From Macrostomum lignano (taxonomy: Eukaryota): a stretch of 64,000 bases of DNA. The stretch is taken from positions 1 to 64,000 of the forward strand of contig NIVC01003418.1 in the NCBI GenBank assembly GCA_002269645.1, read 5' to 3'. Each line of letters begins with the position of its first letter. The first letter of the stretch is position 1. Positions 1 through 64,000 of the stretch are shown here, in pieces. The translations under genes were made by a program, and so were the position numbers. A model generated the notes under the pieces. That model worked only from the letters and a program-made list of their open reading frames with translations, did not search any database and was not told the DNA's origin.

Positions 1-882
1 CCATTCCATATAATTATAGTCATAACATGACAGACTATTTTTACTTATAAAATGAAATCTAATAATAGAATATACTAAACCAATATTTTGAATAAAATAT
101 TATTTTGTCAAGAATATGTTTATAAAGTTTCATATAGATATCATCATTAGTATAGATGCTATTAAACCTTGAATGGCACTTATGGTCGTAACAACAGGAT
201 TTTTGACAATATAGAAACTAAAAGGTAAAAGTCTTATAACATTTTTCATTTTTGATATTTTGCAATAATTTTTTTTAATTTGACTAAGAACATCTTTAGA
301 AGTCATACTCTTTTATTAAAATATATAATCTCAAAAAGGCAACAAAGATACAAAAGAAAAGGCAGCCTTATGGTTATAACATATTTTTTTCTGTCAATTC
401 AGTAACTTTGAGGTACTATTATATTAAAAATATAATAGATTATGTGGTTGCTAATGTTTTTATCTGATGATGCAAGTACTATAATTTTATATATAGTTTT
501 TTTAACCTTCTAAAGCTTTCTATTTGTTTTTAAAAGGTACATAAACTTAATGATATCTTTTGCTTAGAAAATGTCCAATTTTTTACAAAAATAACTTTTT
601 GCCAATTGATAACATACTAATCCAACATTTTATCTTTTTTTTCTTAGATTGTATACATTACATATAAAAAAGATTTGGTAAAAAAATGGCTGATAAGGCA
701 ATGACAAGCAAAAATATTGACTTCTATTTTCCAAATATGTCCATCTTATATGGAATGGGCCTAAGAAAACAATTAGCAACTTTCTCCAAGCATAATACTT
801 CATATGCATTCCTTGGCTCAATACCCCAATATAATAAAGCTTTTTCTTACTGTCTTCAGCATTTACTTGCAGCCTCAGCACC

Positions 883-1278
883 ATGGCTAGGCCTGGAAAG
901 CAGCGGCAATGCTCTCTAGCACTCATATTGTGCACTGCAGTCTATTTAGCAGTCAGTCTGCTTGCCAAATTCGCTGACCTGCCACCCACAGTACTCGCTA
1001 CTATACTGATTGGCTACTTTTTCGTCATAACACAAATTACATTCCTTCTTACTGCCATTGACAGATGTCGAGCCAGAAATGGTGGATGGCGAGTCAGCAA
1101 ACATGTCCTGTTTGTCTGTTCCTTCTACGGAGGTGCTCTCGGGCTGATTCTAGCAATGAAATTATGTTGTCACAAGACCTCAAATGAAAAAAGATTTTAT
1201 AATCGTTCGCTAGTTTTTGTGCCACTCAATGCTATGTGGGTGCTTGTAATACAGCATTACATAATAGAAATTTATTAA
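883..1278 (+). CDS. DUF1294 (YsdA-like) small membrane protein, copy 1
   Basis: Intronless 131-aa ORF, start context gcaccATGG. DUF1294-type motifs: FLLTAIDRCRARNGGWRVSKHVL, FYGGALGLILAM, CHKTSNEKRF, plus hydrophobic helices. Confidence 0.8.
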   Translation: MARPGKQRQCSLALILCTAVYLAVSLLAKFADLPPTVLATILIGYFFVITQITFLLTAIDRCRARNGGWRVSKHVLFVCSFYGGALGLILAMKLCCHKTSNEKRFYNRSLVFVPLNAMWVLVIQHYIIEIY

Positions 1279-1330
1279 GGTTATGACACAGAGTAAATTA
1301 AAGTTTAAAATACTTTTTTATATGCATCTT

Positions 1331-1583
1331 CCCGCTGGGAAAAAATTGCAGCGACGACAGGTTGATGACAACAAGTTGACGACAAGTCACCCTGTCGTCG
1401 CCGTGGCAGTCGACCAATCGGAGGCCGATAGAAAGCTGACAGCGAAGCGCATTTGGAAGCGCGCATTTACTTGAAAAAAATCATACTTATTTTCGTAAAT
1501 CGATAGTAAATCGACAGGGCTGTCGTCTCTAGCCTGTCGTCGCCTGTCGTAACCGTGTCAGTGCTGCAATTTTTCCCAGCGGG
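1331..1583. mobile_element. MITE-like non-autonomous DNA transposon
   Basis: TIRs cccgctgggaaaaaattgcagc (1331) and gctgcaatttttcccagcggg (ending 1583); TT on both sides (possible 2-bp TSD); internal gacgac/gtcgtc repeats. Confidence 0.7.
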
Positions 1584-1914
1584 TTGTTGTTTGTATCAGC
1601 CTTTATTGAATAAAAAGCTGTTGAAACCCGCGGATTTTGAACGCGGGGAATTCCAATCCCCAGAACTATTTTTGCATGTATTCTGAAATCTGAGTCCATA
1701 CTCAAAAAAAGTTGTTAATAGTTGGTAGGATAGAGGTAAACATAAAATGGAGTACATTCGTGTAAAATTAGGATTTGAAGCAAACATTTGATATTGTTGG
1801 CTGGGGCCTGGGATGCTGCGCAGAATGTCGGGCAATGTCTGTCTGACTCTTAAAGCATGCATTGGCAAACTCTGGCCTCTGCCTCTGACTCTCCCTACGT
1901 CCTTTGGATTCTTT

Positions 1915-2467
1915 GAAACTTATATCTTCTCTTCTATTTCCTCTCTTATCTCTTGTCTCTCGTCCCTCGTCTCTCGTCTCTCTTCTCATCTCTTCCTTTT
2001 TCTTTTCTCCTCTCTCCTTACTCCCCTCTTCTCTCGTATCCTCCCTCATCTCTCTTCTTTCATCTCTCCTATCTCATCTCTTCTCTCTACTTTTCTTTCT
2101 CCATTCCTCTCCTCTCTCCTCTCTTCTCTCCCGTCTGCTCTCTCATCTCTCTTTTCTCCTCTTTTATCTCTTCTCATTTCTCTTTGCTCTCTACTCTCTT
2201 CTCTCTCCCTCTTTTCATTCCTCACTCTCCCTCTCTCAACACTTTCCTCTTCTCTCCTCTCAACTCTCTCCTATGTACCCGTACCCTCTTATCTCAACTC
2301 TTTCCTCGTTTTCTCTCTGTCCTCTCATCTCTTCTCTTCTTTCCTCTCTCCTCTCTCCCCTCTTCTCTCGTCTCTTCCCTCACCTCTCTTCTCTCTCGTC
2401 TTTGCTTTCTTATCTCTCCTTTCTCTTCTTTAATATTTTCCCTTATCTCTTCTCATTTCTCTCTGCT

Positions 2468-2511
<44 letters not shown>

Positions 2512-2560
2512 TCTCTCTCTTCTCCTCTCTACTCTCTTCCCTCTCCTTTTTTGCACTTTT
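1915..2560. repeat. CT-rich low-complexity tract with (CT)n
   Basis: Almost pure pyrimidine on the + strand; the overlapping S/L-rich ORFs are compositional artefacts. Confidence 0.95.
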
Positions 2561-2691
2561 AAGTAAGAAGACTTGAGTCTAGGAAATTTTAAGGTAGCCT
2601 AAGACATTCTCCGTAGTGAGTTTATGGTGGGTGTAAAATTTGGTTTAATTTGGTTGAGCGGTTTGGGAGTCCATAGCGATCAAATTTGTAC

Positions 2692-2692
<1 letters not shown>

Positions 2693-2760
<68 letters not shown>
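2693..2760. repeat. (CAGA)n microsatellite
   Basis: Perfect tetranucleotide run. Confidence 0.95.
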
Positions 2761-3972
2761 GTTTAGATTTTTATATGTATAGAAAAAACGACTCATTTTT
2801 TAAATCTAAAATTAGTTTGTATGATGAATTTCTGTATTCCTCTCGCTAGTATTTCTAGCCTTGCTTATATATTTGCTGACTGTTTTTTGAAAATATCTAT
2901 TTTGATGAAATTTAGCTGTCAACTTTTTACCTTTTAACAGAATTTTTTTCTTTTTTTCATTATCATAACTCAACGATATTTGAAGCATGAAAATATAAAA
3001 CTCATCTTGAAGAGAATTTTTCCATCCAAAGTAACTTTGAGCTTCACTATTCAATATTTTTGCAATGGCGCAATGGCTACTAGATATTGTTGTCATTCAA
3101 AATCTGCAGTCTTTGGTTACTGGATTTATACTTATTGTCTATCACTCTGGCGAAGTTGGCCCTGACTTGCAATTCTCCAGTCTAAGTTTCTGTATCATCA
3201 GCAGTTCAATCTGCTATTTCTAGGTTAACAGCCACATTAACACTTCCTTTCTGCAAAATTTGGCTGATTATTTATTCTCGGTGTAACCTAGAATAGATGC
3301 ACGAATTATCTCAACCTTAATTATTAAAATTTCAGTTTGTAATAAGAATTTAAAGTCCAATTAACAAACACTGTTAATGAATAGTAGACAAAAAAGTAGA
3401 CAACAATTGGCCAGTTTTTCGGGCATAACTACGAGCTACAAACTATATTAGTAACCGAAATCCTGACATTTTTACCACTAACTGTTAAATAGCAACCAGC
3501 AACTTTTTTGTTTGCTCATCTTAATTTACAGTGTATTGTAGGCTAGACGCTAATTTCATCTAGTGAACTACAAATTCCAATTCGAAATGCTAAACTACAT
3601 TTTTTCATCTAGACTACTATACTGGTTTCCTATAAAAAATGTTTTAGCAGGACGGGAAGCTATCTCATCTTCTAGGCTTCAGCATTCCAAATGAACCAAT
3701 TGTTTGTTTCGTCTGAGGTGGCACTCAAAAGTGTCTTTTCTCAACTGAATTTATCCTTAGCAAAAACCCATTTAGCGCTATACAAAATGTTCAATTTTGG
3801 CTAAATTTGTGCAGACAATAAAACTATAACCGCCAATTTTGAGTCCACCTCAAACAAAACAGATACTTACACATACTTCATTTTGTATCATTTGTTTCAC
3901 ACAAGTATTTGCGTTACTAATAAACTAACCACCCTACCTAAATTGCATGCATGCCAAGTCAGTCTACTAAGC

Positions 3973-4764
3973 ATGGCCTGCTGCCAACCCGGAACCTGCT
4001 GCCAGTGCTCCATACTCTTGATCCTGTTCACCGGAATTTTTGTCACAGTCGCTGTTTTTGCCAAGTTTGCTGGTTTGTCCCACGTTGGCCTGGCTGTTCT
4101 ACTTGGCGTCTACTTTGGCTTTCAGACACTTGTCGCATTTCTTCTGACCATGTTTGATAAATGCCAGGCAGAATCGGATGGTTGGCGTGTCACTGAACTG
4201 CTCTTGTATCTGTGCGCCTTTTACTGCGGCTTCATTGGCGTCACCGTAGCTATGATAATCTGCTGGCACAAGGTTTGCAAGCGCGAATTTGTCTTTCCCT
4301 TGTTAACTTTTGTGCCGATCAATGCTGCTTGGCTACTGATTGCTTTCTTAGTAGTTCCTATCAGTCTTCCCAGCTCTCTGTTCGTGACCAATGCTACAAA
4401 TGCTATCAATGCTACTGCTCTCCTTGACAATGCTACAAATGCTATCAATGCTACTGCTCTCCTTGACAATGCTAAAAATGCTGTTCATCATATCAATGCT
4501 ACTGCTCTCTTTGACAATGCTATCAATGCTACTGCTCTCCTTGACAATGCTACAAATGCTATCAATGCTACTGCTCTCCTTGACAATGCTACAAATGCTG
4601 TTCATCATATCAATGCTACTGCTCTCTTTGACAATGCTACAAATGCTGTTCATCATATCAATGCTACTGCTCTCTTTGACAATGCTACAAATGCTGTTCA
4701 TCATATCAATGCTACTGGTGTCCTTGGCAGCCTAGTTGCTCACATTTTCCCCACCGCCGGATAG
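3973..4764 (+). CDS. DUF1294-like membrane protein, copy 2, with long N-A-T repeat tail
   Basis: Conserved start ctactaagcATGgcctgctgc shared with copies 3 and 4. MACCQPGTCCQC N-terminus, DKCQAESDGWRVTE and CWHKVCK motifs, repetitive NATNAINATALLD tail, TAG ending at 4764. Confidence 0.8.
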   Translation: MACCQPGTCCQCSILLILFTGIFVTVAVFAKFAGLSHVGLAVLLGVYFGFQTLVAFLLTMFDKCQAESDGWRVTELLLYLCAFYCGFIGVTVAMIICWHKVCKREFVFPLLTFVPINAAWLLIAFLVVPISLPSSLFVTNATNAINATALLDNATNAINATALLDNAKNAVHHINATALFDNAINATALLDNATNAINATALLDNATNAVHHINATALFDNATNAVHHINATALFDNATNAVHHINATGVLGSLVAHIFPTAG

Positions 4765-5409
4765 AAGGAGACATTAACCTTGAACTGATAGTGCCAAATT
4801 TCATGTGTTTCAACTCGAGTTGGAAAGTTTTATTGCAGCAACTTTACAGCTGAATTTTACTATTTAATGTCAAATTATTCGATCAAGCTTACCTGTTTAC
4901 ACAATTTACTGTATGCTACTTCAACATCGACTGATCCGAATAAATCCAATAATGTTTGATGTTTTGGAAAATTTTAGTATCATTACATAACAAATCTGTT
5001 ATAAAAATGTTTTATAATTTTTTTAATTTAGGTTTTTTTTAAGCATACGGATTTTGTGCTCTCAAAAAAGCTACGTTTGAACTTAAATGTCTTTTTCTGA
5101 AGCTTTACGCAAACCCTAATTATTATACGCTTGGCTCATATCTTCTTACTCTAATCTTTAAATTCACAAACTGTTTTGAGTCTGATTTCTTTTATTTCAC
5201 ATTAATAGCCTATTAGTAATAAGCTAGCAATCTAGTGCCCCCTTCCGGGCGCCCAATAAGCAAGGAACAAAAATTATTCATGCAAATCCATTAAGAAGCA
5301 TGAATCAATTCCTTCTTCAGTTTTATAAATCACCTTATTCGAGTAAAATTGTCACGGAGAATGATATTTGCTATGAATATCTTTTTTTCTTAAAGTAACA
5401 AAGATAACA

Positions 5410-6005
5410 GGCATTCTCCCTAGCAAGCATCCTCCAGATAGCAAGCATCCCCCCAAATACAATTGCAAGCATCCCCACAAGTAGCAAGCACCCCCCCCCC
5501 CCAAATACAATAGCGAGCATCCCCCCAGATAGCAAGCACCCCCCAAAAACAATAGCGAGCATCCCCCAGATAGCAAGCACCCCCCAAAAACAATAGCGAG
5601 CATCCCCCAGATAGCAAGCACCCCCAAAAACAATAGCGAGCATCCCCCAGATAGCAAGCACCCCCCAGAAACAATAGCGAGCATCCCCCAGATAGCAAGC
5701 ATCCCCCCCAATACAATAGCAAGCACCCCTCAATACAATAGCAAGCACCCCCCAAATACAATAGCAAGCATCCCCCCAATACAATAGCAAGTATCCCCCA
5801 AATACAATAGCAAGCATCCCCCCAATACAATAGCAAGCACCCCCCAAATACAATAGCGAACATCCCCCAGATAGCAAGCATCCCCGAAATACAATAGCAA
5901 GCATCCCCCAAATACAATAGCAAGCATCCCCCAAATACAATAGCAAGCATCCCCCAGATAGCAAGCATCCCCCAAATACAATAGCAAGCATCCCCCCAGA
6001 TAGGA
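5410..6005. repeat. ATAGCAAGCATCCCCC-type minisatellite
   Basis: Degenerate tandem units atagcaagcatcccccagat/aaatacaatag; same family as 32575-33110. Confidence 0.9.
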
Positions 6006-7557
6006 AGCAAGAGTAGGTCTGTACTGAATACAAAATACCGAAATACTCTTAATATCCCGCCCATGTTTGTAACAAGCCGTAACTGTGACAAGAATCGCAA
6101 AAAACTCACGACACTAGTGACTCTAGCGACTCTGGGATAACTCTTCTCACTTGTTAGCGTCTTAAAACTACTGCAATGCGACAGAGACTAACTAGCTGTA
6201 TTTATAACAGTTAAATAGAGCTGTTATAAATGCGAAATGTGTGCGATTATTTTTCATAAAGTGACGCTGATGCGCTTTTGACGCAACTCAGTGATTCTAC
6301 AGCGACTGTGGCACACCTCAGATGAGACTCAACGGCCCCAGAGCCATTATACCTACAGAAGCGCCCCAGAGTCGCAGACAATTAAAAACCGCTTAAGTTT
6401 ACTCTTGAATTTTACCGTGACATCTTGTCCTCTTAGAGTCGCCTAGAGTCACTTATTTCCTATTCTACCTGTTTTACCTGCAACGACTCTGGGACACTTC
6501 TTGGCCTAAGTATACGCAGATGTACGAGCTATTCGGACATTCTTGGCCACTCACTGTCATCTTACAACCGGCCACTTTTTCGTCTACTTTCAGTTTACAG
6601 TGTAACTAGTTCAGACTAGACGCCAAGTGCTTTTGATTCTCTATAAAAATTTCTTAGTGAGACAGCAAGTTCTCTGCTTTGTTGTTAAACGGGATTGGAA
6701 TTCGGGGCAACCCGCGGATCAGCCCAGAGAAGGGCTCTGCCGCTGGATTTTGTAGGGGGCCCTACTACCAAGGGCTGAAGCCCGAGAGGCCCAGATTGGG
6801 ACCAGAACTCAAGGCCTGGTAAAGCCTTATTGGATGCTACTACGAGCATCGTAACCCAAGCCTATAGACTAAGACACCGCCAACCCACAGTGCCACAAGG
6901 GCATTTCACTACCCGGCTCTAATAAGCTTGGAATATCTGAGTAGCGGTCCGAGAGCGGAAAGACCCGAGTCTACGGAAAAGGCTAAGTTATTGGAGCGAG
7001 TCTGGACAGCTTATTGCGATGGGCGAGTCTCCCATCAGGTGGCCAAGAACCTCTCCTATAGGGCTGCGAGCCTCAAAGCTTTTTCAGTATCCAGCTCTAA
7101 TAAGCCCAGGCCAAGGGGTTGGTGAGGAGCACAAGGAGCAAAGGGACCACCGGACTCAGCCGGTTTTCCCCGATTCGGGACGAACTCATTCTTCAGGACA
7201 CCAATCCACTGAGAGTGATGGGAGCCGAGACACAAGAAGCATAAATTCAAAGACTGAATGGCTACAAGGCCGGGATAAAACACAAAGCTAAAAGTGTGTA
7301 TTTCGTTTAAGGTAGCACCCATAAGTGTCAGTTTTCTTAACCAAATTTGTTTATAGCAGAACTTCCATTTAGTGCTATACAAAATAGTCATTTTTGGCTA
7401 AATTTGTGCAGAAAGTAAAACTATAGCGACCAATTTTGAGTGCAGCTCAAACAAAACAGATACTTACTTCATTTTGTGTCATTTGTTTCATACCAGTACT
7501 TGCTTTACTAATAATTTGCGGCCCTACTGAAATTCCAGCAAAATCTGTCTACTAAGC

Positions 7558-8097
7558 ATGGCCTGCTGCAAACCCGGAACCTGCTGCCAGTGCTCCATAC
7601 TCTTGGCCCTGTTCACCGGAGTTTTTGTCACAGTCGCTGTTTTTGCCAAGTTCGCTGGTTTGTCCCACAATGAGCTGGCTGTTCTACTTGGCGTCTACTT
7701 TGGCTTTCAGACGCTTCTCGCATTTATCCTCACTTCCATTGATAAATGCCAGGCACAATCGGGAGGGTGGCGTGTTGCAAAAGCGGCCTTGTATCTGTGC
7801 GCATTTTACTGCGGCTTCCTTGGCGTCATCTTAGCCATGCTAATTTGCTGGCACAAGGTTAAAAAGTGCGAATTCGTCACCTGTTTGCTAATTTTTGTGC
7901 CGATCAATGCTGCTTGGCTACTGATTGCTTTCTTAGTAGTTCCGATCGGTCTTCCTGGCTCTCTGGTCATGACCAATGCTACAAATGCTACAGATGCTAT
8001 CAATGCTACTGCTCTCCTTGACAATGCTGAAAATGCTGTACATCATATCAATGCTTCTGGTGTCCTATTTGCTCACATTTTCCCCGCCGCCGGATAG
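7558..8097 (+). CDS. DUF1294-like membrane protein, copy 3
   Basis: 179-aa ORF, close paralog of copy 2 (DKCQAQSGGWRVAK, CWHKVKK) with a short NAT tail. Confidence 0.85.
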   Translation: MACCKPGTCCQCSILLALFTGVFVTVAVFAKFAGLSHNELAVLLGVYFGFQTLLAFILTSIDKCQAQSGGWRVAKAALYLCAFYCGFLGVILAMLICWHKVKKCEFVTCLLIFVPINAAWLLIAFLVVPIGLPGSLVMTNATNATDAINATALLDNAENAVHHINASGVLFAHIFPAAG

Positions 8098-8181
8098 AAA
8101 GAGACATTAACTTTGAATTGATAGTTTCAACTCGAGTTGAAAATTTTTTTGAAAAATTGAAAAAAAAATTACCATGTTTGT

Positions 8182-8341
8182 GCGCAACCTTGGGATTCAC
8201 CCGGCCGTTTCTATTGGCAACACACACATGTATGTCGCTATTGGACAGAATAGTAGTCACGTGACTGCTCTCAGCCAATAGCGACTTACATGTGTGTGTG
8301 TGTTGCCAATAGAAACGGCCGAGTGATTCCCAAGGTTGCGC
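8182..8341. mobile_element. 160-bp foldback (palindromic MITE-like) insertion
   Basis: Arms gcgcaaccttgggattcacccggccgtttctattggcaacacacacatgta and its near-perfect reverse complement around a central gtcacgtgac; absent from the matching 3' flank of copy 2. Confidence 0.8.
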
Positions 8342-9629
8342 GCGTATTTTAGTTTAACCTATTTACAAAATTTACTGTATGCTGCTTCAACATCGACTGA
8401 TCCGAATAAATCCAATAATGTTTAATGTTTTGGACGATTTTAGAATCTTTACATAACAAGTGTTTGTTACAAAATAGTTTAATTCTTTTTAAAATTTGGA
8501 TCCTATTTTAAGCATACGGATTTTGTGTTCTCAAAAAAGCTACGTTTGAACTTTAATGTCTGTTAAGATTTACGCAAACCCTAATTAATATACGCTTGGC
8601 TCGTATCTTCTGTACTCTAATATTTGAATACACAAAAATGTTTTGACTCTGATTATTTTTATTCAATATATTGATAGCCTTTTGGTAATAAGAGTAGCTC
8701 TGGACTTGGAATACAAAATTATTCATAATTTCCCGCCCATATTTTTAACAAGCCGTAACGGTGATAAAAATCACAATTCACTAGTGACTCTAGCGACTCT
8801 GGGACAACTCTTGTCACTTGGTAACGTCTCAAACGACTGCAATGCGATGGAGAGGCGACTGTTGAGGGCAACTTGAGGCACAAACGCGAAAAAGCTATCC
8901 AAGAGTCGTGAGCGCTTAACTGCACGCCTCAGATAAGACTCTACGTCTCCAGAGTCGTTATACATGCAGAAGCGCGCCAGAGTCGTTTCAGAGTCGCAGA
9001 CAATAAAACGCCTCAAGTTGACTCTCGACTTTTACTGTGACATCTGGTCCTTTTAGAGTCGTCTAGAGTCACTTCCTTCCAATTTCACCTGTGTTACCTG
9101 CAACGAGTCAACGACTCTGGGACGCTTCTTGGCCTAAGTATTCAGACGTACGCGCTATTCGGACATTCTTGGCCACTCACTGTGAACTGACAACCGGCCA
9201 CTTTTGGTCTACTTTTAATTTACAGTGTAGCTAGTTTAAACAAGACGCTAAGTTCTTTTGGTTCCCTATTAAAATGCCGTAGTAAGATGGGAATTTCTCT
9301 GCTTTTAGCACTAAATTCCCAATACGAGCGTATCTCATTTTCCAGACTTCGTAGTTCCAAATGAAGCAAAGGTGTGTGTTCCGTTTGAGGTAGCACCCAT
9401 AAATGTATCTTTCGTAATTTGTTTATAGCAAACTCAATTTAGTGCTTTATACAAAATGGTCGATTTTGGCTATAAATACATGCAGAAAATGCAACTATAA
9501 GCACAAATTCGAGTCCAACCTCAAACAAAACCAATGCTTGCTTCATTTAGTATCATTTGTTACTATATAATTTCTTTACTAATAAAGTACGGCCCTACTG
9601 AAATTCCAGTTCCAGTCAGTCTACTAAGC

Positions 9630-10142
9630 ATGGCCTGCTGCAAACCCGGAACCTGCTGCCAGTGCTCCATACTCGTGGCCCTGTTCACCGGAATTTTCGT
9701 CACAGTTGCTGTTGTTGGCAAGTTTGCTGGTTTGTCACACAATGAGCTGGCCATTCTACTTGGTGTCTACTTTGGCTTTCAGACACTTTTCACATTTATC
9801 CTCACTTTCATTGATAAATCTCAGTCGGAATCGGGAGGTTGGCGCGTTGCAGAAGCGGCCCTGTATCTGTGCGCCTTTTACTGCGGCTTCCTCGGCATCA
9901 TCTTAGCTATGATAATTTGCTGTCACAAGGTTAGAAAGGGCGAGTTTATCATCTGCTTGCTAATTTTTGTGCCGATCAATGCTGCTTGGCTACTGATTGC
10001 TTTCTTAGTAGTTCCAATCGGTCTTCCCGGCTCACTGGTCATGACGAATGCTACAAATGCTACCAATGCTACTGCTCTCATTGATAGCCTATTCGTTCAC
10101 ATTCTCCGTCCGGCCGGATGGAATGAGACAACCTTGAATTGA
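9630..10142 (+). CDS. DUF1294-like membrane protein, copy 4
   Basis: Start chosen at the conserved ctactaagcATGgcc (9630) rather than the upstream 9534. DKSQSESGGWRVAE and CCHKVRK motifs; NATNATNAT tail. Confidence 0.85.
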   Translation: MACCKPGTCCQCSILVALFTGIFVTVAVVGKFAGLSHNELAILLGVYFGFQTLFTFILTFIDKSQSESGGWRVAEAALYLCAFYCGFLGIILAMIICCHKVRKGEFIICLLIFVPINAAWLLIAFLVVPIGLPGSLVMTNATNATNATALIDSLFVHILRPAGWNETTLN

Positions 10143-11461
10143 TGATGTCAGTAGGTAACTTGGGTTAGAAAGTTTTTGAGACAATTTTACGGTGGAATCA
10201 TTCGAGCAAATTTACCTATTTAAGCGGAATATACTGTTTACCATTTCGATTTTTCACTATTCTAATCGATTTGAAAGGAATAAATTTTAAATCTTCAAGT
10301 ATTTATTCTTATGTCGTTTTTTGGTAAAGTTGAATTGATTTTGGCTCATTTTAAGCGTATGGTGTATGGTGCAAGGATAATACTTTACTTGAGCTTTTTA
10401 TCTTTAAGAAAATATATATAGTATTAAAACAATTACCGGTAATCTGTTAATCCTTGAATAGTCAAAAATGTTTTGATTCTGACTTTGTTTTGGTTTAATA
10501 AAATTGATAGCTTATCTTATTGCTAATTAAGAGTAGCTCTAGGACTTCTAGTAACAAGTCCGTTGACACGTTGAACGTTACCGTGACAAAAATCGCTAGA
10601 GTTATTTGCAAAAATTGCATTCATTGCATTGACTCTTGTGACCTTTTAACGTCTCAAACGACTGTAGTGCGACGGAGAGGCGACTGTTCAGTCACGAGCG
10701 CATCACGCGTGAGTTGTAGAATTGTAAAAGTCGCGGAAAAAGTCGCCCAATAGTCGTGTTAGCGCTTGAAGTTTTACTGCCTCAAGTAGACTAAATAGAG
10801 TTGTTATAAGTGCAAAATGAGATTCTGATTCATTAAGTGAATATGCAGTGATTCTGCAGCGACTCTACCACGCCTCAGATACGACTCTACGGTCCCAGAG
10901 TCATTATAAAAGCTCCCAGCGTCGTTTCAATAAGTCGCAAACAATAAACATCTCAAATTGATTAACAGGCCACTCTGACGACTTTTACAGTGACATCACG
11001 TCCTAGAGTAGTCTAGAGTCACTTCTTTTCCAATTTAACCTGTGTTACCTGCAGCGACTCTGGGACACTTCTTGGCCTAGGTACCGTTTCCATCGGGTAG
11101 TAAAAGACTTCAACAGTTACTAGGCACTGAATTGCTTATCAATAAAGTGTTTGAGTCCCGACTATTAGACTAGCCGGTGTGTACATGCCCCACGATCAGA
11201 AGGGACCTTTTCATTAAGACTGCAAATCCAAAACAGCGAGCTCTGTTGCTTTTATCCATTAAATTAGCCCCGTCTTGGTTTCTTTTCTACTAGCTTCACC
11301 TCTCGAGAGAAACCTCGCGGTCGGCTTGATATATTAAAGGTGTAAGGACTCCACAGTGGCTCAATATGTAGCAGTTTTCCAGTCGTTAGTTACCCAGTTT
11401 TTTTTGGCTAGATTAGTTGATTGATGCAGTATTTCTGATCTGACTCGCATGCTTCAGCATA

Positions 11462-11884
11462 ATGCCGCAACCTGCACGACGAGACAACACACTCCAAGGC
11501 TTGATTGGTCCCGGCAGTTACCGTCAGGCACAACAGGCCGTCTGGCCATGCGCTGCAGTTTACGTTGCAGTTGCCCTGTATGGAAGATATGCCAATCTAT
11601 CGCGCATCGACCTCGCTATTTTCATGGCTGCCTACCTAATCCTAAATAATGTGTTCACCTTTGGTTTGGTTGCCTACGATAAATATCGAGCTAGAAACGG
11701 CGGGTGGCGTATTGCCGACGCTGCGTTATTAATCTGCGCCTTCTTTTGCGGCATTTTCGGCCTGATTCTTGCCATGATTGTTTTGCGTCATAAAAACAGA
11801 AGGAAGTATTTTTATTATGGCTCGTTTCTTTTAGTTCCAGGCAATGCGTTGTGGCTTTTGCTGTACTTTATAGTTTGGATGTAA
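11462..11884 (+). CDS. DUF1294 (YsdA-like) membrane protein, copy 5
   Basis: 140-aa ORF with the most canonical motif set: NNVFTFGLVAYDKYRARNGGWRIADAAL...GLILAMIVLRHKNRRKYF. Confidence 0.85.
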   Translation: MPQPARRDNTLQGLIGPGSYRQAQQAVWPCAAVYVAVALYGRYANLSRIDLAIFMAAYLILNNVFTFGLVAYDKYRARNGGWRIADAALLICAFFCGIFGLILAMIVLRHKNRRKYFYYGSFLLVPGNALWLLLYFIVWM

Positions 11885-13439
11885 TAAATAGCATTAAGCT
11901 GGTGGTACTAACGACTGCAAGGTATCAGGTTGCCACCTGTCATGCGGGTCTACCGGCGTCAGAGAATCCGGGAGAATCACGTGACTGGCGTTTTTTCTCA
12001 TTTTTGTCTGGCCACCGATTGCATGATCGGCTTCTTTCCAAGCGAGACGATATTTTGACCGTTGCCCCTAGATGTGTATTCGTCTTAATTCTAATAGTCT
12101 CTGGGTTTTTCCATTTGCACTCTCTTCCTCAGATAATAAAAGACTAGATATTACTCTGCACTGAGTTAAGCCATTTTTTGTGTCATAGTCTATGGCTCAA
12201 AAAAAGTGTCTACTCTTTGGGCGAGCGTCGGCGTGCGCATGGCAAGAAAAATTGCTAGTTGCTCCAAAAATGAATTTTGACGCAAGGCACTGCTGTGCCT
12301 ACGGGTGCACGTTGATTGTTGTTTATTACCGCGCATACTTATAGCAGAGAATGCTTCCCTTCTACCTGAAACTGTTGTCATATTTTGCTTATACATGAAA
12401 CTGCTGTCAGCAGTCGAATGCTGGAGCTGTTGTCATGCATGTGTTTTGCTTATAAATGAAACAGTTATCAACCTGTTGTTGAAGCTCCAACTCTTAAGCC
12501 CTCAAGTTCCTTCGTTTTGACCATAATGGGAGTGCACTCAACTTTGATGTTTTGAAAGCTTACATGTATGGGTGATTTCGTGATTAAGCTGACACGAAAA
12601 TGACAATACATCACTTTTGCTACCTATTTTTAGATCGTTTGACACATCCATGTTCGTTCACGCTACTAACCAAAGAGTAGTTGCAAAAATCTAAACAAGA
12701 GTGAACTATCTAGGGTTATAGTATCTGTGCTCTCTTCTTCATCCCCGATCTAATATGTATATGCATGTTGATTTTGGACTTCGCGTTGCTAAACCTCTCT
12801 GTAATGATTTTGTATCGAAATGGGATGATTTATGACGACATCGTCTCACAACCAGTATGCACTGAGGCGATTCTGCCACTCATTCCGCTGAAGCTCGATC
12901 CTGAGAACATAAAAGCGCGTCAATACTGTACGCAGACATGCTCACACAGGGTGTTGCCCCCTTGGTGCTGGCGCCCTTGGATACTGCAAACAAATGATTA
13001 CTCGTTTTGTATGTATGAGTATTAAAGTGACACTGAAAAAACTGGAGGATCTTAATATGGTACGCTCATATTTTCTACACAGCTCTCATTTTTACCTAAT
13101 CAATCCACTTCAAGCAACTAAGCAACAGGTATTCTTTTCTGTTGCCTGTTATGTACGCGGTAGTTGCATCAGATTAAAAATTAAAAGTGAAAATTTAAAA
13201 TGAAACGTATTTATACAGTGAAAGAAATTTGTCGTCTCCTTCCTTGCGTCTAGTCCTCGCTTTCCTCTACTCTTCTTTTTTTCTTCTTGGTTTTCTACTA
13301 GCTATAGACTACTGAATTTGACTCTAGGTCAGTCAAACAAGGGATATCACATCCATGGCCAAGCCAATGAATGCAGCCCTCAGCCACTCTGTCGACCAAA
13401 TAAATGAATCCATGGGGGTGATACCATATACGTATTCCC

Positions 13440-13662
13440 CAGTTGGTCGCGGCCATAGACTACAGAAACGTATTTATATCAAGTTGGTCGCGGCCATAGA
13501 CTAGATAAACGTATTTATATCAAGTTGGTCGCGGCCATAGACTAGAGAAACGTATTTATTCCCCAGCTGGTCGCGGCCATAGACTACAGAAACGTATTTA
13601 TTCCCCAGCTGGTCGCGGCCATAGACTACAGAAACGTATTTATTCACCAGTTAGTCGCGGCC
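13440..13662. repeat. ~40-bp tandem repeat containing CCATAGAC
   Basis: About 5.5 copies of agytggtcgcggccatagactacagaaacgtatttat(tcccc/atca). Confidence 0.9.
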
Positions 13663-15536
13663 ACGGTAAATGAAACAAAGCAGGAAATCGCTTATATTCA
13701 ATATTAAACTGAGCACAATCGGCAGCTTTTATTTGCGTAAAATGAAGGCTGTATTAACGATTAGTAGATATCCAACTTAATAAACACGTTTATTGATTGT
13801 TCTCGTATAGAAAAACAATTTATTCAATATAAATATATAATATATTATTTTGAATGTCTAAAAGCATGCTACAGGAAACGTCGGTATTAGTGTTTTTTGT
13901 AACTTTCGGAGTGCTTGCACGGGTGTCGGGTGGATACACGACAAAACAAATTTTAGCTAAGTAATTATAGCTAGCCAGAGAGCCAGAGTCTAATTAATGA
14001 AAGCGAACATAAAGCAAAGGTTATCGTTGCGAGGATTTGTAGCGATATGTTTGGTAACTAAGCTATTCTGAATAGAAAAAAAACAATGTGCATCGCGAAG
14101 AGCATTTATAGCATCCTTGTATCGGACTCAACGGAGTAGTGTCTAGCAGAAACAGTGAAAGTTGAAAAAATCGACCTCTGTCTCGCAAATATTGCAGCCG
14201 ATCGCCACCTACTTAAAAAAAAAACTAAACCATTCCGAAAAGCAGAACTTTTCTTTTCAAATAGAACGCGAATTAATTCACTTACAGTAGTACTAATCAG
14301 TAGTGACAAGGCGGTGCAACAGCGGCGCAACATTGGTCAACTTTATCGCGAACAGTCGATATTAAAAAATCAACACAGGTACCTTCTTCAGTACAATTGC
14401 AAGCTTAAACATGTAAACAAACACACACACACACACCAGCACAAGTTGCAAGCCTGAGAAGGGACTGGTCTAACGAAAGACTGTACGCAACTGAGCTCAA
14501 AGAAATGCTGCGCTTTGTATTGGATCTCCGTGTTGTTTAGACGGACGTAGTATTGGTATTCTTCATTATTTTAATGACTCGATGATTTATAAATGGAAGT
14601 GGCACTTCACACTTCTCAGAGCTCAGTCCGCACTTTTTAAAACACTTTTGTCTTCAATTAGCTGGTCATCTTGTGGAATGCAACAACCCTTGAATTCCGA
14701 TAGCTGGAGGTCGTTTTGATGAATTCTATTTATGGTTTATGACAGTGCGTGTTGAGGAACTGCTAAATATTCTATGTTTATATATAGTAGAATGTTGTTT
14801 ATAATAAATACTTAACAACAGGAGATATGGGGGCAGCTGGGCGAAGGGCAAGGCACAAGCTGAAAAGCGAGCCAATACTGCTGAATGATACGAGTTAGTC
14901 AAAAGTATATCAAAGGTTTCACAAACAATTGAAAAAAATTAGATAGATTTTTGTTAAAACTGCAGTTTCTCAAAATTAACTTCACTAACAAGCTTATCTG
15001 TTGCTAGTGTGTTCATGGGTTTGAAATAATTCACGTCTAAAGGTTTAGCGTATTAAAATGTGGGTCGTTAGGATTGATTTGAACTTTAAAAAACATAATT
15101 CGAAAAAGTTCTGCAACCATGCAGAAGCGTAAGTATGTGCCAGAAATGTGTGCAAAAGCAAATTCTCGTAAGTTAGACAACAACCACAAAAATAGGCTTA
15201 CAATTAACAGGTTGTGCTGCTCAAAAAAGGATAATTCCCGGAGTGCTAAATGAGCGTATGTACTTTGCTAGCCAGATGATAATAAGCGATAAAAAAGCAA
15301 CAATATGCTCTGCTGAAAATCTGCATGATATCGGGCCAAGGATCATAGGGATGTGTTAGCCACGGTGATGGTGGTCGATCAATCAAATCTATTAGTAAAA
15401 CTTGTCTTGCAAAATGAGTTGATAAATATTGAATGCGTTGCATAGTCTAGTAAATTTCTCTTTGGAAGAAACTATTCGTCCTCCCAATATGTTTTTGAGT
15501 TACTGCCGAAAAACAATATTTGCACAACCATCCTAT

Positions 15537-15615
15537 GGGGTTGTAGCCTATTGGTATATAGCGTACGACTCACGACTGAAAGGTCGGGGGTTCGATTCTC
15601 GACTCAACACCCGGA
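15537..15615 (+). mobile_element. tRNA-like SINE head (family 2), fragment
   Basis: ggggttgtagccta..ggt (A box) and ggttcgattc (B box); matches the heads of the elements at 28547-28756 and 44785-45067. Confidence 0.55.
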
Positions 15616-15777
15616 ACGATTTGTGTCCTTGTGTCCAATAGGGGTAGTTGTAATCGCTTATTTATTATTTATTAGTTATTATCCTATCCCAAAAATAGTC
15701 GTTAAATTAAACTAGCTAATAAAATTCTGCAGAACATTTCCCAACACCCCAATTGCAGATCGATATGGTGAAGCCGC

Positions 15778-17420
<1,643 letters not shown>

Positions 17421-18621
17421 AGCTAGCTAAGGAGAGTCAGTTCCTTACAATGAATGACGTCGCCAACAATGGAATCCTAGAGCGAAGGTTTGTGCAGCGG
17501 GTGCAGGCAAGAGCAGAGATATCAAAAACTTATGACGGCGATCGTGTGAAGGAAGTGGAGGTAACCAGAAATCGGCCACCAGAACGTTTCTTTTATCCCA
17601 AAAGTCGCTTTAGGCAGTCCGCTTTCCACCAACCCCCCCCCCTTCCTAGTCCACTCGACCGCTCTGCGGGGCAGACCTAAAAAGTGATTCAACAGATCCC
17701 TGAAAGGGCTGCGCAGAACTTTGCATGTAATTGCCCGACCGGCGCACCTCCGCATCTGTAGGGGAGGGGGTGGGTGAGGGAAGGGATTCGACCCAGCACG
17801 CATTAGGAAATGTCGACTGCGAACTGCACCGGCTATACCTGGTCCATGGCATTCCGCAACTTCGAAATGGCAGGCCCAGAATTCAAGACAGGGATGGAGA
17901 GGCGCCGGCACCGCACATCCCGTTCCCAATCGATGATGGCGCTCTGCAGCCTCTTTTCTATCGATCGGATTCGCCATCTTTCGGCATTCCCTTCTCCCTG
18001 TACCCCAGGGGCTCGCGGCTTGCTTACCTGGGCGCAAGATCGGTGGAAAGGTTACCGGGAACTGCGCGCGCGAGCCCTCTGCCCGAATTTTTCCTCCCTG
18101 CAGAGAGACACACTCGACGCGCGAAAACTATATGGGACGATTAGTCAGCATTTGTATGTGATGCAGCAGCGCGTTGGGGGATTTTCCACCACTTCGTTTC
18201 GTTCATCGTCTACTGCAATCTATCTCTTTTCTCTTCCCGTGCAGTCTGCTGTTCCGGAAGCAGAAAATTTCAGGGAAGAAAATGTATAGAGAAGTTACAA
18301 GCCATGTGTTTCTGTTTTACAGGGTTCGAAAAGCAGTTGACATTTATCGGGATTTGGGCTGACCTTGTGTGCATTTCGTGTAGAAAAGGTTTGCCTGGCG
18401 ATATGCAAATAACAATCTAGCTAGGTCACTTTCCATTCCCAAGCTATACCTGATTTTTTTGTCTTCTGTAAAGCTTCAAGTGAGAATGACTCGAACTGCA
18501 GTAAAGTCTCTATTTTAGGAAAATTTAATCATTTTGCAACTTGATTTACTAAAATACGAGTAGTTATCGTCTATTATTTATTCTATTGTACTCGTAGCCT
18601 TACAATTCCCTTTTCAGATTA

Positions 18622-18978
18622 CAGGCAGGGGGGGGGGTTGTATGCACCCAGCGCACTTTAAGCGACATTGTCATGCACACAACCGTTGAGAGGCATTACT
18701 GCCCCCATTTCGCCGACTCCCCTGAGCAAGCACAAAAGCGCGCGGATACGCACAGACACACACTCACACAGGAGTGTACAGCGGCCCTAACTTTATTTAT
18801 CGTTAGGCATGTACACCTCACTGTGCCTTGGGTGTTGGCCCTCAAAGGGGTCAATTTCACGAGCAGAGCCAAGCCGAGAGTCAAATTTAGCCCCCAAATT
18901 AATGTGACTGTACTGGGCATTGAGCCTGGGTCGCTGGCGCATCAGAGCGCCGCACTGGACCACTGGGCTACGGTCCCC
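18622..18978 (-). mobile_element. tRNA-derived SINE (family 1), near full length
   Basis: Reverse complement starts ggggaccgtagcccagtggt...ggctcaatgcccagt; body matches the copy at 27380-27745. Confidence 0.85.
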
Positions 18979-19429
18979 TTCTCACTATCCATTATTGTAT
19001 AACATACTAATGAGGCCATAACAGCCATACTTTTATACAGCTCGGCTGTTTTTTCAACCCAACGAGCTGTCCTTCCCGATTTCTCCGAGGCCCATCCTGG
19101 ACGCGACTTGAAAATCACCGACCCATTTATTCCTGACCATAAAAACTAATTGAAAAACCAAGATTTCTTAAAACTTTCTAACGGAACTACCTACCGGATA
19201 ATCCATCCTTGATTAAGTTGACGAAGCATCGACTAAGTATTCTAATATGAAGCCTCTAAAGGAATCTTCTTCAAGACTCCTTTAAAACTCCTGCCGGCCT
19301 ACTAGAAATTTCTTGCTTGCATCGATGTTTAAGACAAAGCTCGGAACAAATTTGGGATCAAGCGAAAAGTTTGATATTTAAAATCATCATTTATTTTCAA
19401 CATTGCTCCGTCTCAAAGCCTCAGATCAA

Positions 19430-20140
19430 TCAGACCAAATAGAACTTGACCCAGTCCGCGCTCGTCTCGATCTCCGCCTCCACCTGAGCGTCGGTGAACA
19501 GCAGCAGGCGGCAGGCTCTCAGCTTGCTGTTGTACAGCACGTGTCTGCAGCTGGCGTCACTCATAGCGGCTGCAACGCACTCAACAGCGCTGCTCACATT
19601 CGGCACATCGATGAAGCAGTACTCGGTGTTGTAGATGGCTCTCTTGAACGACACCTTCCATTTGGCGAACCTCAGATCCGCAGAGGGATGTGTGTACTCG
19701 CAAGCGTATCCATAGTTACGGTTGCAACTGGTGTCTCTGAGCAGTCCAAGTTCGTTCATCCGAATGCAGTTTTCATCAGCACCTCCTGATGGTTCGCTTG
19801 TGCGAAACAGACTTTCAGGACTGGCGATGCCGTTTCCGTTGACCCTCTGCCAGCCGTCTCTCTTCTTGCCTCTTTCATCGGCCAGGTCGCTCAGTCCGAG
19901 CCACAGCTGGCAGCTGCAGGATGAGCTGATGCCGCTGCGATTCAGTGCCTGGATGAAGCTCTGCGAGTTGACGAGCTCACCTCCGATCGATGCGCACTGC
20001 CGATTGGCTGAGCACCAGCTGTGGCTGTGAGCTGTGCTCACGAACAGGCACAGACCGGCCTGCTGCATGGTGAACGGTGCGGGACACGGCAGGGTCTGCG
20101 ACTGCAGCAGCTGGCAGCTCAGCAGCAGCAGCAGCAGCAT
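19430..20140 (-). CDS. Secreted C-type lectin + PAN/Apple-like protein, copy C1 (EPS motif)
   Basis: Poly-Leu signal peptide; CTLD (WCSANRQCASIGGELV, LWLGLSD, EPS, ENC, C..NYGYACE); C-terminal YC..ECVAAAM...CRHVLYN...CRLL; intronless. Confidence 0.85.
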   Translation of the reverse strand: MLLLLLLSCQLLQSQTLPCPAPFTMQQAGLCLFVSTAHSHSWCSANRQCASIGGELVNSQSFIQALNRSGISSSCSCQLWLGLSDLADERGKKRDGWQRVNGNGIASPESLFRTSEPSGGADENCIRMNELGLLRDTSCNRNYGYACEYTHPSADLRFAKWKVSFKRAIYNTEYCFIDVPNVSSAVECVAAAMSDASCRHVLYNSKLRACRLLLFTDAQVEAEIETSADWVKFYLV

Positions 20141-20750
20141 GGATGACTCACAGATCCGGTAAACGTATTCTGTAGCTAAATTCACTGAGGCTAAGCTAAC
20201 CCTTACGGCAAAGGCAAAACAGTATACGGTTTTTGGAGCTAGAGTTTTACTTATTTAGAAAGTTTATTATAAAAAAATATTAGCCTGTTTCTAAAAGTGT
20301 TGACATTCGCTCAGGCGCTCACTGCTGAAGAGTTCTTGTGGCATCTGTACCGCATATGTTTTTAGCTTCAAATTGCTGCATGATTCGTGAAGAAGCTGCT
20401 CAGAGCAGCAATTGATGATTGGCAAGCCAAATAAACAGTCTCGCAATTTCGTGACAGAAGGACGAGAATTGCAGCTCTAGTGCTGCAGCTGGATTGCTCT
20501 CAAGTTCGAGTGATTCAAACTTAGACCCGGTAAACATCTTTGACTTACTTTACTTAGGAGGGTTCCGGGCGTCCGGATACAGTGGGGAGGCGTTGCCGCC
20601 CATTTTGCCAACCCCTGGCGACCACGGGCAGCTAGTGCTGCGGTGTCACGCAGGGAGATTCGGTAGTGAGTGCGGTCCCCTTCGGGGAGTCCATTCACAG
20701 AAGAAGTGCTCCGCATTCTCGACACCGGAGAGGCAGAAGGGGCAATCCTC

Positions 20751-20903
20751 GCCTTGGGGGTGGGCCCTCAAAGGCGTTAATTGCACAAGCAGAGCCAAGC
20801 CGAGATTCCAATTGAGCTCCAATTAAATGCGACTGCACTTGGAATCGAGCCTGGGCCGCTGGTACATCAGAGCGCCGCGCTCGACCACTGGGCTACGGCC
20901 CCC
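20751..20903 (-). mobile_element. SINE family 1, 5' half
   Basis: Head ggggccgtagcccagtggtcgagcgcgg...ggctcgattcc. Its flank matches that of the 18622 copy, so it was duplicated together with the lectin unit. Confidence 0.8.
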
Positions 20904-21468
20904 TTCTCACTAGATTTATTATCGAACATGTATAAATGAGGCCTTAGCAGCTAATATACAGCCTCTGATGGTTTTTTAATAGAACGAGCTGTCCTTCCCA
21001 ATCTCTCCGAAGATAGTTTTGGCACGACTTAAAAATCAACGGCCTGTTTATTCCCGAGCGTGTTCCTAATTGAAAAACCAAGATTTCGCACACACTCGGC
21101 AACATGTTACAGTTTCCATCCCGAAACCAGTAGCTAACAAGTGGCCACTGGTCAAAAATGCAACTCTCATCATAACTCTCCACTCTCTCTCCTCACCAGC
21201 CTAAGCTAGGGCCTCACTGAAATTGAGATAAATTATATAAGAAGACTCAACGACAATAAAGATGCACGAAAAAACAATCTAGAATCTTCAATCCAAGACC
21301 CTCTTAAAACTCCATGCAGCCTACTAGAAATTCTTTCTTGCATCGATGCTTAGCAAGAGTTCGGGACAAATTTGGGGTAAGTCGAAAATTTCGATAGTAA
21401 AAATCATAATTAATTTTTTAACATCGCTTCGTCTCAAACTCGTCAGTTCAGTAGTGTTGCCAGATCAA

Positions 21469-22191
21469 TCAGACCAAATAGAACTTGACCCAGTCGGCGC
21501 TCGTCTCGATCTCCGCCTCCACCTGAGCGTCGGTGAACAGCAGCAGGCGGCAGGCTCTCAGCTTGCTGTTGTACAGCACGTGTCTGCAGCTGCCGTAAAT
21601 CATAGCGGCTGCAACGTGTCACGTTATTTGATGTTGTCCGTGACCCTTAAAAGGCCATCCCAAATGAATCGCAGTCAGTTGTGATAGGCGATTTGTGAAC
21701 GGAGCACTTCATTCCATTTGGCGAACTGGCCGTAGAGGGGTCCTATGTGACAATCGCAAGCGAATCCAAAGAACTTAATTTCGCTTGGTGTCACTTTGGC
21801 AGTCCGAGTTTTCATGAAGGTGAGTTTTCAAGAGCAAGTCGATGGTTCGAGTTTGAGGGAAACAGACTTTCGGGACTGGCGAAGCCGTTTCCGTTGACCC
21901 TCTGCCAGCCGGCTCTGCTCCGGTTTCTCTCATCGGCCAGGTCGCTCAGTCCGAGCCACAGGTCGCAGCCGCAGGATGAGCTGATGCCACTTCGATTGAG
22001 CGCCAGAATGGAGCCGTGCGAGTTGACGAGCTCACCTCCGATCGATGCGCACTGCGATTGGCTGAGCACCAGCTGTGGCTGTGAGCTGTGCTCACGAACA
22101 GGCACAGACCGGCCTGCATGGTGAACGGTGTGGGACACGGCAGGGCCTGCGACTGCAGCAGCTGGCAGCTCAGAAGCAGCAGCAGCAGCAT
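21469..22191 (-). pseudogene. C-type lectin + PAN gene copy C2, frameshifted
   Basis: 1-bp deletion near 22054 (actgcgattgg vs actgccgattgg) and many indels over ~21600-21870, while both ends match C1/C4 closely. Confidence 0.75.
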
Positions 22192-23179
22192 GGCTGACTC
22201 ACAGATCCGGTAACGTATTCTGTAGCTAAATTTACTGCGGCTAAGCTAATCTCCAAAGCAGAGTTAAAACAGTATACGGTTTTTTAATTCGAGTTTTAGG
22301 TATTTAAAACAATTGTGGTGTCGTTTTTATTTGTCTGTTGCATTGAAGTGTTGAAACTGTCTCAGGCTCTCTCTGCTCAAGAGTTCTTGTGGCATCCGTG
22401 TCGAAGATGTTCTTAAGCTTCAAATTGCTGAATGATTCGAGAAGAATTGCTTTTCTGACCGAGCTGCGATTGGCGATTAGCAAGCTAAATAAACATTCTC
22501 GCAGTTTCGTGATAGAAGTGCGAGAATTTCTGTTTTGATGCTACCACTGGATTGCTCTCGAGTTCGAGTGATGCTTCACAACTGTGTAGGATGTTTAATC
22601 TTTTTTCAACAGCCTGATGGCTTGCCAGACTTAAGTGGCATATCAGAAACATCAGAAACAAATTTCGGATCGAATAGTTGATAGACTGAACTGAAATTTG
22701 CTAATTTTTCCATACCTTTTGGTGCAATAGTTGTTTAAATAACGTATAATCACTATTGAATGCATTATTTAAATTGTTAACTCACTTTTTATGCTTAAAA
22801 AGTCCATCGCGGACTCGGTCGTTTCAGTTGGCAATTTTCTTCTTTATTAGAGGCAGGGGGCTGTGCGTATCCCAGCGCACTTTAAGCGACACTGTCACGC
22901 AACCGGCGAGAGGCATTGCTGCCCCTTCCGCCGACTCCCCTGAGCAGGCTGTCGCGGAATTCATTCATTTACTCATTCATTCAGTGCATATGTACCTGTG
23001 TGTACGGTGGTGGTTGTTTAGCCTAATATCGATTTATTTGCCGCTTTCAAACCACCCCCTCTGTTTGTGCGCTTTGCGCCGTTTTCCTACCCTTCTTATC
23101 TCTCTCAGCCTCCTAGGTTTTCACTCACCATTTTTTAAACATCTGCAAGGCCTTTCGTGACCTATCGTTTGTTTTTTCC

Positions 23180-23411
23180 GTTGCTCAGTCCGCAGGTCGA
23201 GCTCCATCATGCCAGGCACACAGCGCCAAGGAGCGTGCGAGTTGACGAGCACACCTCCGATCGATGCGCACTGCCGATTGGCTGAGCACCAGCTGTGGCT
23301 GTGAGCTGTGCTCACGAACAGGCACAGACCGGCCTGCATGGTGAACGGTGTGGGACACGGCAGGGCCTGCGACTGCAGCAGCTGGCAGCTCAGAAGCAGC
23401 AGCAGCAGCAT
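23180..23411 (-). pseudogene. 5' fragment of the lectin gene (C3) inside a ~1.2-kb local duplication
   Basis: Signal peptide and CTLD start nearly identical to C2, then homology breaks down at ~23180-23235. Confidence 0.75.
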
Positions 23412-24071
23412 GGCTGACTCACAGATCCGGTAACGTATTCTGTAGCTAAATTTACTGCGGCTAAGCTAATCTCCAAAGCAGAGTTAAAACAGTATACGGT
23501 TTTTTAATTCGAGTTTTAGGTATTTAAAACAATTGTGGTGTCGTTTTTATTTGTCTGTTGCATTGAAGTGTTCAAACTGTCTCAGGCTCTCTCTGCTCAA
23601 GAGTTCTTGTGGCATCCGTGTCGAAGATGTTCTTAAGCTTCAAATTGCTGAATGATTCGAGAAGAATTGCTTTTCTGACCGAGCTGCGATTGGGCGATTA
23701 GCAAGCTAAATAAACATTCTCGCAGTTTCGTGATAGAAGTGCGAGAATTTCTGTTTTGATGCTACCACTGGATTGCTCTCGAGTTCGAGTGATGCTTCAC
23801 AACTGTGTAGGATGTTTAATCTTTTTTCAACAGCCTGATGGCTTGCCAGACTTAAGTGGCATATCAGAAACATCAGAAACAAATTTCGGATCGAATAGTT
23901 GATAGACTGAACTGAAATTTGCTAATTTTTCCATACCTTTTGGTGCAATAGTTGTTTAAATAACGTATAATCACTATTGAATGCATTATTTAAATTGTTA
24001 ACTCACTTTTTATGCTTAAAAAGTCCATCGCGGACTCGGTCGTTTCAGTTGGCAATTTTCTTCTTTATTAG

Positions 24072-24748
24072 AGGCAGGGGGCTGTGCGTATCCCAGCGCA
24101 CTTTAAGCGACACTGTCACGCAACCGGCGAGAGGCATTGCTGCCCCTTCCGCCGACTCCCCTGAGCAGGCTGTCGCGGAATTCATTCATTTACTCATTCA
24201 TTCAGTGCATATGTACCTGTGTGTACGGTGGTGGTTGTTTAGCCTAATATCGATTTATTTGCCGCTTTCAAACCACCCCCTCTGTTTGTGCGCTTTGCCG
24301 CCTCCCCCGTTTTCCTACCCTTCTTATCTCTCTCCTAGCCTACCTAGCCCCCCCACCCCCAAATTTTCACTCACCATTTTTTTAATACAAAATATATTGA
24401 CCGTGCAAGGCCTTTCGTGCCTATCGTTTGTTTTTTCCGTTGCTCATCCTAAAGTTAAACAAATCGACTCCAAAATAACAACACAGGCACACAAGCGCAA
24501 GGATACGTACGCAGTCATACGCACAGGCACACACTCACACAAGAGTGTACAGCGGCTCTAACTTTATTTATCGTTAGTCATGTACACTTTACTGTGTTTT
24601 GGGGGTTGGCCTTGAAGGGCGTCAATTGCACGAGCAGAGCCAAGCCGAGATTCCAATTTAGCCCTAAATTAATGTAACTGCACTTGGAATCGAGCCTGGG
24701 CCGCTGGCACACCAGAGCGCCGCGCTGGACCACTAGGCTACGGCCCCG
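24072..24748 (-). mobile_element. SINE family 1 interrupted by a ~310-bp insertion (~24170-24484)
   Basis: 3' part at 24072-24170; remainder with the head ggggccgtagcctagtggt at 24484-24748. Confidence 0.75.
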
Positions 24749-24860
24749 TAACCTAAAACGTAACTTTCACCTAACCTAAATCGCTGGCAATTAATTGTTT
24801 TAATCAATTCACAGCCAAAATCCTGCACAATGCAGTTACGCAAATGTTTAAAACAACTAT

Positions 24861-26830
24861 TTAATAGCCTTTCCTATTGGCAATGTAAGCGGCAAGGTTT
24901 TTGTTCGATGCCAGAACGCGTTCGCGATGAGCTGCCAGCTGAGGGAAGCTGGACATCAGGCGGCGCGCCTCCGGTCCCATGCAGTCAACGAAGTCAAGCA
25001 GGTTGATGATGGCCAGATCAGCTAAAGTGAGCGAGTCTCCAACGGCGAATCCACCGCTGCTGCCGGAGTCCTGCATCAACTTCACCAGGCTGGCAAAATG
25101 GCGCGGTCCTTTGGCTTCGAGGAACTCCTGCTTGGCAGCTTCTCGACTCCCCGCAGGACCGTACAGCGCTGGAGCGATTGCTTCTTCGGCGAAATCGGTA
25201 ATCTGAATGTAGGAAATCGGTAATCTGAATGTTGGAAATCGGTAATCTGAATGTAGGAAATCGGTAATCTGAATGTTGGAAATCGGTAATCTGAATGTTG
25301 GAAATCGGTAATCTGATCTGAATGTTGGAAATCGGTAATCTGAATGTTGGAAATCGGTAATCTGATCTCAATGTTGGAAATCGGTAATCTGAATGTTGGA
25401 AATCGGTAATCTGATCTGAATGTTGGAAATCAATAATCTGAACGTTAGAAATCGTTAATCTGAATGTTGGAAATCGGTAATCTGAACTGGAAATTGTTTA
25501 GCTCCGCGAGTTAAAGATTGCTCAAATCAATGTACAGACACATTTTAAAATAGATATACTTTCATCCAGACACAATAGCTATTAGTTTTGGCCATTATTC
25601 CACAGATTACTCCCCAATGTACACAAATTTTATCACGTGACTGTTTCCCGATGTTTATCATGTATCAAACCTCTAGCCTTATGGTTGCATTAGCGTGAAA
25701 TAAGTGTGAAACAATGGCACCTATGCAGTGTGTAGCATACGTCGTAGTTAAAGAATGGCCCGAAACCTGTATCATTATTCAGCCCAGCTACATGAACATA
25801 CTGAACGATCTACCCTTCCTTATTTCACGCGGATGCTAAGATAAAAAAGAGAGTTGAATACGTGGGGAAGGCAGTCACGTGATGAATTTTTCGTACCTGT
25901 GGTAAATATGAATAGCGGGTGCAACTGTTGAATAATGGCCAAAACTAATGGCTATTATTGTGTCTCATGCATCATGCACACATGCACAATAATCATGCAT
26001 ACTCGTAGTAGTGCAGAACAGCTGTTTCAAAATGCTCAGTGCTAATAGAATGCGCTTGTTTAACTTCATTTGCTGTTCAATTTTACCCTACGCACCGTTG
26101 TATCGAACTGTAGAGCAATTTGACAACAGATAGGTATATGGAAGAGAACCTTGCTTTAGCTCACATGCGAGAGCGTCCGTCTGCTAAGACATTGTGTAGA
26201 ATAAAGACTATTATAATATATTGTTGTTGCACTCGCTGATGCAGGCAATCAAAAATATTATTTCAAAAGAAGGTGAAGTCTGATGAGATGATAATGCATC
26301 TTGATACGGTTTCTTCGCTAATTTTGCGTCGGTATAGCCTGAAGACACGAATTTTTCGACAAATGTTCCGCAGGGTGGACAAACTTTTGTTGCCTCAGGG
26401 GGTAGCTACAAAAGTAACAGAGCTGAGAAGAGAAACAAACCTTGAGCGGGCCGGATTGCTATTGTGAAGTCTCAGCGAAATAGAGGGAGTTTGCCGACCT
26501 CCAGCTGTTCTAGAGTTCATGTACTCGTATATATGTACTCACCTGATAGATCAATCGATCCACAAGGTAGCACTCAAATGGATCGCTGCTCATCAAGTTG
26601 AACCTCTTAGCCAGCAGGGCAGCTATGGGATTGCTCTGCACCAGCGTGCTACCTGTCACCGGGTCATCCAGGAAGGGCGCTACTCCGGTTGGCGCCATCG
26701 CCTTGTACTTGGCCATCCATTCGTTTCTGCTGAACCGGATGTCCTGAAACTCGACGCCTGCCGCAGCGAGCACAAGCCTAATGACTTCCGCTCTGCCGCG
26801 CATGTCGAAGTAGTACAGCTTGTAGCTCAT
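24861..26830 (-). CDS. Glutathione S-transferase, sigma-like, copy 1 (exons 26830-26543 and 25202-24861)
   Basis: [25 protein letters not shown]...LVQSNPIA...RLIYQ|gtgagt ... ttcag|ITDFAEE...[16 protein letters not shown]...YIANRKGY*. Exon 1 is 288 nt, the same as in copy 2. Confidence 0.88.
25191..25489 (-). repeat. 13 x 22/27-bp tandem repeat made of the GST-1 splice acceptor plus first exon bases
   Basis: Minus-strand unit caacattcag|attaccgatttc. Confidence 0.9.
25568..25965. mobile_element. MITE-like element in the GST-1 intron
   Basis: Imperfect TIRs agacacaatagctattagttttggccattattc / gaataatggccaaaactaatggctattattgtgtct, with inner tcacgtgac inverted copies. Confidence 0.65.
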
Positions 26831-27379
26831 CATGTAGATCGCCTTGCGGGAACTGGTGACAAAATGTATTTTCCTTGGAAAAAATAGTTTCGGTCTCTTT
26901 AATTCGATGCGTCTACTGCATCTATCTGTTATTATAGGTACCAATGAAACAGAAGTGAAAGCCGCACTTCGGGGAATTTTTATAAAATGCTACACTGAGT
27001 CCGGGGTAAGGGATAGAGTTTGCACACTGCTCAGCCTTGAAGTAACTAGTTCGTTAGTACTCGTAAGCTGTTTTGCTCGCGAGGAAGCACTAAACTAAGC
27101 AGCTGTTGCAAACTGCACATGCAGGGTGTGCGTTTTCTCTTTTTATTTTTGCCGCAAAAGTAAAAAATCTGACCGCAATTTCACCCAAACACGTGGAGGC
27201 CACTATAGCTAGTACTGTTTAGCATAGATTTGTTGTGGAATATTTTAAAATACAAGTTATTGTAAGACTGCATTCCTCTAATCTCCCTTAATTGACGCTG
27301 ATAATGGTTGGTAGTTCTGATTAAATTTTTTAACTACGGTACTTAAGTTTCGATTTAAGTCATTAGCAAACGTTTCCTA

Positions 27380-27745
27380 AGGGGGCCGTAGCCCAGCGGT
27401 AGCGCAGCTGCTCTGGTGTGCCAGCGACCCAGGCTCGATTCCAAGTGCAGTCACATTAATTTGGGGCTGAATTGGAATCTCGGCTTGGCTCTGCTTGTGC
27501 AATTAACGGCCTTGAGAGCCAACCCCCAAGGCGCAGTGAAGTGTACATGCCTAACGATAATATAAAGTTAGGGCCGCTGTACACTCCTGTGTGAGTGTGT
27601 GCCTGCGTACGTATCCGCGCGCTTGTATGCCTGCTCAGGGGAGTCGGCGGAATGGGCAGTAATGCCTCTCGCCGGTTGTGTGCCTATGTCGCTTAAAGTG
27701 CGCCAGGGTGCACACAACCCCCCTGCCTCTAATAATAATAATAAA
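27380..27745 (+). mobile_element. tRNA-derived SINE (family 1), full length with TSD
   Basis: A box tagcccagcggt, B box ggctcgattcc, (AAT)n/A tail, 12-bp TSD aaacgtttccta at 27368-27379 and 27746-27757. Confidence 0.92.
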
Positions 27746-28014
27746 AAACGTTTCCTATGTATTTCCGCAAATGATTTGATAACAACGTTCAGATATATAC
27801 GTCAAACTAACAAACGCCTCTATGTCATGCAGCTACAGTAGATTGGCTTGTTTTGTAACTAAAATGGACAGTTGAAGTTGAAGTTAGGACGCTAGAATTC
27901 GAATTTCTTAGAAATCGAGCGTAGGCGCCCTTCTACTGTAGTTGTCCATGAAAATTAATTATTTGAAAAATGATTATAAGCTTTGTCTCCGAACTCGGCT
28001 CGTTCTCTAGATCT

Positions 28015-29149
28015 CTAGAACGGCAGCGCTCCCGGTTTCCGGTTGGCCAGATAGTCGGCCAGTTTCTTGTTCGACTCGAGCGCGTGCTTCCGGTGGGCGG
28101 CGAACTCCGCGAAGCCGGCCGCGAGCTCCTGGGCTTCGGGGCCGATGAACTCCATGAAGTCGATCAGGTTGATAAGGGCCAGGTCGGCCAAGGTGAGGCT
28201 CTTTCCAGCTGCGGCGAACTTCGAGTCGGAGGCCTCCCGCAGGTACCCGGCCAGGATGCCGAAATGGTAAGGCGCCTTGGTCTCCAGGAATTCCTTCTTG
28301 AAAGCTGGACGCTTCTCCTCCGGGCCAAATAGTATGTCGATGGCGAGGTTCTCGATGTCCGTGAGCTTTTCGGTGTAGGGGAACGGAGCAAAGGTTCTAG
28401 CTTTTATACTAGTAAATCTTTTTAATATGATATTTGATTGACGAAGGCTCGTTCAATTGACCTAATTAAACGAACTAAAGCTCAAAGCTCAATGGACAGT
28501 TCATAATAAAAATATAATTTTAATTTATTACACCTGCAATAATACAGATGTGCAACCGACAGCTCAGCCGCAGCTATTTGCGCAGCGCATCTGAAGGCTG
28601 CGTACGGCTGTTCAGTCCAAGGACTGGGGGGTCGCCACACACACTCTCAATGACCCCAGCCAATGCTGGCACCCATTTTATAGCTGAGTGAACTGAAGCG
28701 AACCCCCCGACCTTTCAGTTGTAAGTCCGACACCCTAACCACTAGGCCTCAACCCCTCTATTTAACAGCCACAGAAAAAAATTTATGGTTTGAAAAGCTA
28801 CTGTTTTGTCAGTAGTTTGTAAGAAAATTTCCTACTTATGGTTGAACCCCGAAGCGCTAACCTGGTGCAGGATTCTCTCAACTCTGTAGAACTCCTGGTC
28901 ATCGCTGGCTGCCAGGCCGAATCTCGCAGCCAGCAGTCTGGCGATGGCGCCACTTTGCACCAGCGTTTTCCCGGTCACCGGGTCGACCAAGTACGGACAC
29001 AAGCCCGTAGGCGAGATCGCCCTGTACTTGCTTTCCCATTCTTCCAAATCGAATCGAATGTCTTCGAAATCGACCCCAGCGGCTGCGAAGACCAGACGGA
29101 TAATTTCTCCACGTCCGCGACCGTCGAAGTAGTACAGCTTGTAGCTCAT
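28015..29149 (-). CDS. Glutathione S-transferase, sigma-like, copy 2 (exons 29149-28862 and 28365-28015)
   Basis: [25 protein letters not shown]...[11 protein letters not shown]...RILHQ|gttagc ... aaaag|[14 protein letters not shown]...[16 protein letters not shown]...RKPGALPF*. Confidence 0.88.
28547..28756 (-). mobile_element. SINE family 2 (internally shortened) in the GST-2 intron
   Basis: Shares its 3' body gatgtgcaaccgacagctcagccgcagctat and its head with 44785-45067. Confidence 0.7.
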
Positions 29150-29516
29150 GACTGCGAGTTGTCTGGGCTCTGGGGTGACTGCGTGGCGCACACTTCAACA
29201 GCTAGCTCTAGCGTTTATAATTGTTTTCAGTCGCGCGCTGTTATCGCAATTGACTGCTTTCGGAAGATAAAGACTGGTTTAGCTGGGTCCTATTTTGCTC
29301 TATCTTCTGCTTGTTGTTGCTCGTCACTGCCTGTCCTGTTATCTTGTACATTTAGCTACTAGCGTGTTCAATTCATAGGCTGTAAAAGAGTTACTACTAG
29401 ATAGTACTAATACCCCTTTATTCCATTAGGTTGAAATTGTTCAAACTGAAATTTGTCTAATCCTTAACGGGCAAAGACTGGTGCTAAAATGTCTGTTTGG
29501 GTCCGTCTTGTCTGTC

Positions 29517-29897
29517 GGGTTAAATGCCTTGGGTTAATGCCTTGGGTTAATGCCTTGGGTTAATGCCTTGGGTTAATGCCTTGGGTTAATGTCTTGGGTT
29601 AATGCCTTGGGTTAATGTCTTGGGTTAATGTCTTGGGTTAATGCCTTGGGTTAATGTCTTGGGTTAATGTCTTGGGTTAATGCCTTGGGCTAATGCCTTG
29701 GGTTAATGTCTTGGGTTAATGCCTTGGGTTAATGCCTTGGGTTAATGCCTTGGGTTAATGCCTTGGGTTAATGCCTTGGGTTAATTCCTTGGGTTAATGC
29801 CTTGGGTTAATGCCTTGGGTTAATGTCTTGGGTTGATGCCTTGGGTTAATGCCTTGGGTTAATGCCTTGGGTTAATGCCTTGGGTTAATGCCTTGGG
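29517..29897. repeat. 13-bp tandem repeat (TGCCTTGGGTTAA)n
   Basis: About 29 near-identical units with a gcc/gtc variant. Confidence 0.95.
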
Positions 29898-30437
29898 AAA
29901 TGTCTGCTTGGTAAAAAGAGCCGACAGCTGTCAAGTTTCTGGTAGAGTCGGCGAAGTATCTGAAAGTGTCAGACAGACAGAGCTTTTCACGTAATAATTG
30001 TGAACAAACAGCTCATTAAAAAGTCCCGCCGACTTGAAAGGTAACAATCTTTAATGGAAAGAGATTCGCCGAGTCTTGGTGACAAGAAGATTTACTCAAT
30101 ATGAGCTACTTGTACGACTCAAGTCCGTCTAGAAATTTTCAAAATAATTGAGGCACAAATGCAGTGCCACCGCGTGATGAAGATTCAAACGATTCTCTCA
30201 TAGAGAGATGAGTAGACTCAAGGACCACTAGAAGTTAACATCGTAATTAGTAGACGAGACTACTTAACTAGCAATAGCGAAAGAGGTAAAATTGAAGCAG
30301 CCGCACTGACAGCACCGGCTATTTGGACTTTTACAGAGCAAGGACGTTAGTGTTGGTAAAGCCGTTTGCTGGCGTCACAAACGACTACAAACTATTGGAC
30401 TTCGACAGACAGATCGATACCCAATCCATTAGCGTAA

Positions 30438-31163
30438 ATGTCAATGAAGCAGCTGCTGCTGCTGCTGCTTCTGAGCTGCCAGCTGCTGCAGTCGCAGGCC
30501 CTGCCGTGTCCCGCACTGTTCACCATGCAGGCCGGTCTGTGCCTGTTCGTGAGCACAGCTCACAGCCACAGCTGGTGCTCAGCCAATCGGCAGTGCGCAT
30601 CGATCGGAGGCGAGCTCGTTAACTCGCACAGCTCCATCCTGGCGCTCAATCGCAGCGGCATCAGCTCATCCTGCAGCTGCCAGCTGTGGCTCGGCCTGAG
30701 CGACCTGGCCGATGAGAGAAACCGGAGCAGAGCCGGCTGGCAGAGGGTCAACGGAAACGGCTTCGCCAGTCCCGAAAGTCTGTTTCCCTCAAACGAACCA
30801 TCAGGACTTGCTGTTGAAAACTGCATTCGGATGAACGAACTCGGACTGCTCAAAGACACCAATTGCAAATTAAACTTTGGATTCGCTTGCGAGTACAAGG
30901 ACCCCTCTGCGGATCCGAGGTTTGCCAACTGGAAGAAAGTGTCGTTCAAGAGAGCCATCTACAACTCCGAGTACTGCTTCACGGATGTGCCGAATGTGAG
31001 CAGCGCTGTTGAGTGCGTTGCAGCCGCTATGATTTACGGCAGCTGCAGACACGTGCTGTACAACAGCAAGCTGAGAGCCTGCCGCCTGCTGCTGTTCACC
31101 GACGCTCAGGTGGAGGCGGAGATCGAGACGAGCGCCGACTGGGTCAAACTTAAAATGCTGTGA
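30438..31163 (+). CDS. Secreted C-type lectin + PAN/Apple-like protein, copy C4 (EPS motif)
   Basis: Intact 241-aa ORF, close paralog of C1. Confidence 0.87.
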   Translation: MSMKQLLLLLLLSCQLLQSQALPCPALFTMQAGLCLFVSTAHSHSWCSANRQCASIGGELVNSHSSILALNRSGISSSCSCQLWLGLSDLADERNRSRAGWQRVNGNGFASPESLFPSNEPSGLAVENCIRMNELGLLKDTNCKLNFGFACEYKDPSADPRFANWKKVSFKRAIYNSEYCFTDVPNVSSAVECVAAAMIYGSCRHVLYNSKLRACRLLLFTDAQVEAEIETSADWVKLKML

Positions 31164-32004
31164 TCAGCTTAGCTCGACAGCATACTGAATACTGGCTAAA
31201 TTAAAGCTTTGACAGTGTCTTTTTTCGTTGGTGTTTACAATTTTAATGGAAACTTGGAAAGTTACCCACACATTAAGCCGGCTCGAACTGCTTGCAATAA
31301 TTGGACAGAACTTTGTTCGTTTATTTAACATGAAGCTCTATTTAACGGTTCTGACGACAATTTGCCATAGCGGAGGTTTGCGAGATTTTAGTGCGTAAAT
31401 TGGTGACTTTTATGGGCCTAAATTCGACAAAGTGGCACAATTAACCCTCATCACCGTTCCATTCTCTCTGCGGCATTGACCCCAAATTCATTTTCTCCAA
31501 TTCTGGAGAAATTTCATCTTCAAGAATTATGTACCTTTGAAACGATTTAGTAAAATCTCCAATAATAATCAGAATTAAAATAGGAGATTCTGTAATTTGT
31601 ATATCAAGTGCATAATTAATAAAGCACATAGACAAGAGGTTGCAGTTGCGTTAGGTGCGCGTTGAAGAGGAGAGGAGAAGAGCGAAACATAGAGGAGAGC
31701 TAGAGAGGATTACCACAGTTTGGCCATAGACTATGCTGTTAAATGCACACTTCGTCGTGTTACAATATATAGCTTTAGCTAGCCTTAAAGACTAGTCTTT
31801 CGGCCATAGACAAAATTCATGTCAATTTGGCTCCCGTCTATGCAAAATGGCTCCCCTAAGGCTAATACATTCGTTTTTTTTATTTCCCTAGCGCATTTCG
31901 GATTCCCGCTCCCCATAGACCATAGAATACATGTATATTGATCACGAACGACCCTCGTGATAGATTTCCTCGCTAGATTGTACATACCATAGACAACCAA
32001 TTAT

Positions 32005-32555
32005 AATCGAGAGCCGAATTGACACACTACGGCTTATGGGAGCCAAATTGCACGAGCCATTGATTCTTATGGGAGCCGTTTTGACACACTGTTGCTTATG
32101 GGAGCCAAATTGACAGAATGCGGCTTATGGGAGCCAAATTGACACACTACGGCTTATGGGAGCCGTTTTGACATACTGATTCTTATGGGAGCCAAATTGA
32201 CACACTGCGGCTTATGGGAGCCGATTTGACATACTGCGGCTTATGGGAGCCGATTTGACATACTGCGGCTTTTGGGAGCCAAATTGTACGAGCCATTGAT
32301 TCTTATGGGAGCCGTTTTGACACACTGTTGCTTATGGGAGCCATTTTGACACACTGCGGCTTATAGGAGCCATTTTGCATGATAGCTTTTGATTTAGATT
32401 CTTATGTGAGCCGTTTTGACATACTGTGGCTTATAGGAGCCGTTTTGCGTGAGCGCTTTTGATATATAGATTCTTATGGGAGCCGTTTTGACACACTGTG
32501 GCTTATGGGAGCCATTTTGACACACTGCGGCTTATAAGAGCCGTTTTGCAGGAGA
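32005..32555. repeat. ~29-bp minisatellite (cttatgggagccgttttgacacactgcgg)
   Basis: Degenerate tandem units; an inverted related copy lies at ~31826-31860. Confidence 0.85.
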
Positions 32556-32574
32556 TTAGTATGAAGAAGATTCA

Positions 32575-33110
32575 TCTCCCAGACAGCAGGCATCCCCCAG
32601 ATAGCAAGCATCCCCAAGATAGCAAGCATCCCCCAGATAGATAGCATCCCCCAGATAGATAGCATCCCCCAGATAGCAAGCATCCCCCAGATAGATAGCA
32701 TCCCCCAGATAGCAAGCATCCCCCAGATAGCAAGCATCCCCCAGATAGCAAGCATCCCCCCAGATAGATAGCATCCCCCAGATAGATAGCATCCCCCAGA
32801 TAGATAGCATCCCCCAGATAGCAAGCATCCCCCAGATAGATAGCATCCCCCAGATAGCAAGCATCCCCCAGATAGCAAGCATCCCCCCAGATAGCAAGCA
32901 TCCCCCCAGATAGCAAGCATCCCCCAGATAGATAGCATCCCCCAGATAGATAGCATCCCCCAGATAGCAAGCATCCCCCAGATAGATAGCATCCCCCAGA
33001 TAGCAAGCATCCCCCAGATAGCAAGCATCCCCCAGATAGCAAGCATCCCCCCAGATAGCAAGCATCCCCAAGATAGATAGCATCCCCCAAATAGATAGCA
33101 TCCCCCAAAT
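32575..33110. repeat. ATAGCAAGCATCCCCCAG 17-19-bp minisatellite
   Basis: Tandem units; same family as 5410-6005. Confidence 0.92.
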
Positions 33111-33530
33111 TTCTTATCTCAACTCTTCCATCTCTATCCTCTATCAATTCTACTCTCGCTTCTCTTCACTCTCCGCTCATCTCTACAATCCACCAGAGCT
33201 AGACAGCGAGCAATCACCCGAGATCTAGACAGCAGCAATCATCACCCAGAAAGCAAGCATCCCCAGAAGAAAAAAGTTTTTTTTCAGCGCGAAAATTTTC
33301 TAAGTCAAAAAAATTTTGACACTTAGAGAAATTTCACATTTCTCGAGCGAGCGCAGCGTTTCCCAAAAATTAATTTTGGCTGTGACAGGTAAGTGGTTGG
33401 GTTGGGGTGGGATATTTATAGTAATAGGTAGATTGGGTGGGTTAGTTAGCCAGTCAGTCAATCGGTATGTATGTATGTATTAGCTATATGACTATATGCT
33501 GCGCTAAATGAGTACTAGTGTTTATTGTTT

Positions 33531-34272
<742 letters not shown>

Positions 34273-34577
34273 TGGTTGGTTTGATTAACAGCGGTATTAG
34301 AGACAGAGACAAACATAAACTATCTAACATAGATAGATTACCATAGACTAAAGTACTAGTGTCGATTGTCATCCATCCATTCATCCATCCGCGGTATCAT
34401 TCAGTCTCGTATAACCAACCATAGACTATTGTTTACTTAACATTGAACGCGCGCTGCTCTAATCCATCTAACGTTATGCTTAGGTTGGTTAGGGTTAGGG
34501 TTAGGGGGGGCGTCCGTCCGTCTATTCGTCTGGACAGGGCAAGGGCAGACACGAGCTTATCCGCAGTGTGACAATAA

Positions 34578-34794
34578 TTGATTTATTTTTAGTATATTTA
34601 CTATAAATAGCCGCGGGTTCGTCCCTAAAGAATCTATACTAGAAATACATGCTGGCTCGTCACTAAAGCTACAAGAAGACTGATTGACCATAGACTATCG
34701 AGTGAGTGAGCGAGCGAGCGAGCGAGAAATCGAATCAATTCTCTAAGGGACGAACCCGCATCTATTTATAGTAAATATACTAAAAATAAATCAA
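34578..34794. mobile_element. Small MITE with ~50-bp TIRs
   Basis: ttgatttatttttagtatatttactataaatagccgcgggttcgtccct and its reverse complement ending at 34794. Confidence 0.75.
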
Positions 34795-34989
34795 CACTTG
34801 CTCTTCGAAATTATAGTGCAGAAAATGAGGATGACTGCTGTGGTGGAGGAGGAGGAGAAAGAAGAGTAGGAGTATGATACCTATATATATACATATAAAA
34901 TAAACTATGCATTGTCTACTACTGAAATAAATACCATAGTGTGAATATATAAGCAAAATTATATAATTCTGTTAAATTGCTTTTAATCT

Positions 34990-35103
<114 letters not shown>

Positions 35104-35269
35104 ATCATTCTATCTCTACCCTCCCCTCCCCCTCACTAACCCTAAACCTAACCCTAACTCTAACAACAAACAAATTTTTTTCTGGGAAACGCTGCGCTCG
35201 CTCGAGAAATGTGTAGCTGAATTCATTTAGCGCAACTGCTTTTGATCGGTAGTTGAGGTCAAATCACCA

Positions 35270-36975
35270 GTCTTAGCGGTCAAAACACCAGTAGAGGTCA
35301 CATCACCAGTCACCAAGGTCACATCACCAGTAGAGGTCACATCACCAGTCACTAAGGTCACATCACCAGTCAACGGGGTCACTTCACCAGTCAACAATGT
35401 CACATCAACAGTCAACAGGGTCACATCACCAGTCACCACGGTCACATCACCAGTCACAACAGTCACATCACCAGTCAACGCGGTCACATCACCAGTCACT
35501 AAGGTCACATCACCAGTCAACGGGGTCACATCACCAGTCACCACGGTCACATCACCAGTCACCACAGTCACATCACCAGTCAACGCGGTCACATCACCAG
35601 TCACCAAGGTCACATCACCAGTCCCCAAGGTCACATCACCAGTCACCAAGGTCACATCACCAGTCACCAAGGTCACATCACCAGTCACCAAGGTCACATC
35701 ACCAGTCACCAAGGTCACATCACCAGTCACCAAGGTCACATCACCAGTCACCAAGGTCACATCACCAGTAGATGTCACATCACCAGTCACTAAGGTCACA
35801 TCACCAGTCAACGGGGTCACTTCACCAGTCAACAGGGTCACATCACCAGTCAACGCGGTCACATCACCAGTCACCAAGGTCACATCACCAGTCCCCAAGG
35901 TCACATCACCAGTCACCAAGGTCACATCACCAGTCCCCAAGGTCACATCACCAGTCACCAAGGTCACATCACCAGTCACCAAGGTCACATCACCAGTCAC
36001 CAAGGTCACATCACCAGTAGATGTCACATCACCAGTCCCCAAGGTCACATCACCAGTCCCCAAGGTCACATCACCAGTCACCAAGGTCACATCACCAGTC
36101 ACCAAGGTCACATCACCAGTCACCAAGGTCACATCACCAGTAGAGGTCACATCACCAGTCACTAAGGTCACATCACCAGTCAACGGGGTCACTTCACCAG
36201 TCAGCAGGGTCACATCACCAGTCAACGCGGTCACATCACCAGTCACCAAGGTCACATCACCAGTCCCCAAGGTCACATCACCAGTCACCAAGGTCACATC
36301 ACCAGTCCCCTAGGTCACATCACCAGTCACCAAGGTCACATCACCAGTCACCAAGGTCACATCACCAGTCACTAAGGTCACATCACCAGTAGATGTCACA
36401 TCACCAGTCACTAAGGTCACATCACCAGTCAACGGGGTCACTTCACCAGTCAACAGGGTCACATCACCAGTCAGTCGGGTCACATCACCAGTCAGTCGGG
36501 TCACATCACCAGTCAACACGGTCACATCACCAGTCAGTCGGGTCACATCACCAATCAACACGGTCACATCACCAGTCAGTCGGGTCACATCACCAATCAA
36601 CGTGGTCACATCACCAGTCACCACGGTCACATCACCAGTCAGTCGGGTCACATCACCAGTCACCAAGGTCACATCACCAGTCACCAAGGTCACATCACCA
36701 GTCCCCTAGGTCACATCACCAGTCACCAAGGTCACATCACCAGTCACCAAGGTCACATCACCAGTCACCAAGGTCACATCACCAGTCACCAAGGTCACAT
36801 CACCAGTCAACGCGGTCACATCACCAGTCAACGTGGTCACATCACCAGTCAGTCGGGTCACATCACCAGTCCCCAAGGTCACATCACCAGTCCCCAAGGT
36901 CACATCACCAGTTCCTAAGGTCAAAACACCAGTAGAGGTCATAACACCAGTAGAGGTCACATCACCAGTCACTAA
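35270..36975. repeat. 21-bp (and 18-bp) minisatellite GTCACATCACCAGTCACCAAG
   Basis: About 80 units with visible higher-order blocks. Confidence 0.95.
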
Positions 36976-37849
36976 GGTGATGTGACCATCCAATCCAATT
37001 AAACGTAGAAACAATCAAACCAAGCAGAGAGACTGGGTGAAATGCGTGAAATGATCAAAACTCGCAAGCAAGAGAATAGCTAACTTTACTAACCATAGAT
37101 TGAAGAATTGGCTGGCTGGCTGGCTGACTGACTTGCATTCTGCCTTCAATTGATGATCGCGCGCGCGCGTTTTAATCAGTTAGCGGGCTATCCCCCATGC
37201 TTTCTATTTCGATACCAACGAGCTAAATATAAACGGGGGATGACCCTAGACTGTATACAAGTGACCTTGTCATCGGCCAATACAGAGCATCGAAAACCAA
37301 CCCCCATAATAGAAGCCAATAGAGGCGTAAAATTGATGCTAAAATTGGCGAGCATGGTATATCCTAAGGTCTCGGCTTTTTAACAAAAACAACCCGTCCC
37401 TAACTTAGCAGCACTTTTCCTGAATACGAGTATATAACGCCTCCAGTATGCAGCACTTATCCAAGAAGAAGCGGAAGCGCAACCGCTGCTGATGTCGCTG
37501 ACGAGGTCACCGGCGTTTTTGAAGATTTGAGCCTGCATGATGCTACGGCGCCGTCGACGCTCCCCAAGAGGCGCAGCGCTGAGTCGTCATTGTTCCATTC
37601 ACCATCAACCGCCGCCGCCGCTGACGCCGACGATGAGGATGTCAGCGCCAGCATCGCCAGCTCATGGGCATCCGCTGCTGAAGCGCGTAGCATCGTCAGC
37701 CTCAACAGCTGCCACAGGTGTCCACACGAGCAGCTAGAGTGTCATTGAGAGGACTTTTTTTTAAATGTCACCACAGTGTAGTTAATACCTTTTCACGAAG
37801 AATAGTTTAGCACCAATATTTTATTCCAAAATATTGATATAAGAGCACA

Positions 37850-38910
37850 ATGTCCGACTCACGTGTGCTCAGGCATCCCTGCGACGGTCAGACCCAAACC
37901 CCGAATAAGCAAAAACAACAGCAGTCTGGAAAGCTCCAGCTCCAGGTGCTCCAGTGCAGCGCGACACTCAGAGAAAGAATCCTGCGCCTCCTGCAGGATA
38001 CACCTGCACTCCAGGTCGCCATCAAGGACACCCGGCCGCGACTAAAAAACCGAGCCTTTGAAAGCCACCAGAGACTACCGAGAGATCCAAAGGACACCGT
38101 CACCGTCCTCCTTGACTACCAGCGAGAGCACCGTGGCTGCTGGCGCCGCGTTAGCCAAGAGCTCGACCGGCATGGACTACTTAACGGCTCTACTAGGGAG
38201 CCCGCACCGCAGTCACAGCCACCATGGCTGACCCATGAAGCCTTCAACTTCGACCTCAATCTGGCAACGCAGTGCAGCCGCAGCCAGCCCCGGAGCCTCC
38301 GCAGTGCGACAGCACTGAGGTACCTCGAGGAGCGCGACTCCCACCCGGCTAGCGCCTGGACCAACGGCTCGGCCGCCGGCGGCACCTCGGACGGCACCAG
38401 TGCAGCGGTGATCATCACCCCATCCTGGGGCCGGGTCGTCACCAGCGCAGCAGGGAACATCTGCAGCAGCACCCAGGCAGAACTACAAGCCATCCTGCTG
38501 GCCATTCAGAACACCAGACAACACCAAAGTATCGACATCTTTACTGACTCCCAGGCAGCCTTACACAGTATCTTGGCGGGCCAGCGCAGCAACAGCGCCA
38601 AGACTACCAGGCCTCCCGAGGAGACTGGAGGTCCTGGTTAACCAGCTCCGTGCCGGCTGCAGCAACCTGGCCGCCGCCACCAGATTCCGGCTCGGCCTGT
38701 CCGACTCCGACATGTGCCCGGACTGCGGAGCACGTGACACCGAGCAACACATCCTGTATGACTGTCCAAGAGGTTTCGCGGCCCGCCCCGGCGAGCAAGA
38801 TGCCCTTCTGGCGGACGCGAGAGCGATTACCGACCTTCTTTCGCAGGTTGGGGCGCATCTAGCGCTCCCGTCCCTCGCAGCATAGCTGACCTCGGGACGC
38901 GCGGTGCAGA

Positions 38911-38966
<56 letters not shown>

Positions 38967-39000
38967 GAGAGAGTGAGAGAGAGAGAGAATCTGGAGAGAG
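37850..39000 (+). mobile_element. 3' fragment of an RNase H-containing non-LTR retrotransposon (I/R1-like), degenerate
   Basis: RNase H motifs WTNGSA, STQAELQAI, IDIFTDSQAAL; in another frame a C-terminal zinc knuckle CPDCGARDTEQHILYDC, then a stop and a (GA)n tail. Confidence 0.8.
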
Positions 39001-39434
39001 AATACGCTAAAGCAGCAACTGCTGCCGAGGTACAGGAGCTTGTCCGAGAAGACATTCTCCGCAAGACAGCGTAAACATCACGGCAACTTCAGGTACTGCC
39101 TGACACAGCTGTCTGCCGATTGCACAAGCATTGGCAAAGTGCGGAATCATGCCGAAGCGATGATCAAATGCATCCGCTACATTGAACAGTATGTCGAGTA
39201 TGACCCCAATCTGCATTGCCCTTACATTGGTATCTAGATGCGACTGTCAAAAGACCTGTCGAATGTAATTGTTGAACATTGCATTCACATCAATTCCGCT
39301 CGTAGATGCACGACTTCCACTACAAGCTTGATGCCCCGGAGCACCGCGCTAAAAAGCGAGAAAAATTGTTGACTGACAGCGAATGGCGGCTAATTTTGAA
39401 CGACTCTGTTGAACTGCTGGCACAATACAGACAT

Positions 39435-39435
<1 letters not shown>

Positions 39436-39477
<42 letters not shown>

Positions 39478-39559
39478 GAACTTCTTCGTCAGCTGGGAGT
39501 CACGGTTAAGAGCAATTATCCAGCAGTAGAATGCGACGACAAAGCCGAAGCTTACTATG

Positions 39560-39591
<32 letters not shown>

Positions 39592-39716
39592 GGTGATGAT
39601 GATGATGGTGATGATGGTGATGATGATGATGATGATGATGGTGATGATGGTGGTGATGATGATGGTGATGATGATGTTGATGATGATGATGGTGATGATG
39701 ATGATGGTGATGATGG

Positions 39717-39751
<35 letters not shown>

Positions 39752-39844
39752 GTGATGATGGTGGTGATGATGATGGTGATGATGATGTTGATGATGATGA
39801 TGATGATTGTGATGATGGTGATAATGATGGTGATGATGATGATA

Positions 39845-39894
<50 letters not shown>

Positions 39895-39916
39895 GATGAT
39901 TGTGATGATGGTGATA

Positions 39917-40000
<84 letters not shown>

Positions 40001-40020
40001 TTGATGATAATAATGGTGAT
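39436..40020. repeat. (CAG)n run and a ~460-bp (GAT/GGT)n trinucleotide array
   Basis: Direct reading; the poly-D/M/I ORFs follow from the triplet period. Confidence 0.95.
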
Positions 40021-40979
40021 CATCACGTCATCACAGCAATGAAGGAGAAGACGAGGAAGCTACTGCGGGATGTTCAGCTTCAACCGGCGGTGCGAGAACG
40101 CAACAGGCTGGCGATTCACGCCAATACACAGCATCCCCAGCGCATTCGGCCATGGATTGGTCTGTGTTGGAGCTACCTGGCAAGTAAACCAGTGAACCAC
40201 AGGTGAACCAGCGAGAACGCCAGACAATCGGCTGCAGCGTTTTATGCCTATCCACACAGTCTGTTCAACCCACCACCCCAATTCATCATGTGGTTGGGGT
40301 GGTGGGTTGCAGGGCTTTTTGGCCTCCCTAGCCCCCCAGTGCTGAGTTGCCAGCTCCAGGTCTAAGTAAGTGCGTTCTTCTGGCTTAATTTTTTTCTGTT
40401 ATCAAAGCCTGAGGGGCAGCGAAAGGTCCGTAGGCGAAAATTTAAGCTGTCAGGCTTCTTACCTGTTTTGTTTGACCAAACCGCTAGCACTGCTATTGAT
40501 AGGTCCATTGAACGGATAAATCCTATTGCACCACTGTTGATTTACAGGTGTCTTTTGGATATCCAAAAAACGAATAGAAAGCAAAAACCACAGAGAGTGG
40601 CATGATGGAGGATAGAAAATGGACTGTTGACAGCGTTATAAAGCTTTCAGCTTGCTCTCACGCCCCGCTCTGCAAAAGTAGAGGAAAGCAAACTGTGCTG
40701 AAACAGAAAAGCAGGTAAAACTTGAGAGTAGCCAAATATCTAGCGAGAAAGCTGGCAGTCACCTATTTTTTAAGATAAAGCAGTGTGATACTGAGGGTAA
40801 CAGCTATAAAAACAAAGAGATCCAGAGCTGTGCTCACAAAGAGGTTGCTTACAGGATGGCTCTGAAGGCTATTTAACGCGAGTCAACTACTACATGTAGA
40901 GCATGCATATAGAGAAGCCTCACTCTACGAGCAAACCACATATTTTAACAAAAACATTTAGATTCATTCTTGACGATCA

Positions 40980-41696
40980 ATGCTGCTGCTGCTGCTGCTG
41001 AGCTGCCAGCTGCTGCAGTCGCAGGCCCTGCTGTGTCCCGCACCGTTCACCATGCAGGCCGGTCTGTGCCTGTTCGTGAGCACAGCTCACAGCTACAGCT
41101 GGTGCTCAGCCAATCGGCAGTGCGCATCGATCGGAGGCGAGCTCGTCAACTCGCACAGCTCCATCCAGCTGTTTCGGAGTGCCAGCATCCCCGGCGCCAG
41201 CTGCAGCTGCAATCTGTGGGTCGGGCTGAGCGACTTTGCAAACGAGAGAAACCGGAGCAGAGACGGCTGGCAGAGGGTCAACGGAAACGGCATCTTCCCG
41301 GAGGACGGCAGCCTGTTTAGTGGCGCTCAACCAACCGGCGGACTCAACTCCGACTGCCTCCGACTGCACAACGGCAGGTACTTGGCTGACTTTCCCTGCA
41401 CGGTGAACTTCGGGTTCGCCTGCGAGTTCGTGGGAGACTCCCGACCGCCGACTGACGGCGTCTGGAGATCCACTGCCTTCAGGCGAGAGAGCTTCAACTC
41501 CGAGTACTGCTTCACCGATGTGCCGAATGTGAGCAGCGATTTTGAGTGCGTTGCAGCCGCTGTGAGTGACGCCATCTGCAGACACGTGCTGTACAACAGC
41601 AAGCTGAGAGCCTGCCGCCTGCTGCTGTTCACCGACGCTCAGGTGGAGGCGGAGATCGAGACGAGCGCCGACTGGGTCAAGTTCCGGCTTGAGTGA
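40980..41696 (+). CDS. Secreted C-type lectin + PAN/Apple-like protein, copy C5 (QPT motif)
   Basis: Intact 238-aa ORF with the same architecture and a divergent CTLD centre. Confidence 0.87.
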   Translation: MLLLLLLSCQLLQSQALLCPAPFTMQAGLCLFVSTAHSYSWCSANRQCASIGGELVNSHSSIQLFRSASIPGASCSCNLWVGLSDFANERNRSRDGWQRVNGNGIFPEDGSLFSGAQPTGGLNSDCLRLHNGRYLADFPCTVNFGFACEFVGDSRPPTDGVWRSTAFRRESFNSEYCFTDVPNVSSDFECVAAAVSDAICRHVLYNSKLRACRLLLFTDAQVEAEIETSADWVKFRLE

Positions 41697-41905
41697 AGAC
41701 AGAAGCCCAGGACTTTATTGAATTACCGAACCGAAACTGCAGATACCAATTTATTAATGAGTTTTTCTCGTTAAGTTAAAATCAATTTCTATTTCGAAAT
41801 ACAATCGGTTCAGTGCATCGCAAAAGAAATCCGAAGTCAACACGCTTTCTTTGATTTCCAAAACAGATTTTGAATTTGCAAAAACAATATTTAAATTACA
41901 GTCAT

Positions 41906-42180
41906 AGGGCGGCCGTAGCCCAGTGGTCTAGCTGTGATGTGCCAGCGGCCCAGGCTCGATTCAAGTGCAATCACATTAACTATTGGCTAAGTTGGAATCT
42001 CGGTTTGGCTCTGTTCGTGCAATTACCGGCCTTTAGGCACAGTGAAGTGTACATGCCTAACGATAAAATAAAGTTAGGGCCGCTGTACACTCCTGTGTGA
42101 GTGTGTGCCTGTGCGTATGATTGCGTACGTATCAGCGCGCTTGTGTGCCTGCTGAGGTCGCAAGTGACCCCTTGCCTCTA
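41906..42180 (+). mobile_element. SINE family 1, degenerate
   Basis: ggcggccgtagcccagtggtc...ggctcgattcaagtgc and the conserved body acagtgaagtgtacatgcctaacgat. Confidence 0.75.
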
Positions 42181-42399
42181 GCCAATACTCTAGTCAATTG
42201 TCATTGTGGGTATAATATTGTTATTAGGAAGAACTGAAGTCATTTCCGAATTTATGCACAGGCAGATCTGCAACATACCCGTAAAACTGTAACTGGCACA
42301 TCAATGCTCTGCAAAGTCGAAAGCAAAATGGGGGAGGGATAAAGCCAAGAATTCATCATGTACATGACTAAATTCCTAAATTTCCATTATTTGAGAATC

Positions 42400-42728
42400 G
42401 TGTTGTCAGCGCGCTCATTTTGGCGCGGCAGGCATTACTTTAGGCGCCGCAGGCACTCATTTTGGCGCCGCAGGCATTACTTTAGGCACCGCAGGCACTC
42501 ATTTTAGCGCCGTAGGCACTCATTTTCGCACCGCAGGCACTCATTTTAGCGCCGTAGGCACCATTTGGCGCCTAAGGCGCTATATTTTGGTGCCCTGTAG
42601 AACAGTTTTTTATTACCACAACGAGTCACAAGGTGGGGTGGGGGGGGGACAAAGCAGTGGCATGTCCCCCCATAGCTTTTACTGGGGGGGGACATGTCCC
42701 GCCTGTCCCCCCGGTGGCTAGGCGCCTG
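42400..42728 (-). mobile_element. Partial hAT-like MITE related to 49839-50883
   Basis: Reverse complement begins caggcgcctagccaccggggggacag...cagtaaaagctatgggggg and carries the same 21-bp gcggcgc repeat. Confidence 0.6.
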
Positions 42729-42960
42729 GTTTAAATAAAGTATAAAAAATAAAAAGCAGCGAAATTAGCAGCTTGGCCCTCCAAGTAGGGCGAGAGCGCC
42801 TATATATATTTGGGCCTTCAGGCCTCAGCCAATCATGTGCGGCCACGTTGGCATAAAAGGCATAAAAGGAGGGGGGAGGTAAGCCGGGGGATGTAGAGTA
42901 CAATAAGTGAGTACAGGGCTGGGGCATGACGCAATAAACTTAATAAGTTAAGTAAGCTTA

Positions 42961-43533
42961 ATTAATAAATATACTTTTTTGCGATCGAATTCGTCCAAAC
43001 TGCAAAACCTTTCGTCCACAAATGCTTTCTTAATGGAGCTGAATTTAGATTCTACCATAGACAACTGTGTTCACGCAAAACGGTTCATCCAGTTTGTAAA
43101 ACATTTCGTCCCCTAGACTAGAGACCGAGTGTACTGTTCCTACCATAGTTAACACCCAATTGACAGTTCGCTTTTGCTACCACTACAGCTACAGCAACGC
43201 ATATCTTCCATTCTGAACCCGGCAAAACAGTCGAAGATGAACCGAGGCCCCTACCATCCAGTGTCAAACGAAGACCGCAGGCGATTAGCCTTGGCTTTAG
43301 ACACTGTTTTTGCTTTGTTCAATATCTCGTGATATCAAATAAAGTCGCTCCGTTTAGCTGTTAGCTGTTTGGACGAAGGGTTTAGACGAAATGTTTTACA
43401 AACTGGATGAACCGTTTTGCGTGAACACAGTTGTCTATGGTATAATCTAAATTTAGCTCCCATTAAGAAAGCGTTAGTGGACGAAAGGTTTTGCAGTTTG
43501 GACGAATTCAATCGCAAAAAAGTATATATTAAT
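42961..43533. mobile_element. MITE with ~150-bp TIRs
   Basis: 42961-43110 is the near-perfect reverse complement of 43385-43533; both arms contain CCATAGAC/GTCTATGG. Confidence 0.8.
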
Positions 43534-44759
43534 ATACCTTTTCAATTTCGAATTCATCAAAAGTGAGTTCGAATTCGTCAGCCATAGCAAATTCAATGCA
43601 GTGGCTCAGCAGCCGCGGCCCAGTAGTCTATGGCCGGCTGGCTCAGAAAGTGAGTTCGAATTCGTCAGCCATAGCAAATTCAATGCAGTGGCTCAGCAGC
43701 CGCGGCCCAGTAGTCTATGGCCGGCTGGCTCAGAAAGTGAGTTCGAATTCGTCAGCCATAGCAAATTCAATGCAGTGGCTCAGCAGCCGCGGCCCAGTAG
43801 TCTATGGCCGGCTGGCTCAGAAAGTGAGTTCGAATTCGTCAGCCATAGCAAATTCAATGCAGTGGCTCAGCAGCTGCGGCCCAGTAGTCTATGGCCGGCT
43901 GGCTCAGAAAGTGAGTTCGAATTCGTCAGCCATAGCAAATTCAATGCAGTGGCTCAGCAGCTGCGGCCCAGTAGTCTATGGCCGGCTGGCTCAGAAAGTG
44001 AGTTCGAATTCGTCAGCCATAGCAAATTCAATGCAGTGGCTCAGCAGCCGCGGCCCAGTAGTCTATGGCCGGCTGGCTCAGAAAGTGAGTTCGAATTCGA
44101 CAGAGTAAGTGAAATTCGTCAGTTCAACATGCGTACATTGATAACAGGCAAAGCACAACAGTAACAGAACAAACAGAACAGGAAAACAGACGAGCGAAAT
44201 CGCGACAAGAATTTAATAGGACCAAATTATCTGACAGTCAATCCAATCAATCAAAAATGTCTGCGCGGGCTAGACATCGCGGTCCGTAACAAAGTGTGAA
44301 TTCGTGTCATTGTCTGCATTTCTCCTCCGTGTTCGCAGCCATTGCAGCTTCCACTTCTCGGCCCAAAATGCGAAGACGCCGGTTCTGCAGGGTCTCACCT
44401 GCCGCTACTGCCGCCTGACGATCATTAACTTCAAAGACGACTTGAGGATCAGTCAAGCGCTGCTTCTGGGCCGCCTTCATGCAAGAAATCGCCATTTCAG
44501 TGGCCTTCAAGAAACATAATTAAGTAAGGTGGCAAGAACTGAAGCTTCTGGTCAAGTTGCCCGAAATTCACAACACCGTGCATGTAAATCTGGGCTAGTT
44601 TTCCACAGATGAAATTCACTCACTTTTACTTAAATTTTCCATAGCCACCATATTTTTGCCATAGACAAAGCAAAGATATTTTCTGATCAGGCTGTATTTG
44701 AACTGACGAATTTCACTTATTCTGTCGAATTCGAACTCATTTTCTGAGGTATATTAATA
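43528..44759. mobile_element. TIR element whose left end is amplified into six 87-bp tandem units (43561-44100)
   Basis: IR tcagaaagtgagttcgaattcgacagagtaagtgaaattcgtcagttcaa vs ttgaactgacgaatttcacttattctgtcgaattcgaactcattttctga; outer attaatatacc/ggtatattaat. Confidence 0.7.
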
Positions 44760-44784
44760 AATTACATCTGCCACAATTGGGCGA

Positions 44785-45067
44785 GATGTGCAACCGACAG
44801 CTCAGCCGCAGCTATTGCGCGGCGCATCTGAAGGCTGCGTACGGCTGTTCCGTCCGTTGACTGGGGGGGGGGGGGGTCGCTACGCACACCCTCAGTTACC
44901 CCAGCTAATGCTGGCACCCATTTTACAGCTTTTCATTTTACTAGCTGAAGCACTGCACAGAGTTGAGTGTCTTGCTCAAGGCCCCGAATTGTTTCAGTGC
45001 GATCGGGAATCGAACCCCCGATCTTTAAGTCGTGAGCCCGACGCTCTAACCACTAGGCTACAACCCC
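44785..45067 (-). mobile_element. tRNA-headed SINE (family 2)
   Basis: Head ggggttgtagcctagtggttagagcgtcgggctcacgac...ggttcgattcccg with A and B boxes, followed by a non-tRNA body. Confidence 0.8.
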
Positions 45068-45265
45068 ACCAGCTCCGCCAGCTTGGTATCAAAGTAAGCT
45101 TAATAAAATCATTAAAGCGCTTAAACTAAAATCCTGCATCGAAACGAAATTGAGAAATGCAAATAAAACAGTAGGCCTACTATTGCTGGATATCAGTAAT
45201 AAATATAGAGTAACATTACATCTGATTAGAAAGTGCATGTAAAATGATACAAGAAGAAGTGTATG

Positions 45266-45895
45266 TTATGCTTGATAAGGAAAAAGGCTAACTCGGTATT
45301 CAGTGCTGTAGTAAAAACTGAAGCGAGCAAGGGTGTATTTTATTTCTTGCCCAGAGAGAGGAAGGGCCTCTCTCTTCTTTCGGGGAAACACACTGCAAGG
45401 AATCCAGGAAGTCCAAAAAAATTCGCTCACGAATTGGGGTCCGTTGTCGCTGATGAGCACCTTGGGAACCTCCCAGCGGTTGAACAGCTTCCTGAGCGCC
45501 CTGCAGATGCTTGACGATGTCACCATCTCGATAGCTGCGATCTCTTTGCCATTTTCTGTGCAGGTCATGCACAACCAGCAGGAATCGCTGATGTGCCACG
45601 GGGCTGCGACAATCTCACCAAAGTTGCCAACCCCAGTCCTTGCCTCAGTCTTGTTCCACGGTTGCTTGGGCCGCTCGACGGGAGTCACATGATTGTCTGT
45701 TGCGTCTTGTCGGACTTTCCGCCAGTATGCAAGCTGGGCAGTTCTTGACATGGTTCTCAACCATAGGCTTCCAGATTCGCCATAGGCTTCCAGCCGTGTG
45801 TCCGATGGCAACAGTGGTTTGTGCCCAAAGTGCTTCTTATGAGTTCAGATTCAAGGGGGGACACCGCAGCTCCGCAATCGATCTGCACTCGGATC
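45266..45895 (-). mobile_element. Degenerate LTR-retrotransposon integrase fragment (Gypsy-like)
   Basis: VENHVKNCPAC (zinc-finger Cys pair, other frame), PVERPKQPW, ICRALRKLFNRWEVPKVLISDNGPQFVSEF; frameshifted. Confidence 0.75.
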
Positions 45896-45935
45896 GTTGG
45901 ATCGAATGAAGCATTTAGTTCATTCTTGGAAATCA

Positions 45936-46586
45936 ATGCTGCAGTCGCAGACCCTGCCGTGTTCGGTACCGTTCACCGTGCAGGCCGGTCTGTGCCTGTT
46001 CGTGAGCACAGCTCACAGCTACAGCTGGTGCTCAGCCAATCGGCAGTGCGCATCGATCGGAGGCGAGCTCGTCAACTCGCACAGCTCCATCAAGAAGTTT
46101 CGAATGGGAGAAATCCCCAGTGTCACCTGCAGCTGCGGCCTGTGGCTCGGACTGAGCGACCTGGCCGATGAGAGAAACCGGAGCAGAGCCGGCTGGCGAA
46201 GGGTCAACGGAAACGGCATCTTCCCGGAGAACAGCATGCCGTCTAGGCAGCCGTCTGGAAGAGACAAATTTCACTGCATGCGATTCACTACTTGCCGTTT
46301 TCTTGCCGATTCGAATTGCAGAAAGAATTTTAGATTCGCCTGCGAGTTCGCGGGCGATGCCCGACCGTCAACTGCCGCCGCCTTCAAGCGAGAGAGTTTC
46401 AACTCCGAGTACTGCTTCGCCGATGTGCCGCATGGGAGCAGCGCTGTTGAGTGCGTTGCAGCCGCTATGATTGACGCCAGCTGCAGACACGTGCTGTACA
46501 ACAGCAAGCTGAGAGCCTGCCGCCTGCTGCTGTTCACCGACGCTCAGGTGGAGGCGGAGATCGAGACGAGGAAAGGTCAAACTTAA
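45936..46586 (+). pseudogene. C-type lectin + PAN copy C6 (QPS motif): signal peptide core deleted, C-terminus frameshifted
   Basis: atgctgcagtcgcag lacks the 30-nt Leu6-SCQL segment present in C5; ends EIETRKGQT* instead of EIETSADWVK; may still be translated. Confidence 0.65.
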
Positions 46587-48408
46587 AATGCTGTGATCAG
46601 CTTCGTCCGACACCATATTGGCTAAATAAAAGCTTTTGCAGTTCTTTCGTCGGTGTTTACAGTCGTAATCAGAAGTTGTTCAAACAATAAAGCCAATACG
46701 AACTTCTAGCAATAATTGGACAGAACTTTAATTCAGCAAGCTCTATTCTAGCCTGCTGATAGCAGTATGCCATTGGAGGTGTGTGAGCCTTTATGCCAGG
46801 CTCTCTGCCTATAGAACTTTCTGAAAAACCACCAGCTGCTTCCTGGCACTAAACCACATGTTTTCATGCTCATAAATTAATAGTCTGGAAAATAGTTGAG
46901 ATTCAACGTGCGTCTAAAAGTGAGGTTCGAACTCATGAGAGTAACTTGATGGAGAATGAGATACGGACTGTTAGCAGCGTTTAAACGTATGCTAAGAGTC
47001 TGCAATTTTAGATTATAACAAAAGCACTCTGTGTAGTTGAAACCAAACAGAAGGAAAAACCTAAAGTAGTTCCAATATTTGCTTTTCGACTCCAGACAAG
47101 CAGGCAGTCACCTGCGAGTCATGTATTTGACTAAAGAGAACTTGCAGTGTGATGGCAAATGTAACAGCTATTAAAACAATAGAGAGGCAGAGCTGTGCTC
47201 ACAAACATTTTGCTTACAGAACGGCTGCAACAGCTATTTACCGTGACTGTTAATGCTTAGAGAAGCCAACTAGAGCAATCATACACAGAAGTCTCACTTA
47301 ACATGCGAAACACGTACGTAATAAAATCAACTCGATCTATTTGAACAAAAGCTGAGTCTGTCATTCTTGGCAATCAATACTGTACGCAGCTGCTGCTGCA
47401 TCTTTGTCTTCCCAAAACGGTTTCTTCCCAGCAGATGTTCACCGCAGTGCATGGATAAAATTAAGACTTTAGGTAGATTGCGAGTGAATATTTGTCGATG
47501 CCCTGAGCACCACCGAATGAAAAGGAAATAGCATTTAGTTTCTATAACCTAAATCGCAAAAAAATATTAGTAGGCTCGACTAAATACATGTACTCGTACT
47601 GTTGTACAAAGAGCGTACATCATAGCAATTAGTGAACCGATGACATCCATTCGCAAGACAGAAACTTTGCCACTTAGTGAATGTGAATTGTCAATCTTCT
47701 AATCCATGCATTCGTTGTCAAATAGAGTATTCCAAAGCGTGATCCCGACACTGCCGAATGTCTTTTACTCATTCCGCTGACTCCTAAGCGCGCACACGGA
47801 CATGCGTAAGCACAGGCACAAACTCTCAGAGTGTGAATGGCAAGTTTTGACTTTCTTCACTAATATAAAATAATGATGTTCACAAAAGACGCGACTGTTA
47901 AATGATTTGGCCTTGCTACACCGCTGACACAGCAACCCAGCGACATCAATTTAGCCAACAAGACTGAGGTTAATAGTAGACAGATTGTCATATTAAGAGT
48001 ATATAGTAAAATTTTACACATAAATATTTGCGCCAGAAAGGCATTTTTACTCACCTTTAGCGTCTTAATGTAGCCCTATAAGTGTTGAAGAAACCAGCCA
48101 CCTGCCAAGATTTGAATAATCAGACCGGACAGACGGATTCGGGTTCGAGAAAGAAGCCTCAATGGCTAGATGGACTTGAGCGTTAATCCAATGAGAGCAG
48201 GGAGCGGAGCAGGCAGGGGTATAAGATCGGCTATTTAAGCTGCGCCCGACGCTGGCTGGATGCGTTTTAATTTACAGTTGAGGTCGCCAGAGTTGCGCCT
48301 TGAGCATTGGTAACGTTTGCACGGTAGTAAAGGAACATTACCCATAGAAACTATTTTCGAATTCGGAAAACAGCAGAAGAGCATCCGATCTAGAATTTGC
48401 GAACATCA

Positions 48409-49140
48409 ATGATGCAGCCATTGTTGCTGCTGCTGCTCCTGCTGAGATGCCAGCTGCTGCAGTCGCAGGGCCTGCCGTGTCCCGCACCGTTCACCGTGCA
48501 GGCCGGTCTGTGCCTGTTCGTGAGCACAGCTCAAAGCCACAGCTGGTGCTCAGCCAATCGGCAGTGCGCATCGATCGGAGGCGAGCTCGTCAACTGGCAC
48601 AGCTCCATCCAGAAGTTTCTAAGGGGGGAAATCCCCATTGCCATTCGCACCTGCGAACTGTGGGTCGGACTGAGCGACCTGGCCGATGAGAGAAACCGGA
48701 GCAGAGCCGGCTGGCAGAGGGTCAACGGAAACGGAATCTTCCCGGAGGACAGCAGCCTGTTTTACACCACTGATCCGAATGGTGGAGATACCAACAACTG
48801 TCTCCGACTGTTTCATGGTGTAACCCTGGCTGACTCGAACTGCAAAGCGAACTTCGGGTTCGCCTGCGAGTTCGCGGGCGATGCCCGACCGCCAACCGCC
48901 GGCGTCTGGACGGCCGCTGCCTTCAAGCGAGAGAGCTTCAACTCCGAGTACTGCTTCACCGATGTGCCGAATGTGAGCAGCGATTTTGAGTGCGTTGCAG
49001 CCGCTATGATTGACGCCAGCTGCAGACACGTGCTGTACAACAGCAAGCTGAGAGCCTGCCGCCTGCTGCTGTTCACCGACGCTCAGGTGGAGGCGGAGAT
49101 CGAGACGCGCGCCGACTGGGTCAAGTTCCGACTTGAGTGA
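48409..49140 (+). CDS. Secreted C-type lectin + PAN/Apple-like protein, copy C7 (DPN motif)
   Basis: Intact ORF from MMQPLLLL; same architecture. Confidence 0.87.
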   Translation: MMQPLLLLLLLLRCQLLQSQGLPCPAPFTVQAGLCLFVSTAQSHSWCSANRQCASIGGELVNWHSSIQKFLRGEIPIAIRTCELWVGLSDLADERNRSRAGWQRVNGNGIFPEDSSLFYTTDPNGGDTNNCLRLFHGVTLADSNCKANFGFACEFAGDARPPTAGVWTAAAFKRESFNSEYCFTDVPNVSSDFECVAAAMIDASCRHVLYNSKLRACRLLLFTDAQVEAEIETRADWVKFRLE

Positions 49141-49320
49141 AGACAGAAGCGCAGGACCTTGAATTACCGACCCGAAACTGATGAGATTTTCTCTCGCCAA
49201 TTAAAAATCAAATTCCATCTCAAAATACGATGGGTTCCATGCATCGCAAAAGAAATCCGAAGTCCTACGCATTCCTTTGAGTTACAAACAGATTTTGAAT
49301 TTGAAATTACATGGGAAGCA

Positions 49321-49627
49321 CAGTCGGTGGTCCAGGCGGTCCAGACTCGATTTCAAGTGCAGTGAATTAATTTGGGGGTTAAATTGGAGTCCCAGCTTGG
49401 CTCTGCTCGTGCAATTAACTCCCAGCTTGATGGCCAACCCCTAAGACACAGTGAAGTGTACATGCGTAACGATTAAGTTAGGGTCGCTATGCACTCCTGT
49501 GTGAGTGTGTGCCTGTGCGTATGACTGCGTACTGCTTGTGTGCCTGCTCAGGGGAGTCGGCGGAATGGGCAGTAATGCCTCTCGCCGGTTGTGTGACAAT
49601 TTCGACTTAAGAGCCCCCTGCCTCTAA
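49321..49627 (+). mobile_element. SINE family 1, degenerate head
   Basis: Body matches 27380-27745 through cccctgcctcta plus an A tail. Confidence 0.75.
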
Positions 49628-49838
49628 AAAAAATAAACATAAAAAGCACAGTAATCTTATTGCTGCAAATGAGCAACATGCATGTAAAATGTAACTGATG
49701 ACCCCTGCAATACTCTCAAGTTAAAATCTTTGCATAAAAAAGAAATTGAGACTTGCAATTAAACAGTGGACATGTACTACTGCTGCATGTGAGTAATAAA
49801 TATAGAGTAACAATGTATCTGATTAGACATGCAGTTAT

Positions 49839-50883
49839 CAGGGACGTCGCAACCGGGGGGGGGACAAAGGGGACATGTTCCCCCCAGTAAAAGCTATGGG
49901 GGGAGATGAAAATGCTTCGCACCCCATCCCACCTTGCGACCTGTTTTGGAAAGCAATAATTTTGTTTCAGGCCGGCGCTAAAAGGAGTGGCTGCGGCGCT
50001 AAAAGGAGTGGCTGCGGCGCTAAAAGGAGTGGCTGCGGCGCTAAGAGGAGTGCCTGCGGCGCTAAAAGGAGTAGCTGCGGCGCTAAAAGGAGTGGCTGCG
50101 GCGCTAAAAGGAGTGCCTGCGGCGCTAAAAGGAGTGGCTGCGGCGCTAAAAGGAGTGGCTGCGGCGCTAAAAGGAGTGCCTGCGGCGCTAAAAGGAGTGC
50201 CTGCGGCGCTAAAAGGAGTGCCTGCGGCGCTAAAAGGAGTGCCTGCGGCGCTAAAAGGAGTGGCTGCGGCGCTAAAAGGAGTGGCTGCGGCGCTAAAAGG
50301 AGTGCCTGCGGCGCTAAAAGAAGTGCCTGCGGCGCTAAAAGGAGTGCCTGCGGCGCTAAAAGGAGTGCCTGCGGCGCTAAAAGGAGTGCCTGCGGCGCTA
50401 AAAGGAGTGCCTGCGGCGCTAAAATGAGTGCCTGCGGCGCTAAAAGGAGTGGCTGCGGCGCTAAAAGGAGTGCCTGCGGCGCTAAAAGGAGTGCCTGCGG
50501 CGCTAAAAGGAGTAGCTGCGGCGCTAAAAGGAGTGGCTGCGGCGCTAAAAGGAGTGCCTGCGGCGCTAAAAGAAGTGCCTGCGGCGCTAAAAGGAGTGCT
50601 GCGGCGCTAAAAGGAGTGGCTGCGGCGCTAAAAGGAGTGCCTGCGGCGCTAAAAGGAGTGGCTGCGGCGCTAAAAGGAGTGCCTGCGGCGCTAAAAGGAG
50701 TGCCTGCGGCGCTGCGGCGCTCAAAGGAGCGGCTGCGGCGCTAAAAGGAGTGCCTGCGGCGCTAAAAGGAGCGTGATAACACGATTCTTAAAATAATATA
50801 GATGTAGGAATTTAGTCATGTTACATGTAAAATACTCTGCTTTGTCCATTCCTCCCCCAAAAAAATCCATGGCGACGCCCCTG
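49839..50883 (+). mobile_element. hAT-like MITE carrying a 21-bp tandem array (49975-50770)
   Basis: TIRs cagggacgtcgc / gcgacgcccctg; flanking 8-mers gcagttat / acagttaa (6/8, decayed TSD); unit gcggcgctaaaaggagtgcct. Confidence 0.7.
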
Positions 50884-51687
50884 ACAGTTAATAAATGTAC
50901 TAGCTATAATATTTCCCAGTCATTTATTATATATTTATTCACTTTTTTATTTACAGACTTGTGTAAATTTATGTATCCCCCACTTGCCCCGGGCGAACGT
51001 CAATGGTCTCAGTGTAAATTTCATTTATTTCTCTAAATTTCGTTTGCAAAATTCTCACTAGCATGGAGATCCAAACTTTCAAAATAGTACACGACCATGG
51101 AGAGTGGCATTATGGAGTATGGGATAATGACAGTTGACAGCGCTATGCAAATAGAAAATATGAGGGAAGCCAGAGCGCTCTAAAACACGTCATGTAGTTG
51201 AAACCAATTGCAGCAGGTAAAGGTTGAAGTAGCTCAATATTTGCTTTTCGACTGAACAATCTTAAGCTAGGAAACTGCCACTCACTGTACTCACAGGCGG
51301 TTGCTTACAAGACGCCTCAGAAAGCCAGTTAGCGGGGCTATTGATGGTAATAGAAGCCGGCTAGAGCAAAAATACCGAGAAGTGTCAGTCTTACAAGAAA
51401 ACCAAAATATAGAACCAGCTTATTTGAAAAAGTGTTGAAATATCTCGGCAATTCAAAACCGGTTGTGTTGAGTTGGATGAAGCGTACAAGGACTAAATTA
51501 GGACGCAATACTCGAAATCTATGAAAAATGTTTTGAAGGCCACTTTTCGCCGAAAAATACACTCGCGGAGATAAGTAGTTTTCATTTCTTCAGCACAAAA
51601 ATTGATATTTCTTTTGATAGGAGGCAGACCCAATGCTCATCTTTTGATATGCTGTGTCTTTCTTATTGCTCTATTGACTTTCATTAA

Positions 51688-54630
51688 CCTCTACGCGACG
51701 AACCAAAAAATGCGTCACACCCTTTGCCGACGGCTGGCTGGCACGATTTCGTGCCAAGTGCATGAGTGTCAGAATTTCTACCCCCCGTTCCAGACGGCAG
51801 CTAGCTCCACAAGTACACCCGTATGTAGCAAACCCGCTAAACCAAAAGATAATTTGTCTATGGCTGGGGATCAAATGCTATGGCTGCATGTCTTGCTTCA
51901 GAAGGACCTGCTTCAGAAATACAGAAACAGTCTTATTATAAAATTGGATATTTTTAACCTCTGTCTACCTCTGTCTGTCTTCATTTCGCTCCTGAGAATC
52001 ATTACATGGCGTTAGACTTTGACGGAGACTCAGAGTGAGCTGGTTCACTGCTGATGATGAGTCAATTGACGGATCCAAAGTTGAAAATCCCCATAGTGAC
52101 CAAGAAGAAGGGCAGGATGAGTCACTTGTAGGAGAACAGTGGCATCTTTTTGAAGATGGCGCTGATGCCAGGCCAGCACCTCTGCCTGAGTTCCTCGGAG
52201 TACCAGGAGTCAGGCCCGATATGCAGCTTCCTGAGATCGCCGACGGAAACGAGAGTGACTTTATCAAGCTGTACGAGGGCTGAGCAATAAGTTTCAGATT
52301 TCAGAATCTGATTTTGTCAGATTTTGTCAGCCGCCTCTCAACTATGCACATCCGGAAACTTATTGCTCAGCCCTCGCATTTGACGGACGGGTTGATGGAG
52401 AACATCAAGAACTGGACAAACGCAAAGGTTTGGAAGACCTATGAGGATAACTTTGACGGTGGAACAGTCCCAAATTTTGTGCTGAACTGGAAGGACTGCA
52501 CGGTTAATGAAGTAAGAAAATTGATCGGAATTGTTTTGCTGATGGGACTGGACAAGAAGCCTGAAATATCGAGCTATTGGTCGCAAGATCCGGCTTATCA
52601 CTGTGCATTTCTTGCTGAGCCTTGTTCTCTTCCTAGAGACAGGTTCAAGCAGATCTTGTCCTGTTTTCGCTTTTACGATTGCACTGAGGCTCTGCACGGG
52701 GGTCCCTTGGCTAAGACGCAGCCTTTTCTGCAACAGGCTAAGCAGCTGTGCAGCAACAACTACATGCCTCGTCAGCGGCTCTCGATTGACGAAAGTCTCG
52801 TGCTGTACAAGGGAAGACTGTTGTTCAAGCAGTACATCCCAACGAAGAGCAGTAAATACGGAATCAAGATGTACTGCCTTTGTGAGTCCGACATGACCTA
52901 CCTGTGGAATTTTGAGTCCATACATCAACTGAAGCCAACCAATTGTTCGGTGATGGACTGGGCTGTCAAAATTTGTCCATGAGTGAGAGAGTTGTGGCTG
53001 AGTTGTGCCGCAATTTGCTTTACCTAGGCTACCATATTTTCACAGACAGTTGGTTCACTTCGCACAGACTTGCTACGTGGCTGCTGCAACGGAATGTTCT
53101 TCTCACTGGCACAGTGCGCAAAAACCGCGGCATCCCAAACCTGTTGCAGACTGTAAATCTGCAGCCAACTTCTTCCGCCTTTGCACGCTCTGGAAACGTG
53201 CTTGTCTGCAAGTTTACTGACAGGAAACAGAGTGGCGTCAAGACTGTTTTCGTATTGGACACCGCTGGATCGGCCGAATGTAGGCAGGTTCAGCGCACTC
53301 GTCGTGGCGGCGGCGTTCAGATCGTCACCAAACCGACTAGCGTGCTCTCGTACTCTAACAGCATGGGTGGCGTCGACCACATGGATTCCGCTCTACCAAT
53401 CGGCCAATCGAAAAAGCATCCGGTGGTTCCACAAACTCGGGTTTCACCTGATCCTGCTGCTCATTCGCAACGCTTGGATTGTCTACCAACAGGCAGGTGG
53501 CAGCAAGACTTTTCTGCAGTTCTTGAGACAGGCTATTAAATATTGGTTGAGGATACCGGTGATGCTAGGCGACGTGGAGCCCGGCCTCGTAGAGTTGGTG
53601 TGGGTGCCGGAGCTGCGGCAGGTGCGGGTGCCGGAGCTGCAGCAGGTGCGGGTGCCGGAGCTGCAGCAGGTGCGGGCGCCGGAGCTGCGGCAGGTGCGGG
53701 TGCCGGAGCTGCAGCAGGTACGGGTGCCGGAGCGGCAGCAGGTGCGGATGCCGGAGCGGCAGCAGGTGCGGATGCCGGAGCGGCAGCAGGTGCGGATGCC
53801 GGAGCGGCAGCAGGTGCGGATGCCGGAGCGGCAGCAGGTGCGGATGCCGGAGCGGCAACAGGTGCGGGTGCGGCAGTCGGTGTGGGCGTTCATTTGCCGA
53901 CTAAGGCGCCAATACAAGGAGCTCAAAGCCGCCCACGCAAGCGCTGCCGGATGTGCTATCAGCATGGCGTGGTGAAAAGAACAGTGACTGTTTGTGCCGC
54001 TTGTCGAGGAGTTCCTGCATTATGTTTGGGTGCTTGCTTTGCTTGCTGGCACATGGTTCATCCTAACTGACATGGTGGGATGAGCGGCTTTTGTGTTGAA
54101 AAAAAACAATGAAGTTTTGGCGGCCCAATGCGCACTTCTATTTATTCATGATCTGAATTCCCTTTTTCTGTCACCTATTCTACTGTGTTTTTCTGTTCGA
54201 ATACACTTCAATTATACACAGCTCGTTCTATTTATTAATAGTCAAGACTTCCTATGACTTCCTATAGTTCCTATAGTGTTATACTGTGTTATAGTGTTAG
54301 GCTTCCTATAGTGTTATACTATACTACGTATAAGATACAAATGTACTAACTACTTCAAATACTATTATTCGTTTTTAATATACGCAGGTGTGCATTTGGT
54401 CCTGGTCCTATTCTTGATCTGTGATGATTGCCATAGACAGGGCCACCTAACCTATAGGAAAATAAGCAGCTTTCCAACTAAAACGGACGTGGCACGTTTT
54501 TGAGCCATGTCAGTCGGCAACGGGGGTATTAAATTCTGCAATCTACGATTGCCCTAGACACTAAGATTCGGTTCCGCCAATAACTATGATTACTTTATGG
54601 CACGAAATCGTGCCATCCGTCTTCTGCCGG
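51688..54630 (+). mobile_element. piggyBac (PGBD4-like) transposon with frameshifted transposase (~52008-54070)
   Basis: Catalytic-triad motifs SIDESLVLYKGR..KQYIPTK..KYGIK, IFTDSWFTS, YSNSMGGVDHMD; C-terminal CRMC..CAAC..LCLGACFACWH. TTAA-CC at 51684 and GG-TTAA at 54631; 18-bp subterminal IR at 51739 and 54598. Confidence 0.88.
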
Positions 54631-55974
54631 TTAAAGCTTTTCGTTCAGAAACTTAGGGTTCTATGTTATTTTTTATTATATTTAATATTATTAAAATATT
54701 ATTAATCTCTCTTATATCGATCTAAAGCTGCGTGGATCGATCGATCGATCGACCGGTCGGGTTTAACGCGTATCTCCTAGACGGCTGGCAACTCAAATGC
54801 GAGACTTATATATATCAATGCAGAATTTTCCTACACAGCAAATAGGCTATTTTGATGTTGAATTTTTTTAAATAAAGTCTGTTAAAAAGCAGAAAACTGT
54901 CTTCTCAACCTTTGGCCATCCTGGCTCGGGTCGGCCGCGCGGCAAAGGAATTAAGCCATCAAGAGGCTTATCAGGTCGGGTTGAGGCTGACTCAATGCGA
55001 ACAATGGAGTTTAATCTCCCTGAATAAGCACTGGTTATTTCATTCATATTTCGCACATTTTGAACTGTGTCTTCTCGCGCGGCAATTATTTATCTGTCTA
55101 TTATCCCCTTACATGTATCTTGCATTTAATATTGTATTGCAAACGCGATATCTATTTTTAAGCACCTTTCTTTTGATCCCTTTCTTTCTTCAATTCTTCC
55201 GTTTCCCCCAATTTATTTCTCTTTTGGGATTTTCTTTCTTGGGACGCGTATTAGTTCAATATTTTTATACCTATTTGTGAGTAATTATTGTTTTTACTAA
55301 CTTTGTGATGTGCTAGCTGCGATTTTGTACAAAACTGCGCTCATTTTTCTTCTTTGTTTTTGAGTTAATCTGCGATCAACTCAGAAATAGGGGGGCATAT
55401 GATGAGGACGCACTTTTTCCCAAATCCCGCGCTAGCACATGGGCTCTAAACTTACTAGCCTACTAACAGCAGGCTATGGGCATCTTTATCCTTTTTCTGC
55501 GAATTTTCATAGTATCTATACTAGATATAATGTTTGGTCATACTAGTAGTCATAATAACATAGGCAAAGCTTTTTGGGTCATAAATCATCGCTTTCGAAG
55601 CTGGTCTGACAGCCACCTGCGCCTCACTCAGTGTTGAGGCGGGTGCCAGATGGTCTGAGAGGATGCGGGCGGTAGCTTTTTCTCATCATTTTGACAGGCC
55701 ATCAAGATTTATGAGGTCAGAGCCTATTGTTCGGGTTCACTCAAGCGTGTGACAGCTTTTACAGCTATGCGTTTTACCCCTAAAAGTACTTTCGGATTAG
55801 CGATTAGCGGTTTCTCTTCATTATCTTCACTTTCTATTTAATAAGAGCTTCCTAATGTATATTTTTTCATTAATTTCTGTTAATCCTACGCGAAAAGTCA
55901 TAAATCATTTTGTTGCGATTTTGATTGATTTATGGCCGCACCTGTCATCTTTTTACGACCCTGTGGGTTTTTTC

Positions 55975-57975
55975 TGCTCTTTTCTGCTCTGAACTGAAAA
56001 TTTGCATCAATTTTGAGTGATTGCGCCACAACTTTCTCCTATCTTGCAAGTGCATTTTCTCTCCTGTGGGGGGATGGTTGTGTTCTCAGTGACTGCGTGT
56101 GTACGAGTACAATCTAACCCTATCTCACTGGCAGACTGTATAGACAATTGCGCAATGATTTGGCTACTGTTAAGTCATTCTGTCTTTCAATAGGCAGTCC
56201 TGTGTATTGAGCAGGCAGTGAACGTACACTCGATATTTCAATTCTTTAAATCAGAAAGTTTCAAACGCTAACTGCTCTTCGAGTTTTAAACTTTAAGAGA
56301 AGATCGAGACTTGCTGGAAAGATCTTGCAACACTGAGTTCGGGGATATAAGTTGTTTGCTTTAAATATGAAAACAAAAAGCTGAGCATTCGAAATACGAT
56401 TTCCATAGTTTTTACTTTTTGAAAGATTGTACTTATTTTTGCGATAGGTCAGAGATAAAGTTGGGGGGTTCAACTTCTACTTGCCACTGTGTATTAGAAG
56501 GGGGGCGGTCGCTGTGTATTGGAGGGTTGATTTAGATTGCGTAACCATTTTGTTCCTTTAACCGAGACTGATTCTGACTGACTGTGAAATCAGTTGCACA
56601 ATAAATTGATTAAATTGGTTAAATCTTTTTATTGGCGCCTTTCAACACGCAGTTCTGTGCAGCTCTAACCCTAACCCTAACCACTGAATTCTGAGAGTTG
56701 AGTTCGTTTGACGGAGAAAATTTCGATTGAGTCCAGTTTCGCGGAGAGGATTTTGATGGATTTGGATAAAAGTTGGATGATGGGATTCGGGTCGTGGGTC
56801 AGCTGATGGAGTTCAGGGAATGGAATTCCGGTGATGGGAATTCTTCCTCTTTCTCCTCCAGCGGAGGAGTTGGCCTCGTTATATCTAAAGCTGAGTGGAC
56901 CGATCGATCGATGGACCGGTCGGGTTTAACGCGTATCTCCTCCTAGACGGCTGGCAACTCAAATGCGAGACTTTTATATATCAATGCAGAATTTTCCTAC
57001 ACAACAAATAGGCTATTTTGATGGTGAAAATTTAAAAGTTAAGTCTGTTAAAAAAGCAGAAAACTGTTTTCTCAACCTTCTTTGGCTACTTTTTCTGCTC
57101 TGAACTGAAAATTTGCATCAATTTTGAGTGATTGCGCCACAACATTTTCCTATCTCGGCAGTGTATTTTCTCTTCAGTGGGGGGTGAGGGCGTTCTAAGT
57201 TGCTGCGTGTGTACACTTGGACCCTTGCTAACTGGCGGACAGTGAAATTCAATGCATAAACTTGCGAGCCTCTCACTGTAGCAGGCAGTGAATGTACACT
57301 CAAAAATTCAATGCTTTAAACTGAAAAATTTCAAACACAAACCGTTCCTCGAGTTTTGAACTTTGAGAGGAGAGACTTATATTGCTGGAAAGATCTTTCA
57401 ACGCTGAGTTCGGGGATGTAAGTTGTTTTCTTTAAATGTGAAAAGGAAAAGCACAGCATTCGAAAAATTATTTCCATACTTTTAACTTTCTGCAAAGATT
57501 GTACTCAGTTTCGCGAGATGTAATAGATAAAGTTGGGGGAAGGGTTCAACTTCTTACTGCCGCTGTGTATGGGAGGGTTGATTTAGATTGCGCAATCATT
57601 TTGTTAACTTTAACTGAGACTGATACTGGCTCACTGAGAAATCGGTTGCGCAATCAATTAATTCAATTAATTCAATATTTTTATCGGCGTCTTTCAGCAC
57701 GCAGCTCTGTGGAGCTCTAACCCTAACCCTAATCTAACCATAACCCTAACCAATGAATCCTGAGAGTTGAGTTCTTTTTGATGGAGAAAATTTCGACTGA
57801 TTCCTGTTTCCCGGAGAGCATTTCGATGGTGCTCAATTTCACGGAGAGGATTTTTTGTCTTCGGAGTTGGATGATGGGACTCGGGTCATGGAATTCGCTG
57901 ATAGATTTCAGGGAATGGAATTCCGGTGATGGGAGTTCTTCCCCTTTCTCCTCCAGCGGAGGAGTTGGCCTCCGC
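55975..57975. repeat. Diverged direct duplication (55975-56880 vs 57088-57975; also 54715-54910 vs 56881-57080)
   Basis: Collinear similarity from ttttctgctctgaactgaaaatttgcatcaatttt to ggaggagttggcctc; both copies include short (CCCTAA)n runs. Confidence 0.8.
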
Positions 57976-58944
57976 TGGATGCAAGCGGTTTTAATATTAT
58001 TATTAGCAGCGTCCTTATATACGTTGCTTTACTTGTCCTTGTGTTTAAGTTGTCTCCGCACATCTAAGTGTAGTGCTCTTAGTACTGAAGAGTCGCGAAC
58101 GGAAGGACTGTGAAGTAAATTTTGTACAAGAATATTGCTCACTGCAGTAGTTACATGTTTAATATGGATCTTTAAATGAGTGAGTTCACGGGTGAGATCA
58201 CGGCCTAGTAGTTAAGACCACAGCTGACAACGAGGAAGAAGTTAAAAACCGGTTTGAACACTCGCATCACTTGGAGACACCTGGAGAAGTTTACACCACT
58301 CAACGCGGAGATGCGAGCTTCCGTGAAGCAAAATCGATGTTGCAATCATCCAGAAGAATTGCAGCATTGTCGAAGGAGCCTGGAAGCCACGGGTTCACAC
58401 CACTTGATTGTCTCAATTTGACAGCCGCGACCCTAACCCTGTCCCTTATCCTAAGCTCCTGGAAGTCACACGGACTTAGAGTTTTTCTAGTTTACAGAGG
58501 CTGCTTGAGGCAAAAGCGCTTCCAATTCTCAAATTCTCGTAATGGGTTAGCCGAAATTTGGCAGCAGAAATTTCGCTAGTCAAAAACTTACGAGCTAAAA
58601 ACTTGGGAATCGTAAGTTTTGGTAACGTCTTTGCGGATCGGAGAACTACGAGTACGAGTACCTAAAAAGTCTGTAAAATAAAAGAATAAAAATATAGTAA
58701 ATAAATGGTATGTATCCCCCACTTGCCCCGGGCGAACGTCTATGGTATCAGTGTAAATTTCATTTATTTGCATCGGTGCAAATAAACGGTTTATTTCACT
58801 GTGCAACTGCTCTTTCGATGACCGGGCCCGGGACTGGGTCGCCCCTTACTGCTTAGGGCAGAAATGAGCGAAACGGTAGAGGCGCCGATCCATATTATTA
58901 TTATGGCATAACAGAGCCAGCAACTATAGCGGGCACGAAATGAC

Positions 58945-59210
58945 ATTTCGCGCCCGCTGCAGCTGTCTATGACAAAAACGCCTTCACTTCTATAGATTGA
59001 CTTTATTTCGCGCCCGCTGCAGCTGTCTATGACAAAAACGCCTTCACTTCTATAGATGACTTTATTTCGCGCCCGCTGCAGCTGTCTATGACAAAAACGC
59101 CTTCACTTCTATAGATTGACTTTATTTCGCGCCCGCTGCAGCTGTCTATGACAAAAACGCCTTCACTTCTATAGATGACTTTATTTCGCGCTCGCTGTCG
59201 CTGTCTATGG
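58945..59210. repeat. 58/59-bp tandem repeat, ~4.5 copies
   Basis: atttcgcgcccgctgcagctgtctatgacaaaaacgccttcacttctatagat(t)gacttt. Confidence 0.92.
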
Positions 59211-59829
59211 TAAAAATTGCGTACTAAGGACCACTACTAATTCGATGCAGTAGTGGCCAATGGACAGGCCTTACTGAGAACCAGGAACGCCTCATCGACG
59301 AGGAACTCTGTGATCCAACTAACATTGACGACATTTCTCTGTTGCGTGAGTTGACCTCTGAAGAACAAGATCTGCGACAGGCAGAGGAGGATAGCAAGCG
59401 AAAGTCTACCACCAAGCAGACGGAACAACATATTCAAAAGTTCTAAAAGTTTCTGATGGAGGAGGGAATGCAAACCGACATTGACAGCATCAGATGCTGG
59501 TTCAAATTCTCTTTCGAACTGAAAATGATAGCCATTAGCAATCCAGTTGGCGAAGCACCTAGATCGTTTGGCAACTGAAAGTTCGAAAACTGTAACTTCA
59601 ACATCACCCCCAACAAGTTGGAGTGTCTGATCGAGCAGACTGAACTTTTGGCATTTTTGAGAAAATGATGCGTCCCCTACTTCACGTATACGTAAATAAG
59701 AGCTATATTTATTAGCTCACGTTTCGTTAGAATCTGTTATTCCGGAAATTGATTTTGCTGGTTTACTCGCCTTTTTCCAAAGAGAGGCATAAATATAAAT
59801 AATATATGCCATTTGGTTTGGCCATAGAC
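59203..59829 (+). mobile_element. Probable internally deleted Crypton (DUF3504-type tyrosine recombinase) remnant
   Basis: One frame reads ...AEEDSKRKSTTKQTEQHIQKF*KFLMEEGMQTDIDSI... then ...FGN*KFENCNFNI, resembling the N-terminal and extreme C-terminal motifs of DUF3504 proteins; bracketed by GTCTATGG / CCATAGAC. Recognition from motif memory only. Confidence 0.5.
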
Positions 59830-60329
59830 TTTGGCCGCGGGCAAACATCGTTGGCTTCACCCTCATTTCGGCCTGCCATAGTACCCGCCCCGCTTCAAAG
59901 CAAAACTCCTCCAGATAGCAGATTTCGGCTAGCAATTATGTGCAAACTTGAACAGCCTCAGCTTCCGCGTACCCTTACTGCTTGGAATGTTAAGCAAAGT
60001 TAGATTGCGATGGGGGCATTTCGGTGCTGCCAAGAATCAAGACGACGGTTGACCCCGCATCCATCGAGGTGGCCATGCCAGCAGTCCCCGCCCATTCTGC
60101 TGACCCTGGGCACGCACGCAGGTGCATATGCAGATGCAAGACTTGAAAAGAATACGCTATAAAAATAAACTGCCTAGCCCGATCGTTCTACAGCCTTTCT
60201 ACACCACAGACACAGCAACACAGGGATGCAGTGCGACATCTATAGTCAAAAAGGTTCAGTAGATAAACCGTCACATACATGTACAGCAAATTTGACATAA
60301 ATAGTGTGTTAAAAAGGCATTTTAATCCA

Positions 60330-60669
60330 CTCTTTAGCATATAATTGCATCCAAGTGTTAAGAAACCTGCCAGATGCCAAGCTTTGATTAGTACAGGCGT
60401 ACGGATTCGAGAACGAAGCCGCAATGGCTAGATCGACTTGAGCGTTGAACCAATGAGAGCAGGGAGCGGAGCAGGCAGGTTTACAAGATCGGCTATTTAA
60501 GTTGCGCCCGACGCTGGCTGAATGCGCTTTAACTCGTTGAGGTCGCCAGAGTTGCGCCTTGAGCATTGGTAACGTTTGCCGGAGAGTAAAGGGAAAATTA
60601 TCCTTAGAAACTATTTTCTAATTCGGAAAACCGCAGAAGAGCATCCGATCTAGAATTTGCGAAAAATCA
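60330..60669 (+). promoter_or_regulatory. Conserved upstream region shared by lectin copies C8 and C7 (48085-48408), with a TATTTAA TATA-like box
   Basis: ~330 bp of collinear similarity containing ccaatgag and ggctatttaag; ctatttaa also lies upstream of C5 (~40868). Confidence 0.45.
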
Positions 60670-61383
60670 ATGATGCAGCCATTGCTGCTGCTGCTGCTGC
60701 TGCAGTCGCAGGCCCTGCCGTGTCCCGCACCGTTCACCATGCAGGCCGGTCTGTGCCTGTTCGTGAGCACAGCTCACAGCCACAGCTGGTGCTCAGCCAA
60801 TCGGCAGTGCGCATCGATCGGAGGCGAGCTCGTCAACTCGCACAGCTCCATCAAGAAGTTTCGCATGGGGAAAATCCCCAGTGCCATCTGCAGCTGCGAC
60901 CTGTGGGTCGGACTGAGCGACCTGGCCGATGAGAGAAACCAGAACAGAGCCGGCTGGCGGAGGGTCAACGGAAACGGCATCTTCCCGGAGGACGGCAGCC
61001 TGTTTCACACTGGTGAGCCGAATGGTGGAGTTACCGACAACTGCCTCCGACTGCGCGCAGGCAAGACCCTGGCTGACTTCAACTGCAAATTGAGCTTCGG
61101 ATTTGCCTGTGAGTTCGCGGACGATACCCGACCGCCGACTGCCGGCGTCTGGACGGCCGCTGCCTTCAAGCGCCAGAGCTTCAACTCCGAGTACTGCTTC
61201 ACTGATGTGCCGAATGTGAGCAGCGATTTTGAGTGCGTTGCAGCCGCTATGATTGACGCCAGCTGCAGACACGTGCTGTACAACAGCAAGCTGAGAGCCT
61301 GCCGCCTGCTGCTGTTCACCGACGCTCAGGTGGAGGCGGAGATCGAGACGAGCGCCGACTGGGTCAAGTTCCGGCTTGAGTGA
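60670..61383 (+). CDS. Secreted C-type lectin + PAN/Apple-like protein, copy C8 (EPN motif)
   Basis: Intact 237-aa ORF; closest to C7. Confidence 0.87.
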   Translation: MMQPLLLLLLLQSQALPCPAPFTMQAGLCLFVSTAHSHSWCSANRQCASIGGELVNSHSSIKKFRMGKIPSAICSCDLWVGLSDLADERNQNRAGWRRVNGNGIFPEDGSLFHTGEPNGGVTDNCLRLRAGKTLADFNCKLSFGFACEFADDTRPPTAGVWTAAAFKRQSFNSEYCFTDVPNVSSDFECVAAAMIDASCRHVLYNSKLRACRLLLFTDAQVEAEIETSADWVKFRLE

Positions 61384-62084
61384 AGACAGAAGCCCAGGAC
61401 CTTGAATTACCGACCCGAAGCCAAAGCCACTTGAGCAATGAGAGTTTCTCTCACCAACTGAAAAAATCGAATTCAAAATACAATCGGATTAAAGCATAGC
61501 AAAAGAAATCGGATGGCGCTTCTTCTTTTCTCAGTTATAAAACGGATTCTAGAATTGAAAAAGGACATTGCAAGCACAGTCACGTTAAAGCAGTGAATCA
61601 GTGTATTTCTGATGGTTTTCAAAGGTCATTGTCGGTACAATAGTTCCGAGTTGTAGGCACAGGAAATCCGCAACATAAACTGAGATGCTCTCAACACTCT
61701 AGCTGCACAGTCACAAGCCTCGTTATAAAGTTTTCGAGTTGAGTGATAATGCCAAAATCAATTAGTCATACCTGTAATTAATTAAAGTGCGCTACTGCTC
61801 AATTAAAGCATAAAAATTGACAAAGCGGCGAAATTAGCAGCTGATTAAAATGAAAAGGAGTTAAAAACGCATTAAGTAAGGCAGTAAGTTAAATAAAATC
61901 ATTGAAGCGGCGAATTAAAAATCTACTTTAACTTACCAAAACAATAGACATACTACTGCTGCATGTTAGTAATAAATATATAGAGTAACAATATATCAGA
62001 TTAGACAGTGATTACACGGCTGCAGAATCATGCAACAAGAAGCGTAAATACTTGGATATTTTTATTGTGCTCTGACAGTCATTG

Positions 62085-62775
62085 GTTAGAGAAGAAGGAG
62101 AAGGGGGAAGAAGGGGAGGGAGGAGGGGAGAGGGAAGAGGAGAGAGGAGAGAAAGAGGAAGGGAGAGAAGGGAGGGAGAGAGGGAGGGAGAAAGAGAGAG
62201 AAGGGAGAGGATTAAGAGAAGATTAAGGGAGAGGCTAGATATTTCGAGTTAGTTAAAGGAGAGAGGAGGGAGAGGTGAGAGAGGGAAAGGGAGAGGGAGA
62301 GAGGAGAGGGAGAAAGAGGGAGGGAGAGGGAGAGGGAGAGGGAGAGGGAAGAGGAGAGAGAGGGAGAGGGAGGGAGAGGGAGAGGGAGGGAGAGAAGGGA
62401 GGGAGAGGGAAGGGAGGGAGAGGGAGGGAGGGAGGGAAAGGGAGAGAGGGAGAGGGAGGGAGAGTAAGGGAGAGAGGGAGGGAAAGGGAGAGGGAGATAG
62501 GGAGAGAAAGAGAGAAAGAGGGAGGGAGAGGGAGAGGGAGAGGGAAAGGGAGAGGGAGAGAGGTAGAGGGAGAAAGAGGGAGGGAGAGGGAGAGGGAGAG
62601 GGAGAGGGAAGGGAGGGAGAGGGAAGGGAGGGAGAGGGAAGGGAGGGAGAGGAAGGGAGGGAGAGGGAAGGGAGGGAGAGGGAGAGGGAGGGAGAGGAAA
62701 GGGAGGGAGAGGGAGAGGGAGGGAGAGGGAAGGGAGGGAGAGGGAGGGAAAGGGAGGGCAGGGAAGGAACGGAGA
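62085..62775. repeat. Purine-rich (GGA/GA/GGGAGA) low-complexity tract
   Basis: Nearly pure G/A; overlapping ORFs are artefacts. Confidence 0.95.
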
Positions 62776-62951
62776 AAGGATGCGACAAGGTGGTCAAAAA
62801 ACTGACTCAACATATTATTAATGAGAAATCTATTGACGTATCAAATTATAAAAGTAAGGTAAATTTTCTAATGAAAATTCCATAAATCTGAGCAAGCAGT
62901 TCATACTACTAATAGTAACGGTACTGATTGAGTCAAGTTCAACAACAAGCA

Positions 62952-63158
62952 TCACACCATCATATGCGACGGACACTTGATTTCGGACAGTTCATGCGCC
63001 GTATACCTGGGCGATCTCATGTGACAGAACTCCAATAGATTATTAACGATGCCGCGATCGAACGGATTGCGGAAATTGCCATTTAAATCTTTCAAGTAGG
63101 TGTAGCGCTTCTTGTTCATGCTCTCGTTTGTGGTCATGTTGATTGCGGCGTGGTACCA
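62952..63158 (-). CDS. Last coding exon of a DHHC palmitoyltransferase (ZDHHC family); upstream exons lie beyond the window
   Basis: Acceptor tcttcag|TGG; WYHAAINMTTNESMNKKRYTYLKDLNGNFRNPFDRGIVNNLLEF contains TTxE and PaCCT (NPF-x-G-x3-N-x3-F) motifs; TGA at 62952. Confidence 0.85.
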   Translation of the reverse strand, partial: WYHAAINMTTNESMNKKRYTYLKDLNGNFRNPFDRGIVNNLLEFCHMRSPRYTAHELSEIKCPSHMMV

Positions 63159-63419
63159 CTGAAGATTATTAGGCAGGAAAATAATTAAATCTAGCATTGT
63201 CCTACTTTAGCTACTTATATCTAGATACTAAGTAGTACAAATTTGCTTCAAGATTTAAGAAAAGTGCAAAAAGGTGCAGTGAATTTGTGCGTTTCTGCCA
63301 AGAATCGTAATACTGTGCTTAAATTATCTCTATGAAAAAACTCACATGGAAGTGAAAAAACAGGCAAATAGAATCACATTGAACAAGTATTAAAAAGGTA
63401 ATTTGTACACTGCGGTTAG

Positions 63420-64000
63420 GAAGGCGACTGGCTGGGGCCAGTGTGTACACTGAGGTTAGGGAGGGTTATGGGCTGGGGCCAGTGTGTACACTGGGGTTAG
63501 GGAGGGGTTATGGGCTGGGGCCAGTGTGTACACTGAGGTTAGGGAGGGGTTATGGGCTGGGGCCAGTGTGTACACTGGGGTGAGGGAGGGGTTATGGCTG
63601 GGGCCAGTGTGTACACTGGGGTTAGGGAGGGGTTATGGGCTGGGGCCAGTGTGTACACTGGGGTTAGGGAGGGGTTATGGCTGGGGCCAGTGTGTACACT
63701 GGGGTTAGGGAGGGGTTATGGGCTGGGGCCAGTGTGTACACTGGGGTTAGGGAGGGGTTATGGGCTGGGGCCAGTGTGTACACTGGGGTTAGGGAGGGGT
63801 TATGGGCTGGGGCCAGTGTGTACACTGGGGTTATGGAGGGGACTGGCTGGGGCCAGTGTGTACACTGGGGTTAGGGAGGGGTTATGGGCTGGGGCCAGTG
63901 TGTACACTGGGGTTAGGGAGGGGTTATGGCTGGGGCCAGTGTGTACACTGGGGTTAGGGAGGGGTTATGGGCTGGGGCCAGTGTGTACACTGGGGTTAGG
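63420..64000. repeat. 39/40-bp G-rich tandem repeat, runs off the window end
   Basis: gggccagtgtgtacactggggttagggaggggttatgggctg units; presumably intronic to the DHHC gene. Confidence 0.95.

What the first reader, a model, noticed from the sequence alone, without database searches (positions are those of the whole stretch)
883..11884. Five-copy tandem array of intronless DUF1294/YsdA-like membrane genes in an animal genome
Seen: five same-strand ORFs (883, 3973, 7558, 9630, 11462) share the F..DK..A...GWR(V/I)...L...(G/C)G..G...AM....HK motif. Copies 2-4 sit in duplicated units with homologous flanks; copies 1 and 5 are divergent and compact. Known: DUF1294 is a family of unknown function best known from bacteria. 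Inference: a lineage-specific expansion of an uncharacterised membrane protein, possibly of horizontal origin because all copies lack introns, now diversifying. The canonical GG..G is CG..G in copies 2-5.
Basis: partly seen in the sequence, partly recalled or inferred. Interest (0 to 1): 0.72.

Follow-up and report, generated by a model that had tools for sequence, protein, structure and literature searches.

The report
Flatworm tandem array of DUF1294 genes
The window comes from the flatworm Macrostomum lignano and holds a real five-gene tandem cluster of small membrane-protein genes from the mostly bacterial DUF1294/YsdA family; it is a local gene-family expansion of moderate interest, and a bacterial (horizontal) origin is neither shown nor excluded.

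Summary
Five same-strand ORFs (883, 3973, 7558, 9630, 11462) all pass Pfam DUF1294 (49-67 bits, cut-off 25), and the window holds no further copies. The source is Macrostomum lignano: the copy 4 ORF is identical to an NCBI protein whose cluster mates are named M. lignano proteins. The same array in the same order lies on three other contigs of assembly GCA_002269645.1, so it is not contamination, and copies 2-4 (76-86% aa identity) are not assembly duplicates. The window's own contig is a mosaic of two haplotype/subgenome types. Copy 3 is clearly under purifying selection, and copies 4 and 5 show low ratios based on few changes. Copies 1 and 2 cannot be told from neutral drift. Copy 5 is deleted on one contig. 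Only copy-3 and copy-4 types have RNA-seq-based GenBank models; these start right after a splice-acceptor-like site. All M. lignano DUF1294 genes, including a dispersed paralogue inside a spliced gene, form one clade. Their sister in the best tree is a jellyfish-type group, but support is only 11.5%. Recent horizontal transfer is therefore not supported, and an ancient one cannot be excluded. The protein is a confidently modelled four-helix membrane bundle with no solved structural relative; its biochemical function remains unknown.

The parts
883..1278 (+). Copy 1: DUF1294 gene, 131 aa, four TM helices, keeps GG..G; no C-terminal tail
   Evidence: ORF; Pfam 55.9 bits. dN/dS is 2.2 against the L001 homeologue, not significantly different from neutral (p=0.24). 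No protein model for it in the 15-billion-protein collection.
3973..4764 (+). Copy 2: DUF1294 gene, 263 aa, Cys-rich N-terminus MACCQPGTCCQC, long repeat tail rich in N-x-T sequons
   Evidence: ORF; Pfam 48.8 bits. 14 sequons, all in the C-terminal tail. The tail differs in length between contigs: 263, 221 and 195 aa. dN/dS 0.59.
4389..4726 (+). In-frame coding minisatellite (39/48/117-nt periods) that makes the copy 2 tail (units such as NATALLDNATNAI)
   Evidence: Tandem Repeats Finder rows at 4389-4695, 4399-4647 and 4521-4726; a shorter relative lies at 7974-8066 in copy 3.
7558..8097 (+). Copy 3: DUF1294 gene, 179 aa, Cys-rich N-terminus, tail with 4 sequons
   Evidence: ORF; Pfam 53.9 bits. 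dN/dS is 0.23 against L001, significantly below neutral (p=0.0002). The copy-3 type has a GenBank model on another contig (P0166, BOX15_Mlig029919g1).
9630..10142 (+). Copy 4: DUF1294 gene, 170 aa; the annotated GenBank model starts at 9612 (PVSLLSM...)
   Evidence: The ORF from 9612 is identical to P0152 (NCBI; contig of 73,757 bp). It differs by 1 aa from PAA94398.1 and by 3 aa from PAA54048.1/PAA64538.1 of M. lignano. Pfam 56.1 bits.
9604..9609 (+). TTCCAG splice-acceptor-like site; the annotated mRNA model of copy 4 begins 2 nt downstream
   Evidence: A YAG ends 20 nt before the ATG, and the model starts 18 nt before the ATG. GenBank gene boundaries were set from SL trans-splice reads (PMC5730564).
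11462..11884 (+). Copy 5: DUF1294 gene, 140 aa, the most canonical copy (66.9 bits), longer polar N-terminus, no tail
   Evidence: ORF; Pfam. Identical to the L001 copy. dN/dS 0.30 against L004. Deleted on L003 apart from a 15-aa remnant. AlphaFold2 model with pLDDT 82.9. No protein model for it in the collection.
3661..7257 (+). Duplicated unit holding copy 2 (approximate limits); enlarged relative to unit 3 by a 23/41/87-nt minisatellite at 5421-6009
   Evidence: Direct-repeat families D4, D6-D13, the upstream alignment and tandem repeats.
7258..9329 (+). Duplicated unit holding copy 3 (approximate limits)
9330..10691 (+). Duplicated unit holding copy 4 (approximate limits; homology to unit 3 ends near 10691)
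   Evidence: Family D14, 8807-8866 = 10632-10691; upstream alignment.

Best explanation
This is a five-gene, head-to-tail array of DUF1294/YsdA-family genes in the nuclear genome of the flatworm Macrostomum lignano. Shown: all five encode roughly 130-aa cores that fold as a four-helix membrane bundle, made of an extra N-terminal helix plus the three-helix DUF1294 core. The array arose by local tandem duplication within the flatworm lineage; copies 2-4 are the youngest and were duplicated as 2-3.6-kb units with their flanks. The whole array predates the split between the haplotype/subgenome types of this polyploid, because the same five genes lie in the same order on the divergent type. Inferred: at least copies 3 and 4 are expressed and are matured at a splice acceptor about 20 nt before the ATG, most likely by spliced-leader trans-splicing, possibly from one precursor transcript. 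Copies 2-4 have gained a Cys-rich N-terminus and a C-terminal tail made of an in-frame minisatellite full of N-glycosylation sequons. This tail changes length by repeat slippage. Charge balance and sequon position suggest an N-out/C-out topology: the tail, the N-terminus and the conserved DK...WR motif face the outside or lumen, and the HK(x)KK loop faces the cytosol. Constraint is uneven: copy 3 is clearly conserved, copies 4 and 5 show low ratios from few changes, copies 1 and 2 are loosely constrained or drifting, and copy 5 is lost on one contig. The family has been in the flatworm genome for a long time; a recent bacterial transfer is unlikely and the deep origin is unresolved. The biochemical activity is unknown. 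My best guess is a small surface or secretory-pathway membrane glycoprotein whose conserved charged motif sits at the outer membrane interface, but this is a weak inference.
For: Family: Pfam PF06961 at 49-67 bits. Organism. Collinear arrays on NIVC01000010.1, NIVC01001742.1 and NIVC01002978.1. Eukaryotic setting: C-type lectin/PAN, GST and piggyBac genes in the window and an intron-containing EF-hand gene downstream on the other contigs. Duplicated units. Single flatworm clade at 59% bootstrap with copies 2-4 at 100%; the P0003 profile hits the array copies first. Selection. Expression and processing: RNA-seq-based GenBank models for the copy-3 and copy-4 types start 2 nt after TTCCAG (annotation method in PMC5730564). 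Structure: AlphaFold2 pLDDT 82.9, pTM 0.73, helices 17-43, 48-78, 86-108 (kinked at the invariant Gly97) and 115-139. Topology indicators and sequons. Tail repeat. Long residence: the paralogue is the last exon of a spliced gene, and no hit outside M. lignano exceeds 85 bits among 1.84 billion representatives.
Against: No RNA-seq reads were examined here. Expression of copies 1, 2 and 5 is unknown, and no GenBank protein matching them was found in the collection. The 'one precursor' idea rests on a shared name prefix, which can also come from clustering at 95% identity. The topology is inferred from charges and sequons only, and the charge balance of copy 1 points the other way. dN/dS for copies 1 and 2 is compatible with neutral evolution, so they may be decaying. 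The window's contig is a mosaic of two types and could be a chimeric assembly path. No functional evidence exists for any DUF1294 protein.
Confidence: 0.75

Rival explanations
1. Recent horizontal transfer: a bacterial ysdA-like gene entered the Macrostomum lineage and was then amplified in tandem.
For: The family is overwhelmingly prokaryotic: about 5,200 hits, and the named ones are mostly bacterial. The coding sequences of all five array genes are uninterrupted. The distribution in animals is sparse. A jellyfish-type profile does not rank the flatworm copies above bacterial sequences. GC3 of the array genes (0.39-0.52) is lower than that of the neighbouring lectin and GST genes (0.68-0.81).
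Against: No hit outside M. lignano scores above 85 bits, and core identity to any bacterial protein is at most about 45-54% over about 60-90 aa. The closest paralogue is part of a spliced multi-exon gene. Host-type acceptor sites and RNA-seq-based models are present. The best tree puts the flatworm clade next to cnidarian-type genes and not inside a bacterial clade, though with weak support. The low GC3 matches the low GC of the surrounding intergenic DNA (0.38-0.43). The array predates the divergence of the subgenome types.
Confidence: 0.12
2. Old animal gene: the four-helix DUF1294 form was present in early animals and is shared with Cnidaria. It was lost in most lineages and expanded only in Macrostomum.
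For: Jellyfish (Rhopilema esculentum) proteins and two eukaryote-like contigs have the same four-helix layout and a Cys-rich N-terminus with a C-x-x-[PL]G-x-x-x-Q-like motif. They are sister to the flatworm clade in the best NJ tree. An HMM of the flatworm N-terminus ranks P0006 first of 86 targets. DUF1294 is counted in Hydra, Clytia, Aurelia and Morbakka (PMC7642931).
Against: Bootstrap for flatworm plus cnidarian-type is only 11.5%. The N-terminal match is marginal (8 bits, E=0.01 in 86 sequences) and the jellyfish proteins themselves are not among the top hits. An extra N-terminal helix also occurs in bacterial members. The reciprocal profile test is not supportive. No relatives from other animal phyla were recovered.
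Confidence: 0.4
3. Partly decaying array: only copies 3-5 are functional, and copies 1 and 2 are unexpressed or drifting relics whose reading frames are still open by chance.
For: Between haplotype types, copy 1 has 21.8 nonsynonymous against 3.2 synonymous differences and copy 2 has 17 against 9; neither differs from neutral. Copy 1 changes near-invariant residues (DK to DR, E to K). No protein matching copy 1, 2 or 5 was found in the collection. Whole genes are lost or broken on some contigs: copy 5 on L003 and a copy 3 frameshift on L004.
Against: Both ORFs are intact on every contig examined despite 7-13% nucleotide divergence. Copy 1 against copy 5 still gives dN/dS 0.27 over the long term, although dS is saturated. 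Models overlapping repeats were filtered out of the GenBank submission (PMC5730564), which could explain the missing copy 2 model. The L004 frameshift may be a long-read assembly error.
Confidence: 0.3
4. Artefact: bacterial contamination or mis-assembly created the apparent array.
For: 36% of the Mlig_3_7 assembly length lies in chimeric scaffolds (PMC10733133), and the window is a mosaic of two contig types.
Against: Four contigs carry the array between eukaryotic genes and repeats. The paralogues differ by 14-57% in protein sequence. The mosaic switches between two versions of the same five-gene locus and does not create copies.
Confidence: 0.02

Closest known systems
Bacterial YsdA / DUF1294 (Pfam PF06961, COG3326), e.g. 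Bacillus subtilis YsdA
   Same: The Pfam domain is above threshold. The invariant D, R and G and the DK...R...GG..G...HK..K..F pattern are shared, as is the three-helix membrane core. Function is unknown in both.
   Different: The flatworm proteins have an extra N-terminal helix, and copies 2-4 also have a Cys-rich N-terminus and a sequon-rich repeat tail. The RIPE motif is R(V/I)xx, HKT is HKV or HKN in copies 2-5, and the first G of GG is C in copies 2-5. The bacterial genes are single and some are co-transcribed with infC-rpmI-rplT (PMC1865079), whereas these form a five-gene eukaryotic array.
Cnidarian-type DUF1294 proteins (Rhopilema esculentum EP00795 P015546 and P000698; relatives P0052 and P0006 on large eukaryote-like contigs)
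   Same: Four-helix layout, a Cys-rich N-terminus starting MC..., an uninterrupted roughly 130-aa coding sequence, and sister position in the best tree.
   Different: Only 26-35% identical to the flatworm copies. They keep GG and HKT. There is one copy per 20-kb locus and no repeat tail. The relationship lacks statistical support.
Second M. lignano DUF1294 family (PAA49980.1 / P0003; contig NIVC01003746.1)
   Same: Same species, the closest relative of the array genes by profile search and tree, the same four-helix layout and the VP.NA.W motif in the last helix.
   Different: About 35% identical. The WR motif is degenerate (SYRV) with a 6-aa insertion after DR. It is the last exon of a spliced gene with no ATG of its own, lies downstream of a Peptidase_C97 (PPPDE) gene to which one UniRef model fuses it, and shows no second DUF1294 gene in the stretch of its contig that was examined.
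Cold-shock-domain-DUF1294 fusion proteins of Proteobacteria
   Same: The same C-terminal membrane domain (PMC7404187; PMC1865079).
   Different: They have an N-terminal nucleic-acid-binding CSD (PF00313), which the flatworm proteins lack.
Dictyostelium DUF1294 gene DDB_G0285825 (listed as a candidate horizontal transfer)
   Same: A eukaryotic member of a mainly bacterial family for which a horizontal origin has been proposed (PMC3188802).
   Different: It is a single gene in an amoebozoan. It was not compared by sequence here because it was not retrieved.

Membership tests
DUF1294 / YsdA (Pfam PF06961) | Match to the Pfam model above its gathering score (25 bits) | tested here: met
   55.9, 48.8, 53.9, 56.1 and 66.9 bits for copies 1-5, covering 50-55 of the 55 model positions.
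DUF1294 / YsdA (Pfam PF06961) | Invariant residues of the family: D of DK, R of the (W)R motif, second G of GG..G | tested here: met
   D73, R83 and G97 (copy 5 numbering) are invariant in 113 sequences including all five copies.
DUF1294 / YsdA (Pfam PF06961) | Near-invariant residues (at least 90%, not strictly defining): K74, A77, E86, G96, G100, H110, K111, T112, F117 | tested here: inconclusive
   H, K, F and G100 are kept in all copies. K74 is R in copy 1; A77 is S in copy 4. G96 is C in copies 2-5. E86 is K in copies 1 and 3 and D in copy 5. T112 is V in copies 2-4 and N in copy 5. This points to functional divergence, not exclusion from the family.
DUF1294 / YsdA (Pfam PF06961) | Three-helix integral-membrane core | tested here: met
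   AlphaFold2 helices 48-78, 86-108 and 115-139 plus an extra helix 17-43; hydropathy scan.
Spliced-leader trans-spliced gene or polycistronic unit of M. lignano | An acceptor site at the 5' end of the mature mRNA | tested here: met
   The copy 4 model starts 2 nt after TTCCAG. All five copies have a YAG within 4-23 nt of the ATG.
Spliced-leader trans-spliced gene or polycistronic unit of M. lignano | RNA-seq reads carrying the spliced leader joined at that site | not testable with these tools
   No read data are available here. The GenBank boundaries were derived from such reads according to PMC5730564.
Spliced-leader trans-spliced gene or polycistronic unit of M. lignano | Several genes cut from one transcriptional unit | tested here: inconclusive
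   The copy-3 and copy-4 types are named Mlig029919g1 and g3 on one contig. The prefix can also reflect clustering at 95% identity, although their coding sequences are only about 87% identical.
Horizontally acquired bacterial gene in an animal | Physically integrated in the host genome, not contamination | tested here: met
   Four contigs carry it between host genes and repeats.
Horizontally acquired bacterial gene in an animal | Nested with support inside a bacterial clade | tested here: not met
   The flatworm clade is sister to cnidarian-type genes in the best NJ tree, and no supported bacterial sister exists; deep nodes have 0-12% bootstrap. The method (NJ on 89 columns) is weak, so this lowers the claim but does not exclude an ancient transfer.
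Horizontally acquired bacterial gene in an animal | Absent from related animals | tested here: inconclusive
   Present in a jellyfish and counted in five medusozoans (PMC7642931). No other phyla were recovered, but the searched collections hold few animal proteomes. Other flatworm genomes could not be searched.
Horizontally acquired bacterial gene in an animal | No spliceosomal introns | tested here: inconclusive
   The array coding sequences are uninterrupted. Their 5' ends lie at acceptor sites, and the sister paralogue is a spliced exon.

The most novel reading that the evidence does not exclude
The array could belong to an animal-specific branch of DUF1294, shared by flatworms and medusozoan cnidarians and descended from one ancient bacterium-to-eukaryote transfer. 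In Macrostomum this branch would have been turned into a family of N-glycosylated cell-surface proteins, transcribed as a polycistronic, spliced-leader-resolved gene cluster, and evolving fast through repeat slippage and relaxed or positive selection. That pattern is typical of genes at an environmental, microbial or reproductive interface.
Probability: 0.15. Interest if true: 0.55.

Novelty: new member of a known kind. Interest (0 to 1): 0.33.

Why it matters
DUF1294/YsdA is a very large family (about 5,200 representative clusters at E<=0.001 in the exhaustive search). It has no known function and no solved structure. M. lignano is an animal model with transgenesis (PMC5730564), and RNA interference is also in use for it to my knowledge (not checked here). 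It carries at least six distinct members, some clearly under selection, so it offers a eukaryotic system in which localisation, glycosylation and loss-of-function phenotypes can be tested. The locus also illustrates how tandem arrays behave in a recent polyploid. Divergence between the copies of this locus is 9-13% over copies 1-3, against about 2% genome-wide. There is also copy loss, repeat-length change and a mosaic contig. For genome annotation, three of the five genes (copies 1, 2 and 5) appear to lack a GenBank protein model. The finding does not change what is known about gene transfer into animals, because the origin remains unresolved.

Tried and rejected
- A word-indexed search with copy 5 alone found nothing, not even itself. 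This only showed that copy 5 is unannotated.
- NCBIfam has no model for the family; only chance hits appeared.
- Rfam found nothing in the window.
- A PDB sequence search gave only chance-level hits (best E=0.049, to Lgt). Foldseek against the PDB gave nothing (best E=2.8, TM-score at most 0.37). There is therefore no structural analogy to lean on.
- Bacterial gene neighbourhoods in Caulobacter and Curvibacter are unrelated to each other. Only the known Bacillales infC-rpmI-rplT-ysdA arrangement recurs, so no function can be drawn from context.
- I considered the extra N-terminal helix as a shared derived character of the animal genes. I rejected it because 36 of 275 homologues, several of bacterial type, have two hydrophobic segments before the DK motif.
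- I tried a reciprocal profile test. The jellyfish-type profile does not prefer the flatworm copies.
- The apparent positive selection on copy 1 (dN/dS 2.2) is not significant (p=0.24).
- A literature search for the locus tags found no paper.
- The last large search, with the cnidarian-type profile, found no further named animal relatives.

Full report
**1. Observation**

Each passes the Pfam DUF1294 (PF06961) gathering score of 25, with 48.8-66.9 bits over nearly the whole 55-position model. NCBIfam has no model for the family. tblastn with each copy finds exactly five places in the 64-kb window and no fragments. The five proteins share 32 invariant columns, including the D(K/R)...GWR(V/I)...G..G...AM...HK motif.

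Copies 2-4 are 76-86% identical to one another, and copies 1 and 5 are about 43% identical to everything else. Copies 2-4 lie in repeated units. These share 300 nt at 87-90% identity across the gene start, about 300 nt of conserved upstream DNA and several downstream blocks. The copy 2 unit is enlarged by a 23/41/87-nt minisatellite at 5421-6009. The GG to CG change in copies 2-5 is real. It affects a position that is Gly in at least 90% of 113 homologues.

**2. Source organism and reality of the array**

An exhaustive HMM search of 1.84 billion representative proteins gave about 5,200 hits at E<=0.001 but only one close cluster (244 bits). The next best hit scored 85 bits. The close cluster is Macrostomum lignano. 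The copy 4 ORF, read from 9612, is identical to an NCBI protein on a 73,757-bp contig. Its cluster mates are PAA94398.1 (1 difference) and PAA54048.1/PAA64538.1 (3 differences).

The rest of the window is plainly metazoan. It holds six single-ORF C-type-lectin/PAN genes, a GST exon, a piggyBac-type transposase and retroelement fragments.

Three other contigs of assembly GCA_002269645.1 carry the same genes in the same order:
- NIVC01000010.1 (L001) has all five genes intact.
- NIVC01001742.1 (L003) has copies 1-4, but copy 5 is deleted down to a 15-aa remnant.
- NIVC01002978.1 (L004) starts inside the array. It has a frameshifted copy 3 plus copies 4 and 5.

An intron-containing EF-hand gene follows the array on these contigs.

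A 500-nt tiling comparison shows that the window is a mosaic:
- Positions 1-9,500 are about 100% identical to L003 and 74-97% identical to L001.
- Positions 9,500-12,500 are 99-100% identical to L001 and 83-95% identical to, or absent from, L003 and L004.
- Beyond 12,500 all contigs converge.

This fits the published picture of three homeologous subgenomes (S, L1, L2) with about 2% SNP divergence and 36% of assembly length in chimeric scaffolds (PMC10733133). The array is therefore neither contamination nor an artefact of collapsing or expansion, and copies 2-4 are true paralogues. The window's contig is either a recombinant haplotype or a haplotype-switched assembly path. The divergence between the two types over copies 1-3 (87-91% identity) is several times the genome-wide figure.

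**3. Selection and turnover**

Nei-Gojobori estimates between the two types:

| Copy | dN/dS | Differences |
|---|---|---|
| 1 | 2.2 | 21.8 nonsynonymous, 3.2 synonymous |
| 2 | 0.59 | 17 nonsynonymous, 9 synonymous |
| 3 | 0.23 | 13 nonsynonymous, 17 synonymous |
| 4 | 0.3-0.5 | very few |
| 5 | 0.30 | 6 nonsynonymous, 6 synonymous |

Against the neutral expectation, only copy 3 departs significantly (p=0.0002). Copies 1 and 2 do not (p=0.24 and 0.25). Among paralogues, copy 3 against copy 4 gives 0.26, and copy 2 against copy 3 or 4 gives 0.54-0.60.

The copy 2 tail is 263, 221 or 195 aa long on different contigs. It is encoded by an in-frame 39/48/117-nt minisatellite.

The array is thus a mix of constrained genes (copy 3 clearly, copies 4 and 5 probably), loosely constrained genes (copies 1 and 2) and outright loss (copy 5 on one contig).

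**4. Gene structure and expression**

GenBank models exist for the copy-3 and copy-4 types only: Mlig029919g1 and g3 on L001, Mlig010953g2 on L003/L004, and P0152 on the window's contig. Copies 1, 2 and 5 are absent from the 15-billion-protein collection.

According to the genome paper, the GenBank annotation derives from RNA-seq. Gene boundaries were set by mapped spliced-leader reads and poly(A) sites, and non-coding or repeat-overlapping transcripts were removed (PMC5730564). The copy 4 and L001 copy 3 models start as 'PVSLLSM...', 18 nt before the ATG and 2 nt after a TTCCAG acceptor-like site. All five genes have a YAG within 4-23 nt of their ATG.

I infer that copies 3 and 4 are expressed and processed at that acceptor, most likely by SL trans-splicing. 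The shared name prefix suggests one precursor transcript, but prefixes can also reflect clustering at 95% identity, so that point is open. 'Intronless' is therefore correct only for the coding sequences.

**5. The protein**

An AlphaFold2 model of copy 5, built with a 113-sequence alignment, is confident (mean pLDDT 82.9, pTM 0.73). It has four helices: 17-43, 48-78, 86-108 (kinked at the invariant Gly97) and 115-139. The PDB holds no sequence or fold relative.

In copies 2-5 the side carrying loop 1 and the HK loop is more positive than the side carrying the N-terminus, the DK...WR loop and the C-terminus. All 4-14 N-x-S/T sequons of copies 2-4 lie in the C-terminal tail. This suggests an N-out/C-out topology with a glycosylated outward-facing tail and a cytosolic HK(x)KK loop. 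It agrees with a cytoplasmic N-terminal cold-shock domain in the three-helix bacterial fusions. It is an inference only, and the charge balance of copy 1 disagrees.

Evidence on function for the family as a whole is thin:
- ysdA is co-transcribed, as a minor read-through product, with infC-rpmI-rplT in B. subtilis. The same gene order occurs in another Bacillales genome (PMC1865079).
- Many proteobacterial members are fused to a cold-shock domain (PMC7404187).
- One transposon mutant in a Pseudomonas syringae DUF1294 gene resisted a phage whose other resistance loci are LPS genes (PMC7216180).
- Other bacterial neighbourhoods are not conserved.

I therefore commit only to 'small polytopic membrane protein, in copies 2-4 probably a surface or secretory-pathway glycoprotein', with low confidence in any activity.

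**6. Origin**

The family is mostly prokaryotic, but it is already recorded in eukaryotes. It is a candidate horizontal transfer in Dictyostelium (PMC3188802). It is also a counted Pfam domain in medusozoan cnidarians: Hydra viridissima 5, H. vulgaris 1, and columns I read as Clytia 1, Aurelia 1 and Morbakka 2, with none in Nematostella or Acropora (PMC7642931).

Here, the only full-length relatives of the flatworm proteins are two Rhopilema esculentum (jellyfish) proteins and two proteins on large, gene-sparse contigs from metagenome assemblies. They have the same four-helix layout, a Cys-rich N-terminus and uninterrupted coding sequences, and each locus holds a single copy. Fungal (chytrid) and euglenid members also exist.

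A second M. lignano family (P0003; PAA49980.1) is the closest relative of the array genes. It is the last exon of a spliced gene. It starts right after a canonical acceptor and has no ATG of its own, and the upstream exon joined to it in a UniRef model ends at a GT donor. A Peptidase_C97 gene lies upstream.

In neighbour-joining trees on 89 core columns:
- All M. lignano genes form one clade (59% bootstrap), with copies 2-4 at 100%.
- The cnidarian-type genes form a clade (87%).
- The two are sisters in the best tree, but with only 11.5% support.

A jellyfish-type profile does not rank the flatworm copies above bacterial ones. The N-terminal similarity is marginal, and an extra N-terminal helix also occurs in bacterial members.

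My conclusions on origin are as follows. The expansion is specific to the flatworm lineage and the genes are long-resident. A recent bacterial transfer is unlikely. Whether the family reached animals vertically or by one or more old transfers cannot be decided with these data.

**7. Verdict**

The argument for a horizontal origin is not supported as stated. The finding is a new, undescribed member of a known kind: DUF1294 genes in a eukaryote, here as a tandem array, with two of the five genes already annotated as hypothetical proteins. Interest is moderate.

Noticed in passing
window 19430-20185 (-), 30438-31163, 40980-41696, 45897-46586, 48397-49140, 60670-61383 (+): A second tandem family: six single-ORF genes of about 230-250 aa. 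Most begin with a signal-peptide-like N-terminus. The three copies scanned match a C-type lectin domain (24-31 bits), and one also has a weak C-terminal PAN/apple match. GC3 is 0.72-0.81 in the five copies measured, much higher than in the DUF1294 genes.
   Followed up: partly
L015 (NIVC01003746.1) 3886-4563, 5812-5844, 8001-8540: The dispersed M. lignano DUF1294 paralogue (P0003) has no start codon of its own. It begins at a canonical AG acceptor, and a UniRef model joins it to an upstream exon ending at a GT donor, downstream of a Peptidase_C97 (PPPDE/DUF862) gene. It may be a PPPDE-DUF1294 fusion protein or a mis-merged model.
   Followed up: partly
window 1-17000 compared with L001, L003 and L004: The window's contig switches from about 100% identity with NIVC01001742.1 (1-9500) to 99-100% identity with NIVC01000010.1 (9500-12500). 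This is either a recombinant haplotype or a chimeric assembly path. Divergence between the two types over copies 1-3 (9-13%) is far above the published genome-wide figure of about 2%.
   Followed up: partly
L003 about 11116-11484; L004 1509-2054: Copy 5 is deleted on NIVC01001742.1, leaving a 15-aa remnant. Copy 3 on NIVC01002978.1 has a frameshifted N-terminus, and its GenBank model is cut to 134 aa. The frameshift could be a long-read indel error.
   Followed up: partly
window 52314-53539 (+): A piggyBac-type transposase (DDE_Tnp_1_7) split over two overlapping ORFs, so probably frameshifted and inactive. It is followed by a GC-rich coding-like repeat at 53181-54070.
   Followed up: no
window 26510-26944 (-): An exon encoding a glutathione S-transferase N-terminal domain (GST_N, 34 bits). 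The rest of the gene was not traced.
   Followed up: no
window 37850-38641 (+), 45266-45811 (-): Retroelement remnants: an RNase H / RVT_3 ORF and a weak integrase-core fragment.
   Followed up: no
window 5421-6009 and 32474-33147: Two related minisatellites, the first with a 23-nt unit; both read 'GMLAIWG...' on the minus strand. One lies inside the copy 2 unit and the other about 27 kb away. The window is also very rich in other micro- and minisatellites (e.g. 1928-2547, 16662-17185, 33508-34384, 35227-36297, 39349-40206, 62249-62813).
   Followed up: no
window about 15700-17800 (-), by collinearity with L001 18193-20267: An intron-containing EF-hand (AIF-1-like) gene lies downstream of the array on the other contigs. 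By collinearity it should lie here, with the (TCTA)n-type repeat at 16662-17185 in an intron. It was not checked directly in the window.
   Followed up: no
window 883-11884 compared with 19430-61383: The DUF1294 genes have GC3 of 0.39-0.52 and sit in a stretch with GC of 0.35-0.46. The lectin and GST genes have GC3 of 0.68-0.81 in DNA with GC of 0.45-0.53. This is a sharp compositional step inside one 64-kb window and remains unexplained.
   Followed up: partly
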